From Heteronotia binoei (lineage: Eukaryota): a DNA stretch of 64,000 nt. The position numbers and the translations under genes were made by a program. The notes beneath the pieces were generated by a model. That model worked only from the letters and a program-made list of their open reading frames with translations. It was not told the origin of the DNA and made no database searches. Below, piece after piece: positions 1-64,000 of this stretch. The DNA lies in contig NC_083227.1 in the NCBI RefSeq assembly GCF_032191835.1, forward strand, positions 17,484,001 to 17,548,000, read 5' to 3'. Within the stretch, counting starts at the first letter, position 1. Each line of letters opens with the position of its first letter.

Positions 1-270
1 CAGCTGAACGGCACTCCCACCACTCAGCTGTTAGGAAACTGCTGCTTTCTGCTCCCAGTGAAAAGCTGTGGAGAGCAGAAAGCTGGGGTTTAAGTTCTGA
101 ATGGCTCATGAACTGATACAAGTTAGTGAACCATCCTCTTTGTTCATACAAGTTCATGTTTCAGCGACAAACCAGGGACCTAACTGCAAAAATGCAGCTC
201 ATGCCCATCCCTAAATAGGTCTGTCCTGTAATGAAATGGTTCAGAAAGTTGCATTGGTACAGGAATAAGT

Positions 271-570
271 AAAGGTAAAGGTAGTCCACTGTGCAAGCAC
301 CAGTCGTTTTAGACTCTGGGGTGACATTGCTTTCACGTTTTCACGGCAGACTTTTTACGGGGTGGTTTGCCATTGCCTTCCTCAGTCATCTACACTTCCC
401 CCCCCCCCAGCAAGCTGGGTACTCATTTTACCGACCTCAGACGGATGGAAGGCTGAGTCAACCTGGAGCCAGCTACCTGAACCCAGCTTCCGCCAGGATT
501 GAACTCAGGTCGTGAGCAGAGGGCTCCAACTGCAGTACTGCAACTTTACCACTCTGCGCCACGGGACTCT
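271..570 (-). mobile_element. Sauria SINE with target-site duplication
   Basis: Reverse-complemented (ACCTTT)n-type tail (aaaggtaaagg) at 271, body homologous to copies at 35123, 36903 and 49029, flanked by direct repeat tacaggaataagt at 258 and 571. Confidence 0.85.
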
Positions 571-1056
571 TACAGGAATAAGTACAGAGGCCTATACTAC
601 TGTACTGCTGCCTAACACTGTAAGTACGCTATAGACGAGGTAATTTCTCTACCATTTAATGCATCACGTTGAAACGCTTATGGTTTGTTTCAGCTCTGTA
701 TTAGATCTCTGTCTGTTTTCAGATTTCTGAAGTCCAAACTCTATTGCACCGTACATTGGATGTCCCATCCTGTTGATCATACTTGACTGATGCTATGTAA
801 TCTGCCTTGAATCTCAGGGAGAAAGGAAGACTATAAATAACCTGAATGAATGAAATGAATCAAGGTGATTTTTGTAGACCTCTGATTCTATAGTGTCCTA
901 AGAAATAATTGGGTGGGTGGGTATCCTGTGAACTGCAACTGCAGATCACCTGAAACTGATCAATATGTTTAGGACTCCCCTATAATTGAACCACACTTTC
1001 CCCACCATCTAAGATTTCAGAAAGTTTCACACCACAGTCCTATACACCAAGCACCC

Positions 1057-2338
1057 TTACAGTTTAACTCCTATGTGGATTCCCTGGTGTTTACGGAAAC
1101 CAGAAAAACTACAAAAACTCTTTTCACACTCAGAGCATTCGTATGGCTTCTCTCCTGTGTGGGTTCTCTGGTGCCCAATGAGGGATGCCTTCTGGCTAAA
1201 ACCTTTATTACAGTCTGTGCATTTGTGCAGCTTCTCTCCCGTGCAGATCATCTCATGTCTTAGAAGGTCTGAGGGCTGAGAAAACCATTTCCCATACTGT
1301 GAGCACTGGTATGGCTTCTCTCCTGTGTGTAGCTTCTTATGGCGGACTAGATTTGGAGCATAACCAAACCTGCATTTCCTGCATTTCAACCACTCGTATG
1401 GTTTCTCTCCTGTGTGGGCTCTCTTGTGTGTAATAAGTGACTGTTTATCACAGAAGCTTTTACCACAGTCTGAACACTGGTGTGGTCTCTCCCCTGTGTG
1501 GGTTCTCTCATGAATGAGAAGGGACCCTTTTCAACTGAAGTTTTTCCCACATTCTGAGCATGCGTACAGTTCCTCCCCTATGTGGGTTCTTATGTGCATA
1601 ATGAGGAATTTCTTATCACATAAGTGTTTGCCACAATCTGAGCACAGATATGGTTTTTCCCGCGTGCAGTTTTTTGTGCCTCGCCAGGTTTGGGGTGTAG
1701 CCAAACCGTTTCCCACACTCAGAACATCCAAATGGTTTCTCTCCTTTGTGGGCTCTCTGGTGTGTGCTGAGGGAATTTTTGTCACAGAACCCTTTGCCAC
1801 AGTCTGCACATGTGTGTGATTTCTCTCCAGTGTGGGATCGCTTGTGTCTCTAAAGAACAGAGCGCTGTGAGAAGCTTTTCCCACATTGGAGGCAACTGTA
1901 CGGTTTCTGGCTTGTGTATATCATCTGATGCTTTCCAAGGCATGAGGAGTCACTGAAGTTTTTTCCACACTCAGAGCAACTATACAATCTGTTTCCCGCA
2001 CTGACCTTTTCACAATTGACAATATGTATTCTTTGGCTGAGTCTCTGCTCGCAATCTGAGTAGCTGTGCAATTTTTGTTCCATGTGGGTTGTCAGGTGCA
2101 TAACGTGAGATGTGTTAGAAAAGTTTTCCCCATAATGTGTGCACATGGGCAGCTTCTCTTTGCTTGGTGTTTCCTGAATTTTCAGGACAGAGTTCAGATG
2201 GTGGTCAGCTACTACAAGCTGTGTCTGACTGTTTCGTATCCCCTCTTGGAAGACATTTTTACAGAAACCTCTCTCACCATTCCTGCAAAGAAAGTTCTTT
2301 TTTTGTCATCTTCCTCACACTGCTATCTTGGTGACTTT
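1057..2338 (-). pseudogene. Gene A: degenerate C2H2 zinc-finger exon
   Basis: TGEKPY linkers and CxxC...HxxxH units split across three frames (ORFs 1850-2146, 1531-1884, 1057-1389) with many lost Cys/His; acceptor-like cag at 2341-2339. Confidence 0.85.
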
Positions 2339-2422
2339 CTGACATGTTCTGAATTCCAGACTTTTTGGCGTATTGGAAAAAAGTCCCTTTGGGTCTTCCC
2401 AGGAACATTTTACTGACCTCAC

Positions 2423-2476
2423 CTTGCTCAGGTTGTACCAGCTGAAAGGTCCCCTTCCATAAATGTTCATCAGCTC
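2423..2476 (-). pseudogene. Gene A: small internal exon
   Basis: Acceptor tttctgtgccag and donor gtgagg bracket 54 nt (ADEHLWKGTFQLVQPEQ) just upstream of the ZF exon. Confidence 0.45.
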
Positions 2477-2526
2477 CTGGCACAGAAAAAACATATGAGT
2501 CATACAAAACAGAACCTTTAAGGAGT

Positions 2527-2730
2527 TCAGGCTGTAGCTCAGTGGTAGGTTATCAGCTTGACATGCAGAAGGTTCCACGTTAAATCCCTGGCATCTCCAG
2601 TTAACAGGATCAGATAGGAGACATGAATGACCTCTAAGACAATGGAGAGCCACTGCCGCTGTGAGTAGACAAGACTGACTCTGAGAGGGCAGGAGGTCTG
2701 ATTTCAGTGTAAGGCAGCTTCATGTGTAAC
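2527..2730 (+). mobile_element. tRNA-derived SINE, diverged
   Basis: A-box/B-box-like head gctgtagctcagtggtag...ggttccacgttaaatccc; body resembles copies at 14221 and 28647. Confidence 0.7.
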
Positions 2731-3104
2731 CAATAAAGTGAAGTGGATCATTTTTTTAAAAAAAAATCTTTTTTTTTAAAGACTATCATTACGATTCTGC
2801 CTCATGTCAAGTCAAGTGGGGAGGGGATTTCCTATTGCTAGTGATAATTTCATTTGAGATGCCAAGGACTGAACCTGGAATGTCTGCCCGCAAAGGAGGT
2901 ACTCAACCCTCTGAACCAGGGTCTCTTTCCTACTGAGCTCCTTAAAAGCATTGTAATTCCATTGAAAATAATTATAAACTGATTTTTAAAGACTAATCCT
3001 CTCAGCTGCTTACAGTATTAAAATATCAATGGGACTACATAACATCCATAAAAACATTCCATAGAATCCATAACAATGGTTGATGTTTAACTGATCCCTA
3101 TCAT

Positions 3105-4200
3105 AAGAACATATGAAGCTGCCTTCTACTGAATCAGACCATCGGTCCATCAAAGTCAGTACTGTCTACTCAGACTGGCAGTGGCTCTCCAGGGACTCAA
3201 GCTGAGGTTTTTCACGCCTACTTGCCTGGACCCTTTTCGTGTTTCAAACAATTTTATTAGTAACATATAGTAATAAATTTCAATTTCTTACATCATTACT
3301 TTTTTTTTTATCTATCCCATATATTACTTTCTACCCACCCCTCCCCCCATTACTTGACCCCTGCCGGTGTTATATACTTAAAATCTTAATATTAAAGGTA
3401 CCCTTAATTAATAAGAACCAAAATTAATATCCTCTTCCCTCTTGTACTTAGTCATTATCAAAAATTGTCCAATGTCCTTTTATTTTCCACTCTTTTTCTA
3501 CGTATCTTCTGAACTTTTTCCACTCCATCTTAATACTTCTAAATCATAGTCTCTTAAGGTTCTTGTTAACTTGTCCATTTCACTCCATGTCATAACTTTT
3601 ACAATCCAATCCCATTTCTCTGATATTTTTTCTTGCTTCCACAACTGTGCATACAATGTCCTAGCAGCTGAGAGCAAGTACCAAATTAAAACTCTATCTT
3701 CTTTTGGAATTTTTTCCATTTGTAATCCCAACAGAAAAGTCTCTGCAACTTTGTAAATTCGTATCCCAAGATCTTAGAAATCTCTTGTTGAATCATCTGC
3801 CAATACTTTTTCGCTCGTTCACAAGTCCACCACATATGGTAGAAAGAACCTTCATGTTTTTTACATTTCCAACATCTATCTGGCATCTTATTGTTCATCT
3901 TTGCCAACTTTTTAGGAGTCATATACCATCTGTACATCATCTTAAAACAATTTTCTTTAATACTCTGACATGTTGAGAGTTTCATAGAGTTCTTCCACAA
4001 ATATTCCCATGTGCCCATCTGTATTTCTTTATTTACATTAATTGCCCACTTAATCATTTGAGATTTCACTACTTCATCTTCCGTAGACCATTTTAAAAGT
4101 AACTTATCGCCTGGACCCTTTTCAGTTGGAGATGCCGGGGATTGAATCTGGGACCCTTCTGCTTACCAAGGAGATGCTCTACCACTGAGCCACCATCCCT
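3105..4200 (-). mobile_element. tRNA-derived SINE split by an L1 insertion (halves ~3105-3238 and 4109-4200)
   Basis: Both halves are the reverse complement of the SINE at 14221 and join across the duplicated gcctggacccttttc. Confidence 0.85.
3239..4108 (-). mobile_element. 5'-truncated L1-clade LINE (ORF2 C-terminus plus 3' UTR)
   Basis: ORFs 3686-4069 and 3498-3731 give KMMYRWYMTP..RCWKC...HMWWTC (L1 C-terminal CCHC region); 15-bp TSD at 3224-3238 and 4109-4123. Confidence 0.85.
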
Positions 4201-4214
4201 CAAGTCAGACAGGG

Positions 4215-4370
4215 AAAAGAGTTTAAGTCCAGTGGCACCTTCAAGACCAACAAAGTTTTATTTATGTATCTGAAGAAGGGTGTGTGCACACATTATATCC
4301 AGAATTAAATATTGCTGGTCTTAAAAATGCCACAGGACTCCAACTTTGCTCTGCTGCTTCAGACCAATGT
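4215..4370 (+). repeat. Short non-autonomous repeat with partial hammerhead-like core (Penelope-derived type)
   Basis: tctgaagaagggtgtgtgcacac at ~4269; related copy in reverse orientation at ~37735-37870. Confidence 0.5.
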
Positions 4371-4738
4371 GGCTGCCCACCTGAAAGTTTTATTCAGGCA
4401 GGGATCAGAGAGTCAATGGGGTGTAGCAGAGAGTCAATGGGGTGTAGCAGTGTTGAACTAGTATCTGGGAGATCCAGTTTTGAATCTATACCATGGAAGA
4501 TTGCTTTGTGACCTGGGGTCAGTTGCACGAGGTGGACAGACAAGGAGGAGTTCCTCAGACTGGGAAGCCAGGAAGGTCTCATATATATTAGTCAGCCACC
4601 TTGCCTCTCAAGATGGGGGTCCCAAACCAGGGCCCTTAATATAAATCTTAACAGTCATGTATGGGCCCACGTGGTTTTTTAATTATTGTTATTGTTGTTA
4701 TTTTCTATCCCGCCCTCTCCGCAAGTCCTCACTCTTAC

Positions 4739-4853
4739 CCATAATGCTCTCCATCTCACCCTCTGGCTTGGTATCCATGGAGAACTGTGTCTTCATGACA
4801 TCAAACAGATCCTCCTCAGATTTAGGGGAATAAACAATCACTTCTTCCACAGG
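4739..4853 (-). pseudogene. Gene A: highly degenerate KRAB-A-like exon
   Basis: Minus strand reads EPVEEVIVYSPKSEEDLFD..., reminiscent of (V)TFEEVAVYF; good donor gtaagag at 4738; the ancestral acceptor appears mutated. Confidence 0.4.
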
Positions 4854-5120
4854 CTCCAGTATTTGAAATACAAAGGAAAACTAGTCCTCAGATGCAGTCA
4901 GGACTGGATGGCTTGCTCCATTCTCCAAAGGCAGGGCCTGTAATGATAATATTTACAAACCATTTCTGAACATTCAAAACATGTAATATTTGTTGGAGTG
5001 ACTGATGCAGCATGTGTGGACATTGCGGGGGGCGCACTACATCATTCTAAGTGTACGTAGGTGTTATCTCATTGAATAGGATGCCTTTCTTGGTCTTAAC
5101 CTGGTAGCTACCCTCTGACC

Positions 5121-5300
5121 AGTGTTCCCTTTAAATTGAATTAATGTGAGCTACCTCATAGTTTGTTAGTCTCCTGCTCACACATTTTGTCTTAGCTCAG
5201 GAAAAATGGCCCCAGACAGAGCACACTAATTTATGCCATAGCTCACAACTTGAATGCCAATAGAAGTTTTGCTCATAAGACTCCACAGCTTAGAGGGGGT
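5121..5300. mobile_element. hAT-type MITE (cagtgttccctctaagctg TIR family), diverged
   Basis: Homologous to copies at 7142-7335 and 40214-40407. Confidence 0.7.
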
Positions 5301-6289
5301 ATTGCCTCTGACCCCTCCTCTCTTTTCTCTTGCTTCACTTTCGAAGCTGAAATTAATTCAAAAGCATACATATTCCCTTGGATCCCCACCCCACCCTTTT
5401 CCAGCCTCTCGAGGGCACTCCTCCACTCACATTGAGGTCCTGCCTCCCATTGGTCATTTCTGCATGCGGGGGTGGGGTGGGGTGCAGCAGTACAAAACAT
5501 GCCTGGCAAATCCGATTTTCCCCTTACTTTTAAGCAAGCATTTGTGTGTTATAATCCAGATTTTTAAAAAGAACCCTCCTGGTGGAAGAAGTGCACTTTG
5601 TTTTGTTTTGGTTTTTTTGCTAAGCACTTTGGAAAAATAAATGTGTCAGTGCTTAGTGGGGTAGGGAAGGCGTAGAAGAAAAAGACCTGAAGTTGAAGAA
5701 AAAGATCTGGAAATGGTAGAAAGAGAAGAGGGGGAAAAGACAGTTTTGCAAACATAAAACCAGCCCCTCCTCCTGTGTGGGTGGGCAGGGGGGCATGAGA
5801 AAGAAAGGATGAGAAAACCTGAACTGTGTGTTTCTATGTGTGGTATGAAACTGACCAGGAGAGAGTGGGGAGAGGGGCCTTTCAGAAAGAAGGAAGAGAG
5901 GGTGCCAGTGGGTGGGTGTGGTTGGCTGCAATGACAGGGGAAGGGGAAAGATGCAGAGGTGAGTGGGGGGAGTGAAAAGGGATGGCGCTGGAGAAAAATG
6001 CAGCTTTGAGGTGAATTTTTGAAGGCATTAGAGGGACTGGAAAATGCAGTGAAGCTGGTTTGCAAAGAAAGGGGCATTGGGAAAGAAGAGGCATGGGTGG
6101 TTGGCAAAGGCTGGTCCAAAGTTAGCAAGCACAGGAAAGCTCAGGAGCAGCCTCCACCATCGGGGAAAGAAAGGAACTGGAGGTGGGTGGGAGTCTAATG
6201 GGAACCCACATGGAGAAAGGATGCCTGGGTTACTCCCTCTCACTGGGTCTCTCGAAAGCTAATTCCCTCAACTAAATAGGAGACCACCC

Positions 6290-6632
6290 CCTTTGGGTAA
6301 CACAGCATGTAACACGGCCCCACTACTCTGGAACCAACTCCCGGAGGAGGTACGGGCCCTGCGATGTGTAAATCAATTTCGCAGGGCCTGTAAGACATAC
6401 CTCTTCAAAATAGCCTTCGCCCATACCGAACTAAGATAATGTCGCTGTGTATGTTTCTTCTCCTCTACTGAACTATTTAGCACCTCAATGTTAATTTTAT
6501 TGTAATTGTATATCAATTTTATTGTTTTATGATTTTACTATATTATATTGCATTCCTATGTTGTGAGCCGCCCTGAGCCTGCTTGTGCGGGGAGGGCGGG
6601 ATACAAATAAAAAGTTATTATTATTATTATTA
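6290..6632 (+). mobile_element. L2-type LINE 3' end
   Basis: Ends in gtgagccgccctgagcc...aataaa followed by a (TTA)n tail. Confidence 0.65.
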
Positions 6633-6876
6633 TACACATTGATGGGCTGACAGTGTAGGCTTTTGGCTAGTCACTGCTTTGGGTAGAGGAACCTTTATAG
6701 CAATAACACAGGTATTTTCTTCCAAGCTCCCAAAAGGCTGGCCCAAGCTCTTTTCTCCCCTGCCCCATTCCTTTCTGAAGAGGCCCTGAGCTACGGCTCA
6801 GTGGAAGAGACTCTGCTTTGCATGCAGAAGGTCCCAGGCTCAGTTCCTGTCATCTTCAGTTAAAAGGATCAGTACA

Positions 6877-7140
6877 GCCGATTTTGCACTCACCTTACAC
6901 CGCTCTCGCGTCTGTCTTCTCAGCGCAGCGTCCTCCTGATTTCCCACTATTTGCATTGGGGCTGCAGCAAACATTGTGGTTTTCGTGCAGCAAATGGAAA
7001 CTGGTTTTTAGCAGTTTCTATTTGCTGTGCAAAAACTGCGATGTTTGCTGCAGTCCCAGTGCAAATAGTGGAAAATCGAGAGGACGCCGCACTGAGAAGA
7101 CGGACATGAAAGCGGCATAAGGGTGAGTGCAAAATCGGTC
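6877..7140. repeat. Fold-back (palindromic) MITE
   Basis: Left arm ccgattttgcactcaccttacaccgc pairs with right arm gcggcataagggtgagtgcaaaatcgg, with complementarity continuing to the centre. Confidence 0.8.
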
Positions 7141-7141
7141 T

Positions 7142-7335
7142 AAGTGTTCCCTCTAAGCTGCAGAGTCTTGTGAGCAAAAATTCTACTTTGTGAGCAGCTG
7201 GCATTAAAGTTGTGAACTACTGCACAAATTAGTGTGTTCTGGGGTCATCCTTCCTGAGCTAAGACAACAATGTGTGAGCTGGAGGCTAAAAACCTGTGAG
7301 CTAGCTCACTCTAACTCAGCTTAGGGGGAACACTG
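7142..7335. mobile_element. hAT-type MITE
   Basis: TIRs agtgttccctctaagctg / cagcttagggggaacactg. Confidence 0.8.
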
Positions 7336-7803
7336 GCCTAGGAGCAAAAAAAATGACCATTTCTACCACAGAGCTTTTGCCTAAATACAGTGTTGCTTAG
7401 ATGGCGCTAGCATGATGGCATCACTTCCTGTGCAATTCCAGCGATATGGCCTGAGTCTTCTTTTTTCTCCTGGTAAGTCCCCCTCACCCTCCACCAGTTG
7501 CCAGGACACACCTGGCAACACAAGTGTTTAATACTTCCAGGTAGCACCTGAAAATCTCCCGCTATTACAAGATCAATTCTGCTGGAGAAAACGGGTGCTT
7601 TGGAGGGTGGACTCTATGCATTATGACCTGCTGAGATTGATCCTCTCCCTAAAACGTGCCCCCTCCAGACTCCACCCCCCAAAATCTCCAGGCATATCCT
7701 AACCCAGAGCAGGCAATCCTAATCAAGCAAACCTCACTTTCCTACATTTGTAACATGTTGGCCATCCTTTCCCCTCAAGACACTCAGAACCAAATTCTCC
7801 CAC

Positions 7804-8530
7804 CTCCCCTTCCTGTTTTTCATCCTCTTCCTGCCTTAGCAAGAACCCCTCAACCACAGCCACCGCCTGGATGCAGGTCTCTGGATTACGTTCCGTGACC
7901 CAACTCTGCATTTCCTGTGGCAAAATTACCATAAACTGCTCCAGGATCAGGAGCTCTAGAATCCTCTCCTTGGTGTGCTGCTCAGGCTTCAACCACTGAC
8001 GGCAAAGCTCCCAGAACTGCCCATAGACCTCTTGGGGACCCTCCATCTCTTGGTAGCGGAACTGCCTGAACCGCTGGCATTGTGTCTTCAGGTTGCCCTC
8101 TTTATCCTCCAGAATTTCTCCCTTCACTTTCACAGAAGAAATGAGGCCTTCTTGGGCTTCTTTAGGGAGGCCTCGTAAAATCTGGGCTGCAGATGCTCTT
8201 TTAGACTGTCGTCTGGCACAAGTTACTCCCTTGAAAGATACCAGGAGATTCTGAGTGACCTGCTCTGACCAGGCCTGAGGTGACTGGTGGACGTCTTGTT
8301 CCAAGCGTGGAGGCTGCATAGTCTTCAGGAAGTCCTGCCACTGGGATTCTCACTGTTGTAGTCCCTCATCTGGGTCTTGCTTGATGGGCTGTGAGGCAGC
8401 TCTAGGCAAAGGTTCCTCGATGGTTCCCACCTGGACAACGTGAGGGTCTCTTCCTTCTATTTTCAGTGACTTCTTTAATTTGGGTCCTGAAGAGTCCTAA
8501 GTCCTCCATTTTTATTCCTAGTATCAGCTT
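7804..8530 (-). pseudogene. Gene A: SCAN-domain exon, disrupted
   Basis: [47 protein letters not shown] is a SCAN domain; the presumed ATG at 8509 is out of frame (190 nt from 8319) and an in-frame TGA lies at 8352-8350; donor gtggga at 7803, acceptor at 8531. Confidence 0.85.
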
Positions 8531-9229
8531 CTGAAAAGAAATTTCAGAAAAGAAATTTAAAAGAGAAACAAGAGAAATATAAGCTCTTTTAAGACACTGG
8601 GGTTATTTGTTGTAAATTCAGAGGCTGTGGCTACTAAGGCCTGCTAGGGCCTTGATTATTGTGAAATAAGGGTGCCAGGTCACTGGTAGCGGATTGGAAG
8701 GAAGGGCAGATAGAGTTGCCAGATTCTAGTTGAGAAGTCTGAGGAGAACTGGGATCTTACAGTACCATAGAATGTAAAGAACCAAGAGGTTAAGCTACTA
8801 TAAAATAAAATGCAATGCAAATATTAATTACACAGTGTACAGAAATGTCCTACATAGGATACCCAAATCATAATACACAGCAACAAGGTGAAATTGTATG
8901 TCCAATAACAAAAAAAATCAAAGTAATGGTTACTCATGTATATTAACCAAAGGACCCAGTGTGTTTTGGCTCAAAGGGCTTCAGTGGTCAAAACTACTAA
9001 AATATATGTAGAACGACAACAATGGCAATATAAAATATCCTTTTAAAGCTCAGCAGTTTGTGTATGAGTCCTGAAATTAATAAAAGATACGGACGTTAGA
9101 AAATTATAACATACTAACTTATCACAATTTTTTTTTTAAAAACCCATTAATACAGAATGGTAGCTACTTAAAACACACAAAAAGTGAAGCTCCCAGCAAT
9201 GGTCTTCCTGATCTGGGGCCAGGAGACGC

Positions 9230-9600
9230 CCTGCTCAGATCAGCTGCAGGACTGAAAGCAAGAAGCTTCACGGGGAGAGTCTACTTGAAATCCCAGGCGA
9301 TCCACCCATATCCTGCCGGCTCGTTCTCCAATTTTCCGTCTTCCCCCGCCCCATAAATCCCTCTTTGCTCACCTCCTCCTCCGGCCCAAACAGCCTGCCA
9401 GGTCGTGGTTGTTTCTCTTGCAATCTGCAATCCGAATGACTGGCCAAAGGAGGCTACTCTACCCCCCACCCCCGGCCCCCTCCCACGACATAGGGAGGAA
9501 CAGGAAAAAGCAGGCGGAGCAATCCAAATGTCCCCGACCTCTCTAGGAGGCAGATCTTTGCGAGCTTAACACAGGAAAGCAGCAAGGTGAATTTTTCCCT
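9230..9600. promoter_or_regulatory. Candidate bidirectional promoter/first exons for head-to-head genes A and B
   Basis: GC/CpG-enriched patch between divergent genes; donor-like gag|gtgagc on minus (~9372) and aag|gtgaat on plus (~9586). Confidence 0.35.
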
Positions 9601-10175
9601 TTGTGCAGAGAACCGGGGAGGGAGGTGGGGTGCTTTTTGCATGGGGTTGCATCTGAAGCCGCAGCCTGCTCTTTGGTGGAGCAGGGAGGGGGAATTGCGC
9701 AAGGGAGCCGCAAAGCAGGGATGGAAAGGGTGGCGAGGCTTGAAGGGGTGGCTCAGGCACGGTTGCCAGCCTCTCCATGGGGCCTGCAGCGCTCACAGAA
9801 TTCCCTGGCAACTGAAATGGCTACTTGCCAGGGTGGACTCCATGACTGTAGACCCCGCGGAGGTCCCACCCCACGCCGCTCCATTCCCGAAAATCATCAG
9901 GTGTTTCCCACCCAGGAGTTGGCAACTGCCGGCGGCTGGCCAGAGATGCTCTGCAAACCAGAGGCGATGGGGGGTCGGGTTATCAGGTGCCCCCTGGTGG
10001 TGGTGGGAGGTTTGGCAGGTCCAGGTTGCCAAACTCCTAGAAATTAGGGGATGGACTACTGGAAAGGGGAAAAAAGAGGGTGGGGGACTTTACCCAAGAG
10101 AATTAAGCCAAAAACCAAAAAAATTAACTGCAAACCAGTGTAGGACCAGTAATTAAAAAAACTGTATGTAAAACC

Positions 10176-10298
10176 CAGGCCTTTTTTTAAAAAGAAGAAG
10201 AAGCCCAGCAGGAACTCATTTGCATATTAGGCCACGCTCCCTGACACCAAGCCAGCTGGAACTTCGTTCCTGTGCATTCTTGCTCAAAAAAAGCCCTG
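10176..10298. mobile_element. hAT-type MITE
   Basis: TIRs caggccttttttt / aaaaaaagccctg with 8-bp TSD gtaaaacc/gtaaaact. Confidence 0.8.
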
Positions 10299-10429
10299 GT
10301 AAAACTTAAATATTATCAGAAATACATTATTTATTCTCAGATGGTTATAAACATTTATGGGCCCAACTTTGACTTCATTGCAGGAAAGAAATACAATGTT
10401 ACAAAGGGAACTTTTGCAACCCAACACGT

Positions 10430-12560
10430 TTATAGCCCAAATTGGCGTTCTTCAACCGTCAACAATGTCTGTACATGCTCATGATACATTACTAAAAAAA
10501 AAATTACAAAAAACAATATACAGGTTGATATAGAACCAAGATAGGAGTTTAAAAAATCAAATATAAATAACAAAAGGCAAAAGAACGTTTGTGAGTCGTC
10601 CTTGAATACAGTTTGTGAGAAACCCGACACTTAGGCAAAAAATATTCTAATATTAATTAAGTTATGAAATAATTTGAGTCCAACGCAGTGGTCTTATAGC
10701 CCAGTTCCAAACAAAGATCCTACGTATTTTTTTTTTACTTTGCTTCAGATTTTTCTTCCACAGTGGTTAGGGCTCTAAAATATGATACATAATTCCACAT
10801 TAATCAAATGTAAAGTAAAATTAATTACATAATTAATATAATGTGTAATTATTCATACAGGCTGACCTTCAATCAATTTATGTCCTGGACGTCAGTTGTA
10901 TGCAACTTAAGTGATGGTATTCTGTTAACAATGAAATAAAAATATTTGAAAATCATTTTGTGCATTTATTCCATAATGATTTATAAACCCATTTATAAAT
11001 TTAATAAGTACCTGCTGTTGTGCAATATATACTTTTCTTTGAGATATTCTTCTCTATCTCCTACTCATTTCTATTTATAACAAAATAATATAGTTAATTA
11101 ATTCTGTTCATCGCAGAGATCAGAAAGTTTAAAAATTACAACATTATGAAGTTACCTTGCATGAACTAATGAATCAAGCCTCTTTCTCCTCTGACATCTG
11201 AACTTCCTATCTCACAAGCCTACCTAAATACTTATTCAAGTTACAACATTTCTTTACATTTAAAGTTACAGTGCCACAAGGAATCTTATTTCTTGCAGAG
11301 CACAAAAAACAGGTGTAATCAATACATTGGTTAAGCCCCCCAGGTGTTAGTGTTGCTAATCTATGTATGTAGAAGGACTCTCTTTGCCATGTTTGTTGTA
11401 AATTTATTCTGTTATATTTCTTTTGTTTTAGTGTTTCCAAAACAATAAATTTGAAGTCCTCCGTAGTGTGTCTCATTTCATTAAAATGCTGGGTAAACAC
11501 TGTTTCAGTCAGACCCCTTCTAAATGTGGATTTGTGTTCAATTATCCATGTTCTAATAGATCTGCTGGAAATTCCTATGTACAAGAGCCCACATCTGCAT
11601 ATTAAAAGGTATACACATCCCTTAGTTGCACAGGTGAATAGTTCTTTAATCTCTTTACAAAAGTTAAGTTCAGGAAATTCTATCTTATCTACGCACCATG
11701 CTAATGTGCAAATGGAGCAACGTCCACATTTTCTTTGTCCTGCTAGCTGGCCCTCACTTTCTTCAAACTGTACTATTCACCTGTGCAACTAATGGGTGTG
11801 TATACCTTTATATATGGGTTTATAAATCATTATGGAATAAATGCACAAAATGATTTTCAAATATTTTTATTTCATTGTTAACAGAATATCATCACTTAAG
11901 TTGCATACAATTGATGTCCAGGACATAAATTGATTGAAGGTCAGCCTGTATGAATAATTACACATATTAATTATGTAATTAATTTTACTTCACATTTTAT
12001 TAATGTGGAATTATGTATCATATTTTAGAGCCCTAACCAAGGTGGAAGAAAAAATTTAAACAAAGTAAAAAAAATACGTAGGACCTTCGTTTGGAACTGG
12101 GCTATAAGACCATTGCGTTGGACTCAATTTTTTCATAACATAATTAATATTAGAATATTTTTTGCCTAAGTGTCAGGTTTCTCACAAACCGTTTTAAACC
12201 GTCACTCCCATTTATTATTTGTTGTATAACCTCCTTGAATCCAGCCATGTGTCTTAGGCAGTTTCATAAATGCAGAGCGCGGTCTCTTATTGTATGCCTT
12301 CTACTCGTGATCCAGACGGTATAGGTGTGCATTAACTGTGCTTCATTGGCTCCGATATGTGGCCAGATTAAAGGAGTCTTCACAAACATCCTTTTGGCTT
12401 GCGTTATCTATATTTGATTTTAAAAACTCCTTTCTTGGTCCTATATCAATTTCCATATTTTTGTATGACTTTTTTGCTATTGCATCATGAGCTTATATAT
12501 ATATATAAAGCTATTTTTTGCTATTGCATCATGAGCTTATATATATATAAAGCTGGTTTA
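10430..12560 (-). mobile_element. Penelope-like element remnant: GIY-YIG endonuclease fragment with inverted terminal arms
   Basis: Minus strand gives KCGRCSIC...CATKGCVYLLICRCGL-YIG-SSRSIRTWIIEH...ESFYIHRLATLTPGGLN; ~380-bp inverted repeats 10611-10992 and 11814-12189. Confidence 0.85.
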
Positions 12561-12820
12561 TTTTTCTGAAGCACTAAGCAAGAATATATAATAAAGCTTG
12601 ATACATATTACAGCAGATTGACCCACAAACTGCAACAATGACACTCCTTCTGATCCACTAGGCCAATGCTTTGGTGTCTCTTGACCAGGGTCGGTGATGT
12701 AACTCTGTTCTCTTATGGTTTATTTCTGCCTTTCTGATTTCTTTTCCTTTTCCTCTTCATAGCCATGTGAGTAAAAGTATCTTTACATATTTGGAAGCGA
12801 CCCAAGAGAAGGGGAAGGAG

Positions 12821-13243
12821 ATGGAAGAGGAGGACCCAGAAGGAGCTGGAATAGGCAAGAGATCAAGGGAAAGTCCCCATCCCACCCAGGCTGGGAGGGG
12901 TGTTGAATCCTGGGAAAGAGCTGTGCCAGAAACCCTGTCACAGGACACAATGACTGCAGATGGACGCAACCGATGCTTCCGGCAGTTCTGCTACCATGAG
13001 GCTGATGGACCCCGAGAGGTTTGCAGCCAGCTCCATGGACTTTGCAGACACTGGCTGGACCCCGAGAGGCGCACCAAGAAGCAGATCCTGGACCTGGTGA
13101 TCCTGGAGCAGTTCCTGGCCATCCTTCCCCAGGAAATGCAGTGCTGGGTGAGAGGATGTGAGCCAGAGACCAGTTCGCAGGCGGTGGCCCTGGCTGAAGG
13201 TTTCCTCTTGAATCAAGCCGAGGAGAAGAGGCAGACAGAGCAG
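12821..13243 (+). CDS. Gene B exon: SCAN domain (ZKSCAN-like)
   Basis: MEEEDP...[52 protein letters not shown]; 423 nt; donor cag|gtgagg at 13244. Confidence 0.85.
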
Positions 13244-13471
13244 GTGAGGGGGTTTCCTTTGCTCAGTTCCAGCAAGGACCTTATCCTAAAGCTTCCCAGC
13301 CAGATATTTCTACCTTGAGAGAATTCACTAGGTTGGGAGGAAAACCCAACCCTGATTCTTGGCTCTGTGGTTGAACCAGCTCTGCTGGTCAAAGTAGGGA
13401 TGAGGAGTCTCGGAGTGGGGCAGGATTCATCTCCTCAGCCTCTTCTATTTCTTTCTTTCCTGTTGTTTCAG

Positions 13472-13586
13472 ATGTGGGGACCAGCTCTAAAGACTGAAGC
13501 AAAGTTCTCTGAGGCAGAAGGAGCTCTCTCTGAGGAAAGTCAGAGAGCTCAGGCCCAGAAGCATGCCCAAGGTGCCCTGTCAAGTG
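13472..13586 (+). CDS. Gene B linker exon 1 (115 nt)
   Basis: tttcag acceptor, gtaaag donor; paralogue of 39777-39891. Confidence 0.8.
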
Positions 13587-14220
13587 GTAAAGGTGCCTTT
13601 TGTCCAGATGGGATTGGGGCACCCAGTCAAGTTGTTGGGTGGAAAGCTTGGAACAGGAGAAAAAGGAAATACTTCTGCTCACTATGCAGAATCAATTTCT
13701 TGGACTTTGTGCCCCGAGATCTAGTAATGACCACTCACTTGATGGGGGAGTAGACACATTCCTGGAAGGCCATTACATTCTGATTTACATATTTGCATCT
13801 CACTTTCCTTCTGTTAGAGGGGCTCAGAAAAGGAGAGGAAAACGAATGTGAGTACACCTGTTAGTCATGGTGAATAAATGGAACCTCCATATTGCCCTGA
13901 GTTGGATGGCCCTGGCTAGGCCGATTGCATCAGGTCTCAGAAGCTAAGCGGGGGCCATGGTTCATACTGGGATGAGAGACCACCAAAGATGTCCAGGGTC
14001 GCTATGTAGAAGATGGCAATAGCATACCACTCCTGAATGTCTCTTGCCTTGAATAACTGTGGGGTTCCCATAAGTCAGTTGTGACTTCATGGCACTTTTT
14101 ATGGGGGACACACCCACCCATGTTGTGGAGCAGTATACCTCTGATCACCTGTTTCTAAAGGCCTATAATTGGGATTCCTGGTCCTTGCTTAAGGTTTGAG
14201 TATGGGGTGGACATGATGTC

Positions 14221-14432
14221 GGGGAGGGACGGTGGCTCAGTGGTAGAGCATCTGTTGGGAAGCAGAAGGTCCCAGGTTCAATCCCTGGCATCTCCAAAAA
14301 AGGGTCCAGACAAATAGGTGTGAAAAACCTCAGCTTGAGACCCTGGAGAGCCGCTGCCAGTCTGAGAAGACAATACTGACTTTGATGGACCAAAGGTCTG
14401 ATTCAGTATAAGGCAGCTTCATATGTTCATAT
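14221..14432 (+). mobile_element. tRNA-derived SINE, young
   Basis: gtggctcagtggtagagc...ggttcaatccctggc head; atgtc flanks both ends; empty site in the paralogue at ~40790-40815. Confidence 0.85.
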
Positions 14433-15012
14433 GTCCTCTTGATGTGAAGTCAAAGCATCAGCAGATGCTGTGGAACCCCATCGGTAGTACAGAATGTCAG
14501 CTGATCCAGTAAAATCACACCTGGATGTGCTGACAGAGTGTCGTTCCGACCCATCTTTTTCTGCTTCAGCCCTGGTTAGTACTTGGATGAAAGACCACCA
14601 AAGATCCAGGGTTGCTGTGAAGAGTCAGGAAGACTCAAGGGCGTGTGGGAGGGCCCAGCCGGCAGGAGATTGGTGTGCCTGGCGGTTTGGTCTGATCCAG
14701 CAGGATGACGTAACCTTTTGCACTTCAGACTTCACAGGGCACATTTCAAGTCTCACAGAAGTTTTATTTATTTATTTATTTATTCGATTTATATCCCGCG
14801 CTCTCCACCGAGGCGGGCTCAGGGCGGCTTACAACATAAAATCTAGAACGTTTGAAACGTGTCAGTGGAATTTCTAGCCCCACCCCCCTGTCTCCTGGGT
14901 ACCTGGTGTTTCACTTTCACATCTCCATTAGTTTGTTAAAGAATCATAACAAATTTAACAAAACACACAGCTGAGGCTAGAATTTATCCTTCCAATTTTG
15001 TCTCCATTGCAG

Positions 15013-15081
15013 GCTGTGAAGAGATGTTGTCAGTTGTCATCTTTGCAGTGGAGCACAAATGTCTGCTCCCCTCTGGTCCAG
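15013..15081 (+). pseudogene. Gene B linker exon 2, frameshifted (69 nt vs 71 nt in gene C)
   Basis: ttgcag acceptor and gtaagg donor intact, but 2 nt shorter than 41023-41093. Confidence 0.75.
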
Positions 15082-15284
15082 GTAAGGGGGGGGTGAATGG
15101 GGGACAGTTGGGCCCTGCTTCTTTCTTAGGGACAGATGCTTTTGGCTGCAGCTGTCTGAGCAAGAGAGGCTCTGAATGTCACTTTCTTCACACATAGCAA
15201 GCTCTGCATCCTGCTCCCTCCCAGAATGCCCCTGTCTGTCAAGAGTGTCATCTCTGCCTGATGGGAATCTGTTTTTTCTTTCAG

Positions 15285-15405
15285 TCTCCCTTTGAGGAGG
15301 TGACCGTGTATTTCACCAAGGCTGAGTGGGCCCTGCTGGATCCAGGCCAAAAAACTCTCTATAGGGAAGTCATGGTGGAGAACTATGGGCATGTGGCCTC
15401 TCTAG
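15285..15405 (+). CDS. Gene B KRAB-A exon
   Basis: [40 protein letters not shown]; tttcag acceptor, gtaagg donor; 121 nt. Confidence 0.9.
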
Positions 15406-16139
15406 GTAAGGATTTTTCATAGGTTGCCGATTGCTGTCATTGCGATGATGCAGGACTCAAAGTATTGAAAAACAACAAACCATGTAGAAAATAATTCTCT
15501 AGGTAATCCACAAAATGCAATTTCTGAATAGCAAATAACAATTCAGTGGTGCAGAAAAAAGACCATCCTATGCATGACACAACTACTGTCCAAAAACCAG
15601 GTAACATAGGGTGGCCAGATCGTCCCGTCACCCGGGAATGTCCCGCCGCTGCCCTCAAATTCCCGCGTCACGGCTTGGCAAACGCGGGACCAATTAAAAT
15701 CCCGGGTTCGCCAAAATCCGCCGCTCTCGCCTAGTCCGCCGCTCGCGCATGCGCGGGAGCCGACTCTCACGAGAAGCCGCTTTCCCCCTCCTCTTTTAAA
15801 AGCGCCTCTCCGAGGGAAGCAGCCTAACGGCCTCCCTTCCCACCCCACCGCCTGCCTCCTTACCTTAGCGCGCAGGGCACAGGCCAGCAGCAGGAGCAGC
15901 GCCGGCGGGGCAAAGGCGCCGGCGGCCGGGAGAAGGCGGGAGGCGCGGCCATGGTGCGCTCTAGTGCTCCATGGGCAGCAGCAAGGAGGCGACGGCGCGG
16001 GCGGAGGCAGCAGCGAGAGAGAGAGTGAAAGCCCCGGCGGCGGCACCAGCAGCCGCCTGAGCGCAAACTTGCATGGCCGAGTAAGTAATTAATGTGTTTG
16101 AATGGAAATGGGGTGGGGGAGTGGGGTTTGGTGAGCAGC

Positions 16140-16780
16140 AGAGGCTTTTCCGGGGGGAGGGGGAGGAGTTTGCTTTGCAGCAAAGGAGGACTGGGGGGGG
16201 GGGATGCATAGAGCAAGCGGAGGAGGGAAAAGCCTTGCAGCAGCCGGATCCCGGGAAAGTTTACTTGCAAGTAAGTCAGGGAGGAGGAGATGGGTGTGGG
16301 TGCAATGGGTGTGCAACAGGTGTGTGTGCAATAAGGAGGAGAAGCATAAGGAGGAGATGGGGGGGGACTCAGCTGGAGCTTCCTTTTTCTGAGCTGGCTG
16401 GACGGCGCGGGATTGCAACCCCCTGCTGCAGCACAGTTACTTCCGAGCAGCCCCATTGAGCAGCCCATTGAGATGTGGGCTGACGGTAGCCCAGCTGAAG
16501 CTCCTCCAGGACCCGTTGCTCCTCTGCAGCACTGAAAGGGTTAAGCCCACAGAGCCGCTTGCTAGAGAGGCCGAAGGAAAAGGAGGGCGAAGGAGAAGAA
16601 GGGGCTTTTCCGGAGGAGGGGGGAGGAGGAGGAGTTTGCTTTTGCAGCAAAGGAGGACTGGGGGGGGGGGGCTGCATAGAGCAAGCGGAGGAGGGAAAAG
16701 CCTTGCAGCAGCTGGATCCGGAAAGTTTACTTGCAAGTAAGTCAGGGAGGAGGAGATGGGGTGTGGTGCAACGGGTGTGT
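16140..16780 (+). repeat. Tandem duplicate (~16140-16320 and ~16600-16780) of a first-exon-like module
   Basis: Both copies end in ggaaagtttacttgcaa|gtaagt; homologous to 37440-37665 and 61035-61255. Confidence 0.75.
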
Positions 16781-17163
16781 GTGCGCCCCTCTCTGGAGCT
16801 CTTTTCTCTGAATGCTGGCAAACGTTTGTAGGCTTTTTTGGGGGGGGGGGGGGGTAAGACTTTGCACCTTTGGAGGGGCGGCCTTGCACCCTGCTCGGTG
16901 GGGCCGCTCCATTAACTTTCCCTCTCCCCCCCTCCCCCGTTTTCCCTGTTTGCAACCTGCAGCTGCTGCTGTCGAAGGAGCCCTGGGATGTGGTTCCCTT
17001 CCTTCCCTCCTTTTAGGCAAGTTGGGACTCTCAAGTCTAGCCGCGCTAAGATCAGGACGAGTTTTATTTGGGGGGGGGGGGGGATCATGTGCAATCCCGT
17101 GCAAGGCTTACTCCTGTGTAGGCCTTTTCTCATCGATGGGCTTCCGCGTGAGGGAACATTGCC

Positions 17164-17460
17164 TTCACCCCAAAGGGTGATTAACATGTGGAATTCACTG
17201 CCACAGGAGGTGGTGACGGCTGCAAGCATAGACAGCTTCAAGAGGGGATTGGATCAACATCTGGAGCAGAGGTCTATCAGTGGCTATTAGCCACAGGGTA
17301 TTGTTGGAACTCTCTGTCTGGGGCAGTGATGCTCTGTATTCTTGGTGCTTGAGGGGGCAACAGTGGGAGGGCTTCTAGTAGTCCTGGCCCCCCTGGTGGA
17401 CCTCCTGATGACACCTGGTTTTTTCGCCACTGTGTGACACAGTGTTGGACTGGATGGTGT
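17164..17460 (+). mobile_element. CR1 LINE 3' fragment
   Basis: Near-identical to the 3' end of the CR1 at 48115-48365. Confidence 0.85.
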
Positions 17461-17779
17461 TCCTGTTTTGTATGCCTGCGAGAAATCCACCTATCTGGAA
17501 TTCTGTTGAATTGGATCGGAGTGGCTGCGATTGCACACACTAAAATAATGCACTTTCCAACTGGATTTCACTGTCCCCACTGGCAAAATCCTGTTGAAAA
17601 GTGCATTGAAAGTGCAGAATTTAGTGTGTGTGATCGCAGAAAGTGTGAGTTTTCCACCTTGGACTCCATCTTTTCCTTTGAGATTTGCAGCCCTGCGTTT
17701 CTCCTGTTGCTGCTCCTTATCTGGGGCTTGTTGTCCCGCCTGCAGGCCTCCTTGTTTGTTGACATTCTCCCCTGCGCTC

Positions 17780-17880
17780 TGCGATTGGTCGAGCTGAGCC
17801 GTGGAGTCATTGGTGCAACAAGATCCCATGCTGTTTGGCGCAGGGGACGGGCGGTGCCTTCTGGGAGTTGTAGTCTTTGC
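17780..17880. promoter_or_regulatory. ZNF143/THAP11-type SBS motif plus two CCAAT boxes
   Basis: gccttctgggagttgtagt at 17856-17874 (reverse complement ACTACAACTCCCAGAAGGC); gattgg at ~17784 and cattgg at ~17810. Confidence 0.6.
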
Positions 17881-18356
17881 GCCTCTCGACAGGGCTTGAC
17901 TTTGGCTTTGGTGCTTCTGGAGCAAAGGACTGTCTTTCCCAGCATGCCTTTCCGCTTGTCTTTGAAAGGAAGGCTGGATGTTGCATNNNNNNNNNNNNNN
18001 NNNNNNNNNNNNNNNNNNNNNNNNNNNNNNNNNNNNNNNNNNNNNNNNNNNNNNNNNNNNNNNNNNNNNNNNNNNNNNNNNNNNNNNNNNNNNNNNNNNN
18101 NNNNNNNNNNNNNNNNNNNNNNNNNNNNNNNNNNNNNNNNNNNNNNNNNNNNNNNNNNNNNNNNNNNNNNNNNNNNNNNNNNNNNNNNNNNNNNNNNNNN
18201 NNNNNNNNNNNNNNNNNNNNNNNNNNNNNNNNNNNNNNNNNNNNNNNNNNNNNNNNNNNNNNNNNNNNNNNNNNNNNNNNNNNNNNNNNNNNNNNNNNNN
18301 NNNNNNNNNNNNNNNNNNNNNNNNNNNNNNNNNNNNNNNNNNNNNNNNNNNNNNNN

Positions 18357-18465
18357 CACAGAATGTTGGACTGAATGGGCCACTGGCCTGATCCAACAGG
18401 GCTTCTCTTATGTTCTTATGTGACACAGAGTGTTGGACTGGATGGGCCACTGGCCTGATCCAACA
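18357..18465 (+). mobile_element. CR1 tail remnants in tandem
   Basis: Repeated gtgttggactgRatgggccactggcctgatccaaca, matching the CR1 tail at 48300-48365. Confidence 0.75.
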
Positions 18466-18479
18466 GGTGGCGCGGGGGA

Positions 18480-18645
18480 AATGATGTCACAGGAAGTGAT
18501 GTCACTTCCTGCTTCCGGCAGGTGGCGCGGGCGGGGGGGGGAAATGATGTCACAGGAAGTGATGTCACTTCCTGCTTCCGGCAGGTGGCATGATGTCACC
18601 GGAAGTGACGTCACCGGAAGTGACGTCACTTCCTGTTTCCGGCGG
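18480..18645. repeat. Array of ggaagtgaYgtcac (ETS-CRE-like) motifs
   Basis: Tandem ccggaagtgacgtcac and caggaagtgatgtcac units next to the right inverted terminus. Confidence 0.7.
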
Positions 18646-19272
18646 CGCGTCGCGCGCGCACACCCCTACCTCCCCCCCCCCAAAAGTGTCCCTGGCTGGC
18701 CTTCAGACATTATGGCCACCCTAATTTCAACTGTAGTCCAACAAATGATAAAAGAACCGGTCCAATTTCATTTTGGATATGAAGTATCCTTCTTCAAGGG
18801 ACCATCTTTTGTTTTCATAGGGTCAGGAGAGTTGAGGTGCCATAATTCATTTCTACAATATTTATAAAAATACATGATATCATACACAGACTGGGAAAAC
18901 CAACAGCAGTTAACTAATGTACATTACAAACTCTACTCACCCTGGCTTCCCACGTTTCTATTTCGTTTTAATTCATTTTCCTAGAACGCCACTGCCAATT
19001 ACAATCCGTCAGCATTTGGTTGCGTTCATTTTGCCAATGGTGAGCTCAGGAATAAAAAACCTAGGGTTGCTAATGGTATTCAGCTGTTAATCTGATCCTA
19101 ATCATTGTTTTAAAGGTATGGATGCTCATACATAATTTTAAAATGCTGATCAGTGAATTATGAATTATGGCACCTCAACTCTACTGAACCTACAAATACG
19201 AAATATGGTCCCTGACTGATGGCTTGGCTTCTCCCTTGGATGCTGATGGAAACTCTTTTTGTATTCCAGCAG

Positions 19273-19520
19273 CAGATGTAGAGGAGGCAACTAGGGAATT
19301 CCAGGGATTTTCCTTGGAAAATGCCAAGAATGAAGATGCTGAAGGAAACTTGGGAGATGGAGACGGACCACAGAGCCAGGAGGAAAGCCACACAGGTAAG
19401 AGGAGGGGTAAGCCCATTCCTTGCCAAGGAGGGGGTTTCTGTAAAATCCCAATCCAAGAAGAAAGAGCAATTAAAAGAAGGGGGAAATCTGCTCCAGGGG
19501 AAAAGAGAAATGAAAGTGTG
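19273..19520 (+). pseudogene. Truncated leader of another ZNF finger exon; 19273-19395 is a candidate cassette exon
   Basis: [54 protein letters not shown] resembles the leaders at 20712 and 49439 ([11 protein letters not shown]); cag acceptors at 19269/19272 and cag|gtaag donor at 19396. Confidence 0.55.
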
Positions 19521-20711
19521 GCCTTTGCAAAGACATTCAGTCAGAGAATTATTATTATTTTTTATTATATTTGATGAATTGCCCTATCCTGGCCAGTGCC
19601 AGGGTCAGGGTAATATACAACGATAAAATCATGAGCAGCCGCTCATTAACACAATAAGCCCTGCTTGGCAGCAATATGGAGCCACACAGGGTCTTGCACT
19701 GCCCATTGCTCATTTTAAGATTACAGCAGTTATATTCTGCTCAGGATGAGCAGTCGTATTCTGCTTAGTAGGGGAACATCAGTCAGGAAAATTCCCAGCT
19801 TCCCTTTCAAGATCTGAGGCCTTCCCTCGGCATCTCCTGCTACCCAGCACCTGGTCACCATGGGGATAGCTGGCTGCCTTGTGCATCCTTGAGGCTTCTT
19901 TTCAAATGTAACATGCAAGATGGCAGAGATCTACATGGTACAAAGAACCACTACCAGGATCAAAAGTATTTACTAACAAGACAATGTTTATAAGCATACT
20001 CTCAACACAGCACCAGATTGAGCAAGGGATTCAAAGGAAATGGATAAAAAGTTATTCCTCTGTATCTCCTTCTATACATGCCCTATCAGTTGTTAAACAT
20101 GGCTGGCTCATTAGCTTAGAAAGTTACAGATTTTCACAGGAACTCCACTAATTACATGCCTCTTCCCCAAGTGTAGTCCAGCACCTGGCAATGGCTGCTT
20201 CCTCCAGACCTTAGTCAAGAGCTCTCTCTCCCTCGATGGAATGAGCACAAAAGAGCCCCTTTCTCCCAAAGTCTTATCATCTCTCTTTCCCCTCCCACTG
20301 ATTAGGTGAGGATAGATCAAAGATGCTTTTCCTGAAGTCTCCAGGAGTTTTTTCCTGAAGCCCTTCTAGCATTTATTCCTCCAGATCTCTGTTACCTGAT
20401 TTCAGGGAGAACTTGACTATCCCATTGTCTCTTGCCTGCTCTCTGCAAAGAGAGAGAAAACTTCTAAACTCAGAATGTAAGTTTTGCTCAGTTCAAACTT
20501 CTATTAGAAACTTCTATTAGAAAATGCAGAATCCCAAACAAGCATCTCTGATGCAGGAGGCTTAATGTACTTTGAAAGCATATATTATTGTACGCTTAAA
20601 TGTACAGCAGGAAGAAGACACTGAAATATTTGGAGTGTGGATTGAACTTCAGGCGCAGATTAGACTTCCTTTGTTTGGGTTCTAACAGGATCTCTGTGTT
20701 TATTCTAGCAG

Positions 20712-22690
20712 GGGATGATTGGCAGAACAAGGAGGATGAGGATCTGCATTTTCTATCAGCAGATGAAAACCAGAATGAAGATATGAGGGGAAACATCAGG
20801 AATCAAGAAAGACCTAAGAGGCAGAAAGGCAGCCATGTGGTTAAGAAGAGGGGCAAACCCATTCCTTATCTAAGGGAGGATTTCCAAGACATCATTCTCA
20901 TGGTAGAGGAAAAAGAGAAGAGCTTGGAGTGTGGAAGGAACATCTCAGACCAAACCCAATGTAATGTCCATTTACAAAGGTACAGTGGAACAAACACTCA
21001 TCAATGCTTGGAGACTGGAAAGACCACGATTCACAGAGCAGAGCTCCATAAACATCAAAGATCACATACAGGAGAGAAACCTTATAGGTACTTAGGCTGC
21101 AGCAAGAGCTTCTCCAAGACATCAGACCTTGTTCAGAACCACAGCATTCACTCAGAAGAGAAGCAGTTTATCTGCTCAGAGAGTGGAATGGTGTTCTCTG
21201 CTGGAAGAAAGCATAATGTACACTTCCCAAAGCCAAGTATAATGAAGGCACATAAGTGCTTTCAGTGTGGAAAATACTTCAGAAAAAGATCACATCTCAT
21301 TGCTCACCAAAAGATCCACAGAGAGAAAGAGTTCAAATGCTCAGAGTGTGGAAAGAAATTCAGTTGGCGTGGCCATCTTAAAGAGCATCAACGAACCCAC
21401 ACAGGGGAGAAGCCTTTTGAATGCTCAGAGTGTGGGAAGAGATTCAGTTGGAGTGGCACTCTTCAAAAGCATCGAGTAACTCACACAGGGGAGAAGCGCT
21501 TTGAATGCTCAGAGTGTGGGAAGAAATTCAGTCACAGTTATGGTCTTCAAAATCATTTAAGAATCCACACAGGAGAGAAGCCCTTTGAATGTTCAGAGTG
21601 CGGGAAGAGATTCCGTAGAAGTGACACTCTTCAAGAGCATCAACGAATCCACACAGGAGAGAAGCCCTTTGAATGCTCAGAGTGTGGGAAGAGATTCAGT
21701 TGGAGTGGCACTCTTCGACATCATCTAAGAACCCACACAGGGGAGAAGCCCTTTGAGTGCTCAATTTGTGGGAAGAGATTCTGTTGGAGTGGCCCTCTTC
21801 AACAGCATCAACGAACCCACACAGGAGAGAAGCCCTTTGAATGCTCAGAGTGTCAGAAAAGATTCAGTTCTAGTAGCATTCTTCGAAGACATTTAAGAAC
21901 CCACACAGGGGAGAAGCCCTTTGAATGCTCAGAGTGTGGGAGAACGTTCAGTCAGAGTAGCCATTTACGACAGCATCTAAGAACCCATACAGGGGAGAAG
22001 TCCTTTAAATGCCCAGAATGTGGGAAGAGGTTCAGTGAGAGCGGCTATTTTGAAGAGCATCAAAAAACCCACACAGGGGAGAAGCCTTTTGAATGTTCAG
22101 TATGTGGGAGGACATTCAGTCAGAGTAGCCATTTACAACAGCATTTAAGAACCCATACAAGGGAGAAGCCCTTTAAATGCTCAGAGTGTGGGAAGAGATT
22201 CAGTTGGAGTGGCACTCTTCAACATCATCTAAGAACCCACACAGGGGAGAAGCCCTTCGAATGCTCAGTTTGTGGGAAGAGGTTTAGTTGGACTGCCTCT
22301 CTTCAACAGCATCAACGTACCCACACAACAGAGAAGCCCTTTGAATGCTCAGAGTGTGGAAAGAGATTCAGTCATAGTAGCACTCTTCAACATCATCAGG
22401 GAACCCACACAGGGGAGAAGCCCTTTGAATGCTTAGAGTGTGGGAAGAGATTCAGTCGGAGTAGCACTCTTCAACAGCATCAACAAACCCATACAGAGGA
22501 GAAGCCGTTTGAATGCTCAGAGTGTGGGAGGAGATTCCGTCGGAAAGGCACTCTTCAACAGCATCAACAGACCCATACAGGGGAGAAACCCTTTGCATGC
22601 TCAGAGTGTGGGAAAACGTTCAGTCGGAGTGGTACTCTTCAAGAGCACCAAAGAACTGTTGGAGCAAGAATCTACATAAACCCAGTCTGA
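20712..22690 (+). CDS. Gene B zinc-finger exon: 16 intact C2H2 fingers, 17th cut by an LTR
   Basis: ctagcag acceptor in phase 1; regular [12 protein letters not shown] repeats; ends HQRT plus LTR-derived [10 protein letters not shown]-stop. Confidence 0.9.
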
Positions 22691-23054
22691 CAGCTACAGT
22701 ATGACAGCTGGTGATCTAGCTGCCAGGCTAGGTCACAGTAACCTGATCAGCAGACCGGCTTGAGCCGGCAGAAGCCAAGTGATGCAATCTGCTGAGTCAG
22801 CACGGCCAGGATTGGCTGCTTGGACTATATATGATCTGTGTGTGCATCACACAGGTCTCTCCCTGTGAGATGGTGGTTAGGCGAAGCACTTTGTCCGTGG
22901 AGGTGATATTGTATAGACTGCACAAGAGAGCACTTGTCGTGTATATATGTTAATACACCTTTTGGCACTAGTTGCACGTGTCTGCCTGATTTTCTTTCCT
23001 GAAGCCCTGTGTCGGGCAAGTCATCTCCCTCACTCTGCTACTCCCGCTCCGACA
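22657..23054 (+). repeat. 5' LTR
   Basis: tgttggagcaag...ctccgaca; no difference from 25978-26375 seen by eye; TATA-like tatata at ~22826. Confidence 0.95.
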
Positions 23055-23055
23055 G

Positions 23056-23069
23056 GGTTATGGGCCCAG
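23056..23069 (+). promoter_or_regulatory. Primer-binding site, copia type (internal tRNA-iMet fragment)
   Basis: ggttatgggcccag immediately after the 5' LTR. Confidence 0.85.
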
Positions 23070-23231
23070 GGCGGTTCCGCTGCGCGGAGGAGAGAGTTGA
23101 GAGTTGAGCTGACTGTGAGTTTGGAAAGAGCCGGAGGCGAGGAACGCCGGTGAAGGACACAGAAGCACCACCGTTCTCTGTTTGAGAGCCAGAGGGACGT
23201 CGGCAGCCAGCTGTGAGGAGGAGTCGGCACG

Positions 23232-25892
23232 ATGGCTCAGCAACAGCTTGGAGTAGCCGTTGAGAAGCTCACCTCAGCCAACTACGCGGTGTGGAGCCTG
23301 AGAATGCAACACTACCTCAAGCGTGAAGGGCAATGGCTGTTCGTGAGTAACCCCCCTGCCGACTTATCTCCTGCCGAGACTGTGTTATCGGATAAGGCAC
23401 TGGCCAACATAGTGCTATCTATAGGAGATGACCAGCTGGTTTATGTGCGAGGGAAGGACACTCCCAAGGCTGCCTGGGACGCGTTGAGTGCGGTGCATGT
23501 TAGCACCACTGCTGGTTCCCTCATGGCCTTGACAAGGAGGATGTTCCGCACCGTTATGCCGGCTGGAGGGTGTGTGAAAGATCACATCAAACGGCTAACG
23601 GACTGTTTCGTTGAGCTGGAGGCAAGAGGCAAGACTGTAGCTCCAGACGACAGAGTGTACATTTTGCTGTCGTCGTTGCCACCTGAGTACACTCCCCTGA
23701 TAACTTCTCTGGAGACGGTGGACGTAGCGACCCTGACCATGGAATACGTCTCTGCCCACCTGCTTGACTTCCAAGAGAGAATTGCGGCCGTGAGCTGTCC
23801 GGGGGTGTCGGCCGGGCAGCGTGCTGTTATCGGTGTGTCCGGGAAGACAGCCAAGAATGAGCCAGCTTCTGCTGCTGGCAGGCGTCCGAAGGTGGAGGAA
23901 GTGGAGCCGACTGCGTTTGCAGTCCGTCGCTGCTATGGATGCGGGTCGTCGCAGCACCTGCTCCGAGCTTGCCCTGAGAGGGAGAAGAGGCGGGGGCGTG
24001 TGCGGCGAGAGCGGAGGACCGCCAGCCCGTGTGAGGAAGCAACCCGGCTGGTCACGTCTGCAGTAGAGAGCACAGGGTCTGCTTGGATTTTAGACTCCGG
24101 GGCAACGAGCCATCTCTGCTGCGAGAAGGAGTTGTTGAAAAACATTGACAGTCCTGAGCATAAGTATGTGAGATTGGCTGATGGGACCACTGCCAATTCT
24201 GTTTGCTCAGGCAATGTGGAATTTCCTGCACTGAAATGTATGTTGCAAAATGTGTTGTATGTACCCTCACTGCAGTCTAACCTGTTGAGTGTTAGCACAC
24301 TGTTTGACCAGGGATACCAGGTGAGATTTGAGAAAACCTGCTGCAAAATCCTGGGAGGTGGGGGAAAGTTGCTTGTGACAGGAAAGAGGGAAGGTAAACT
24401 GTATGTGGTCCAGAGTGATTGTGCCCAGGTGGCTCAGGTGTCGAATGAGCCTGTGCACAATAATTGTATACATTTGCTCCATAGGAGACTTGGGCACTGC
24501 GGATTTAGGGCGTTAAAGAAAACCCTGGAGCTTGTGCCTAGTTTGAAAGTAAATCCTTGCAAATGTTACTTGGATTGCCAGGTCTGCAAGAAGACCAAAA
24601 GCAAGGCGTGTGCTGTTGCTAAAGAAAGCTCAAGGGAAAGCACACGAGCCCTGGAACTAGTCCATTTAGACGTTATTGGCCCATTGCCAAAGAGTCTGTC
24701 GGGGAGGAGATACTGCTTGGTGGCCACCGACGACCACACGAGGTACGCGTGGGTTTTCACCATGGTGCATAAGTCTGAGGTGTATAAGACATTCACCAAG
24801 TGGGTCAAAGCAGTGGAGAGACAATTAGGGGTTAATCTCCTAGCTGTACAAACCGACAGAGGGGGGGAATTCTTATCTAACCAGATGAAACGTTGGCTGG
24901 AGAACAAGGGCATTGCCCACCGTCTGACGAACCCGGCAACGCCCCGAGAAAATGGGCATGGGGCTGTATTGCAGAATGTGATGTATTGCATGTTAGAGGA
25001 TGCACAACTGCCAATGACCTATTGGGCAGAAACCATACATGCAGCTGTTTTTTTGCAAAATAGGGTTTGGTGTAATACTGTGAAAAATGTGCCTTACAGG
25101 TTACTGTTGAACAAGACCCCAGATTTGAGTTCTTTAAAAGTCTTTGGGTCACGGGCTCGGGTTGGCATCCACTCCACGAGTAGCGGGGAGGGGGATGTCC
25201 GGGCAGAGAGCCTAATTTTTCTGGGCTACAAGCCAAGGGCCAGGTGTTATCGTTTCTGCAATAGCAAAAGCAAGATAACACTTAGTAAGAGTGCCCAGTT
25301 CAATGAAGAAAGCAGCTGGCCAAGGTTGCACTCCTTGCAGAAACAATTTGTCCTGCTGCCAAGTAGCGATAACGATGTTGGAGCGCAGCCCAGAACTCCA
25401 GCCCAGGAGGTGGCACCCAGTGGGGCTGGAGAAGGTGAGCCGAATGCTGGCACAGAGCCTGACGAGCAGAGTCAGGAGGCAGAGCCTCAAATGCAGGAAC
25501 TGGAGGTAAAGTGTGAGAGTCAGGAGGTTCAACACCCAATTACAGGGGCAGAGCAACCAGCCCAGGAGGTGGGAACAGAGCAACCCGAAGAAGACAAAGC
25601 TGGTCCAAGCACAGGGCCACGGGTGTCTGCCAGGTCCACCAAAGGCCAACGTCCCGCTAGGTACAAGTGTCCCTATGTCACTCTGACTGTCAATCCAGAC
25701 CCACCCGGATTTGAGGAAATGTTAAAAGAAAAGGCTAAGAAATGGAAAGCCTGGGTGGCAGAGTGCGAGGCAAGGGAGAAGGAGGCTGAAGCCAAGCGTC
25801 TGAAAGAGCTGGCTGAACAGGAACACGATGATGTGTTTTACAATCATGATGAGTTCCTGAACGAATTCCGGAAAGGGTTCCGAGCTACGTAA
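23232..25892 (+). CDS. Copia Gag-protease-integrase polyprotein (886 aa), no RT
   Basis: Gag with CYGCGSSQHLLRAC knuckle, WILDSGATSH protease, HRRLGH..CQVC zinc-binding module, HLDVIGP/TDRGGEF integrase core, then an acidic tail; no YVDD RT motif. Confidence 0.92.
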   Translation: MAQQQLGVAVEKLTSANYAVWSLRMQHYLKREGQWLFVSNPPADLSPAETVLSDKALANIVLSIGDDQLVYVRGKDTPKAAWDALSAVHVSTTAGSLMALTRRMFRTVMPAGGCVKDHIKRLTDCFVELEARGKTVAPDDRVYILLSSLPPEYTPLITSLETVDVATLTMEYVSAHLLDFQERIAAVSCPGVSAGQRAVIGVSGKTAKNEPASAAGRRPKVEEVEPTAFAVRRCYGCGSSQHLLRACPEREKRRGRVRRERRTASPCEEATRLVTSAVESTGSAWILDSGATSHLCCEKELLKNIDSPEHKYVRLADGTTANSVCSGNVEFPALKCMLQNVLYVPSLQSNLLSVSTLFDQGYQVRFEKTCCKILGGGGKLLVTGKREGKLYVVQSDCAQVAQVSNEPVHNNCIHLLHRRLGHCGFRALKKTLELVPSLKVNPCKCYLDCQVCKKTKSKACAVAKESSRESTRALELVHLDVIGPLPKSLSGRRYCLVATDDHTRYAWVFTMVHKSEVYKTFTKWVKAVERQLGVNLLAVQTDRGGEFLSNQMKRWLENKGIAHRLTNPATPRENGHGAVLQNVMYCMLEDAQLPMTYWAETIHAAVFLQNRVWCNTVKNVPYRLLLNKTPDLSSLKVFGSRARVGIHSTSSGEGDVRAESLIFLGYKPRARCYRFCNSKSKITLSKSAQFNEESSWPRLHSLQKQFVLLPSSDNDVGAQPRTPAQEVAPSGAGEGEPNAGTEPDEQSQEAEPQMQELEVKCESQEVQHPITGAEQPAQEVGTEQPEEDKAGPSTGPRVSARSTKGQRPARYKCPYVTLTVNPDPPGFEEMLKEKAKKWKAWVAECEAREKEAEAKRLKELAEQEHDDVFYNHDEFLNEFRKGFRAT

Positions 25893-25977
25893 ATATGAAC
25901 TGTAATGTTGCTGGTGGACATGTATGTAAACTGTGTAAAGTGTTTTGGTGCACTGGGTTTAAATAGATTAGGAGGTG

Positions 25978-26900
<923 letters not shown>

Positions 26901-27629
26901 TCAACAGCATTAAATAACCCAGAAGAGGTTTGCAAAAAAAATATTTATTTTGGATATGGATCAGTTGGACCAGAAAAATAGAATACTGCTGAATCCCAAT
27001 ATCAGTGTTGTAATGAGATTCAGGAAAATTTTGGGAAACCCAAGTGTATTCAGCTCTATTATAACCTACGAGAACTGTCCCTGTAGAGTATGTGGCAGAC
27101 CGGTCCTGCGTCTGCTAGCTAGCCCCAGCCCTTCCCGTTATACTGACCTGAAAGGGCCGCTCCACTTTGCTGCCTCAGGGTATTCGCTGCCACCACTGTC
27201 CCTCTCTGGGCTCTGGTTAGGTGGGACAGCCTCCTAACCTCCCTCTGAATTCACTAGAAACCTGCCTCAGGGCTTCCCAGGGATCTTTGGGGCTCCCCTG
27301 GAGAGTTGGCAACCAGCCACAGTGCCACATCTCTCCACCCTAGGGATTTCCCAACCCACTCCTAGTGTTTCAAGCAGTTGGGGGGACTATGTGGTACAGA
27401 AGAACTCCACTTTAAACAGGCAAAATATTTATTTAAAGTTTACAACTATTTACACGCATTTTTTAAAGAGTGAACAGAAGAAACAAATCATAGTAGGGAA
27501 AAACGCTCCTTCTCTCCCTGTTAAAATACTTGCCCTAACTAGATGACATGCAGGGCATGACGGCAGGAGCGTGCGCTGACTGCAGGTAGACCAAAGCAGT
27601 AACTTGCCTTAGCAATAGGAACATCGATA

Positions 27630-30135
27630 TGAAGAGCCAACACACCAGTTTGGTAGTATAACAAACCGTGTATTATACAGATATTTACAGTGAAGTTATA
27701 TACATATACAGTTCAGAGTAGCAAAGTGCTTTGCTAGTAATCCATATACATAGAGAGAAAAACCACTCTGGTACTCTGCTGCTTATATAGTACTGCCCAC
27801 CAATCAGGTAAACTGCTGACTCATGGTGATTCCTCTGGACAGATCCAGATATTGCCAATTCTTGCATCAGCCAGGTTGAGTAGTCCTGTGACTCTTGTCA
27901 TGTGATTAGCTGTCACTTTGACAGTTCTTGATCTAGCATGCTTCACAGCAGGCTACATAATACTAACACACCTCCTTAGACTGCTAGTGAATGCATGCCT
28001 AATAATTCAGCCAGTTTTGCATGTCTTTCATTGTACAGACATTTAGTAAACAGATCAGCAATGTTGTCCTCCGTGGCACATTTTTCCAATATCACAATTC
28101 CCCGAGTAACCCACTCTTTCACATTGTAATATCTGATTAGGATATGTTTACTCCTTCATCTGGCACATAAATTTTCAGCTAACTGCTTTGCAGCAGAACT
28201 ATCATTAAATACAGTGATTGCTTGGTCACATGTTACATTTAGATCTTTCATTAATTGTACAAGCCACTCCAGATTCAATACACATTCATTCAATGCACTG
28301 AATTCTGCTTCACGTGTGCCGCAAGCTACTAAAGTTTGCTTTACAGCCTTCTACATAATGAGTGCTCTTCCCAGGTACACTACAAACGCTGAAGTAGACA
28401 GCCTCTGGGCGATCTGCCCAGCTGGCAGTAAATTATTCCCTTTCAGCCTCCCTGTGGGAGAAAACATTCTTGTACAGAGATAAATATTCTCTTTCCATGG
28501 CTTCCAGCCAGGCCTTTTTCTCCTCATCTGCCAGAGTCATTATTTCCTGATAATTCTCAGATTTAGACACATACACATGGTTTACGCTGTTATCAAAACC
28601 ATATCATACAGGAGGAACACCTTTTGTACTACGGGATGAAACCATAGGGACGGTGGCTCAGTGGTAGAGAATCTGCTTGGGAAGCAGAAGGTCCCAGGTT
28701 CAATCCCCGGCATCTCCAAAAAAGGGTCCAGGCAAACAGGTGTGAAAAACCTCAGCTTGAGACCCTGGAGAGCCACTGCCAGTCTGAGAAGGCAATACTG
28801 ACTTTGATGGACCAAAGGTCTGATTCGGTATAAGGCAGCTTCATATGTTCATATGCTTCATATATGAAACCCGAGTCTCCTGACAGTCGTTTTGCTCGTT
28901 CTCAGATATCTCCTGCTGCACCACAGCAGGTACTGGTGCAGAGCCTTGTTCCTGACTATCATTGGTCAGTGGCAGCAATACATGAGTATTCCCTTCAGTT
29001 CTAGGCAGCTTAGCCTAATTGCTATGCTCACTGAAGTTAGCAGATCTACTGAACGTCACCTTCTGTTCAGTGTCACTAAACCTATATGGCTTCATATTGG
29101 TTTGATATCCCAGAAATATCAATTTTCTGGATCTGGCACCTCCTTTCCTTCTCAATTTCAGAGGAATATTAACCCAGGCTTTCGTTCCAAACACTCTGAG
29201 GAACTCTAAACTAGGCTCCTTCTTGAACATAGCCTTATAGGGGATATTATCTGTAGACTTCGTCCACAATCTATTGACCAAGAATGTGGCTACCATGAAT
29301 GCCTCAGCCCAATATGCAATAGGTAGCGATGCATCATCTAACATGGCATACATCATTGTTTGCAATATGTCAGCTTTCCTCTCAACCACCCCATTTTCTG
29401 AAGGTGTTGCCGGATTTGCCACCCTATGTGCAATCCCCTGATGCTTCAACCATGTACCAAATTGATTTGACATGAATTCACCCCCTCTGTCAGTCTGTAG
29501 AGCTAGCAGCTGTACTCCAAGCTGCTTCTGTACTCTTTTAGCCCACTGTTTAAAGCATTGAAACACTTCTGACTTCTGTTTTAGTACATAAGACCAACAA
29601 TATCTTGTACAGTCATCCACTATCAGAAATACATATCTGTTAGATGAATGGCTCTTTGGAAATGGCCCAATAATATCAGCATGGATTAGAGCTAGCGGTC
29701 GCTCAGACACCCTCACGCTCTCCTTAGCTACCGGGAATGCCTTGCTTTTGACCTTTTTGCACACTTGGCAGTCTAGATATGCTTTACAAGATTTTACAGC
29801 TACATTTGGCAGCAAAGTCAGCGTCTTGCTAATAGTATGAAAACTTGAATGCCCAAGTCTACGGTGGAGGAGGTATAAACATGAATCATGGGAGCATACA
29901 ATAGACACTTGATCTGCCTTAACGGCTTCACTCCCCACCACATATACATCATCAACCAACTTTCCCTCTGTGAGAATTTTTCCACCTTTAGACACTTTAC
30001 AGCCTGTGTCAGAAAACTTCACTAACAGGGCAGGCACCTTACTTGGACTGTTGCAAGCCTGACCATACCTTCCTGAGTCAGTCTGAACTCCCAAGACTGA
30101 ACTCAACTGACTGACTGCCAACTCTGAACTATCTG
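27630..30135 (-). mobile_element. Older Copia element: 3' LTR, RNase H remnant, integrase; RT core and Gag missing
   Basis: ORF 29015-30121 has HRRLGH..CQVC, HADIIGP, TDRGGEF, ENGVVER; RNase H-like text at 27990-28450 (KQTLVA..EAEF..NIADLFTK); PPT ctaaggaggtg then TGTTAG LTR from 27968. The LTR far end (27630 or ~27545) is uncertain. Confidence 0.85.
28647..28863 (+). mobile_element. tRNA-derived SINE nested in the older Copia
   Basis: Near-identical to 14221-14432; atgaaacc flanks both sides. Confidence 0.9.
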
Positions 30136-30364
30136 TTTACCCACCCAAAACCTTCAATATAAAATCCAGTTCCCGCCCAGGAACTGGTTTACCTCTCTTG
30201 CAGCCAGGCCCAGCACATGGGAGTAGGCCATGTAAGCGGCTGCTTTGGGCGCTGCATGGCCTATAGGACGCCGCAAGGCACCCCCTCCCTACATGGCAGC
30301 TCTGCCTCTTTCCCCCTCCTGAAACTCTGGCAGAGAAAAGAGGCAGTTCGATCTCGCTTCCGGG

Positions 30365-31041
30365 TAGGGTTGCCAAGTTCAATTCAAGAAATATCTGGGG
30401 ACTTTGGGGGCGGAACCAGGAGATTTTGGGGGTGGAGCCAGTAACAAGGTTTGACAAGCATAATTGAACTCCAAGGAAGTTCTGGCCATCACATTTAAAG
30501 GGACAGCATACCTTTTTAAATGCCTTCCTTCCATAGGAAATAATGAAAGATAGGGGCACCTTCTTTTGGGGCTCATAAAATTGGACCCTCTGGTCCAATC
30601 TTTTTGAAACTTGGGGGGTACTTTGGGGAGAGGCACTAGATACTATATGAAAAATTTGGTGCCTCTACCTCAAACCACAGCTCCCCCAGAGCCCCCGAAA
30701 CCTCCAGATCAATTCCCCATTATACCCTATAAGACTTGATCTCCACATAGGGAATAATGAAGTGCTCAGCGGACGTTTCCCTCCCCCCACCCCGTTTCTG
30801 GCAACTCTGAAACGAGGGATCGGTCTCTCTACTCACAAGTTGCAGCCAACTTCTTCAAAGTACACACAGACATACCATCCCAAGAGGAAGCCTTTCAATC
30901 GGAGACTGAAGCCTCTGGAGGTGCAAAGGCACATGGTCCTCTGGGGACGAGGCTTCCCCCCGCCAGCCAGCTGACTGGGGGCAGGAAGGAGCCTGGGAAA
31001 GCGGAAGAACCCCCGCTGGGACCTGGGGATTGGCAAGCCTA
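30365..31041. mobile_element. hAT-type non-autonomous element (tagggttgcca TIR)
   Basis: TIRs tagggttgcca / tggcaagccta with perfect 8-bp TSD cttccggg. Confidence 0.9.
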
Positions 31042-32199
31042 CTTCCGGGCTGCCTCTCCTGCAGGGAAGACAGCCTGAGAGCGAGGACAAGCCCCTGCGC
31101 CAGCTCTTTCCCCCGCCCAAGACTCGGGTGGAGAAAAGAGAGCTTCGTTTTGCTCTTGGGCTGGCTCCCCTACAGGAAAGGCAGCCCAAGAGCGAAGAGG
31201 ACGCCCCGCACTGGCTCTTTCCCGCGCCCGAGACTTGGGCGGAGGAAAGAGGTGCAGGAAGGTTGGAGGGGGCGTTTGCATAGAAGGCTGCTCTCAAGGA
31301 GCTCTCCCTGCAAACGGTGCTGGGGGCCCTCCCCCATTGGAGGAGGGTCAGAGCCCACTGCCCTTCCAGACTTTGCCAGGGTCTCCCGAGGCTCAGGAGT
31401 CTTCAGCAAAGTTAGGGGGGGTGACAGTGATGTCATTGTGACGTTGCGGGTGCGCATGCTTTGCGCACACTAAAATGACAGGGAGGGGGGTGGATGATCA
31501 CAGTCCGACCTAGGGGCGCAGGCACCCCTAGCACCTGGCCTGCTTGCAGAGTTCTGGGAAGCAGGCCTCAAGGACTTCCTGTCTCTCTAGGAGGCTCCCC
31601 CCAGAATTCCCGGTTCTAGACAGGAGGGGAGGAGGGAGGAGGAAGAGGCTAGGCCGAAGCCTGACCCCAGTTTGACAGACTCCTCCAGCCAACTCCCAGA
31701 CAAATACATGCAGGGCCCAAAATTGTGTTTTTCCACATATTGGAGAATTTCACTCTCTGAGACATGGTACCCTGGGGGTGCCACTCAGCACATGAACTGG
31801 AAGCATTTCAACTTCAAATGTCTTCAGTTCACTTGCCAAGTCATGCCACCATGATAGCATGATTCACCCTGTGGGCAAAAGGCATTTCAAGTATGAATGC
31901 CTTCAGTTAACTTTCTGAGTCATGTTGTGATGGCAGCATGATTCACTGAGTGGGCTAACGGCATTTAAAGAGACTATAAATTGAACAAACGAATGATTAT
32001 AGGCTCTTTAAATGCCTTCTGGCTGCACCAATTGAGAGCTGAATAATAGTGGGTTTTGTTCAGGCTTGGCCGTTTTGCTAGCCAAATCAGATTGTCTAAT
32101 ATATTTGGCTGACCTAGTTCATAAAGGTTCATAAAGAAAAACCTGGGTGTAAAGGTCCCATGGTGTAAGTACTTGCAAGTTAAAAATATTTTTTTTACA

Positions 32200-32830
32200 A
32201 ACAACTTCCATGAGATTATTAAGGTTCCTCTTACTCCTTTTGAGCAGCTCCTACATAAATATCAGGGAGAAGTTAAAGGTCTTATCTCAAACATTTTATA
32301 AAATTCTGGTTTCAGTTACGTCACAAAAACTTTACAAATCCAACTATTTTGGCAGGATATTTGTAAGCAGAACATCCAAGAGCGGGCTTGGCACTCAATC
32401 TATGACTCATATGCTCTTAAGTCTAATGTATTTAACATTTGTTTAAAGTGTTACAAAAAGGGTATCTTCCTCCTTGTAGATTACACTGTATTCAGGCTGG
32501 TGTGAGTGCAAAATGTTGGAAGGGATGTGGTCATCTGGGGGACTATGCACTGCTGGTTGTATTGTCCTCGCATATACTCATGTTGGCAGTTGATTATGCA
32601 GCATATTTTTATGATAACAAGAGTCAAGATTCCTGCCAAGCCAGAAATTCTTTTATTATCTATGCTACCAGTGGGCTTTGGAAACAAAAGTCTAAAAATT
32701 TTGATTACAACTTTGCCATTGCTAGGATTGTTATTGCTACAAAATTTGGGCGGGGGGGGGGATAACAACTTTCCTTCTTTATTATCTTGGCAAAATAAGG
32801 TGTGGGAATGTTTTCTACGCTGCAAAATTC
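32200..32830 (+). mobile_element. Degenerate L1-clade ORF2 3' fragment
   Basis: YLPPCRLHC...KCWKGCG...MHCWLYCP cysteine-rich C-terminal region, frameshifted. Confidence 0.7.
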
Positions 32831-32867
32831 CAAGCTAATCTCATGCCAAACTTGCAAAATTATTAGC

Positions 32868-32937
32868 CTGCCATGACTTGGTCCATGGGGTCCCAAAGAG
32901 TCAGACTTGCCTGTGCGACTGAACAACAACAACAATG
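32868..32937 (+). mobile_element. BovB 3' end
   Basis: gtccatggggtcccaaagagtcagac...gactgaacaacaacaac tail. Confidence 0.7.
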
Positions 32938-33359
32938 GTTTCCAGTAATATCTTATTTAATTTATAACTCAGCATAATGTGGTTCCTAATAAGGGATACT
33001 ATAGTGACTTGTTAGTTTTCTAATACATGTCATTCCTTATTTGTATCAGATATGGTTTTCTGCATTTTGTTATTAACTCTTGTACTTGTTATTTTGTAAA
33101 TTCTTTCAGTGTATTGGCTTGGTAGTGTATGTGAAGTATAAGTTTAAATNNNNNNNNNNNNNNNNNNNNNNNNNNNNNNNNNNNNNNNNNNNNNNNNNNN
33201 NNNNNNNNNNNNNNNNNNNNNNNNNNNNNNNNNNNNNNNNNNNNNNNNNNNNNNNNNNNNNNNNNNNNNNNNNNNNNNNNNNNNNNNNNNNNNNNNNNNN
33301 NTGAAAAATACCAATAAGGTATTTTTGGTGTATTTATTTGGCTCAGTATATATCAAACC

Positions 33360-33545
33360 ACACTGCAAAAACCCACCCAGGCAAGAAATCCTTTGAATGC
33401 TCAGAGTGTGGGGAAACATTCAGTCACAGTAGCACTCTTTGAAGACATCTAAGAACCCACACAGGGGAGAAACCTTTTCAATGCTCTGGGTGTGCAAAGA
33501 GGTAATCAGAGCGGCACTCTTCAGTAGCATGAAAGAACTCACATA
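33360..33545 (+). pseudogene. Distal fossil zinc fingers of gene B
   Basis: Degenerate finger repeats, paralogous to 53810-53985. Confidence 0.75.
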
Positions 33546-34679
33546 AGGAGGAACCATGTAACTATTTAGCTCAGAGTTGCAGAACTCATTGGTTACAAGG
33601 GACAAATCAGATGTAAATATCACTTTGGCAGTGTTATATTGTGGCAAATTGTGAATTTGGTGATTTTTTTCTTATTGAACTGAATTTTTAGCTCTATAGT
33701 TCTATAGCATAACCCAGGGGGTACCTCAAGCAGGTGAGCTAGAGTTGTACCCCAAAGAAAACTTTAAAATCTAAATGTTAATATTTAGGGGGACTGCCCA
33801 ACTGCATACCCAAACTCATTGTGTCGGCCTGGTTACATATTTTATATTACAATACACTTCCTGTGTGTAACTCTGCCATATGATAAATAACAATAAATAA
33901 TACTGATGGGATTGAGTTCAGGAACAAAATTACAATCCAAGCAAGGTAGTGGGAGTTTTGTTTTGTTTTGGTTTTTTGCAAGGAGAGCATAACCAGTGCA
34001 ATAATGCTGAGCAGCCCAACACAGGGCCAATGGCCAGGGTGACATAAGTCTACTTAAACCCCACCCCATCCAACACAGAGACCCTACCCATGTCACACCA
34101 GAAAATCTGTACTTTTTTTTTGTTTAAAGAAGCAGCAAGACCACAGTAGACAAACCATGGTAGAACGCTATACATAGCATGCAGGGTGGCAGGCACCTTT
34201 GCTGGCTCACCCAAACCAAGGTCGGCCCATATGGAGAAGGCTAGTGATGCTTTGTTTCTTTGATATGATACACCATTTGTTTCCCCAGGGAAGGCCTCAG
34301 AAAGTGAGACGGAGAGGTCATGTGTTGTCCACCCTTATCCCCCTCTCTCAGCAGCAACACACCAGCTAGTTAGTGAAGCCTGCAAGGCCTCATTTTTTTT
34401 TAATAAAGGGGGAAGAAGCTCAAAAGTCTGAGCTATATTGCTGTACTAGGAAGAACTGGTTGAAATTTCAGGACCCTGAGAAATAGCTGAATATGATGCC
34501 CATGCCAGTATCTGTGGGGTTTTGTAATCCATTACCTTTTTGTAGATTCCTTCCATATCACTCTTTGGAAACCTCCTGTGGTATGACACAGTGTGGAGCA
34601 TGTTAAAAAACAAGGAGCCCCCCTTCCCCACAAGAGCCAGCCCTTGCCAGCTTTTGACAGGTTTCCAGCAAGTAGAAGA

Positions 34680-34957
34680 AGAAGAAGACTGCAGATTTAT
34701 ACCCTGCCCTTCTCTCTAAATCAGAGACTCAGAGCGGCTTACAATCTCCTATATCTTCTCCCCCCACAACAGAGACCCTGTGAGGTGGGTGGGGCTGAGA
34801 GGGCTTTCACAGCAGTTGCCCTTTCAAGGACAACTCTTGCGATAGCTATGGCTAACCCAAGGCCATTCCAGCAGGTGCAAGTGGAGGAGTGGGGAATCAA
34901 ACCTGGTTCTCCCAGATAAGAGTCTGCACACTTAACCACTACACCAAACTGGCTCTC
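34680..34957 (-). mobile_element. tRNA-derived SINE
   Basis: (GAA)n at one end; reverse complement of a tRNA-like head at the other; sister copy at 42153-42429. Confidence 0.8.
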
Positions 34958-35122
34958 AAATAGTCCTGAGGGATGAAGATTCCAAAAGGAAGCTATGTGG
35001 GTCCAGAGGTTTGGACCTCATGACTTCCTTATAGAGCACGCAAAAAAGCTGGAAAGAGGATGAGTACTTGAATTATATTTCAACTTATATTAATTGTGTT
35101 GAATCAATATAGAAGCCTCTAA

Positions 35123-35310
35123 TAACTCAGCCTTCCATCCTTCCGAGGTTGGTAAAATGAGTACCCAGCCTTGCTGGGTGGAAAATGTAGATGACTGGGG
35201 AAGGCAATGGCAAACCATCCCATAAAAAGTCTGCTGTGAAAACGTGAAAGCAGTGTCACCCCAGAGTTGAAAACGACTGGTGCTTACACAGGGGACTACC
35301 TTTACTTTTT
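35123..35310 (+). mobile_element. Sauria SINE, partial
   Basis: actcagccttccatcc...ggggactacctttac. Confidence 0.8.
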
Positions 35311-35949
35311 AAAAAATAAGTTAAACAAGTGTTGTGACAATGAAATGGATTTCAAGTGGCAATGAAGTCACAACAATACAACTCGATAAAGTGCTTGTGC
35401 AAAAATGCCTCTACAAGCCTTCAGAGTCCTTAAAGTGCCAGGAATGTAATAATTGGATGTCATTGTCCACCATGCCACCTTCCATAAATGTTAGGTTACC
35501 CAGCACCTGAAAGCCCCCATCAAAAGATAGAGATGGTTTAAGAGGAGTGTTGTGAATAGATGGACAGATTTCAGGAGGGGAGGGCAACAGAGGATTGGGT
35601 GGGAGTGGCAGGCAGCAGGGTCTTCTGCAGGGAGCCAGGGTGAAAATGCTCCAGAAATACTTTCATCTCCAAATCCCCCTCCCAACTGCCCAGTTGTAGC
35701 TTGGGGCTTAAGTCATAGCTTCAAGCTAATCCCAGTGTTTTCTGCAGTACTATGGTTTAATACCCATTCCAGCCTGTTCACTAGGCATTTTGGCCTGAAA
35801 TGGGTTAATAAAAGTGCAAGTATTTTGCATTTTCATTTGTAAAAAATTGTTCTTGAGTGTCTGTAATGCATTCCAGTGTTTTCTGCGGTACTATCGTGTA
35901 CTGTTACCCTGTCCCAATTTATATCTTTTTGCAAAACTGTTGGGAGGGG

Positions 35950-36290
35950 GAGATGTTGTTTTTTGTATTGGGGGGGGGGAGTTGTATCTGAAGCTACAGC
36001 CTGCCATTGGGTGGGGCAGGGAGGGGGGATTTGCGCAAGGGAGCCACAGAGCAGGGATGGAAAGGGTTGTGATGCTTGAAGGGGTGGCTCAGGTATGGTT
36101 GCCAGTCTCCCAGTGGAGCCTGCAGATCTCCCAGAATTCAAACTGATCCCCCAGCAACAGAAATGGCTACTTGGCAGGGTGGACTCCATGGCATTAGACC
36201 CCCAGGGAAGTCCCACACCTCCCCCAAACCCTTCCATCCATGCTCTCCACTCCCACAATCTTCAGGTGTTTCCCACAACCTCTGCAATTA
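35950..36290 (+). repeat. Dispersed repeat, second copy at ~9620-9920
   Basis: Shared gcatctgaagc..cagcctg..gcgcaaggga..gaaatggctacttg..gggtggactccatg. Confidence 0.7.
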
Positions 36291-36902
36291 AGGTTGCTTT
36301 TTCCCCCTCCTCACTTTCCCCTATCTATTTTCCTTCCTTCCCCTCCCCTCCCCTCCCTACATCTGACATCCATGCCTTGCAGCTCTCAAACATCTATGTG
36401 ATTCTTAGCTTAAGTAAGTTTGGCTGCCCTTGCACAAGAACCTGAAATACCTTTTCTGTTGATACAATCATAATTTAATAACCCGACCTTATTGATTTGT
36501 ATATACATTATTATGATTTATCTATATCAATGCCCCTTGGGTGATTTTCCTCATGTTAGTTAACTTTAAAACTCAGTCAACCATGCTATTCTATAATATG
36601 TCATATATCTCTAACTCTTCAGCTGCTACATGTTTCCCTTTGTGGGTCAGCCTTCACAATTCCAGCTAGTTTAGCTTGTCTTCAAAGCAGCACTACAACA
36701 AAGAATGGGAATACATGCAGTCCCCCCACCCGCCCCCTCCAAGAGCCTTTGCTCTATCACAAAGCTCACACCTTCGCCCTTTGCAGATGGAGGGGGTTCA
36801 GAGCGGGTGGTTGCCAATCTCCTGTCAGGAGACAACCAAATCCTTCCTCCAGAAGGGGAAATGAGTTGTGTAATCTGGCAAAAGGTAAGGGTACAAGCAA
36901 CA

Positions 36903-37170
36903 GTCGTTTCTGACTCTGGGGTGACTTCGCATCATGTTTTCAGGGCAGACTTTTTAATGGGTGGTTTGCCATTACCTTCCCCAGTCATCTACACTTTCCC
37001 CCCAGCAAGCTGGGTACTCATTTTACCAACCTCAGAAGGATGGAAGGCTGAGTCAACCTTGAGCCGGCTACCTGAACCCAGCTTCCACCGTCCGTGATCG
37101 AACTCAGGTCCTGAGCAGAGAGCTCAGACTGCGGTATTGCAGCTTTATCATTCTGCATCAGGGGGCTCTG
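36903..37170 (-). mobile_element. Sauria SINE
   Basis: Homologous to 271-570; absent from the paralogous segment at ~60740-60760. Confidence 0.85.
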
Positions 37171-37319
37171 AAGATGAGATGTAATTCTAGGGAATCCGCA
37201 CGACCCACCTGGAGGCCAGCATCCCTAAGTGAGAGGGAAAAAGAAAATGCGTTTTCTTTTTTCTGTTCATCCATTCCATTTTCTGAGATGGCTGAACAGT
37301 ACTGTCAGACAAGCCCCCT

Positions 37320-37665
37320 GAAGAGTTATTCCAAGGTCCCTGAACTGCCCGGGGGTGGGGTCAGGGAGGGCAGCCTGGCTGGAATCCGCTCTGTCCAGGT
37401 CTGGGCGCTGCTCTTCGGCTCGGGGAAAGGACGAAAAGCATTTTTCCTCCGTCTGCAGCAATGAAACAGTTAAACCAAGAGTTGCTTGCTAGAGAGGCTG
37501 GTTAGGGGGTAGGGACAAAGCGGAAAGGCTCTTTTCCTGTCTGTCTGTGGGGGCGGGGGTGTTGTTTGCTTCTGAACCACCAAAGAGGGCAGGAGGGGCT
37601 TCGGGCAGGTAACAGCGGGAAAAAGACGTACAGCCGGATCCTGGGAAGGTTTACTCACAAGTAAA
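37320..37665 (+). promoter_or_regulatory. Candidate promoter/non-coding first exon of gene C
   Basis: CpG-enriched; donor-like caa|gtaaag at 37661 and cag|gtaaca at ~37607; 1.5 kb upstream of the SCAN acceptor; paralogous to 60910-61255. Confidence 0.5.
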
Positions 37666-37734
37666 GGGGGGGGGGAGAATCGGGATAAGCCCTTAAATCT
37701 TAGAAAAGAGGAATGTTGGCTCTAATGTATAGAT

Positions 37735-37870
37735 TCAGTGGGGAGCCGTGTTGGTCTGAAGCAAAAGGACGAGGTTCGAATTCAGCAGCACCTTTAAGAC
37801 CAACCATGTTTTATTCACAGTAGGAGCTTTCGTGTGCATGCAGGCTGCTTCAGATACATTGGAACTGAAG
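37735..37870 (-). repeat. Short repeat with hammerhead-like core
   Basis: Minus strand reads ctgaagcagcctgcatgcacacgaaagctc. Confidence 0.55.
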
Positions 37871-38178
37871 TTGCCAGCCAGTACATATCGATGGAGGATG
37901 AGCAGCAAATTACCATCTGATGAGATGAAGATGCTTAACGGATTCCAGGACCAAACAGGAATAACAAGCTTGGTTCTTATGGTTACTCTTTGATTGGGTT
38001 TCATTCCAGGGGAGGGGGAATAGTGAAGGAAATAAATATATCAACATTGGAGACTGGGGGTTCACTGCCTCCCTGTGCTCTGGTCCATCCCGGCAACCCT
38101 TCTTCCCTGACCTGGAGAGCTGGACGACCCTAGGCCCATTCCCTCTGCTGACTGCTTGGACACAGCAATTGCCTAATG

Positions 38179-38721
38179 CAGGGGTGTCAAAATCAGGCCC
38201 CCGGAGAGCTCCTATCAGGCCTCCGAGCAACTGCCTATCATCTGTTTCCTTCTCCCTCTCTTTTGCTTCCTTCTGGATCACAGCTCACTTCGCCAGACTT
38301 GCTCAGTCACGCAGGAACTACAGAGCAAAGCCTCTATTTTCTCATTTGACTGAGGCTCCTTTCTTCGGGGAGGGGAGGGACAGCACAGCATGCTTTGCCA
38401 GGCTGTCTCAGTTGCACAGCAGAGCTACTGAGCCAAGCTTCTCTTCCTTCTACTGACCACAGCACCTCCCCCTTCTGGTCCCCTGGGAAGGAAAGAAAAG
38501 AGCCAGAGTTTCCTTTGCCCAATTCCCTGGATTGCATGGGAAAGTTACAAAGAAAGCACCATTAAGACCAAGTGCTAATGTTTTAAGTTTTTAAAAAGTC
38601 TTTAATTCTCTTTGTGTCCTCTATTAAGGAGTACCTCCTCCCTTGGCACATATGGCCTGGTTCAACATGGTCTCATTTGTGTCAGATGTGGCCCTCATAA
38701 GAAATGAGTTTGACACCCCTG
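38179..38721. mobile_element. hAT-type MITE
   Basis: TIRs caggggtgtcaaa / tttgacacccctg; TSD gcctaatg/gcctaacg. A partial reverse copy lies at ~53520-53738. Confidence 0.88.
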
Positions 38722-39142
38722 GCCTAACGTTTCCATCCTCTTGAGGAGATATAAGCAAAGCTGAAGCCATTAATAGTCACTTTATCCCAGGTTCCAATTT
38801 ACATTGAGATGTAACCCCTAGGACAGACTGATTCCCAGGTAATCTAAAGCCAAGAGGAGGTCATCCAGAACATATGTTTTAAAAAGTTAAATAGAAACAG
38901 TTTGCTTTTCCAACAGGCCAAACAGCCATATCTAACAAAGCTTGATATAGCAGAATGATGCTAATCCTGATCCACAAACTGCAACAATGACACTCCTTCT
39001 AATCCACCAGTTTCTCTTAACCAGGGCCAGTGATGTAGCTCCATTCTGTTCTGGTTTCTTTCTGCCTTTTTGATTTCCTTTCCTCTTTGTAGCCACGAGA
39101 GCAAAGGTATCTTTCCACAGTCCCCAAGAGAAGGGGAAGGAG

Positions 39143-39565
39143 ATGGAAGAGGAGGACTCAGAAGCAACTGGAATAGGGAAGAGATCAAGGGAAAGTCCCC
39201 AACCCACCCAGGCTGGGAGTGGTGTTCAATCCTGGGAAAGAGCTGTGCCAGAAATCCTGTCACAGGACATGATGACTGCAGATGGACGCAACCGATGCTT
39301 CCGGCAGTTCCGCTACCATGAGGCTGATGGACCCCGAGAAGTTTGCAGCCAGCTCCATGGACTTTGCAGCCACTGGCTGGAGCCTGAGAGGCACACCAAG
39401 AAGCAGATCCTGGACCTGGTGATTCTGGAGCAGTTCCTGGCCATCCTGCCCCAGGAAATGCAGTGCTGGGTGAGAGGATGTGAGCCAGAGACCAGTTCCC
39501 AGGCAGTGGCCCTGGTTGAAGGTTTCCTCCTGAGCCAGGCTGAGAAGAAGAGGCAGGCAGAGCAG
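39143..39565 (+). CDS. Gene C exon: SCAN domain
   Basis: ttccacag acceptor at 39120; open SCAN frame; cag|gtgagg donor. Confidence 0.92.
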
Positions 39566-39776
39566 GTGAGGGGGTTTCCTTCACTCAGTTCCAGCAAGGA
39601 ACTTCCCTGCCAGATATTTCTACCTTGAGAAAATTCACTAGGCTGGGAAGAAAACCCAACCCTGATTCTTGGCTCTGTGGTCGATGCAGGGATGAGGAGC
39701 CTGGTAGTGGGGCAGGATCTGTCTTCTCAGCCTCTTCCATTTCTTCTCTTACCAGTCTCCCTTCCTGTTGTTTCAG

Positions 39777-39891
39777 ATGTGGGGACCAGCTGTGAAGACA
39801 GAAGTGAAGTTCTCTGAGGCAGAAGGTGCTCTGTCAGAGGAAAGTCAGAGGGCGCAGGCCCAGAAGTGTGCCCAAGATGCCCTGTCATGTG
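39777..39891 (+). CDS. Gene C linker exon 1 (115 nt)
   Basis: tttcag acceptor and gtaaag donor; open frame MWGPAVKTEVKF... Confidence 0.85.
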
Positions 39892-40213
39892 GTAAAGGTC
39901 CCTCCTGTCCAGATGGGATTGGGGCTAGTCAAGTTGCTGGGTGGAAGGTTTGGGACAGGAGAAAAAGGAAATAGTTCTGCTCACTAGGCAGAGTCAATTT
40001 CTGGAACTTAGCGGCACAGGAGGTAGTGATGGCCATTAACTTGAAGGGAGCATAGACAGATTCATGGAAGGCCATTACATTCTTTTGTATATGAATTAAA
40101 ATATTTGTATCTTGCTTTCATTCCACTAGAGGGACTCAAGGTGGCTCAAAAAATGACAGGAAGACTAATGTGGGTGCACCTGTGAACATCTCTTGTGTTG
40201 AATAACTGAGGGG

Positions 40214-40407
40214 CAGTGTTCCCTCTAAGCTGAGTCAGTGTGAGCTAGGTCACAGATTTTTAGCCTCCAGCTCACACATTTTTGTCTTAGCTCAAGAAGA
40301 ATGACCCCAGAGCACAATAAGTTCTGCAGTAGCTCACAACTTTAATGCCACTTGCTCACAAAGTAGAATTTTTGCTCAGAAGACTCTGCATCTCAGAGGG
40401 AACATTG
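40214..40407. mobile_element. hAT-type MITE
   Basis: 8-bp TSD ctgagggg; empty site at ~14053-14075 in gene B. Confidence 0.9.
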
Positions 40408-40494
40408 CTGAGGGGTTCTCATAAGTCAGTTGTGATTTGATGGCTCTTTACACACATAAACACACAAACACACCCTCATGTTCTGAGGAAGCAT

Positions 40495-40497
<3 letters not shown>

Positions 40498-40566
<69 letters not shown>
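40498..40566. repeat. (ATAG)n microsatellite
   Basis: Directly visible, about 17 units. Confidence 0.98.
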
Positions 40567-40568
<2 letters not shown>

Positions 40569-41022
40569 GAATTTATTGTCATTGTTCTCAACAAAAAGAG
40601 AGCAACGAAATGAGCAACGAATATCTCTGAAAACCTATTTCGAGAGGCCAATAATTGGGTTTCTTGGCCCCTTCCTAAGAGTTTCCCAGGGACCTTTGGC
40701 AGGTCACAGTCAGAAAGAGGATACTGGACTAGTGATTGCAGGTCATGGCTTGGGCTCTCCCCCTGAGGTTTGAGAGTGCAGCATGGGGTGGACGTGATGC
40801 CCTGTTGATGTCTTGTCTGGCCAAATACTTGGATGTGAAGTCAGAGCATCAGCAGACGCCCTGGAACCCCATTGGTAGTACAGAACGTGAAGTCTCATAT
40901 CCTCCAAGCCTCATGGGTACTTGGTGCTTCTTTTCCAACTCTCCCATAGTTTATTAAAAAAAAATTCCACAAATACAGAATTGAAGCTAAAATTCATCCT
41001 TCCAATTTTGCCTCCCTTGCAG

Positions 41023-41093
41023 GCAGTGAAGAGATGTTGTCAAGCCATCATCTTTCCAGTGAAGTGCAAATGTCCGTTCCCCCTCTGGTCCAG
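41023..41093 (+). CDS. Gene C linker exon 2 (71 nt)
   Basis: ttgcag acceptor and gtaaag donor; phase 1 to 0; GSEEMLSSHHLSSEVQMSVPPLVQ. Confidence 0.85.
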
Positions 41094-41306
41094 GTAAAGT
41101 TTGTGTGAATGGGGGACAGCTGGGCCCTGCTCCTTTTTCAGGAACATCTTTGCTCCAGCTGTCCAAGCAAGTGAGGCTCTGAATGCCACTCCCTTTACAC
41201 ATAGCAAGCTCTGCATCCTGCACCCTCCCAGAATGCCCCTGTCCCTCAAGACTCTTGTCTCTGCCTGGCATGGTCTGTGACAAGGGAATCTGCTTTTTTC
41301 TTTCAG

Positions 41307-41433
41307 TCTCCCTTTTCCTTTGAGGAGGTGGCCGTGTATTTCACTGAGGCTGAGTGGGCCCTGCTGGATCCAGGCCAGAAAACCTTCTATAGGGAAGTCA
41401 TGCTGGAGAACTATGGGCATGTGGCCTTTTTGG
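41307..41433 (+). CDS. Gene C KRAB-A exon (127 nt)
   Basis: [42 protein letters not shown]; canonical splice sites. Confidence 0.92.
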
Positions 41434-42152
41434 GTAAGGACCTTTCATAGGTGCTAATTGCTGCCATTGGGATGATGCATGAATCACAATATTGAAACGC
41501 AGTATGTGGTTGTGCCAAGCTATTTGCCCTCCAGTGAGGGCCTCCAGGATGTAGGGTGGCAGTGAAAGGGATATTCAGCATTGCTGCAGAGAGCAACCCA
41601 AGCCTGATCCAGGCTGATGAAGGTGAGGCTGCGGCCAGTGTGGCCAAGGCAGGCTGAGAGGCCCTCCAAAATATTCTGGAAGGGGCCAGATCTTTATTTC
41701 TCATTGACCAAACTCTACCATATGCCCTTGCCCCAGATGAGATTACAGCCATCTACTCTGCCTCTGATCAGGAAAGGATCTATCAAAAGCACATCAACCC
41801 TCTCCTACAGTCGTCCCCTAGACACCTTCATTCCTTAGGTACAGTTGGGTTTGAATGCTTTCTTTGGAGCTGCTCTACCTTGCAGGGGTGGCCTGCAGGG
41901 GATAGTCCCACCAGTTAACACTGCAACCCAAGGAGAACCGGCTTCAGCCAAACCACAGAACACCTTCTGTTGTGGTTGTGGGGATCAGTCCTTATCCCAA
42001 GAGGGTGGAATCGTGCACTATTGAAGAGATTCCCACTGACCCTGTCAATCCAGCAAACTCAGAGTCAAGTTCTCAGTTGAAGCATAGTTGATTGAGCCAG
42101 AACAGGATAGGAAAATCCCTGTAGCTACCTCCCATTTCTCCAAGAGGCAAGA

Positions 42153-42429
42153 GAAGAAGAAGATATTGGATTTATATCCCGCCCTCCACTCCGAAGAGTC
42201 TCAGCGGCTCACAATCTCCTTTACCTTCCTCCCCCACAACAGAAACCTTGTGAGGTGAGTGGGGCTGGAGAGGGCTCTCACAGCAGCTGCCCTTTCAAGG
42301 ACAACCTCTGCCAGAGCTATGGCTGACCCAAGGCCATGCCAGCAGGTGCAAGTGGAGGAGTGGGGAATCAAACCCGGTTCTCCCAGATAAGAGTCCACAC
42401 ACTTAACCACTACACCAAACTGGCTCTCC
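42153..42429 (-). mobile_element. tRNA-derived SINE
   Basis: Sister of 34680-34957. Confidence 0.8.
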
Positions 42430-42933
42430 AGGGGACTAATTTCTTCCCATGCCCTTCAGGCAGGAAAGTGTCTGTCTCAGAAAAACAGAGACACATACAC
42501 AGAGGAAACCATGTATACCTGTCCAATCAGTATGCCCCGATGCCCAGGTTTCTCCAATGCTGTCCAGCACTGTCTCCCCTGTCGCTAGGGAAGAGTGTTG
42601 ACAAGGATGACCACCCTGTGTTGCCAAACTAAATTCCCATACTTCCTTTACATCAACATGGTACTGTGTGTATTTGTATGCTCACTGTGTGTTGCAAAGG
42701 TTTGGAGATGGTGAAACAGGACTTGCTGGTTGTTACCTGTCCCCCTAAGAAATGTGAGCTCTTCAAAATCCATGGGTGTCTCTTTTAAACTGTAGGGTTC
42801 ACTTCGTGAGCTCCTGGCTTTTCATTATCTCATAGTAAACTTGTATTTTGGGGTGGCTGAAAGCCAGTTCCTTCTTGGCTCTCGTGGCACCTAGAAGGAC
42901 ACTCTCTGTGTAGTTGTGGGACTGAATCCTATA

Positions 42934-44522
42934 CAGTATGTCACAGAAGTGAGTACACCCCCTCACATTTTGTAAATATTTAAGTATATCTTTTCATGTG
43001 ACAACACTGAAGAAATGACACTTGGCTACAATGTAAAGTAGTGAGTCTGCACCTTGTATAACAGTATAAATGTGCTGTCCCCTCAAAATTACGCAACACA
43101 CAGCCATTAATGTTTAAACTACTGGCAACAAAAGTGAGTACACCCCTAAGTGATAATGTTCAAATGGGGCCCAATTAGCCATTTTCTCTCCCTGGTGTCA
43201 TGTGACTCGTTAGTGGTACAAGGTATCAGGTGTGAAGGGGGAGCAGGTTATCACTCTCATTCCCTGATACTGCTCGTTGGAAGTTCCACATGGCACCTCA
43301 TGGCAATGAACTCTGAAGATCTGAAAAAATGAATTGTTGCTCTACATAAAGATGGCCTAGGCTATGAGAAGATTTCCAAGACCCTGAAACTGAGTTGCAG
43401 CACGGCGACCAAGACCATACAGCAGTTTAACAGGACAGGTTCCACTCAGAACAGGCCTCACCATGGTTGACCAAAGAAGTTGAGTGCCCGTGCTCAGCGT
43501 CATATCCGGAGGTTGGCTTTGGGAAATAGACGTATGAGTACTGCCAGTATTGCTACAGAGGTTGAAGGGGTGGGGGGGTCAGCCTGTCAGTGCTCAGACC
43601 ATACGCCACATGCTGCATCAAATTGGTCTGCAGGGCTGTCGTCCTCTTCTAAAGACGATGCACAAGAAAGCCCACAAACGGTTTGCTGCAGACAAGCAGA
43701 CTAAGGACATGGATTTCTGTAACCATGTCCTATGGTCTGATGAGACCAAGATAAACTTATTTGGTTCAGTGTCAAGCGTGTGCGGCGGCAACCAGGTGAG
43801 GAGTACAAAGTGTGTCTTGCCTACAGTCAAGCATGGTGGTGGGAATGTCATTGTCTGGGGCTGCATGAGTGCTGCCGGCGCTGGGGAGCTACAGTTCATT
43901 GAGGGAACCATGAATGCCAGCATGTACTGTGACATACTGAAGCAGAGCATGATCCCCTCCCTTCGGAGACTGGGCCGCAGGCAGTATTCCAACATGATAA
44001 CGACCCCAAATACACCTCTAAAACGACCACTGCCTTGCTAAAGAAGCTGAGGGTAAAGGTGATGGACTGGCCAAGCATGTCTCTAGACCTAAACCCTATT
44101 GAGCATCTGTGAGGCATCCTGAAACAGAAGGTGGAGGTACGCAAGGTCTCTAACATCCACCAGCTACGTGACGTCGTCATGGAGGAGTAGAAGAGAACTC
44201 CAGTGGCAGCCTGTGAAGCTCTGGTGAACTCTATGCCCAAGAGCGTTAAGGCAGTGCTGGAAAATAATGGTGGCCACACAAAATATTGACACTTTGGGCC
44301 CCATTTGGACATTATCACTTAGGAGTGTACTCACTTTTGTTGCCAGCAGTTTAGACATTTATGGCTGTGTGTTGCGTAATTTTGAGGGGACAGCACATTT
44401 AAACTGTAGACTCACTACTTTACATTGTAGCTAAATGTCATTTCTTCAATGTTGTCACATGAAAAGATATACTTAAATATTTACAAAATGTGAGGGGGTG
44501 TACTCATTTCTGTGACATATTG
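42934..44522 (+). mobile_element. Full-length Tc1 DNA transposon (IR/DR type), transposase disrupted
   Basis: TA TSDs; ~230-bp inverted repeats each with two aagtgagtacacccct direct repeats; transposase 43290-44289 with WSDETK, HDNDP and LNPIEHL but with stops and frameshifts. Confidence 0.95.
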
Positions 44523-45607
44523 TATATATATATAAAAACTCCTTCTGTGGTAGCAAATTCAACCCTGATTGGTTGGGCTTGTGCTGCATCGACTTTTGGC
44601 CTGTCAAAATATCAATCAAGGTCTGTTGCATTCCATTGGCTGAGTTTTGAGGCTCTGATTTGCAGAGAAGAGAAAGAAAACCTTCCCTCTATTGGCTGAG
44701 GGTGGAAGAAGTAGGGAAACAGCCACAGAAAGCCTTCCCCTGATTTGCTGAGGGCTTCAGGGTTTTTCTCATGAGTGCATAAAAGGAAGAGAAACAAGCA
44801 GAGCGCCTCTGTTTATTTTGAGCTGCTCTGCTTTCATTTTTCCTGTTAGTAAAAAAATACAACAGATGGTTACATCCAACAGTTCCCGTGAGTAAATTGC
44901 TCCAGTGAGTAATTTGCCCCAGTGAAATCACAAACGTGTGTGCTTGCAAACTGTGTTTATTTGGCTGCTTTGTGGTTTGAAAGAGTGTGTGTGTGTTCAC
45001 TTTCACTTAGTGGAAGTGCAGTCAGCTGCCGGGGGTTAGGAAATGAAGACTGTATTCAGGGGAATGACGTTGTTGTATTTTTATTTGGGGGGGGGGAATG
45101 GGAAAATATCCTGGCTCCACCCCCAAAGTTCCCAGGTATTTTCTGAGTAGGACCTGGCAACCCTGCAGCCAAGCTTGGTTTTGTCAGTAAAAGGCTGGGG
45201 GAGGAGGCCATTTCTAGGCCTGTTTTGGCCTTTGAGAGAGAACTCATTGGGGCCAGTCCTGACTAAGGCTGCCAGTTCCAGGTTGGTGGGAAATTGCTGG
45301 AGATTTTTTGGTGGAGTCTACAGAAGTCAGACTTTGGGGATGGGAAATCCCAGCTAAATAGAATGCCATAGAGCCCACCCTCCAAAGTAGTTATTTTTTC
45401 CAAGAGAAAAGAGATCTGTTGTCTGGAGTTCAGTTGTGATACCAGGATATCTTCACCCTCCTCCTGGATGTTTCCTGCTCTAGGCCTGGCAGCACCCTCT
45501 GGGTGACTTGATGCCACCTGACAGGCATGATTTAACACTCTGATATAATGGCTAACTAAACATTTAGTAAAACATTTTCAAAGTCATATAAATCCTTTTA
45601 AACACAT

Positions 45608-48252
45608 TATAGGGATAGGGAGGGAAGGGTTGGAGGTGGGGTGGCTCTGTATGTCAGAGAGGATATACGGTCCGGCAAGACTGAGGTCAGAGAATTAGAT
45701 TCCCTTTTAGAAATGCTTTGGGTTGAAATAGAGGGCCCAAAAGGAAATTTAACTATGGGAGTTTATCGCCCACCAAATCAAAAGAGAGAAGACGATTATA
45801 ATATGATGGAAGGATTAAAGATAGCGGCTAAACGTAAAAACTGTGTTGTAATAGGTGATTTTAACTACCCTCAGATTGATTGGGTCAATATGTGTTCTGG
45901 TCGAGAGAAAGAGATTGAGTTTCTTGATGCTCTCAATGACTGTGCTATGGAGCAGATGGTCTCAGAACCTACCAGAGGTGGGGCGATCCTGGATCTGGTC
46001 CTAAGTAATGCCCAAGACTTAGTGAGAGACGTAAAAGTGATTGCGCCGCTTGGGAACAGTGACCATAATGTTATTGATTTCACCGTTTGTATAAATAGGG
46101 AGTTGCCCAAAAAGACCGCCACAACCACATTTAACTTTAAAAGGGGTAAATTCTCTGAGATGAGGAGGCATGTGAGGAGGAAACTGAAAGGAAAGGTAAA
46201 TACGGTCAAAACCCTTGGGGAAGCTTGGAGACTATTTAAAACTATAATCCTAGAAGCTCAGATAAAATACATACCACAAGTTAGGAAAGGCACAAACAGG
46301 TATAAGAAGAGGCCAGCATGGTTAACAAACAAAGTAATGGAAGCTGTAAAAGGTAAGAAGGACTCCTTTAAGCGGTGGAAAACCAGTCCAAGTGAGATTA
46401 ATAAAAGGGAACACAGGCAGTGGCAAATCAAATGCAAGACTGTGATCAGGCAGGCAAAAAGGGACTATGAGGAGCATATTGCAAAAAACATAAAGACCAA
46501 CAATAAAACTTTCTTCAAATATATTAGAAGTAGGAAACCAGCCAGGGAAGCAGTGGGGCCCTTGGATGACCATGGGGTAAAAGGATTACTGAAGGAGGAT
46601 GGGGAAATGGCTGAGAAGCTGAATGCATTTTTTGCCTCCGTCTTCACCGTGGAAGATGAGAAGTGTTTGCCCGCCCCAGAACCACTAATATTGGAAGGGG
46701 TGTTGAAAGACCTGAGTCAGATTGAGGTGACAAAAGAGGAGGTCCTACAACTAATAGACAAATTAAAAACTAATAAGTCACCGGGTCCGGATGGCATACA
46801 TCCGAGAGTTCTGAAAGAACTCAAAGTTGAACTTGTGGATCTTCTAACAAAAATCTGTAATCTTTCATTGAAATCTGCCTCTGTTCCTGAGGACTGGAAG
46901 GTAGCAAATGTCACCCCGATCTTTAAAAAGGGTTCCAGAGGAGATCCAGGAAATTACAGGCCAGTCAGTCTGACTTCAATACCGGGAAAGTTGGTAGAAA
47001 CCATTATCAAGGACAGAATGAGTAGGCACATTGATGAACACAGGTTATTGAGGAAGACTCAGCATGGGTTCTGTAAGGGAAGATCTTGCCTCACTAACCT
47101 GTTACATTTCTTTGAGGGAGTAAACAAACTTGTGGACAAAGGAGACCCGATAGATGTTGTTTACCTTGACTTCCAGAAAGCTTTTGATAAAGTTCCTCAT
47201 CAAAGGCTCCTTAGAAAGCTTGAGAGTCATGGAGTAAAAGGACAGGTCCTCTTGTGGATCAAAAACTGGCTGAGTAATAGGAAGCAGAGAGTGAGTATAA
47301 ATGGGCAGTCTTCGCATTGGAGGACGGTAAGCAGTGGGGTGCCGCAGGGCTCGGTACTGGGTCCCATGCTCTTTAACTTGTTCATAAATGATTTAGAGTT
47401 GGGAGTGAGCAGTGAAGTGGCCAAATTTGCGGATGACACTAAATTGTTCAGGGTGGTGAGAACCAGAGAGGATTGTGAGGAACTCCAAAGGGATCTGTTG
47501 AGGCTGGGTGAGTGGGCGTCAACGTGGCAGATGCGGTTCAATGTGGCCAAGTGCAAAGTAATGCACATTGGGGCCAAGAATCCCAGCTACAAATACAAGT
47601 TGATGGGGTGTGAACTGGCAGAGACTGACCAAGAGAGAGATCTTGGGGTCGTGGTAGATAATTCACTGAAAATGTCAAGGCAGTGTGCGTTTGCAATAAA
47701 AAAGGCCAACGCCATGCTGGGAATTATTAGGAAGGGAATTGAAAACAAATCAGCCAGTATCATAATGCCCCTGTATAAATCGATGGTGCGGTCTCATTTG
47801 GAGTACTGTGTGCAGTTCTGGTTGCCACACCTCAAAAAGGATATTATAGCATTGGAGAAAGTTCAGAAAAGGGCAACTAGAATGATTAAAGGGCTGGAAC
47901 ACCTTCCCTATGAAGAAAGGTTGAAACGCTTAGGGCTCTTTAGCTTGGAGAAACGTCGACTGAGGGGTGACATGATAGAGGTTTACAAGATAATGCATGG
48001 GATGGAGAAAGTAGAGAAAGAAGTACTTTTCTCCCTTTCTCACAATACGAGAACTCGTGGGCATTCGATGAAATTGCTGAGCAGACAGGTTAAAACGGAT
48101 AAAAGGAAGTACTTCTTCACCCAAAGGGTGATTAACATGTGGAATTCACTGCCACAGGAGGTGGTGGCGGCCACAAGCATGCCACCTTCAAGAGGGGGTT
48201 AGATAAAAATATGGAGCAGAGGTCCATCAGTGGCTATTAGCCACAGTGTGTA

Positions 48253-48287
<35 letters not shown>

Positions 48288-48364
48288 TTGGCCGCTGTGT
48301 GACACAGAATGTTGGACTGGATGGGCCATTGGCCTGATCTAACATGGCTTCTCTTATGTTCTTA
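45608..48364 (+). mobile_element. 5'-truncated CR1 LINE, long open ORF2 (45641-48202)
   Basis: GDFN endonuclease motif, SDH, PGPDG, YLDFQKAFD, PQGS and FADD RT motifs; CR1 tail cttatgttcttat. Confidence 0.95.
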
Positions 48365-49028
48365 TAAAGAAGTTCAACATTACAAGATTGCAAAGAAAAG
48401 TCCATCCACAGAACCACTACCAGGATCAGACTGAGAAAGGGATTGAAAAGAAATGGATAGAATGCAATTTCTATATATCTCCCTCTCTACATCTCCTATT
48501 AATTGTTAAATATAAGGCTGGCTCCTTAGCACAAATATATAGATTTTTGCAGGAGTTCCATTAACTTCAGGCTTCTCCCCCAAGTGTAGTGAGCACAAAA
48601 GAGCCTTTCTCCTCTTTTCTCCGAGGAGTCTTATTCTCTGTCTCCTCCCACTGATTAGGTGAGGCAGGGTCAAAGAAGCTTTTCCTAAAGTTTTCAGTTT
48701 TCAGTTTTTTCCTGAAGCCTTTTTAGTCTTTATTCCTCCAGATCCCTGTTTCCTGATTCAGGATAGAGGGAGATAACTTGATTATCCCTAGATCTTTGTT
48801 CCCTGATTCAGGGTGGAGGGAGAGAATTTGATTATCCCATTGTTTCTTGCCTGCTCAGAGAGGAAAAACTTTGAAACTCAGAATGAAGGTTTTGCTTAGT
48901 TCACACCTCCATCCCAAAATGCATTTCTTCACACATCTAAGACATTACACAGGTGGGGAGTCATGTAAGTGGCCAGAGTCCCAAACAAGCATCTCTGATG
49001 CAGGAAACTTAATGTACTTTAAAAGTGT

Positions 49029-49316
49029 GAGCAGAGTGGTAAAGCTGCAGTACTGCAGTCCAAGCTCTGCTCATGGCCTGAGTTCGATCCCAGAGGGAGC
49101 CAGGTTCAGGTAGCTGGCTCAAGGCTGACTCAGCCTTCCATCCTTCCAAGGTTGGTTAAATGAATACCCAACTTGCTGGGGGAAAGTGTAGATGACTGGG
49201 GAAGGCAATGGTAAACTACCGCATAACAAAAAGTCTGCCAAGAAAATGTCGTGATGTGACATCACCCCATGGGTCAGTAATTATTAGGTGCTTGCACAGG
49301 GAACCACCTTTACCTT
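49029..49316 (+). mobile_element. Sauria SINE
   Basis: tRNA-like head and acctttaccttt tail; absent from the paralogous position at ~20575 in gene B. Confidence 0.85.
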
Positions 49317-49438
49317 TATTATTGTATGCTTCAGTATACAGAAGAAGACACTGAAATATTTGGAGTGTGGATGAAACTTCCAGTGCAGATTAGATCTCCT
49401 TGCATGGGTTCTTAAAGGGTCTTTCTTTATTCCAACAG

Positions 49439-51576
49439 GAAATGATCAGCATAACAAGGAAGATGGGGAACAGCATCCTTTATCCCCAGATAAAATCCAG
49501 AATGAAGACATGAGTGGAAGCTTCAGGAATCAAGGAAAACCTAAGAGGGAGAAAGGCAGCCATGTGGTCAAGAAGAGGGACAAACCCATTCCTTGCCAAG
49601 GGGGGGATTTCCAAGAAGCCATTCACATGGTGGAGGAAAAAGACAAGGGCTTGGAGTGTGGAAGGAACATCTCAGATCAAACCCAATATAATATCCATTT
49701 AGAAATGCACAGTGGAAAAAAGACCCAGTCCCTGGAGAGTAGAAAGAAAATGATTTGCAGAGCAGAGCTTTGTAGACATCAAATAATACATACAGGAAAG
49801 AAACCTTATAGGTGTTCAGATTGTGGCAAGAGTGTTCCAGAGAAATCAGACTTTGTTCAGCACCAAAGGATTCACTCAGGAGAGAAGCAGTTTATCTACT
49901 CAGACAATGGAATGGTGTCCTCTGGTGAAAAAAAGCATAATCTACACTTCCCAAAGCCCAGTATAATGAAGGCACATAAATGCTTTCAGTGTGGAAAGTA
50001 CTTCAAATATAGAACACATCTCATTGTGCACCAAAAGGTCCACAGAGGGGAGAAACCGTTTGAATGCTCAGAGTGCAGGAAGAGATTCAGTTCCAATAGC
50101 CTTCTTCGAAGACATTTAGGAACCCACTCAGAGGAGAGGCCCTTTGAATGCTCAGAGTGTGGGAAGAGATTCCGTTCCAGTGGCCATCTTAAAGAACATC
50201 GACGAACCCACACAGGGGAGAAGCCTTTTGAATGCTCAGAGTGTGGAAAGAGATTCAGTCAGAGTAGCCATCTTCAAAAGCATCAAGTAACCCACACAGG
50301 AGAGAAGCCCTTTGAATGCTCAGAGTGTGGGAAGAGATTCAGTGACACTTGTGGTCTTCAAAGTCATCTAAGAACCCACACAGGGGAGAAGCCCTTTGAA
50401 TGCTTAGAATGCGGGAAGAGATTCCGTCGGAGTGACGGTCTTCAAGAGCATCAACGAACCCACACGGGAGAGAAGCCCTTTGAATGCTCAGAGTGTGGGA
50501 AGGCATTTAGTTCTAGTAGCAGTCTTCAGAAGCATCGACGGATCCACACAGGGGAGAAGCCCTTTGAATGCTCAGAGTGTGGGAAGAGATTCAATCACAG
50601 TTGTGGTCTTCAAAATCATGTAAGAACCCACAGAGGGGAGAAGCCCTTTGCATGCTCAGAGTGTGGGAAGAGATTCAGTCACAGTTGTGGTCTTCAAAAT
50701 CATCTAAGAACCCATACAGGGGAAAAGCCTTTTGAATGCTCAGAGTGTGGGAAGAGGTACAGTCTCAGTGGCAGTTTGCAACAGCATCAACGGACCCACA
50801 CAGGGGAGAAGCCCTTTGAATGCTCCGAGTGTGGGAAGACATTTAGTCGAAGTGGCTATTTTCAAGAGCATCAAAGAATCCACACAGGGGAAAAGCCTTT
50901 TAAATGCTCCGAGTGTGGGAGGACATTTATTCAGAGAAGCCACTTACAACAGCATCTAAGAACTCATACAAGGGAGAAACCCTTTGAATGCTCAGAGTGT
51001 GGGAAGACATTCAGTCGGAGAGCCTCTCTTCAGCAGCATTTAAGAACCCATACAGGGGAGAAGCCCTTCGAATGCTCAGAATGTGGAAAGAAATTCAGTC
51101 TCAGTGGCATTTTTCAACAGCATCAACGAACCCACACAGGGAATAATCCCTTTGAATGTTCAGTGTGTGGGAAGAGATTCAGTCTCATTGGCAGTTTTCA
51201 ACAGCATCAACGAACCCACACAGAAGAGAAGCCCTTTCAATGCTCAGTGTGTTGGAAGAGATTTAATCGGAGTTGCAATCTTCAACAGCATCAACAAACC
51301 CACACAGGGGAGAAGCCCTTTGAATGCTCACAGTGTGGGAGGAGATTCCGTCAGAAATGCACTCTTCAACAGCATCAGAGTATCCACACAGGGGAGAAGC
51401 CCTTTGAATGTTCAGACTGTGAGAAAACATTCAGTCGGAGAGCCACTCTTCAACAGCATCAAAGAACCCACACAGGGGAGAAGCCCTTTGAATGTTCAGA
51501 GTGTGGGAAAAGATATAGTTGGCATGGCAGTTTTCGACAGCATCAGCGAACCCACAGAGGGGAGAAGTCCTTTTGA
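49439..51576 (+). CDS. Gene C zinc-finger exon, 20 C2H2 fingers
   Basis: ccaacag acceptor in phase 1; open to TGA at 51576; assembled CDS 423+115+71+127+2138 = 2874 nt (957 aa). Confidence 0.93.
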
Positions 51577-51915
51577 ATACTCAGTGTGGGAAAACATTCA
51601 GTCAGAGAGCCACTCTTCAACAGCATTAAAAAATCCACACGGGAGAAGCCCTTTGAATGTTCAGAATGTAGGAAAAGATTCAGTTGGTATGGCAGGTTTC
51701 AACAGCATCAGTGAACCCACAGAGGGGAGAAGACCTTTTGAATACTCAGAGTGTGGGAAGACATTCAGTTAGAGTGGCACTGTTTAACAGCATCAGTGAA
51801 CTCCCACAGGGGAGAAGCCCTTTGAATGTTCAGTGTAGGAAGAGATTCAGTCAGAGTGGCCATCATCAACAGCATCAATGAACCCTCACTGAGGAGCAGC
51901 CATTAGAATGCTCAG
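51577..51915 (+). pseudogene. About four fossil fingers downstream of the gene C stop
   Basis: Finger repeats continue after an extra T (tccttttgaa) and carry indels and stops. Confidence 0.85.
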
Positions 51916-52604
51916 AGCAGTGGTGGCCAAACTCACTTAATGCAAGGGCCACATTAATGGCAGATGTTTGAGAGCCTCAAGACATGAACAAATATTACAG
52001 ACATGTCTTTCTTAAAAGTCTTAATACTTTCTTTGCATAGAAATATAAAATACATATGTGTGCACTTGACAACACAACTGTGCAAGAAGGATATTCTTTA
52101 AAAGACAAATGCAAAGACAAATTTTTTAAAAGACAAATCTTTGGCATAGTAGAAGGAAATACACATGTACCCATAAATAACTGACCACCGTTTGCATCCT
52201 TATGCATCTCTCTTTGCCTTGACACCAAGGCAAGTAAATACAGCTCCCAGAATAGCTATGAAACTAAGGGGGAACCCTGCACCGCTCTCTTTAATTCTGT
52301 CCCTCCTCCCTGTTGCTTCCTTAGCTCTTGCACTCTCTTTCCCCCCTCTAGATCTCTGGGCAACCTCTGTGGTAGAGGAGAAGAGCTTGCAAGCCTGCCT
52401 ATCTCCCCTTTCTTCTCCACTTCACACCATGGAAATATTTGCCTACATATGGGTCAGACCTAGGAAACTGACTGAGGTCCCAATGCTAAACAGGGTTACT
52501 TGAGAGTAAGCCTGCATTAAGTGCCTCCTTGATCTCTGGGAGCCATGTAATATGTGTGAAAGAGCTGCATGTGGCTCCCAAGCCAGAGTTTGGCCAGCCC
52601 CAAT

Positions 52605-53508
52605 GTGTGATCTAATAATGCCCACTGTTATCATCGAAGTACTGTGTGGCCCTATCATGCTGGTTTCTAGCACATTGAGGGCTTCTCACCTTGAGATCAG
52701 GTTTGGTGGATGATGCAGTGGGTGATCTCATAATGCTCATTGTTTACATCACTGAATTGTGTGGCCCTCTCATGCTGGTTTGTAGCACAGTGAGAGCTGC
52801 TAAGCTTGACACTGAGTTTTCTGGATGATGTAGTGGGTGATCTAATAATATTACACAAGCATGTCTCTCCCATTTCCCAGCTGATATGAGAATCAGATGG
52901 AGGAGTCTCAATGAGAAGAAAAAAAGATACACATTTATTGCAGTAAGCAGGAAACCATTCCCTCCTTGGACAAAAGCACAGTTCCGGCTTCTCATTCATT
53001 GGCAAGTTAGTTTTATACATTTCTGTTCTTCAAATCATCTACATGATTTGTTAGTTACTTCGATAGAAATACAGTTGTTCATTGATGCTGAATCTAAATT
53101 ATGGCATTTACTGATTGGCTTTTTTAAGGTTGTATAACTACTCTCTTCTACGCATGTGTGCACTGTCTTCTGTGTCTGTGTAGCTAAATATAATTATACA
53201 ATTCATCCCCTGGGTTGTGTTTCTACTATATTTATAAGTGGATATTCTAATATGGTTATAAGGCACAGAGTTCTTGTTCCACAATAATGCCCAGTTTTTG
53301 CATCATTGAACTGTGTGGCTCTATCATGCTGTCTTGTAGCACAGTGAGGACTGCTCAGCTTGACATCCTGTTTGGTGGATGATACAGTGGGTGATGTAAT
53401 AATGCCCACTGTTTGTATCACTGAACTGTGCATCCCTACTATGCTGGCTTGTAGCACAGCAAGGGCTACTTAGCTTGACATCCAATTTCATGGATGATGC
53501 AGTGGGAC
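52605..53508. repeat. Interrupted ~116-bp tandem array (about four diverged units)
   Basis: gtgatctMataatg recurs at ~52606, 52722, 52838; two more units at ~53281-53508. Confidence 0.8.
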
Positions 53509-53809
53509 TAGTCCAACCCCCTTCTCAATGCAGGATCAGCTTACAGCCAATGGGGAAAATAGAGGCTTTGATCTGTAGCTCCTGTGCGACTGAACAAGCC
53601 TGGCAAAGCAAGCTGTGATGCAGAAGGAAGCAAGAGAGAGAAAGAAGGAAGCAGACAACAACCAGTTGCTTGATGATCTGATAGGAGCTCTCCGGAGGCC
53701 TGATTTGGCCCCCAGGCTGCATGTTTGACACTCCTGGTCTAATCTGTATTTGGCTGAATACTTGAAAAATACTGATGAGATATATTACCAAGGGCACACA
53801 CCTATAATC

Positions 53810-53985
53810 CACTCAAGCGAGAAGCCCTTTGAATGCTCAGAGTGTGGGAAGAGATTCAATCACAGTAGCACTCTTCAAAGACATCTAAGACCCCACACAG
53901 GGGAGAAACCTTTTCAACGTTCTGTGTGCACAAACAGGTACAGTCACAGCGGCATTCTTCAACAGCATGTAAGTAACCACATAAA
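53810..53985 (+). pseudogene. Distal fossil zinc fingers of gene C
   Basis: [33 protein letters not shown]; paralogous to 33360-33545. Confidence 0.8.
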
Positions 53986-54622
53986 GAGAAACTCCGTAAC
54001 AGCCCAGAATTGTTACTTGTTTGTTATGAGGGCCTGATGGGATGTAAATGTCACTTTGGCAGTGTTACATTGTGGCAAGTTGTAAAAATGGCGATTTTCC
54101 CTTATTGTATAATTGTTTTTCCCTGGTACCTTAGGCCCAATAGTCTGTGTTTTCATTTCCTCTGTCAGTGGCTGGATGTTAGTGTTTCTTCAAGCAGAGG
54201 CATTGAACATAGGAACATAAGAGAATCTATGTTGGATCAGGTCAATGGCCCACCCAGTCCAACACTGTCACACAGTGGTAAAAAAACAAGGTGCCATCCG
54301 AAGGTCCAATCAGGACACTGTTGCGTCCCCACCCCAGCACCAAAAGCCCTGCTTTTGTTCCAGTAAAACTGTCAATCCTTCTGGCACAGTGTGCTTATGG
54401 AATTATTATAGTCAGGCTGGGCCATGTGTGCCATTAAATAGAACATCAAGAACAAGCAATATAAACTTCAGAAAGGACACCCAATTAACCCAATTAACGA
54501 TACTATTTTTTATTCAAAATACAAACACGCTTAAATCCTTAACAGCCGTACACTGTTTTCTTTGATAACTGACACTGCTTGCTCTGAATTATTGCATCAA
54601 AATTTGGAGTCGACATCTATGC

Positions 54623-54910
54623 CAGGGGTGGCCAAACTTGCTTAATGTAAGAGCCACATAGAATAAACATCAGATGTTTGAGAGTTGTAAGGCATGAATG
54701 TCAGATGTTTGTGACATGGAGGGAGGTGGATAGAAAGCAACTTTAAATGCATTCTCCAAACTACTGGTTAGCTTGGCTTGGAGAAGAAAGATTTAAAGAG
54801 AGAAATGCCTTCTCCAAGCCAGCCAATGGGATGGGGGGGGGCTTCAAGAGCCACACAATATATGTGAAAGACCCACATGTGACTCATGAGCCGCAGTTTG
54901 GCCATCCATG
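54623..54910. mobile_element. hAT-type MITE
   Basis: TIRs caggggtggcc / ggccatccatg; TSD atctatgc/gtctatgc. Confidence 0.85.
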
Positions 54911-55607
54911 GTCTATGCTGTAGTGATCTTGAGTATGCTGTTTTAGTGTGTATCTTGAAGCTGAGAATGTACTTTTGATTTATGGATATTTATTACAGAA
55001 AAGAGCTGTTCACAGACATACATTTCATTTCATTTTGAATAAATAAAACATTGTCCCAAACACAAGCAGAATTTTAGAAGCAAAAGCCTTAAGTTGGGGA
55101 TCACCTGAAATTTGCTAATGCCAACTTCAGAAAGTTTACCTTTCATCACAGCATCCCAGTGCTCCCCCAACTACCTGAGATTTGTACAATCCTTTCATAA
55201 GTAGGCAGGGAGCAGTGTGAATGTCCCATTCTGTTGACTGTACTGACTCACTATGTGTAATTCTGCTTGAATACGCCTCCCACTGTAGAGGAACTTTTCC
55301 AGTCCATCTTCCCCACCCCACTCCTCTCTCCCTCCCCTCAAGCACCTGACGCTCATGTCTTGCAGCTCTCAAACATCTGACGCTTATTCTATGTGTCTCT
55401 TACCTTAAGCTTGGCCACCCCTGTGCCAAAGCATCCATTTCCTCCTGTGTGTGGTACAAAGTGATCAGGATAGAAGGTTGAACTGTTTATTTCTCTGCAG
55501 ACAAGGGACCCTAGCAGTCAAGCCAAGAAGCCTGACTGACTGATTGAAATCTATGACCTATCTGCAAAAACCTTAAATACCTTTTCTCTTGATATAATCA
55601 TTTTAAT

Positions 55608-58600
55608 CTGAGAAGTTCGTGGGCAACTAGAGCAGAGCGTCGTTCAGGGCGACCACTGCCTACTGTGTCAAGCATGGTTCTGATGTTCCAACACGCAAGC
55701 TTTAGTCTTTGCACACTTTGTGAGGCAGGTGCATGCCTTTTCTTTGTTGTTATTTTTCGACCGCAAGTAAGGATGCCCGTTGACCGCGGCTAGCCAACTG
55801 GGGTGGGGGAGACGAGCTTTGTTTAGGCCACCTTTTCTAGGCCCCTCTCCGTGTGGAGCAAGCAGTGCTGTCCCTAGATAAGGCTGCTTGGTCGTTCAGG
55901 GTGCTGCCGAAAGATGCTTTCGTCTCCGGGTTAGCATCAGGCGACCAATATCCTGAACCGCCTACATGCAGGATCGGGACTGCGGCTTCCAGTGGCACCT
56001 TCCACCTGCCGTTTCGCCCCTTGCCTATCGCTGCAGGACTTGATGCGTTGTGGGTTGTGTGTGTGGATATGCCCTTCAGGCCTGCGCAGAGGAATTTTTT
56101 AGGTGAAGCGCAGTGTGCGCGGTACTGGCTCCACCCTTTCACCTGGGGGTCATCTGCCATGGCCCAGTAAGCCGGGACGCCGGCAGCGAGTCCTCCAGGT
56201 GGTAGGTGTTACATTAACGAGCTCTATCTGCCCGGGTTTGATGTTAGAGTTTTCCTTCTCTTAGGCTGACGAAGTTGGTGGGCCCAGCCTGCCCATCCGG
56301 TTATACCGCCGGACAATTCGGTCACACCATGACGTAGCAAACTCTGTGAAAACGGGGGGGGACCAGCGAGAAGGTGTTGCTACGGATGCAGTAATGTAGG
56401 AGAGGCCATTGCAGTGACCATCTGCCAGGCATAGCCAGACAGTAACCACACGGCGTTCACTACACCGGGAGAGGAGAGGCTATGTATTGCGCATGCACTT
56501 TCCCTGGGGGGGTAGGATTCCCAGAGGGAATTCTTCTCATGCTACCATACCACCCTATAATGCACAGAATGGAGGAGGGGGATATTTATTCAAATGTAGG
56601 AAGGAAACACTTTCCCCTCCAGCATGAATTTTGAGGCAGCATAATCATGCCAAAGGATTCTATCATGAGCACTTGCACATTTGAATCCTTTTATGTTAAA
56701 ACTGGACCCAAAATCATGCCTGCTCCCTTGAATCCCAAAGGTCTATTGGATGCTAGGTCAAGCAATTGGTGCCTCTCTTCCCACCTCCATTAAATGGCTG
56801 CCAATCCTAGGTATTCAGTATTAGTAGAACTGAAACCAACATCACTTTTTAGCAAAGTAGATTCTGTTGCAAATCACATGTATCCCAAATCAAAAAACAT
56901 ACAAAGTGATTCTGGCTAATGAAGAACTGTTCTTTGATTACATGACTGTTTTTACAATGCTAGAAAGTTTCGACAGCTGTTCTATTATTCTGCAAATAAT
57001 TTAAAGCATTTATCTTCAGCCTAGAAGATTACTATGTTAAGTGATTACTTAGCAATGAGAAATAGTCAAGAACAAAGTATGAGTTCTTTAGGCTATTATG
57101 GGTATCGCTTGCATCCACAACAGAACTTCTCAGGTTGAATATCGACATAGCAGCTCTCAGTGAGGTCCGTTTCCCTGAGGAAGGTAGTCTTCAAGAACAC
57201 GGTGCTGGCTATACCCTCTACTGGTCGGGTAAGTCAAAGGCTGAGAGCCGCCTTTCTGGCGTTGGCTTCATGGTCAGGAACTCCATTGCCTCCAAACTCG
57301 AAAACCTGCCAACAGGTCACTCAGATCGCATCATGTCCATGCGCCTCCCACTTCAAAACAAGCAGCATGCAACACTCTTCAGTGTGTATGCCCCAACCCT
57401 TCAAGCAGATCCTGCAGAAAAGAACAAGTTCTATGCTGATCTACACAACCTCGTACGGAAGACCCCTACAGAGGACAAGGTGATCATCCTTGGCGACTTC
57501 AATGCCAGAGTAGGTAAAGACTCGGAAGCCTGGAAAGGAGTACTTGGCAAACACGGCATTGGCAACTGCAATGACAACGGGCGCCTCCTGCTAGAATTCT
57601 GCATGGAGCACCAGCTCACCATCACCAACACTATCTTCCAGCAGAAGAACAGTCTGAAGACAACCTGGATGCACCCACGGTCCAAGCACTGGCACCTCAT
57701 CGACTACATTCTGGTGCGCCAGAGAGACCTTCGAGATGTCTTACACACCCGAGTAATGCCCAGTGCAGAATGTCATACGGATCATCGTCTTGTACGCTGC
57801 AATCTCCGTCTTCACTTTAAACCCACACCCAGGAGAGGAGGTATCCCTCGGAGGAAGTTTCAGGTTGGCAGCCTCCAGTCAGCCGAAGTTAAAGCTGCCT
57901 TCCAGGCAAAACTCCAGTCAAGAATTGAGGACCTCAGTTGCCCCACAGACCCTTCTCCAGAAGCACTCTGGGAACACCTAAAAACTACCGTCCTGCAGAT
58001 CTCTGAAGAAGTCCTCGGGTTCTCCACAAGGAAGAACAAGGACTGGTTTGATGAGAACAATCAAGAGATCCAAGAATTACTGGCAAAAAAGAGATCTGCC
58101 TACCAAGCACATCTTGCTCAGCCCTCCTGTCCTGGGAAAAAAGCAACCTTTCGCGCTGCATGTAGCAACCTCCAGCGCAAGCTTCGAGACATTCAGAACG
58201 AGTGGTGGACCAAGCTTGCAGAGAGAACCCAGCTGTGTGCAGACACTGGTGATTTAAGAGGGTTCTACGAAGCCCTGAAGGCAGTATATGGTCCATCATA
58301 TCAGGCTCAGAGTCCCTTGCATAGTGCAGACGGCCAAGTGCTCCTCACAGACAAGGCATCCATACTGAACCGGTGGTCGGAGTATTTTCAGATTCTCTTC
58401 AGTGCCAACCGCGTAGTTCAAGATTCAGCAATCCACCTCACCCCACTTCAACCGGTGAAAACAGAGTTGGATGAGATCCCCACCCTAGAAGAGACTGTTA
58501 AAGCCATCAAGCAACTGAAAAGTGGCAAGGCAGCAGGAGTTGATGGAATTCCACCAGAGATCTGGAAGCATGGGGGCACAGTACTACATAGCTCACTTCA

Positions 58601-60287
58601 CAAAGTACTTGTCACCTGCTGGGAACAAGGCAAATTACCACAGGACTTTCGCGATGCAATCATCATCACCCTATACAAGAACAAAGGGGAAAAGTCAGAC
58701 TGCTCCAACTACCGGGGGATAACCCTGCTCTCCATCGCAGGCAAAATCCTTGCCAGAATACTCCTGAACAGACTGGTGCCCACCATTGCAGAAGAACTCC
58801 TCCCAGAGAGCCAGTGCGGCTTCAGAGCTAACAGGAGCACCACCGACATGGTATTTGTTCTCAGGCAGCTCCAAGAGAAATGCAGGGAACAGAACAAGGG
58901 TCTGTATGTGACTTTTGTCGACCTTACCAAAGCTTTCGATACCGTTAGCAGGAAAGGCCTGTGGCAAATCTTGGAACGTTTAGGATGTCCCCCAAGGTTC
59001 CTCAGCATGATCATCCAGCTACACGAAGACCAGCGAGGCCAAGTCAGACACTGCAACGACCTCTCGGAGCCCTTCCCAATAGGCACAGGTGTAAAGCAAG
59101 GCTGCGTTCTCGCGCCAACTCTCTTTACGATCTTCTTTAGCATGATGCTTCAAAGAGCCGCAGTAGATCTAGATGAGGACGATGGTGTCTACATCCGCTA
59201 TCGCACCGATGGCAGCCTGTTCAACCTGAGGCGACTAAAGGCACACTCCAAGACAATGGAAAAACTCATCCGAGAGCTACTGTTTGCTGATGATGCTGCA
59301 CTCGTCTCCCACTCGGTATCAGCTCTGCAGCATATGACGTCCTGCTTTGCAGAGGCTGCCAAGCTATTCGGCCTAGAAGTTAGTCTGAAGAAGACAGAAG
59401 TTCTCCACCAGCCTGCACCCCAGGAAGATTATCACCCTCCCTGCATCACTGTGGGTGAATCAGTTCTGAAGACAGTCCAGCAGTTCAGCTACCTGGGGTG
59501 CATCATCTCCTCAGATGCCAAGATCGACAAGGAGATTGACAACAGGCTGGCAAAGGCAAACCGTGCATTTGGCCGACTGCACAAAAGAGTGTGGAGCAAC
59601 AAGCATCTGAAAAAAGGCACAAAGATCAATGTTTACAAAGCGGTTGTGATGACAACCCTCATCTATGGCTCCGAATCGTGGGTTTTATACCGTCATCACC
59701 TGCGACTCCTTGAGCGCTTTCATCAGCGCTGCCTTCGCACCATCCTCAACATCCACTGGAGTGACTTTGTGACCAACACTGAAGTCCTCAAGCGGGCAGA
59801 GGTTACCAGCATCGAGGCACTGCTGTTGAAGACGCAGCTGCGCTGGGCAGGGCATATTTCTAGGATGGAAAACCACCGCCTTCCCAAGATTGCCCTGTAT
59901 GGCGAACTCTCCACCGGCCATCGAAATAGAGGGGCACCAAAGAAGAGGTACAAGGACTCCTTGAAGAAATCCCTTAGCACCTGCCACATCAACCATCACC
60001 AGTGGTCTGACCTAGCCTCAGATCGCAAAGCATGGAGGCACACCATCCACCAGGCTGTCTCTTCCTTTGAGAACACACGCATAGCTGGTCTTGAGGACAA
60101 AAGGAGATTGAGGAAGAATCGCACTGCTACAGGACCAACCCTAAATCAGACTTTTCCCTGCAGCCGCTGTGGCCGGACCTGCCTGTCCCACATTGGTCTT
60201 GTCAGCCACCAGCGAGCCTGCAGCAAACGTGGACTATTGCACCCTTCTTAAATCTTCGTTCGCGAAGCCAAGCCGAGAGAGAGAGAA
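55608..60287 (+). mobile_element. RTE-clade LINE with TSDs and (GA)n tail
   Basis: 12-bp TSD aatcattttaat (55596-55607, 60288-60299); empty site at ~36465-36480. Confidence 0.92.
57135..60251 (+). CDS. RTE ORF: AP endonuclease, RT and C-terminal zinc finger (N-terminus missing)
   Basis: IAALSEVR, GDFNA, TDH, DLTKAFD, KQGC, FADD, CSRCGRTC..SHQRAC; open for 1038 codons but the listed start codon is TTG. Confidence 0.9.
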   Translation: MNIDIAALSEVRFPEEGSLQEHGAGYTLYWSGKSKAESRLSGVGFMVRNSIASKLENLPTGHSDRIMSMRLPLQNKQHATLFSVYAPTLQADPAEKNKFYADLHNLVRKTPTEDKVIILGDFNARVGKDSEAWKGVLGKHGIGNCNDNGRLLLEFCMEHQLTITNTIFQQKNSLKTTWMHPRSKHWHLIDYILVRQRDLRDVLHTRVMPSAECHTDHRLVRCNLRLHFKPTPRRGGIPRRKFQVGSLQSAEVKAAFQAKLQSRIEDLSCPTDPSPEALWEHLKTTVLQISEEVLGFSTRKNKDWFDENNQEIQELLAKKRSAYQAHLAQPSCPGKKATFRAACSNLQRKLRDIQNEWWTKLAERTQLCADTGDLRGFYEALKAVYGPSYQAQSPLHSADGQVLLTDKASILNRWSEYFQILFSANRVVQDSAIHLTPLQPVKTELDEIPTLEETVKAIKQLKSGKAAGVDGIPPEIWKHGGTVLHSSLHKVLVTCWEQGKLPQDFRDAIIITLYKNKGEKSDCSNYRGITLLSIAGKILARILLNRLVPTIAEELLPESQCGFRANRSTTDMVFVLRQLQEKCREQNKGLYVTFVDLTKAFDTVSRKGLWQILERLGCPPRFLSMIIQLHEDQRGQVRHCNDLSEPFPIGTGVKQGCVLAPTLFTIFFSMMLQRAAVDLDEDDGVYIRYRTDGSLFNLRRLKAHSKTMEKLIRELLFADDAALVSHSVSALQHMTSCFAEAAKLFGLEVSLKKTEVLHQPAPQEDYHPPCITVGESVLKTVQQFSYLGCIISSDAKIDKEIDNRLAKANRAFGRLHKRVWSNKHLKKGTKINVYKAVVMTTLIYGSESWVLYRHHLRLLERFHQRCLRTILNIHWSDFVTNTEVLKRAEVTSIEALLLKTQLRWAGHISRMENHRLPKIALYGELSTGHRNRGAPKKRYKDSLKKSLSTCHINHHQWSDLASDRKAWRHTIHQAVSSFENTRIAGLEDKRRLRKNRTATGPTLNQTFPCSRCGRTCLSHIGLVSHQRACSKRGLLHPS

Positions 60288-60909
60288 AATCATTTTAATA
60301 ACCCAACCTTATTGATTTATTTTGGCTCCATTATTAGAACAGAAGGGAAAAAATGGGGAGGGAGGAGAGGTGGATAGAAAGCCCCTTGGCTGATTTTCCT
60401 CATGTTAAGTTTAAAACTCAACCAACAATGCTATTCTATATTATTCCAAATACCTCTTAACTCTTCAGCTGCTACATGTTTCCCTTGTGGTTTAGCCTTC
60501 AGAATTCCAGCTTAGTTTAGCTTGTCCTCAAAGCAGCACTACAATAAAGAATTTCAGCTAGCCTACACTACAACAAAGAATGGGAATACACACAGCCTTC
60601 CTCCCCCACCCTGTGGAAAAACCTTTGCTCTACCACAAAGCTCATTGGCTGACACACAGCTTCTGCCCTGGTTCAGACCAGGGGGATGCCAGTCTCCTGC
60701 CGGGAGACAACCAAATCCGTCCTCCAGAAAAGGAATTGAGCTCTGTAGTCTGGAGATCAGCTGTAATTCCAGAGAATCCTCACGACCCACCTGGAGGCTG
60801 GCATCTCTAAATGAGAGGGTGAAAGAAAATGCGTTTTCTTTTTTTCTATGCAAGCACCCTATTTTCTGAACAGCACTGGATATCTTGGGCAGACAAGCTG
60901 TCTTAAGTT

Positions 60910-61560
60910 AAGAGTTATTCCCGAGCAGCCCCACTGAACTACCCAGGGGGTCAGGGAGGGCAGCCTGGCTGGAGTCCGCTCTGACCAGATCTGGGCGCCG
61001 CTCCTCGGCTCGGGGAAAGGACGAAAAGCATTTTTATTTCGTCTGCAGCAGGGAAAGAGTTAAATCAACAAAGCTGCTTGCTAGAGAGACCAAGCGAGGG
61101 AGGGGCGGGAAAGTGGAGAGGCTCTTTTCCTCTCTGTTTGGGGTGGTGGACGAGGAGGGCTTTGCTTCTGAATCGCCCAAGAGGACAGGAGGCGCTTCAG
61201 GCAGGTAACACCGGAGAAAAGCCGACATCCTGGGAAGGTTTCCTCGCAAGTAAGACGGGGAAAGACTGTTTGGCGACCACTTGCAGCCCGGGAAGCTGAG
61301 AGCAGCGGGATGGCGCCTGCTCTCTTCCAAGCCCGCCCCGCTGCTCAGGGCAGGAGCAGGCCGGGGCTTCGGCAAGGATCACCTGCAGCCCCCTCTCGGG
61401 TCCCTGCGCAATGCGCTCCCGGAGGCGCAAAAGAGCACTGCGCAGGCGCGGCTTGCCTGGAGCCCGTGCAACCCTCCCCTACTGCGGCGCCTGTCCTCCC
61501 CAGGGCGGGGGTGCGGCGAGGGCAGGTGCTGGCCTGGGACGCCCGAGGTCCTAGCGCCGG
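60910..61560 (+). promoter_or_regulatory. Candidate CpG promoter/first exon of gene D
   Basis: CpG-rich; caa|gtaaga donor at 61250; paralogous to 37320-37665. Confidence 0.5.
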
Positions 61561-61800
61561 GCCTGCCCCATCTAGAGAAAGAGAAACCCAAGAGGGTCAG
61601 AGGCTGGAGGGGATAAAGCTCTCCCCCCCCGCCAGCCCCGATGGTAGCTCTTGGGGCGGGCGAGGGAAGAAGCCGCTGGCCTAGCAGAGCCCTCGCCAGC
61701 TGGCGGCCGGAACGTGCCTGCAGCCAGTGAGCGTGCATTTGTCTGCGAGAGCGGCTGCTCTATTTTTAAGCTTCCCCTCCTCCTTTTTCTTGGGAGAGAA

Positions 61801-62267
61801 TAGGGTTGCCAGGTCCAATTCAAAAAATATCTGGGGACTTTGGGGGTGGGGCCAGGAGACATTAGGGGTGGAGCCAGGAGCAAGGTTGTGACGAGCGTGA
61901 CTGAACTCCAAAGGGAGTTCTGGCCATCACATTTAAAGGAACCACACACCTTTTAAATGCCTTCCCTCTACTGGAAACAAGAAAGGATAGGGGCACCTTC
62001 TTTTGGGTCCAGTCATTTTGAAACTTGGAAGGTCTTTTAAGGCGAGACATCGGATGCTGGGCTGCCTATTTGGTGCCTCTACCTCAAAAAACAGCCCCCA
62101 CCTAGAGCCCCAGATACCTACAGATCAATTTTCTCTTATGCCCTAGGGAATCGGTCTCATAGGGCATAATGGAGTGCCCAGCAGACAGCTCCCCCGCCCT
62201 GCTTTCTGATGACCCTGAAGCAGGGGGAGGGCCTCCAAACGTGGGGGGGGGGGGGTTGGCTACCCTA
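61801..62267. mobile_element. hAT-type non-autonomous element (tagggttgcca TIR)
   Basis: Homologous to 30365-31041; TSD ggagagaa/ggggagaa. Confidence 0.88.
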
Positions 62268-63032
62268 GGGGAGAAGGATTCATTTGTGCTCTTCATCTTT
62301 TCCCCTACCTTTAAAATGCCTCCATGGTGGTCAAGATCTGCCCTCCTTCCAACCAGGGGAGAAATTGAAGTTATAAAATGGGCCTTAACTACAGTAGACA
62401 GATTGGGGGGGGGGGGGGGGAGGGAGAGAAAATAATTTATGCTCCAGGGTTTAGTGGCAAGGGAGAAAGAGAGGAAATGTCAATCGTCCCCAACACACAC
62501 ATAGTCTAGCCAATACCAGCTTCCCCCCACCATGAAGAAATCAATTTCACCAGCCGCCTTTAAGAAGAAAATGAGCACCAGGAAACTGGGATGGAGAATT
62601 GTCCTTTCTTCCCCCTGACATGGGGAAGGGCAGGGAATATCTTCCCCATATAAAACCTACCATTAAAAAAATCGCTTCCCTGCGTTCTTCCCCCCAAAAA
62701 GAATCATGTTGAGAGGCTGTAAATTCAAGTCCAATAACTAAAATAGTTGGCAGTGGGGGAAGAGGTATTGTCACTATTGAATTAAAGAGAGACAGAAGTA
62801 TGCGGGTGGGTGGCCATGTTGCGCAGTCAATTTCATCAGCTTTCCTCCAGCCTGAGCAATTTAAAAGCCTGCAAAGGGATTTTAACGACAGTAGAGAGAA
62901 GACAATATGTTTGGTTTTTCTTCCATATTAATTGGGGAGGGAGAGATTGGGGAGGTTGGACACACACACCCCCCCCCCGGTTCTGTAGAACAACAAAGAA
63001 GTTTAAAATAGGCTTACTAATGCATGGGTCAT

Positions 63033-63258
63033 GTTGTTCAGTCACACAGTTGAGTCTGACTGTTTGCAACCCCATGGACCAAGTCACGCCAGCCCCTCTC
63101 ATCTTCCACCATGCTCCGAAGTTCGCTCACATTCCTGTTACATCAGTAATGCTGTCCAGCCATCTCATCTTTTGCCGTCCCCTTCTTCTTTTGCCTTCTG
63201 TCTTGCCCAGCATCAGGGTCTTCTCCAGGGAGTGCTCCCTTCTCATTTGGTGGCCAAA
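63033..63258 (-). mobile_element. BovB 3' fragment
   Basis: Minus frame WPPNEKGALPGEDPDAGQDRRQKKKGTAKDEMAG resembles the BovB C-terminus; ends in a gactgaacaac tail. Confidence 0.8.
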
Positions 63259-63893
63259 TAACTATAATAATAATAATAATAACTCCTGCAAGGGAAGAAC
63301 TGGGAAAGACTGAGAGATCCCTTTGCAAAAGTTGTGGAAAGAAATGGGTTTCTCCTGCAAACATTTCCCTCTCTCCCCCCTCCCTAAGATAAGGTTTTTG
63401 GTTTGCGATCTTTGCAACAGATCAATGGATCAGCAAACCTTTAAACTGGCAAATTATGGGGTGGCACGTGCCTGCAGTGTCCGCCCCTCAGACCTTGTTT
63501 CTCTTGTGGGGTGGTGTACATGCTCCGAAGCACAGGAGCAGCGTCATGTTGCTGTCCCATTCACCTATTTTTCTCGCTGAGGAGGTGAGGGTGGGTGGGA
63601 GGGCCAAAATCAGCATAACCCCCCCCCCCAGGCTGCACCCTAGGCAGCTGCCCAGGGCTGCCTAATGGACAGGCTGGCCCTCCTGAAGGGCCAGACTGCC
63701 ATATGTAACAAAGCTTGATACAGCAGAATGATGCTAATCTTGATCCACAAACTGCAACAATGGCACTCCTTCTGATCCACCAGTTTCTTTTAACAGGGGT
63801 TGATGATGTAGCTCCATTCTCTTGTGGTTTCTTTCTGCCCTTTTGATTTATTTTCCTCTTTGTAGCCATGACAGTAATGGTATATTTCCATAG

Positions 63894-64000
63894 TCCCCAA
63901 GAGAAGAGGAGGGAGATGGAAGAGGAACCGTAAGGACCTGGAGTTGGCAAGAGATCAAGGGAAAGTCCTCATCCCTCGCAGGCTGTTGAATCCTGGGAAA
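63894..64000 (+). pseudogene. Gene D SCAN exon start with early stop (truncated by window edge)
   Basis: catag acceptor; ATG at 63916 GAA GAG GAA CCG TAA; then [13 protein letters not shown], paralogous to genes B and C. Confidence 0.8.

What the first reader, a model, noticed from the sequence alone, without database searches (positions are those of the whole stretch)
23232..25892. RT-less, integrase-dead Copia that keeps a single open 886-aa ORF
Gag, knuckle and protease motifs are intact. The integrase lacks the catalytic Glu: residue 36 after the D of TDRGGEF is Ala in ENGHGAVLQ versus Glu in ENGVVERKADILQ of the neighbouring element, a 4-residue in-frame loss. RT/RNase H is replaced by a charged tail after a PPGFEEM..W remnant of the pre-RT motif. 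PBS, PPT and twin LTRs are intact and the insertion is recent. This suggests a non-autonomous family that supplies its own capsid and protease but borrows RT and integrase in trans.
Basis: partly seen in the sequence, partly recalled or inferred. Interest (0 to 1): 0.8.

Follow-up and report, generated by a model that had tools for sequence, protein, structure and literature searches.

The report
RT-less lizard Copia retrotransposon, freshly inserted
This is a young copy of a lizard-type Copia jumping gene that still encodes its capsid, protease and a catalytically dead integrase but has lost its reverse transcriptase, so it must have been copied by a relative's enzymes; this is a known way of life for such elements.

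Summary
A 3,719-bp LTR retrotransposon (22657-26375) has two identical 398-bp LTRs, a 5-bp target duplication, a PBS matching the anticodon arm of initiator tRNA-Met, a PPT, and one 886-codon ORF. The ORF encodes Gag, a CCHC knuckle, protease and integrase. RVT_2 and RNase H are absent. A 12-nt in-frame gap removes the invariant integrase Glu. The element sits inside a zinc-finger gene exon in what is probably a gecko genome.

The element cannot be autonomous. Whether it belongs to a family could not be tested: no relative above 47% identity exists in any searchable collection. Indirect evidence says the defects predate this insertion. Gag, PR and IN score as well as in related lizard Copias. 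The last trace of RNase H is frame-broken and unrecognisable to a profile that still scores an old dead neighbour at 65 bits.

A parallel case shows the layout can spread. In another animal assembly, five RT-less Copia copies share one deletion junction, have their own target duplications, and show dN/dS of about 0.2 across Gag, PR and IN.

Verdict: an ordinary semi-autonomous deletion derivative, a new member of a known kind. The dead integrase may be private to this copy.

The parts
22652..22656 (+). 5' copy of the target-site duplication (AGAAC)
   Evidence: The same pentamer lies at 26376-26380. Removing the element and one TSD copy restores a perfect C2H2 linker...[13 protein letters not shown]....
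22657..23054 (+). 5' LTR, 398 bp, TGTTGG...CCGACA
   Evidence: 398/398 identical to 25978-26375. The termini resemble those of the Podarcis Copia L003, TGTTGG...GCGACA.
23055..23085 (+). Primer-binding site matching the antisense of initiator tRNA-Met from the anticodon loop towards the 5' end
   Evidence: 15/15 bases match, then 2/5, then 11/11, against the tRNAiMet antisense probe printed in PMC5648532 and PMC1797187. The same PBS type occurs in L003 and L002.
23232..25892 (+). Single ORF of 886 aa: Gag - CCHC - protease - integrase (Glu missing) - acidic linker - pre-RT motif - 35-aa tail
23310..23780 (+). Gag (Retrotran_gag_2, residues 27-183)
   Evidence: Pfam 83 bits. Scores 157 bits against a profile of 110 relatives, versus 111 bits for Podarcis L003.
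23931..23972 (+). CCHC zinc knuckle (CX2CX4HX4C, residues 234-247)
   Evidence: All four ligands sit in columns that are 99% conserved.
24084..24317 (+). Aspartic protease (Pol_BBD, residues 285-362; DSG at 288-290)
   Evidence: Pfam 71 bits; D, S and G conserved.
24399..24599 (+). Integrase N-terminal zinc domain (H417, H422, C449, C452)
   Evidence: Pfam gag_pre-integrs; the four ligands sit in 100%-conserved columns.
24645..24956 (+). Integrase catalytic core with D480 and D542 but no Glu. The 12-nt gap falls between codons 575 and 576 (nt 24956/24957).
   Evidence: Pfam rve 48.6 bits. The Glu column (100% conserved) and the Arg column (99%) are gapped. A 12-nt gap is seen against two lizard Copias. 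The core scores 153 bits versus 169-174 in those two.
25110..25319 (+). Integrase SH3-like C-terminal domain (residues 627-696)
   Evidence: Pfam 49.7 bits; 82 bits against the profile of relatives versus 84-94 in the lizard relatives.
25620..25784 (+). Pre-RT motif (R.S.RSTKG..P.RY ... PPGFEEM..W.AW), the last part that aligns to relatives
   Evidence: Aligns to the neighbour up to residue 851 and to L003 up to residue 847. In relatives RVT_2 begins just after this point.
25785..25889 (+). 35-residue C-terminal tail with no detectable homology (D+E 9, K+R 6). The 5' edge of the RT-RNase H deletion lies at or just before it.
   Evidence: No Pfam hit. No hit to a profile of Copia C-termini in any frame.
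25886..25940 (+). Degenerate trace of the RNase H C-terminus (..CNVA / DMYVNCV..), starting out of frame with the ORF and with a frame break near 25913-25916
   Evidence: Frameshift-aware alignment to the L003 C-terminus scores 36; 1 of 200 shuffles reaches that. The trace is not seen by the profile that gives 23-26 bits to the same 33 residues of L003 and the neighbour.
25961..25977 (+). Polypurine tract (AAATAGATTAGGAGGTG) abutting the 3' LTR
   Evidence: L003 has ..TTAAGGAGGAG before its 3' LTR.
25978..26375 (+). 3' LTR
   Evidence: Identical to the 5' LTR.
26376..26380 (+). 3' copy of the target-site duplication (AGAAC)

Best explanation
The element is a non-autonomous ('semi-autonomous') deletion derivative of a squamate Ty1/Copia LTR retrotransposon.

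Shown by sequence:
- It has complete cis signals: identical LTRs, a tRNAiMet half-type PBS and a PPT.
- It encodes an intact Gag-CCHC-protease-integrase polyprotein.
- The whole RT-RNase H module, about 1.3 kb, is gone.
- The integrase lacks its catalytic Glu.
- It integrated with a normal 5-bp duplication.

Inferred mechanism: the RNA template of this copy was already RT-less. It was packaged into particles containing the Gag-Pol polyprotein of a related autonomous Copia, possibly with help from its own Gag acting in cis. It was reverse-transcribed from a tRNAiMet 5'-half primer by the helper's RT/RNase H. It was then inserted by the helper's integrase, which recognises the shared TGTTGG...GACA ends.

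The RT deletion itself most likely arose by a microhomology-guided template switch, as it did in the two parallel cases whose junctions could be mapped. Whether the 12-nt integrase deletion is inherited or arose in the last copying cycle cannot be told from one copy.
For: Architecture and missing domains.

Loss of the integrase Glu by one 12-nt gap.

Identical LTRs, TSD and clean empty-site reconstruction.

PBS matches antisense tRNAiMet. A half-tRNA primer in Drosophila copia is stated in PMC5371799.

Differential preservation, in bits against profiles of 106-110 relatives:
- Retained domains (ours / Podarcis L003 / neighbour): gag 157/111/absent, knuckle+PR 111/94/absent, IN-Zn 29/25/26, IN core 153/169/174, SH3 82/94/84.
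- RNase H C-end: -1 or lower for ours, against 68.6 and 65.3.
- Last 33 residues: no hit for ours, against 23.4 and 26.2.
- The remnant also carries a frame break.
The LTRs are identical, so this decay must predate the insertion.

Proof of principle from the L002 family: five copies at different loci, each with its own TSD. The LTR pairs are identical in three copies; the fourth complete pair differs by an indel. All share one deletion junction, all ORFs are open, dS is 0.06-0.10 and dN/dS is 0.14-0.30 (gag 0.22, PR 0.23, IN 0.17).

Junction microhomology without GT..AG in two mapped cases.

Precedents from papers: IAP I-delta-1 (PMC6466679), and the semi-autonomous Sabrina/WHAM elements with the 'dead on arrival' notion (PMC9744471).
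Against: - Only one copy of this family is available, and no helper was found. The only other Copia in the window is 41% identical and itself defective.
- Homology of the RNase H remnant rests on a 17-residue frameshift-aware alignment (about 1 in 200 shuffles). A DNA-level alignment of the same region was not significant (60 of 300 shuffles).
- If the region after the junction is simply not RNase H-derived, the 'decay' argument weakens to a 30-residue stretch.
- Lesions made in the very last reverse-transcription cycle leave the same picture in a single copy.
Confidence: 0.7

Rival explanations
1. Dead-on-arrival copy. An autonomous parent RNA was reverse-transcribed with errors in a single cycle. 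The RT-RNase H deletion, the 12-nt integrase deletion and the 3' damage are all private to this copy, and no non-autonomous lineage exists.
For: A single copy cannot exclude it. Dead-on-arrival copies are reported to be common (PMC9744471). Template-switch deletions of the same region arise repeatedly. The neighbour shows an RT deletion with a well-preserved RNase H remnant, the pattern expected of a one-off deletion.
Against: It needs at least three independent lesions, plus substitutions at positions conserved in 96-97% of relatives (the ADxxTK motif), in one cycle, while 690 codons of Gag-PR-IN stayed as conserved as in relatives.
Confidence: 0.2
2. A full-length autonomous element inserted here and the deletions happened afterwards in the chromosome.
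For: Genomic deletions in LTR elements are common. The upper bound on the insertion age is a few million years.
Against: Zero substitutions in 2 x 398 bp of LTR and none that close the 886-codon ORF. Over the same time the 3' 190 bp would have had to collect several indels and many substitutions.
Confidence: 0.05
3. The RT-less form comes from reverse transcription of a spliced subgenomic RNA, not from a template-switch deletion.
For: The 5' edges of RT deletions in four independent Copias cluster within about 50 residues at the IN/RT boundary.
Against: In the two cases where a close full-length relative allowed mapping, the edges carry 5-12 nt of microhomology and no GT..AG. The clustering may come from searching with a Gag-PR-IN query. 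The junction of the window element could not be mapped.
Confidence: 0.04
4. The ORF is a host gene domesticated from a Copia Gag-PR-IN.
For: A long intact ORF with a catalytically dead enzyme domain is a pattern seen in domesticated genes.
Against: Identical LTRs, TSD, PBS and PPT, insertion inside another gene's exon, and no orthologue in any annotated squamate proteome.
Confidence: 0.01

Closest known systems
Squamate Ty1/Copia elements, for example the Podarcis lilfordi copy fetched as L003. The literature places squamate Copia in the Mtanga clade (PMC11889832).
   Same: Domain order Gag-CCHC-PR-IN-(RT-RH). LTR ends TGTTGG...GACA. The PBS covers the same stretch of tRNAiMet. The PPT is ..AGGAGG. 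The TSD of the window element is 5 bp. Amino-acid identity is 38-48%.
   Different: L003 keeps RVT_2, RNase H and the integrase Glu. The window element has none of the three. Clade membership could not be tested here because clades are defined on RT/RNase H.
Drosophila copia
   Same: Single-ORF Copia. The PBS is complementary to an internal part of initiator tRNA-Met, implying a half-tRNA primer (PMC5371799; match).
   Different: Distant in sequence. Drosophila copia is autonomous. By my own recollection, not checked here, its known short form is a spliced Gag-PR RNA rather than an RT-less genomic copy.
RT-less Copia family found here in ENA assembly ERZ26858995 (loci L002, L006-L009)
   Same: Layout LTR-Gag-PR-IN-LTR, about 3.05 kb, with the same PBS type. 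The RT-RNase H module is excised from the RT N-terminus to the last ~20 residues. The LTRs are young and identical, and the TSD is 5 bp.
   Different: Only 32% identical. It is multi-copy with a proven shared junction and dN/dS of about 0.2. Its integrase Glu is intact and IN is under selection. Its tail is the in-frame natural C-terminus.
Mouse IAP I-delta-1 elements
   Same: An internally deleted LTR element with one open fusion ORF. It is non-autonomous and needs proteins in trans. [quoted passage not shown]
   Different: It is a betaretrovirus-like ERV. The deletion removes parts of gag and pol rather than the RT-RH module. The behaviour is experimentally demonstrated there and only inferred here.
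Semi-autonomous plant LTR retrotransposons (wheat RLG_Sabrina_SA and RLG_WHAM with RLG_Wilma; barley BARE2 with BARE1)
   Same: They retain part of the coding capacity (GAG-Pro) and rely on a partner that shares the PBS and LTR termini (PMC9744471).
   Different: Sabrina, WHAM and Wilma are Gypsy elements. They lack integrase as well, are high-copy, and the partner is identified. BARE2 loses Gag rather than RT.
LARD / TRIM non-autonomous LTR elements
   Same: They have LTRs, a PBS and a PPT, and are mobilised in trans (my own knowledge, not checked here).
   Different: By definition they have no Gag, PR or IN coding capacity. This element has an 886-codon ORF.

Membership tests
Ty1/Copia LTR retrotransposon | Copia-type Gag, protease and integrase domains, with integrase upstream of the RT position | tested here: met
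   Pfam Retrotran_gag_2, Pol_BBD, gag_pre-integrs, rve and SH3_retrovirus occur in that order, and the pre-RT motif follows IN.
Ty1/Copia LTR retrotransposon | Direct LTRs with TG..CA ends, a 5-bp TSD, and PBS and PPT adjacent to the LTRs | tested here: met
Ty1/Copia LTR retrotransposon | RVT_2 reverse transcriptase and RNase H | tested here: not met
   No RVT_2 hit. tblastn with full-length polyproteins stops at about residue 770. No RNase H profile hit in any frame. The element is therefore a derivative and not a complete member.
Autonomous retrotransposon | Integrase D,D-35-E catalytic triad | tested here: not met
   D480 and D542 are present. The Glu column, 100% conserved in 110 relatives, is gapped, and residue +36 is Ala.
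Non-autonomous family (several copies sharing the deletions) | Two or more insertions at different loci with the same junctions | tested here: inconclusive
   No second copy in the window. No relative above 47% identity in the protein collections. The PBS pattern scans found only unrelated DNA. The source genome itself is not searchable with these tools.
Semi-autonomous element (IAP I-delta-1 or Sabrina_SA type) | The retained ORF is under purifying selection | tested here: inconclusive
   Only indirect for this element: retained domains score like those of relatives while the RNase H remnant has decayed. The feature is met in the parallel L002 family, with dN/dS 0.14-0.30.
Semi-autonomous element (IAP I-delta-1 or Sabrina_SA type) | An autonomous partner in the same genome with matching PBS and LTR termini | not testable with these tools
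   The neighbour is 41% identical and defective. Podarcis L003 shares the PBS and LTR ends but comes from another species.
LARD / TRIM | No Gag or Pol coding capacity | tested here: not met
   886-aa ORF with five Pfam domains.
Domesticated Gag/integrase host gene | Loss of LTRs and TSD, with conserved synteny across species | tested here: not met
   Identical LTRs and a TSD. No orthologues found.

The most novel reading that the evidence does not exclude
The Glu-less integrase may be a fixed feature of an RT-less squamate Copia lineage rather than damage private to this copy. In that reading the Gag-PR-IN* protein is kept by selection for a non-catalytic role: cis-acting packaging or scaffolding, or interference with the helper's intasome. 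The element would then be a parasite of, or brake on, autonomous Copias in a clade where Copia copy numbers are the highest among animals. More broadly, RT-less Gag-PR-IN Copias may form a widespread class that RT/RNase H-based surveys cannot see.
Probability: 0.12. Interest if true: 0.6.

Novelty: new member of a known kind. Interest (0 to 1): 0.33.

Why it matters
For the window itself the finding adds little beyond annotation. It is a young, non-autonomous Copia that has truncated a zinc-finger gene.

Two points go a little further. First, Copia elements that keep Gag, protease and integrase but drop only the RT-RNase H module turn up independently in a gecko-like genome and in unrelated animal assemblies. 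In one case they form a multi-copy family under purifying selection on all three retained proteins. This means such elements need their own proteins to spread. It also gives a natural system for asking which Copia functions must act in cis.

Second, published surveys of animal Copia classify copies by RT/RNase H (PMC11889832). Elements of this kind are therefore not counted, and Copia activity in squamates may be underestimated.

Tried and rejected
- Other copies of the family. blastn and tblastn of the element against the window found only itself and a 41%-identical fragment. The search for homologous proteins (best 32%) and the exhaustive representative search (best 44%) found no close relative. 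The LTR-end/PBS pattern in metagenome and viral contigs gave two unrelated contigs and none.
- Neighbour as helper. Rejected: it is 41% identical, carries stops, is 5'-truncated and is RT-deleted itself.
- Tail as an in-frame RNase H C-terminus. A profile of 106 Copia C-termini finds nothing in any frame, nor in read-throughs with X at the breaks. A DNA local alignment to L003 is not significant. Only a frameshift-aware protein-to-DNA alignment gives a 17-residue match.
- Several conserved integrase residues near the Glu looked substituted. Comparison with lizard relatives showed these are lineage-typical, so a single 12-nt gap explains the difference.
- Rfam search of the PBS region for a partial tRNA match gave only noise. 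The match was established instead against tRNAiMet probe sequences printed in two papers.
- Splicing as the origin of RT-less copies. There are no GT..AG signals at the two mappable junctions.
- DNA for the P0497 locus could not be fetched. That junction was read from the protein and its full-length relative L011.
- Structure prediction was not run, because the alignment evidence for the missing Glu was already unambiguous.
- Literature searches found no description of RT-less Gag-PR-IN Copia families. Absence from an open-access library does not prove novelty, and curated repeat libraries could not be consulted.
Full report
**What is there.** It lies inside a complete LTR retrotransposon of 3,719 bp (22657-26375).
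- The two LTRs (22657-23054 and 25978-26375) are identical over all 398 bp. They begin TGTTGG and end CCGACA.
- They are flanked by the pentamer AGAAC on both sides.
- Removing the element and one AGAAC restores an uninterrupted C2H2 finger linker...[13 protein letters not shown].... The insertion is therefore a clean integrase-type event inside the coding exon of a zinc-finger gene.
- With no LTR differences, my arithmetic for assumed neutral rates of 2e-9, 1e-9 and 0.5e-9 per site per year gives 95% upper bounds on the age of about 1.9, 3.8 and 7.5 Myr.

**Primer site.** The sequence directly after the 5' LTR matches the antisense of vertebrate initiator tRNA-Met, as printed in two papers (PMC5648532, PMC1797187). 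The match runs 15/15 bases, then 2/5, then 11/11. It starts in the anticodon loop and runs towards the tRNA 5' end. This implies a half-tRNA primer, as stated for Drosophila copia (PMC5371799). A Podarcis lilfordi Copia (L003) and an unrelated RT-less Copia (L002) carry the same PBS type. A purine-rich tract abuts the 3' LTR.

**Coding capacity.** Pfam finds Copia Gag, the Pol beta-barrel protease, the pre-integrase zinc domain, the integrase core and the SH3-like domain, in that order. It finds no RVT_2 or RNase H. Full-length relatives score 220-270 bits on RVT_2. tblastn with three full-length polyproteins stops at about residue 770 of each.

I aligned the ORF with 110 full-length relatives. 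The four CCHC ligands, the protease DSG, the integrase H-H-C-C residues and both catalytic Asp are all present. The column that holds Glu in every relative is a gap. Counting from D542, residue +36 is Ala. DNA alignment with the neighbour and with L003 shows one 12-nt in-frame gap; the flanking residues that looked aberrant are normal for this lizard lineage. The integrase should therefore fold but not catalyse, by inference from the established D,D-35-E chemistry.

**The 3' end.** The ORF aligns to relatives up to the pre-RT motif (residues ~800-851). The next 35 residues have no detectable homology.

A frameshift-aware alignment to the C-terminus of L003 finds a 17-residue match (..CNVA / DMYVNCV..) at 25886-25940. 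It starts out of frame with the ORF, overlaps its stop codon and has a frame break near 25913-25916. One of 200 shuffles reaches its score. A plain DNA alignment of the same region is not significant.

A profile of 106 Copia C-termini gives 68.6 and 65.3 bits to the last 73 residues of L003 and of the old neighbour, and 23-26 bits to their last 33 residues. It gives nothing to the window element, even when that is read through with X at the breaks.

The retained domains tell the opposite story. Scores are in bits against profiles of the relatives:

| Domain | This element | Podarcis L003 | Neighbour |
|---|---|---|---|
| Gag | 157 | 111 | absent |
| Knuckle + PR | 111 | 94 | absent |
| IN zinc | 29 | 25 | 26 |
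| IN core | 153 | 169 | 174 |
| SH3-like | 82 | 94 | 84 |

**What this implies.** The element cannot copy itself. Its clean TSD shows that a working integrase, and necessarily an RT, acted on it.

A single copy cannot separate two readings: an already defective template mobilised in trans, or an intact parent copied with errors once. I favour the first, at about 0.7. The second would need at least three independent lesions in one cycle: the ~1.3-kb deletion, the 12-nt gap and the frame break, plus loss of the near-invariant ADxxTK residues in the remnant. Meanwhile about 690 codons of Gag-PR-IN stayed as conserved as in relatives. The identical LTRs mean that the decay of the RNase H trace predates this insertion. 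The argument rests partly on a short, modestly significant alignment, and I mark it as inference.

**Relatives and host.** No protein closer than 32% (word-indexed search) or 44% (exhaustive search) was found. The closest named proteins are Copia fragments of the lizard Podarcis lilfordi. At the DNA level their locus L003 is a nearly full-length Copia with 99.2%-identical LTRs and the same LTR ends and PBS.

The interrupted zinc-finger protein is most similar (60-70%) to gecko proteins from Heteronotia, Euleptes, Paroedura and Sphaerodactylus. The window is therefore probably from a gecko that is absent from the protein collections.

Squamate Copias are reported as Mtanga-clade and unusually abundant. 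That survey classifies copies by RT/RNase H, so it cannot see RT-less copies (PMC11889832).

**The neighbour.** However, it is 41% identical, has stop codons, lacks Gag and PR, and is itself RT-deleted. It passes from the first ~11 residues of RT to the last ~143 residues of RNase H within about 50 nt. It is a comparator, not a partner.

**Parallel cases elsewhere.** The searches turned up other Copias that keep Gag-PR-IN and lack RT.
- *L002 family.* In ENA assembly ERZ26858995, five copies (L002, L006-L009) lie on different contigs. Each of the four complete copies has its own 5-bp TSD. Three have identical LTR pairs and the fourth pair differs by an indel. Elements are 3,047-3,050 bp with the same PBS type and one shared deletion junction. 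All five ORFs, of 841-842 codons, are open. Pairwise dS is 0.06-0.10 and dN/dS 0.14-0.30 (gag 0.22, PR 0.23, IN 0.17, linker 0.38). This is a propagating RT-less family whose own Gag, protease and integrase are under selection, and its integrase keeps the Glu.
- *Origin of the L002 deletion.* Against its closest full-length relative (77% identity, L010), the deletion edges carry a 12-nt imperfect repeat and no GT..AG.
- *Second pair.* P0497 against P0519 (94% identity) shows an RT deletion with AAAT(T)GG microhomology. Its layout resembles that of the window's neighbour.
- *Third case.* P0096 (845 aa, four near-identical variants on ~3.1-3.8-kb contigs) also ends just after the integrase. An RNase H C-end trace lies in its 3' untranslated part.

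The clustering of 5' edges near the IN/RT boundary may partly reflect my searching with a Gag-PR-IN query.

**Comparison with known systems.** Functionally the closest are mouse IAP I-delta-1 and the semi-autonomous wheat elements.
- IAP I-delta-1 is an internally deleted element with one fusion ORF that acts in cis. [quoted passage not shown]
- Wheat Sabrina_SA and WHAM keep GAG-Pro and depend on Wilma. The partnership is recognised by shared PBS and LTR termini (PMC9744471).
- The element is not a LARD or TRIM, since it codes for protein. It is not a domesticated gene, since it has identical LTRs and a TSD.

**Verdict.** The element is a new member of a known kind. The modest added value is the evidence that RT-less Gag-PR-IN Copias recur and can be maintained by selection.

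Noticed in passing
window 20600-22690 and 26376-26560: The element sits inside the coding exon of a C2H2 zinc-finger gene, in a finger linker. The host ORF now runs 10 codons into the LTR and stops. Without the insertion it would continue for about one more finger before a stop. Further fingers downstream (to about 26920) already carry stops and a frame slip. Whether the insertion is fixed or polymorphic is unknown.
   Followed up: partly
window ~27994-30121 (- strand): A second, older Copia fragment, 41% identical. It is 5'-truncated after the protease and has stop codons. It is also RT-deleted: integrase plus the first ~11 RT residues are joined to the last ~143 residues of RNase H. That RNase H remnant is still well conserved (99 bits).
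   Followed up: yes
window 28647-28718 (+), 14226-14296 (+), 4127-4199 (-): Three tRNA-like sequences above the Rfam tRNA threshold. The first lies inside the linker of the old Copia fragment. They are probably heads of tRNA-derived SINEs rather than tRNA genes.
   Followed up: no
window 45641-48202 (+) and 57135-60251 (+): Two long ORFs (853 and 1,038 aa) with endonuclease (Exo_endo_phos) and RVT_1 domains. They are LINE-type non-LTR retrotransposon ORF2s and look young.
   Followed up: no
window 7723-8319 (-) and 49510-51576 (+): A SCAN-domain ORF and a second array of 84-bp C2H2 finger repeats about 80% identical to the first. The window lies in a SCAN/zinc-finger gene cluster. The best protein matches are to geckos (60-70%).
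   Followed up: partly
loci L002, L006, L007, L008, L009 (ENA ERZ26858995): A multi-copy RT-less Copia family (LTR-Gag-PR-IN-LTR, ~3.05 kb) with one shared deletion junction, separate TSDs, and dN/dS of 0.14-0.30 on all retained domains. Its 90%-identity protein cluster has 25 members. The host organism is unidentified (an animal, judging from neighbouring genes).
   Followed up: yes
proteins P0497 / P0519 (locus L011), P0434 / P0430, P0096 (locus L001): Further RT-less or RT-truncated Copia polyproteins with close full-length relatives or several near-identical variants. P0497 equals P0519 minus residues 813-1146. P0434 is 98.5% identical to P0430 over 824 residues and then ends. P0096 has four 845-aa variants on ~3.1-3.8-kb contigs. 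Such forms look common among animal Copias.
   Followed up: partly
window 17987-18356 and 33150-33301: Two runs of N. They were left untouched, and neither touches the element.
   Followed up: no
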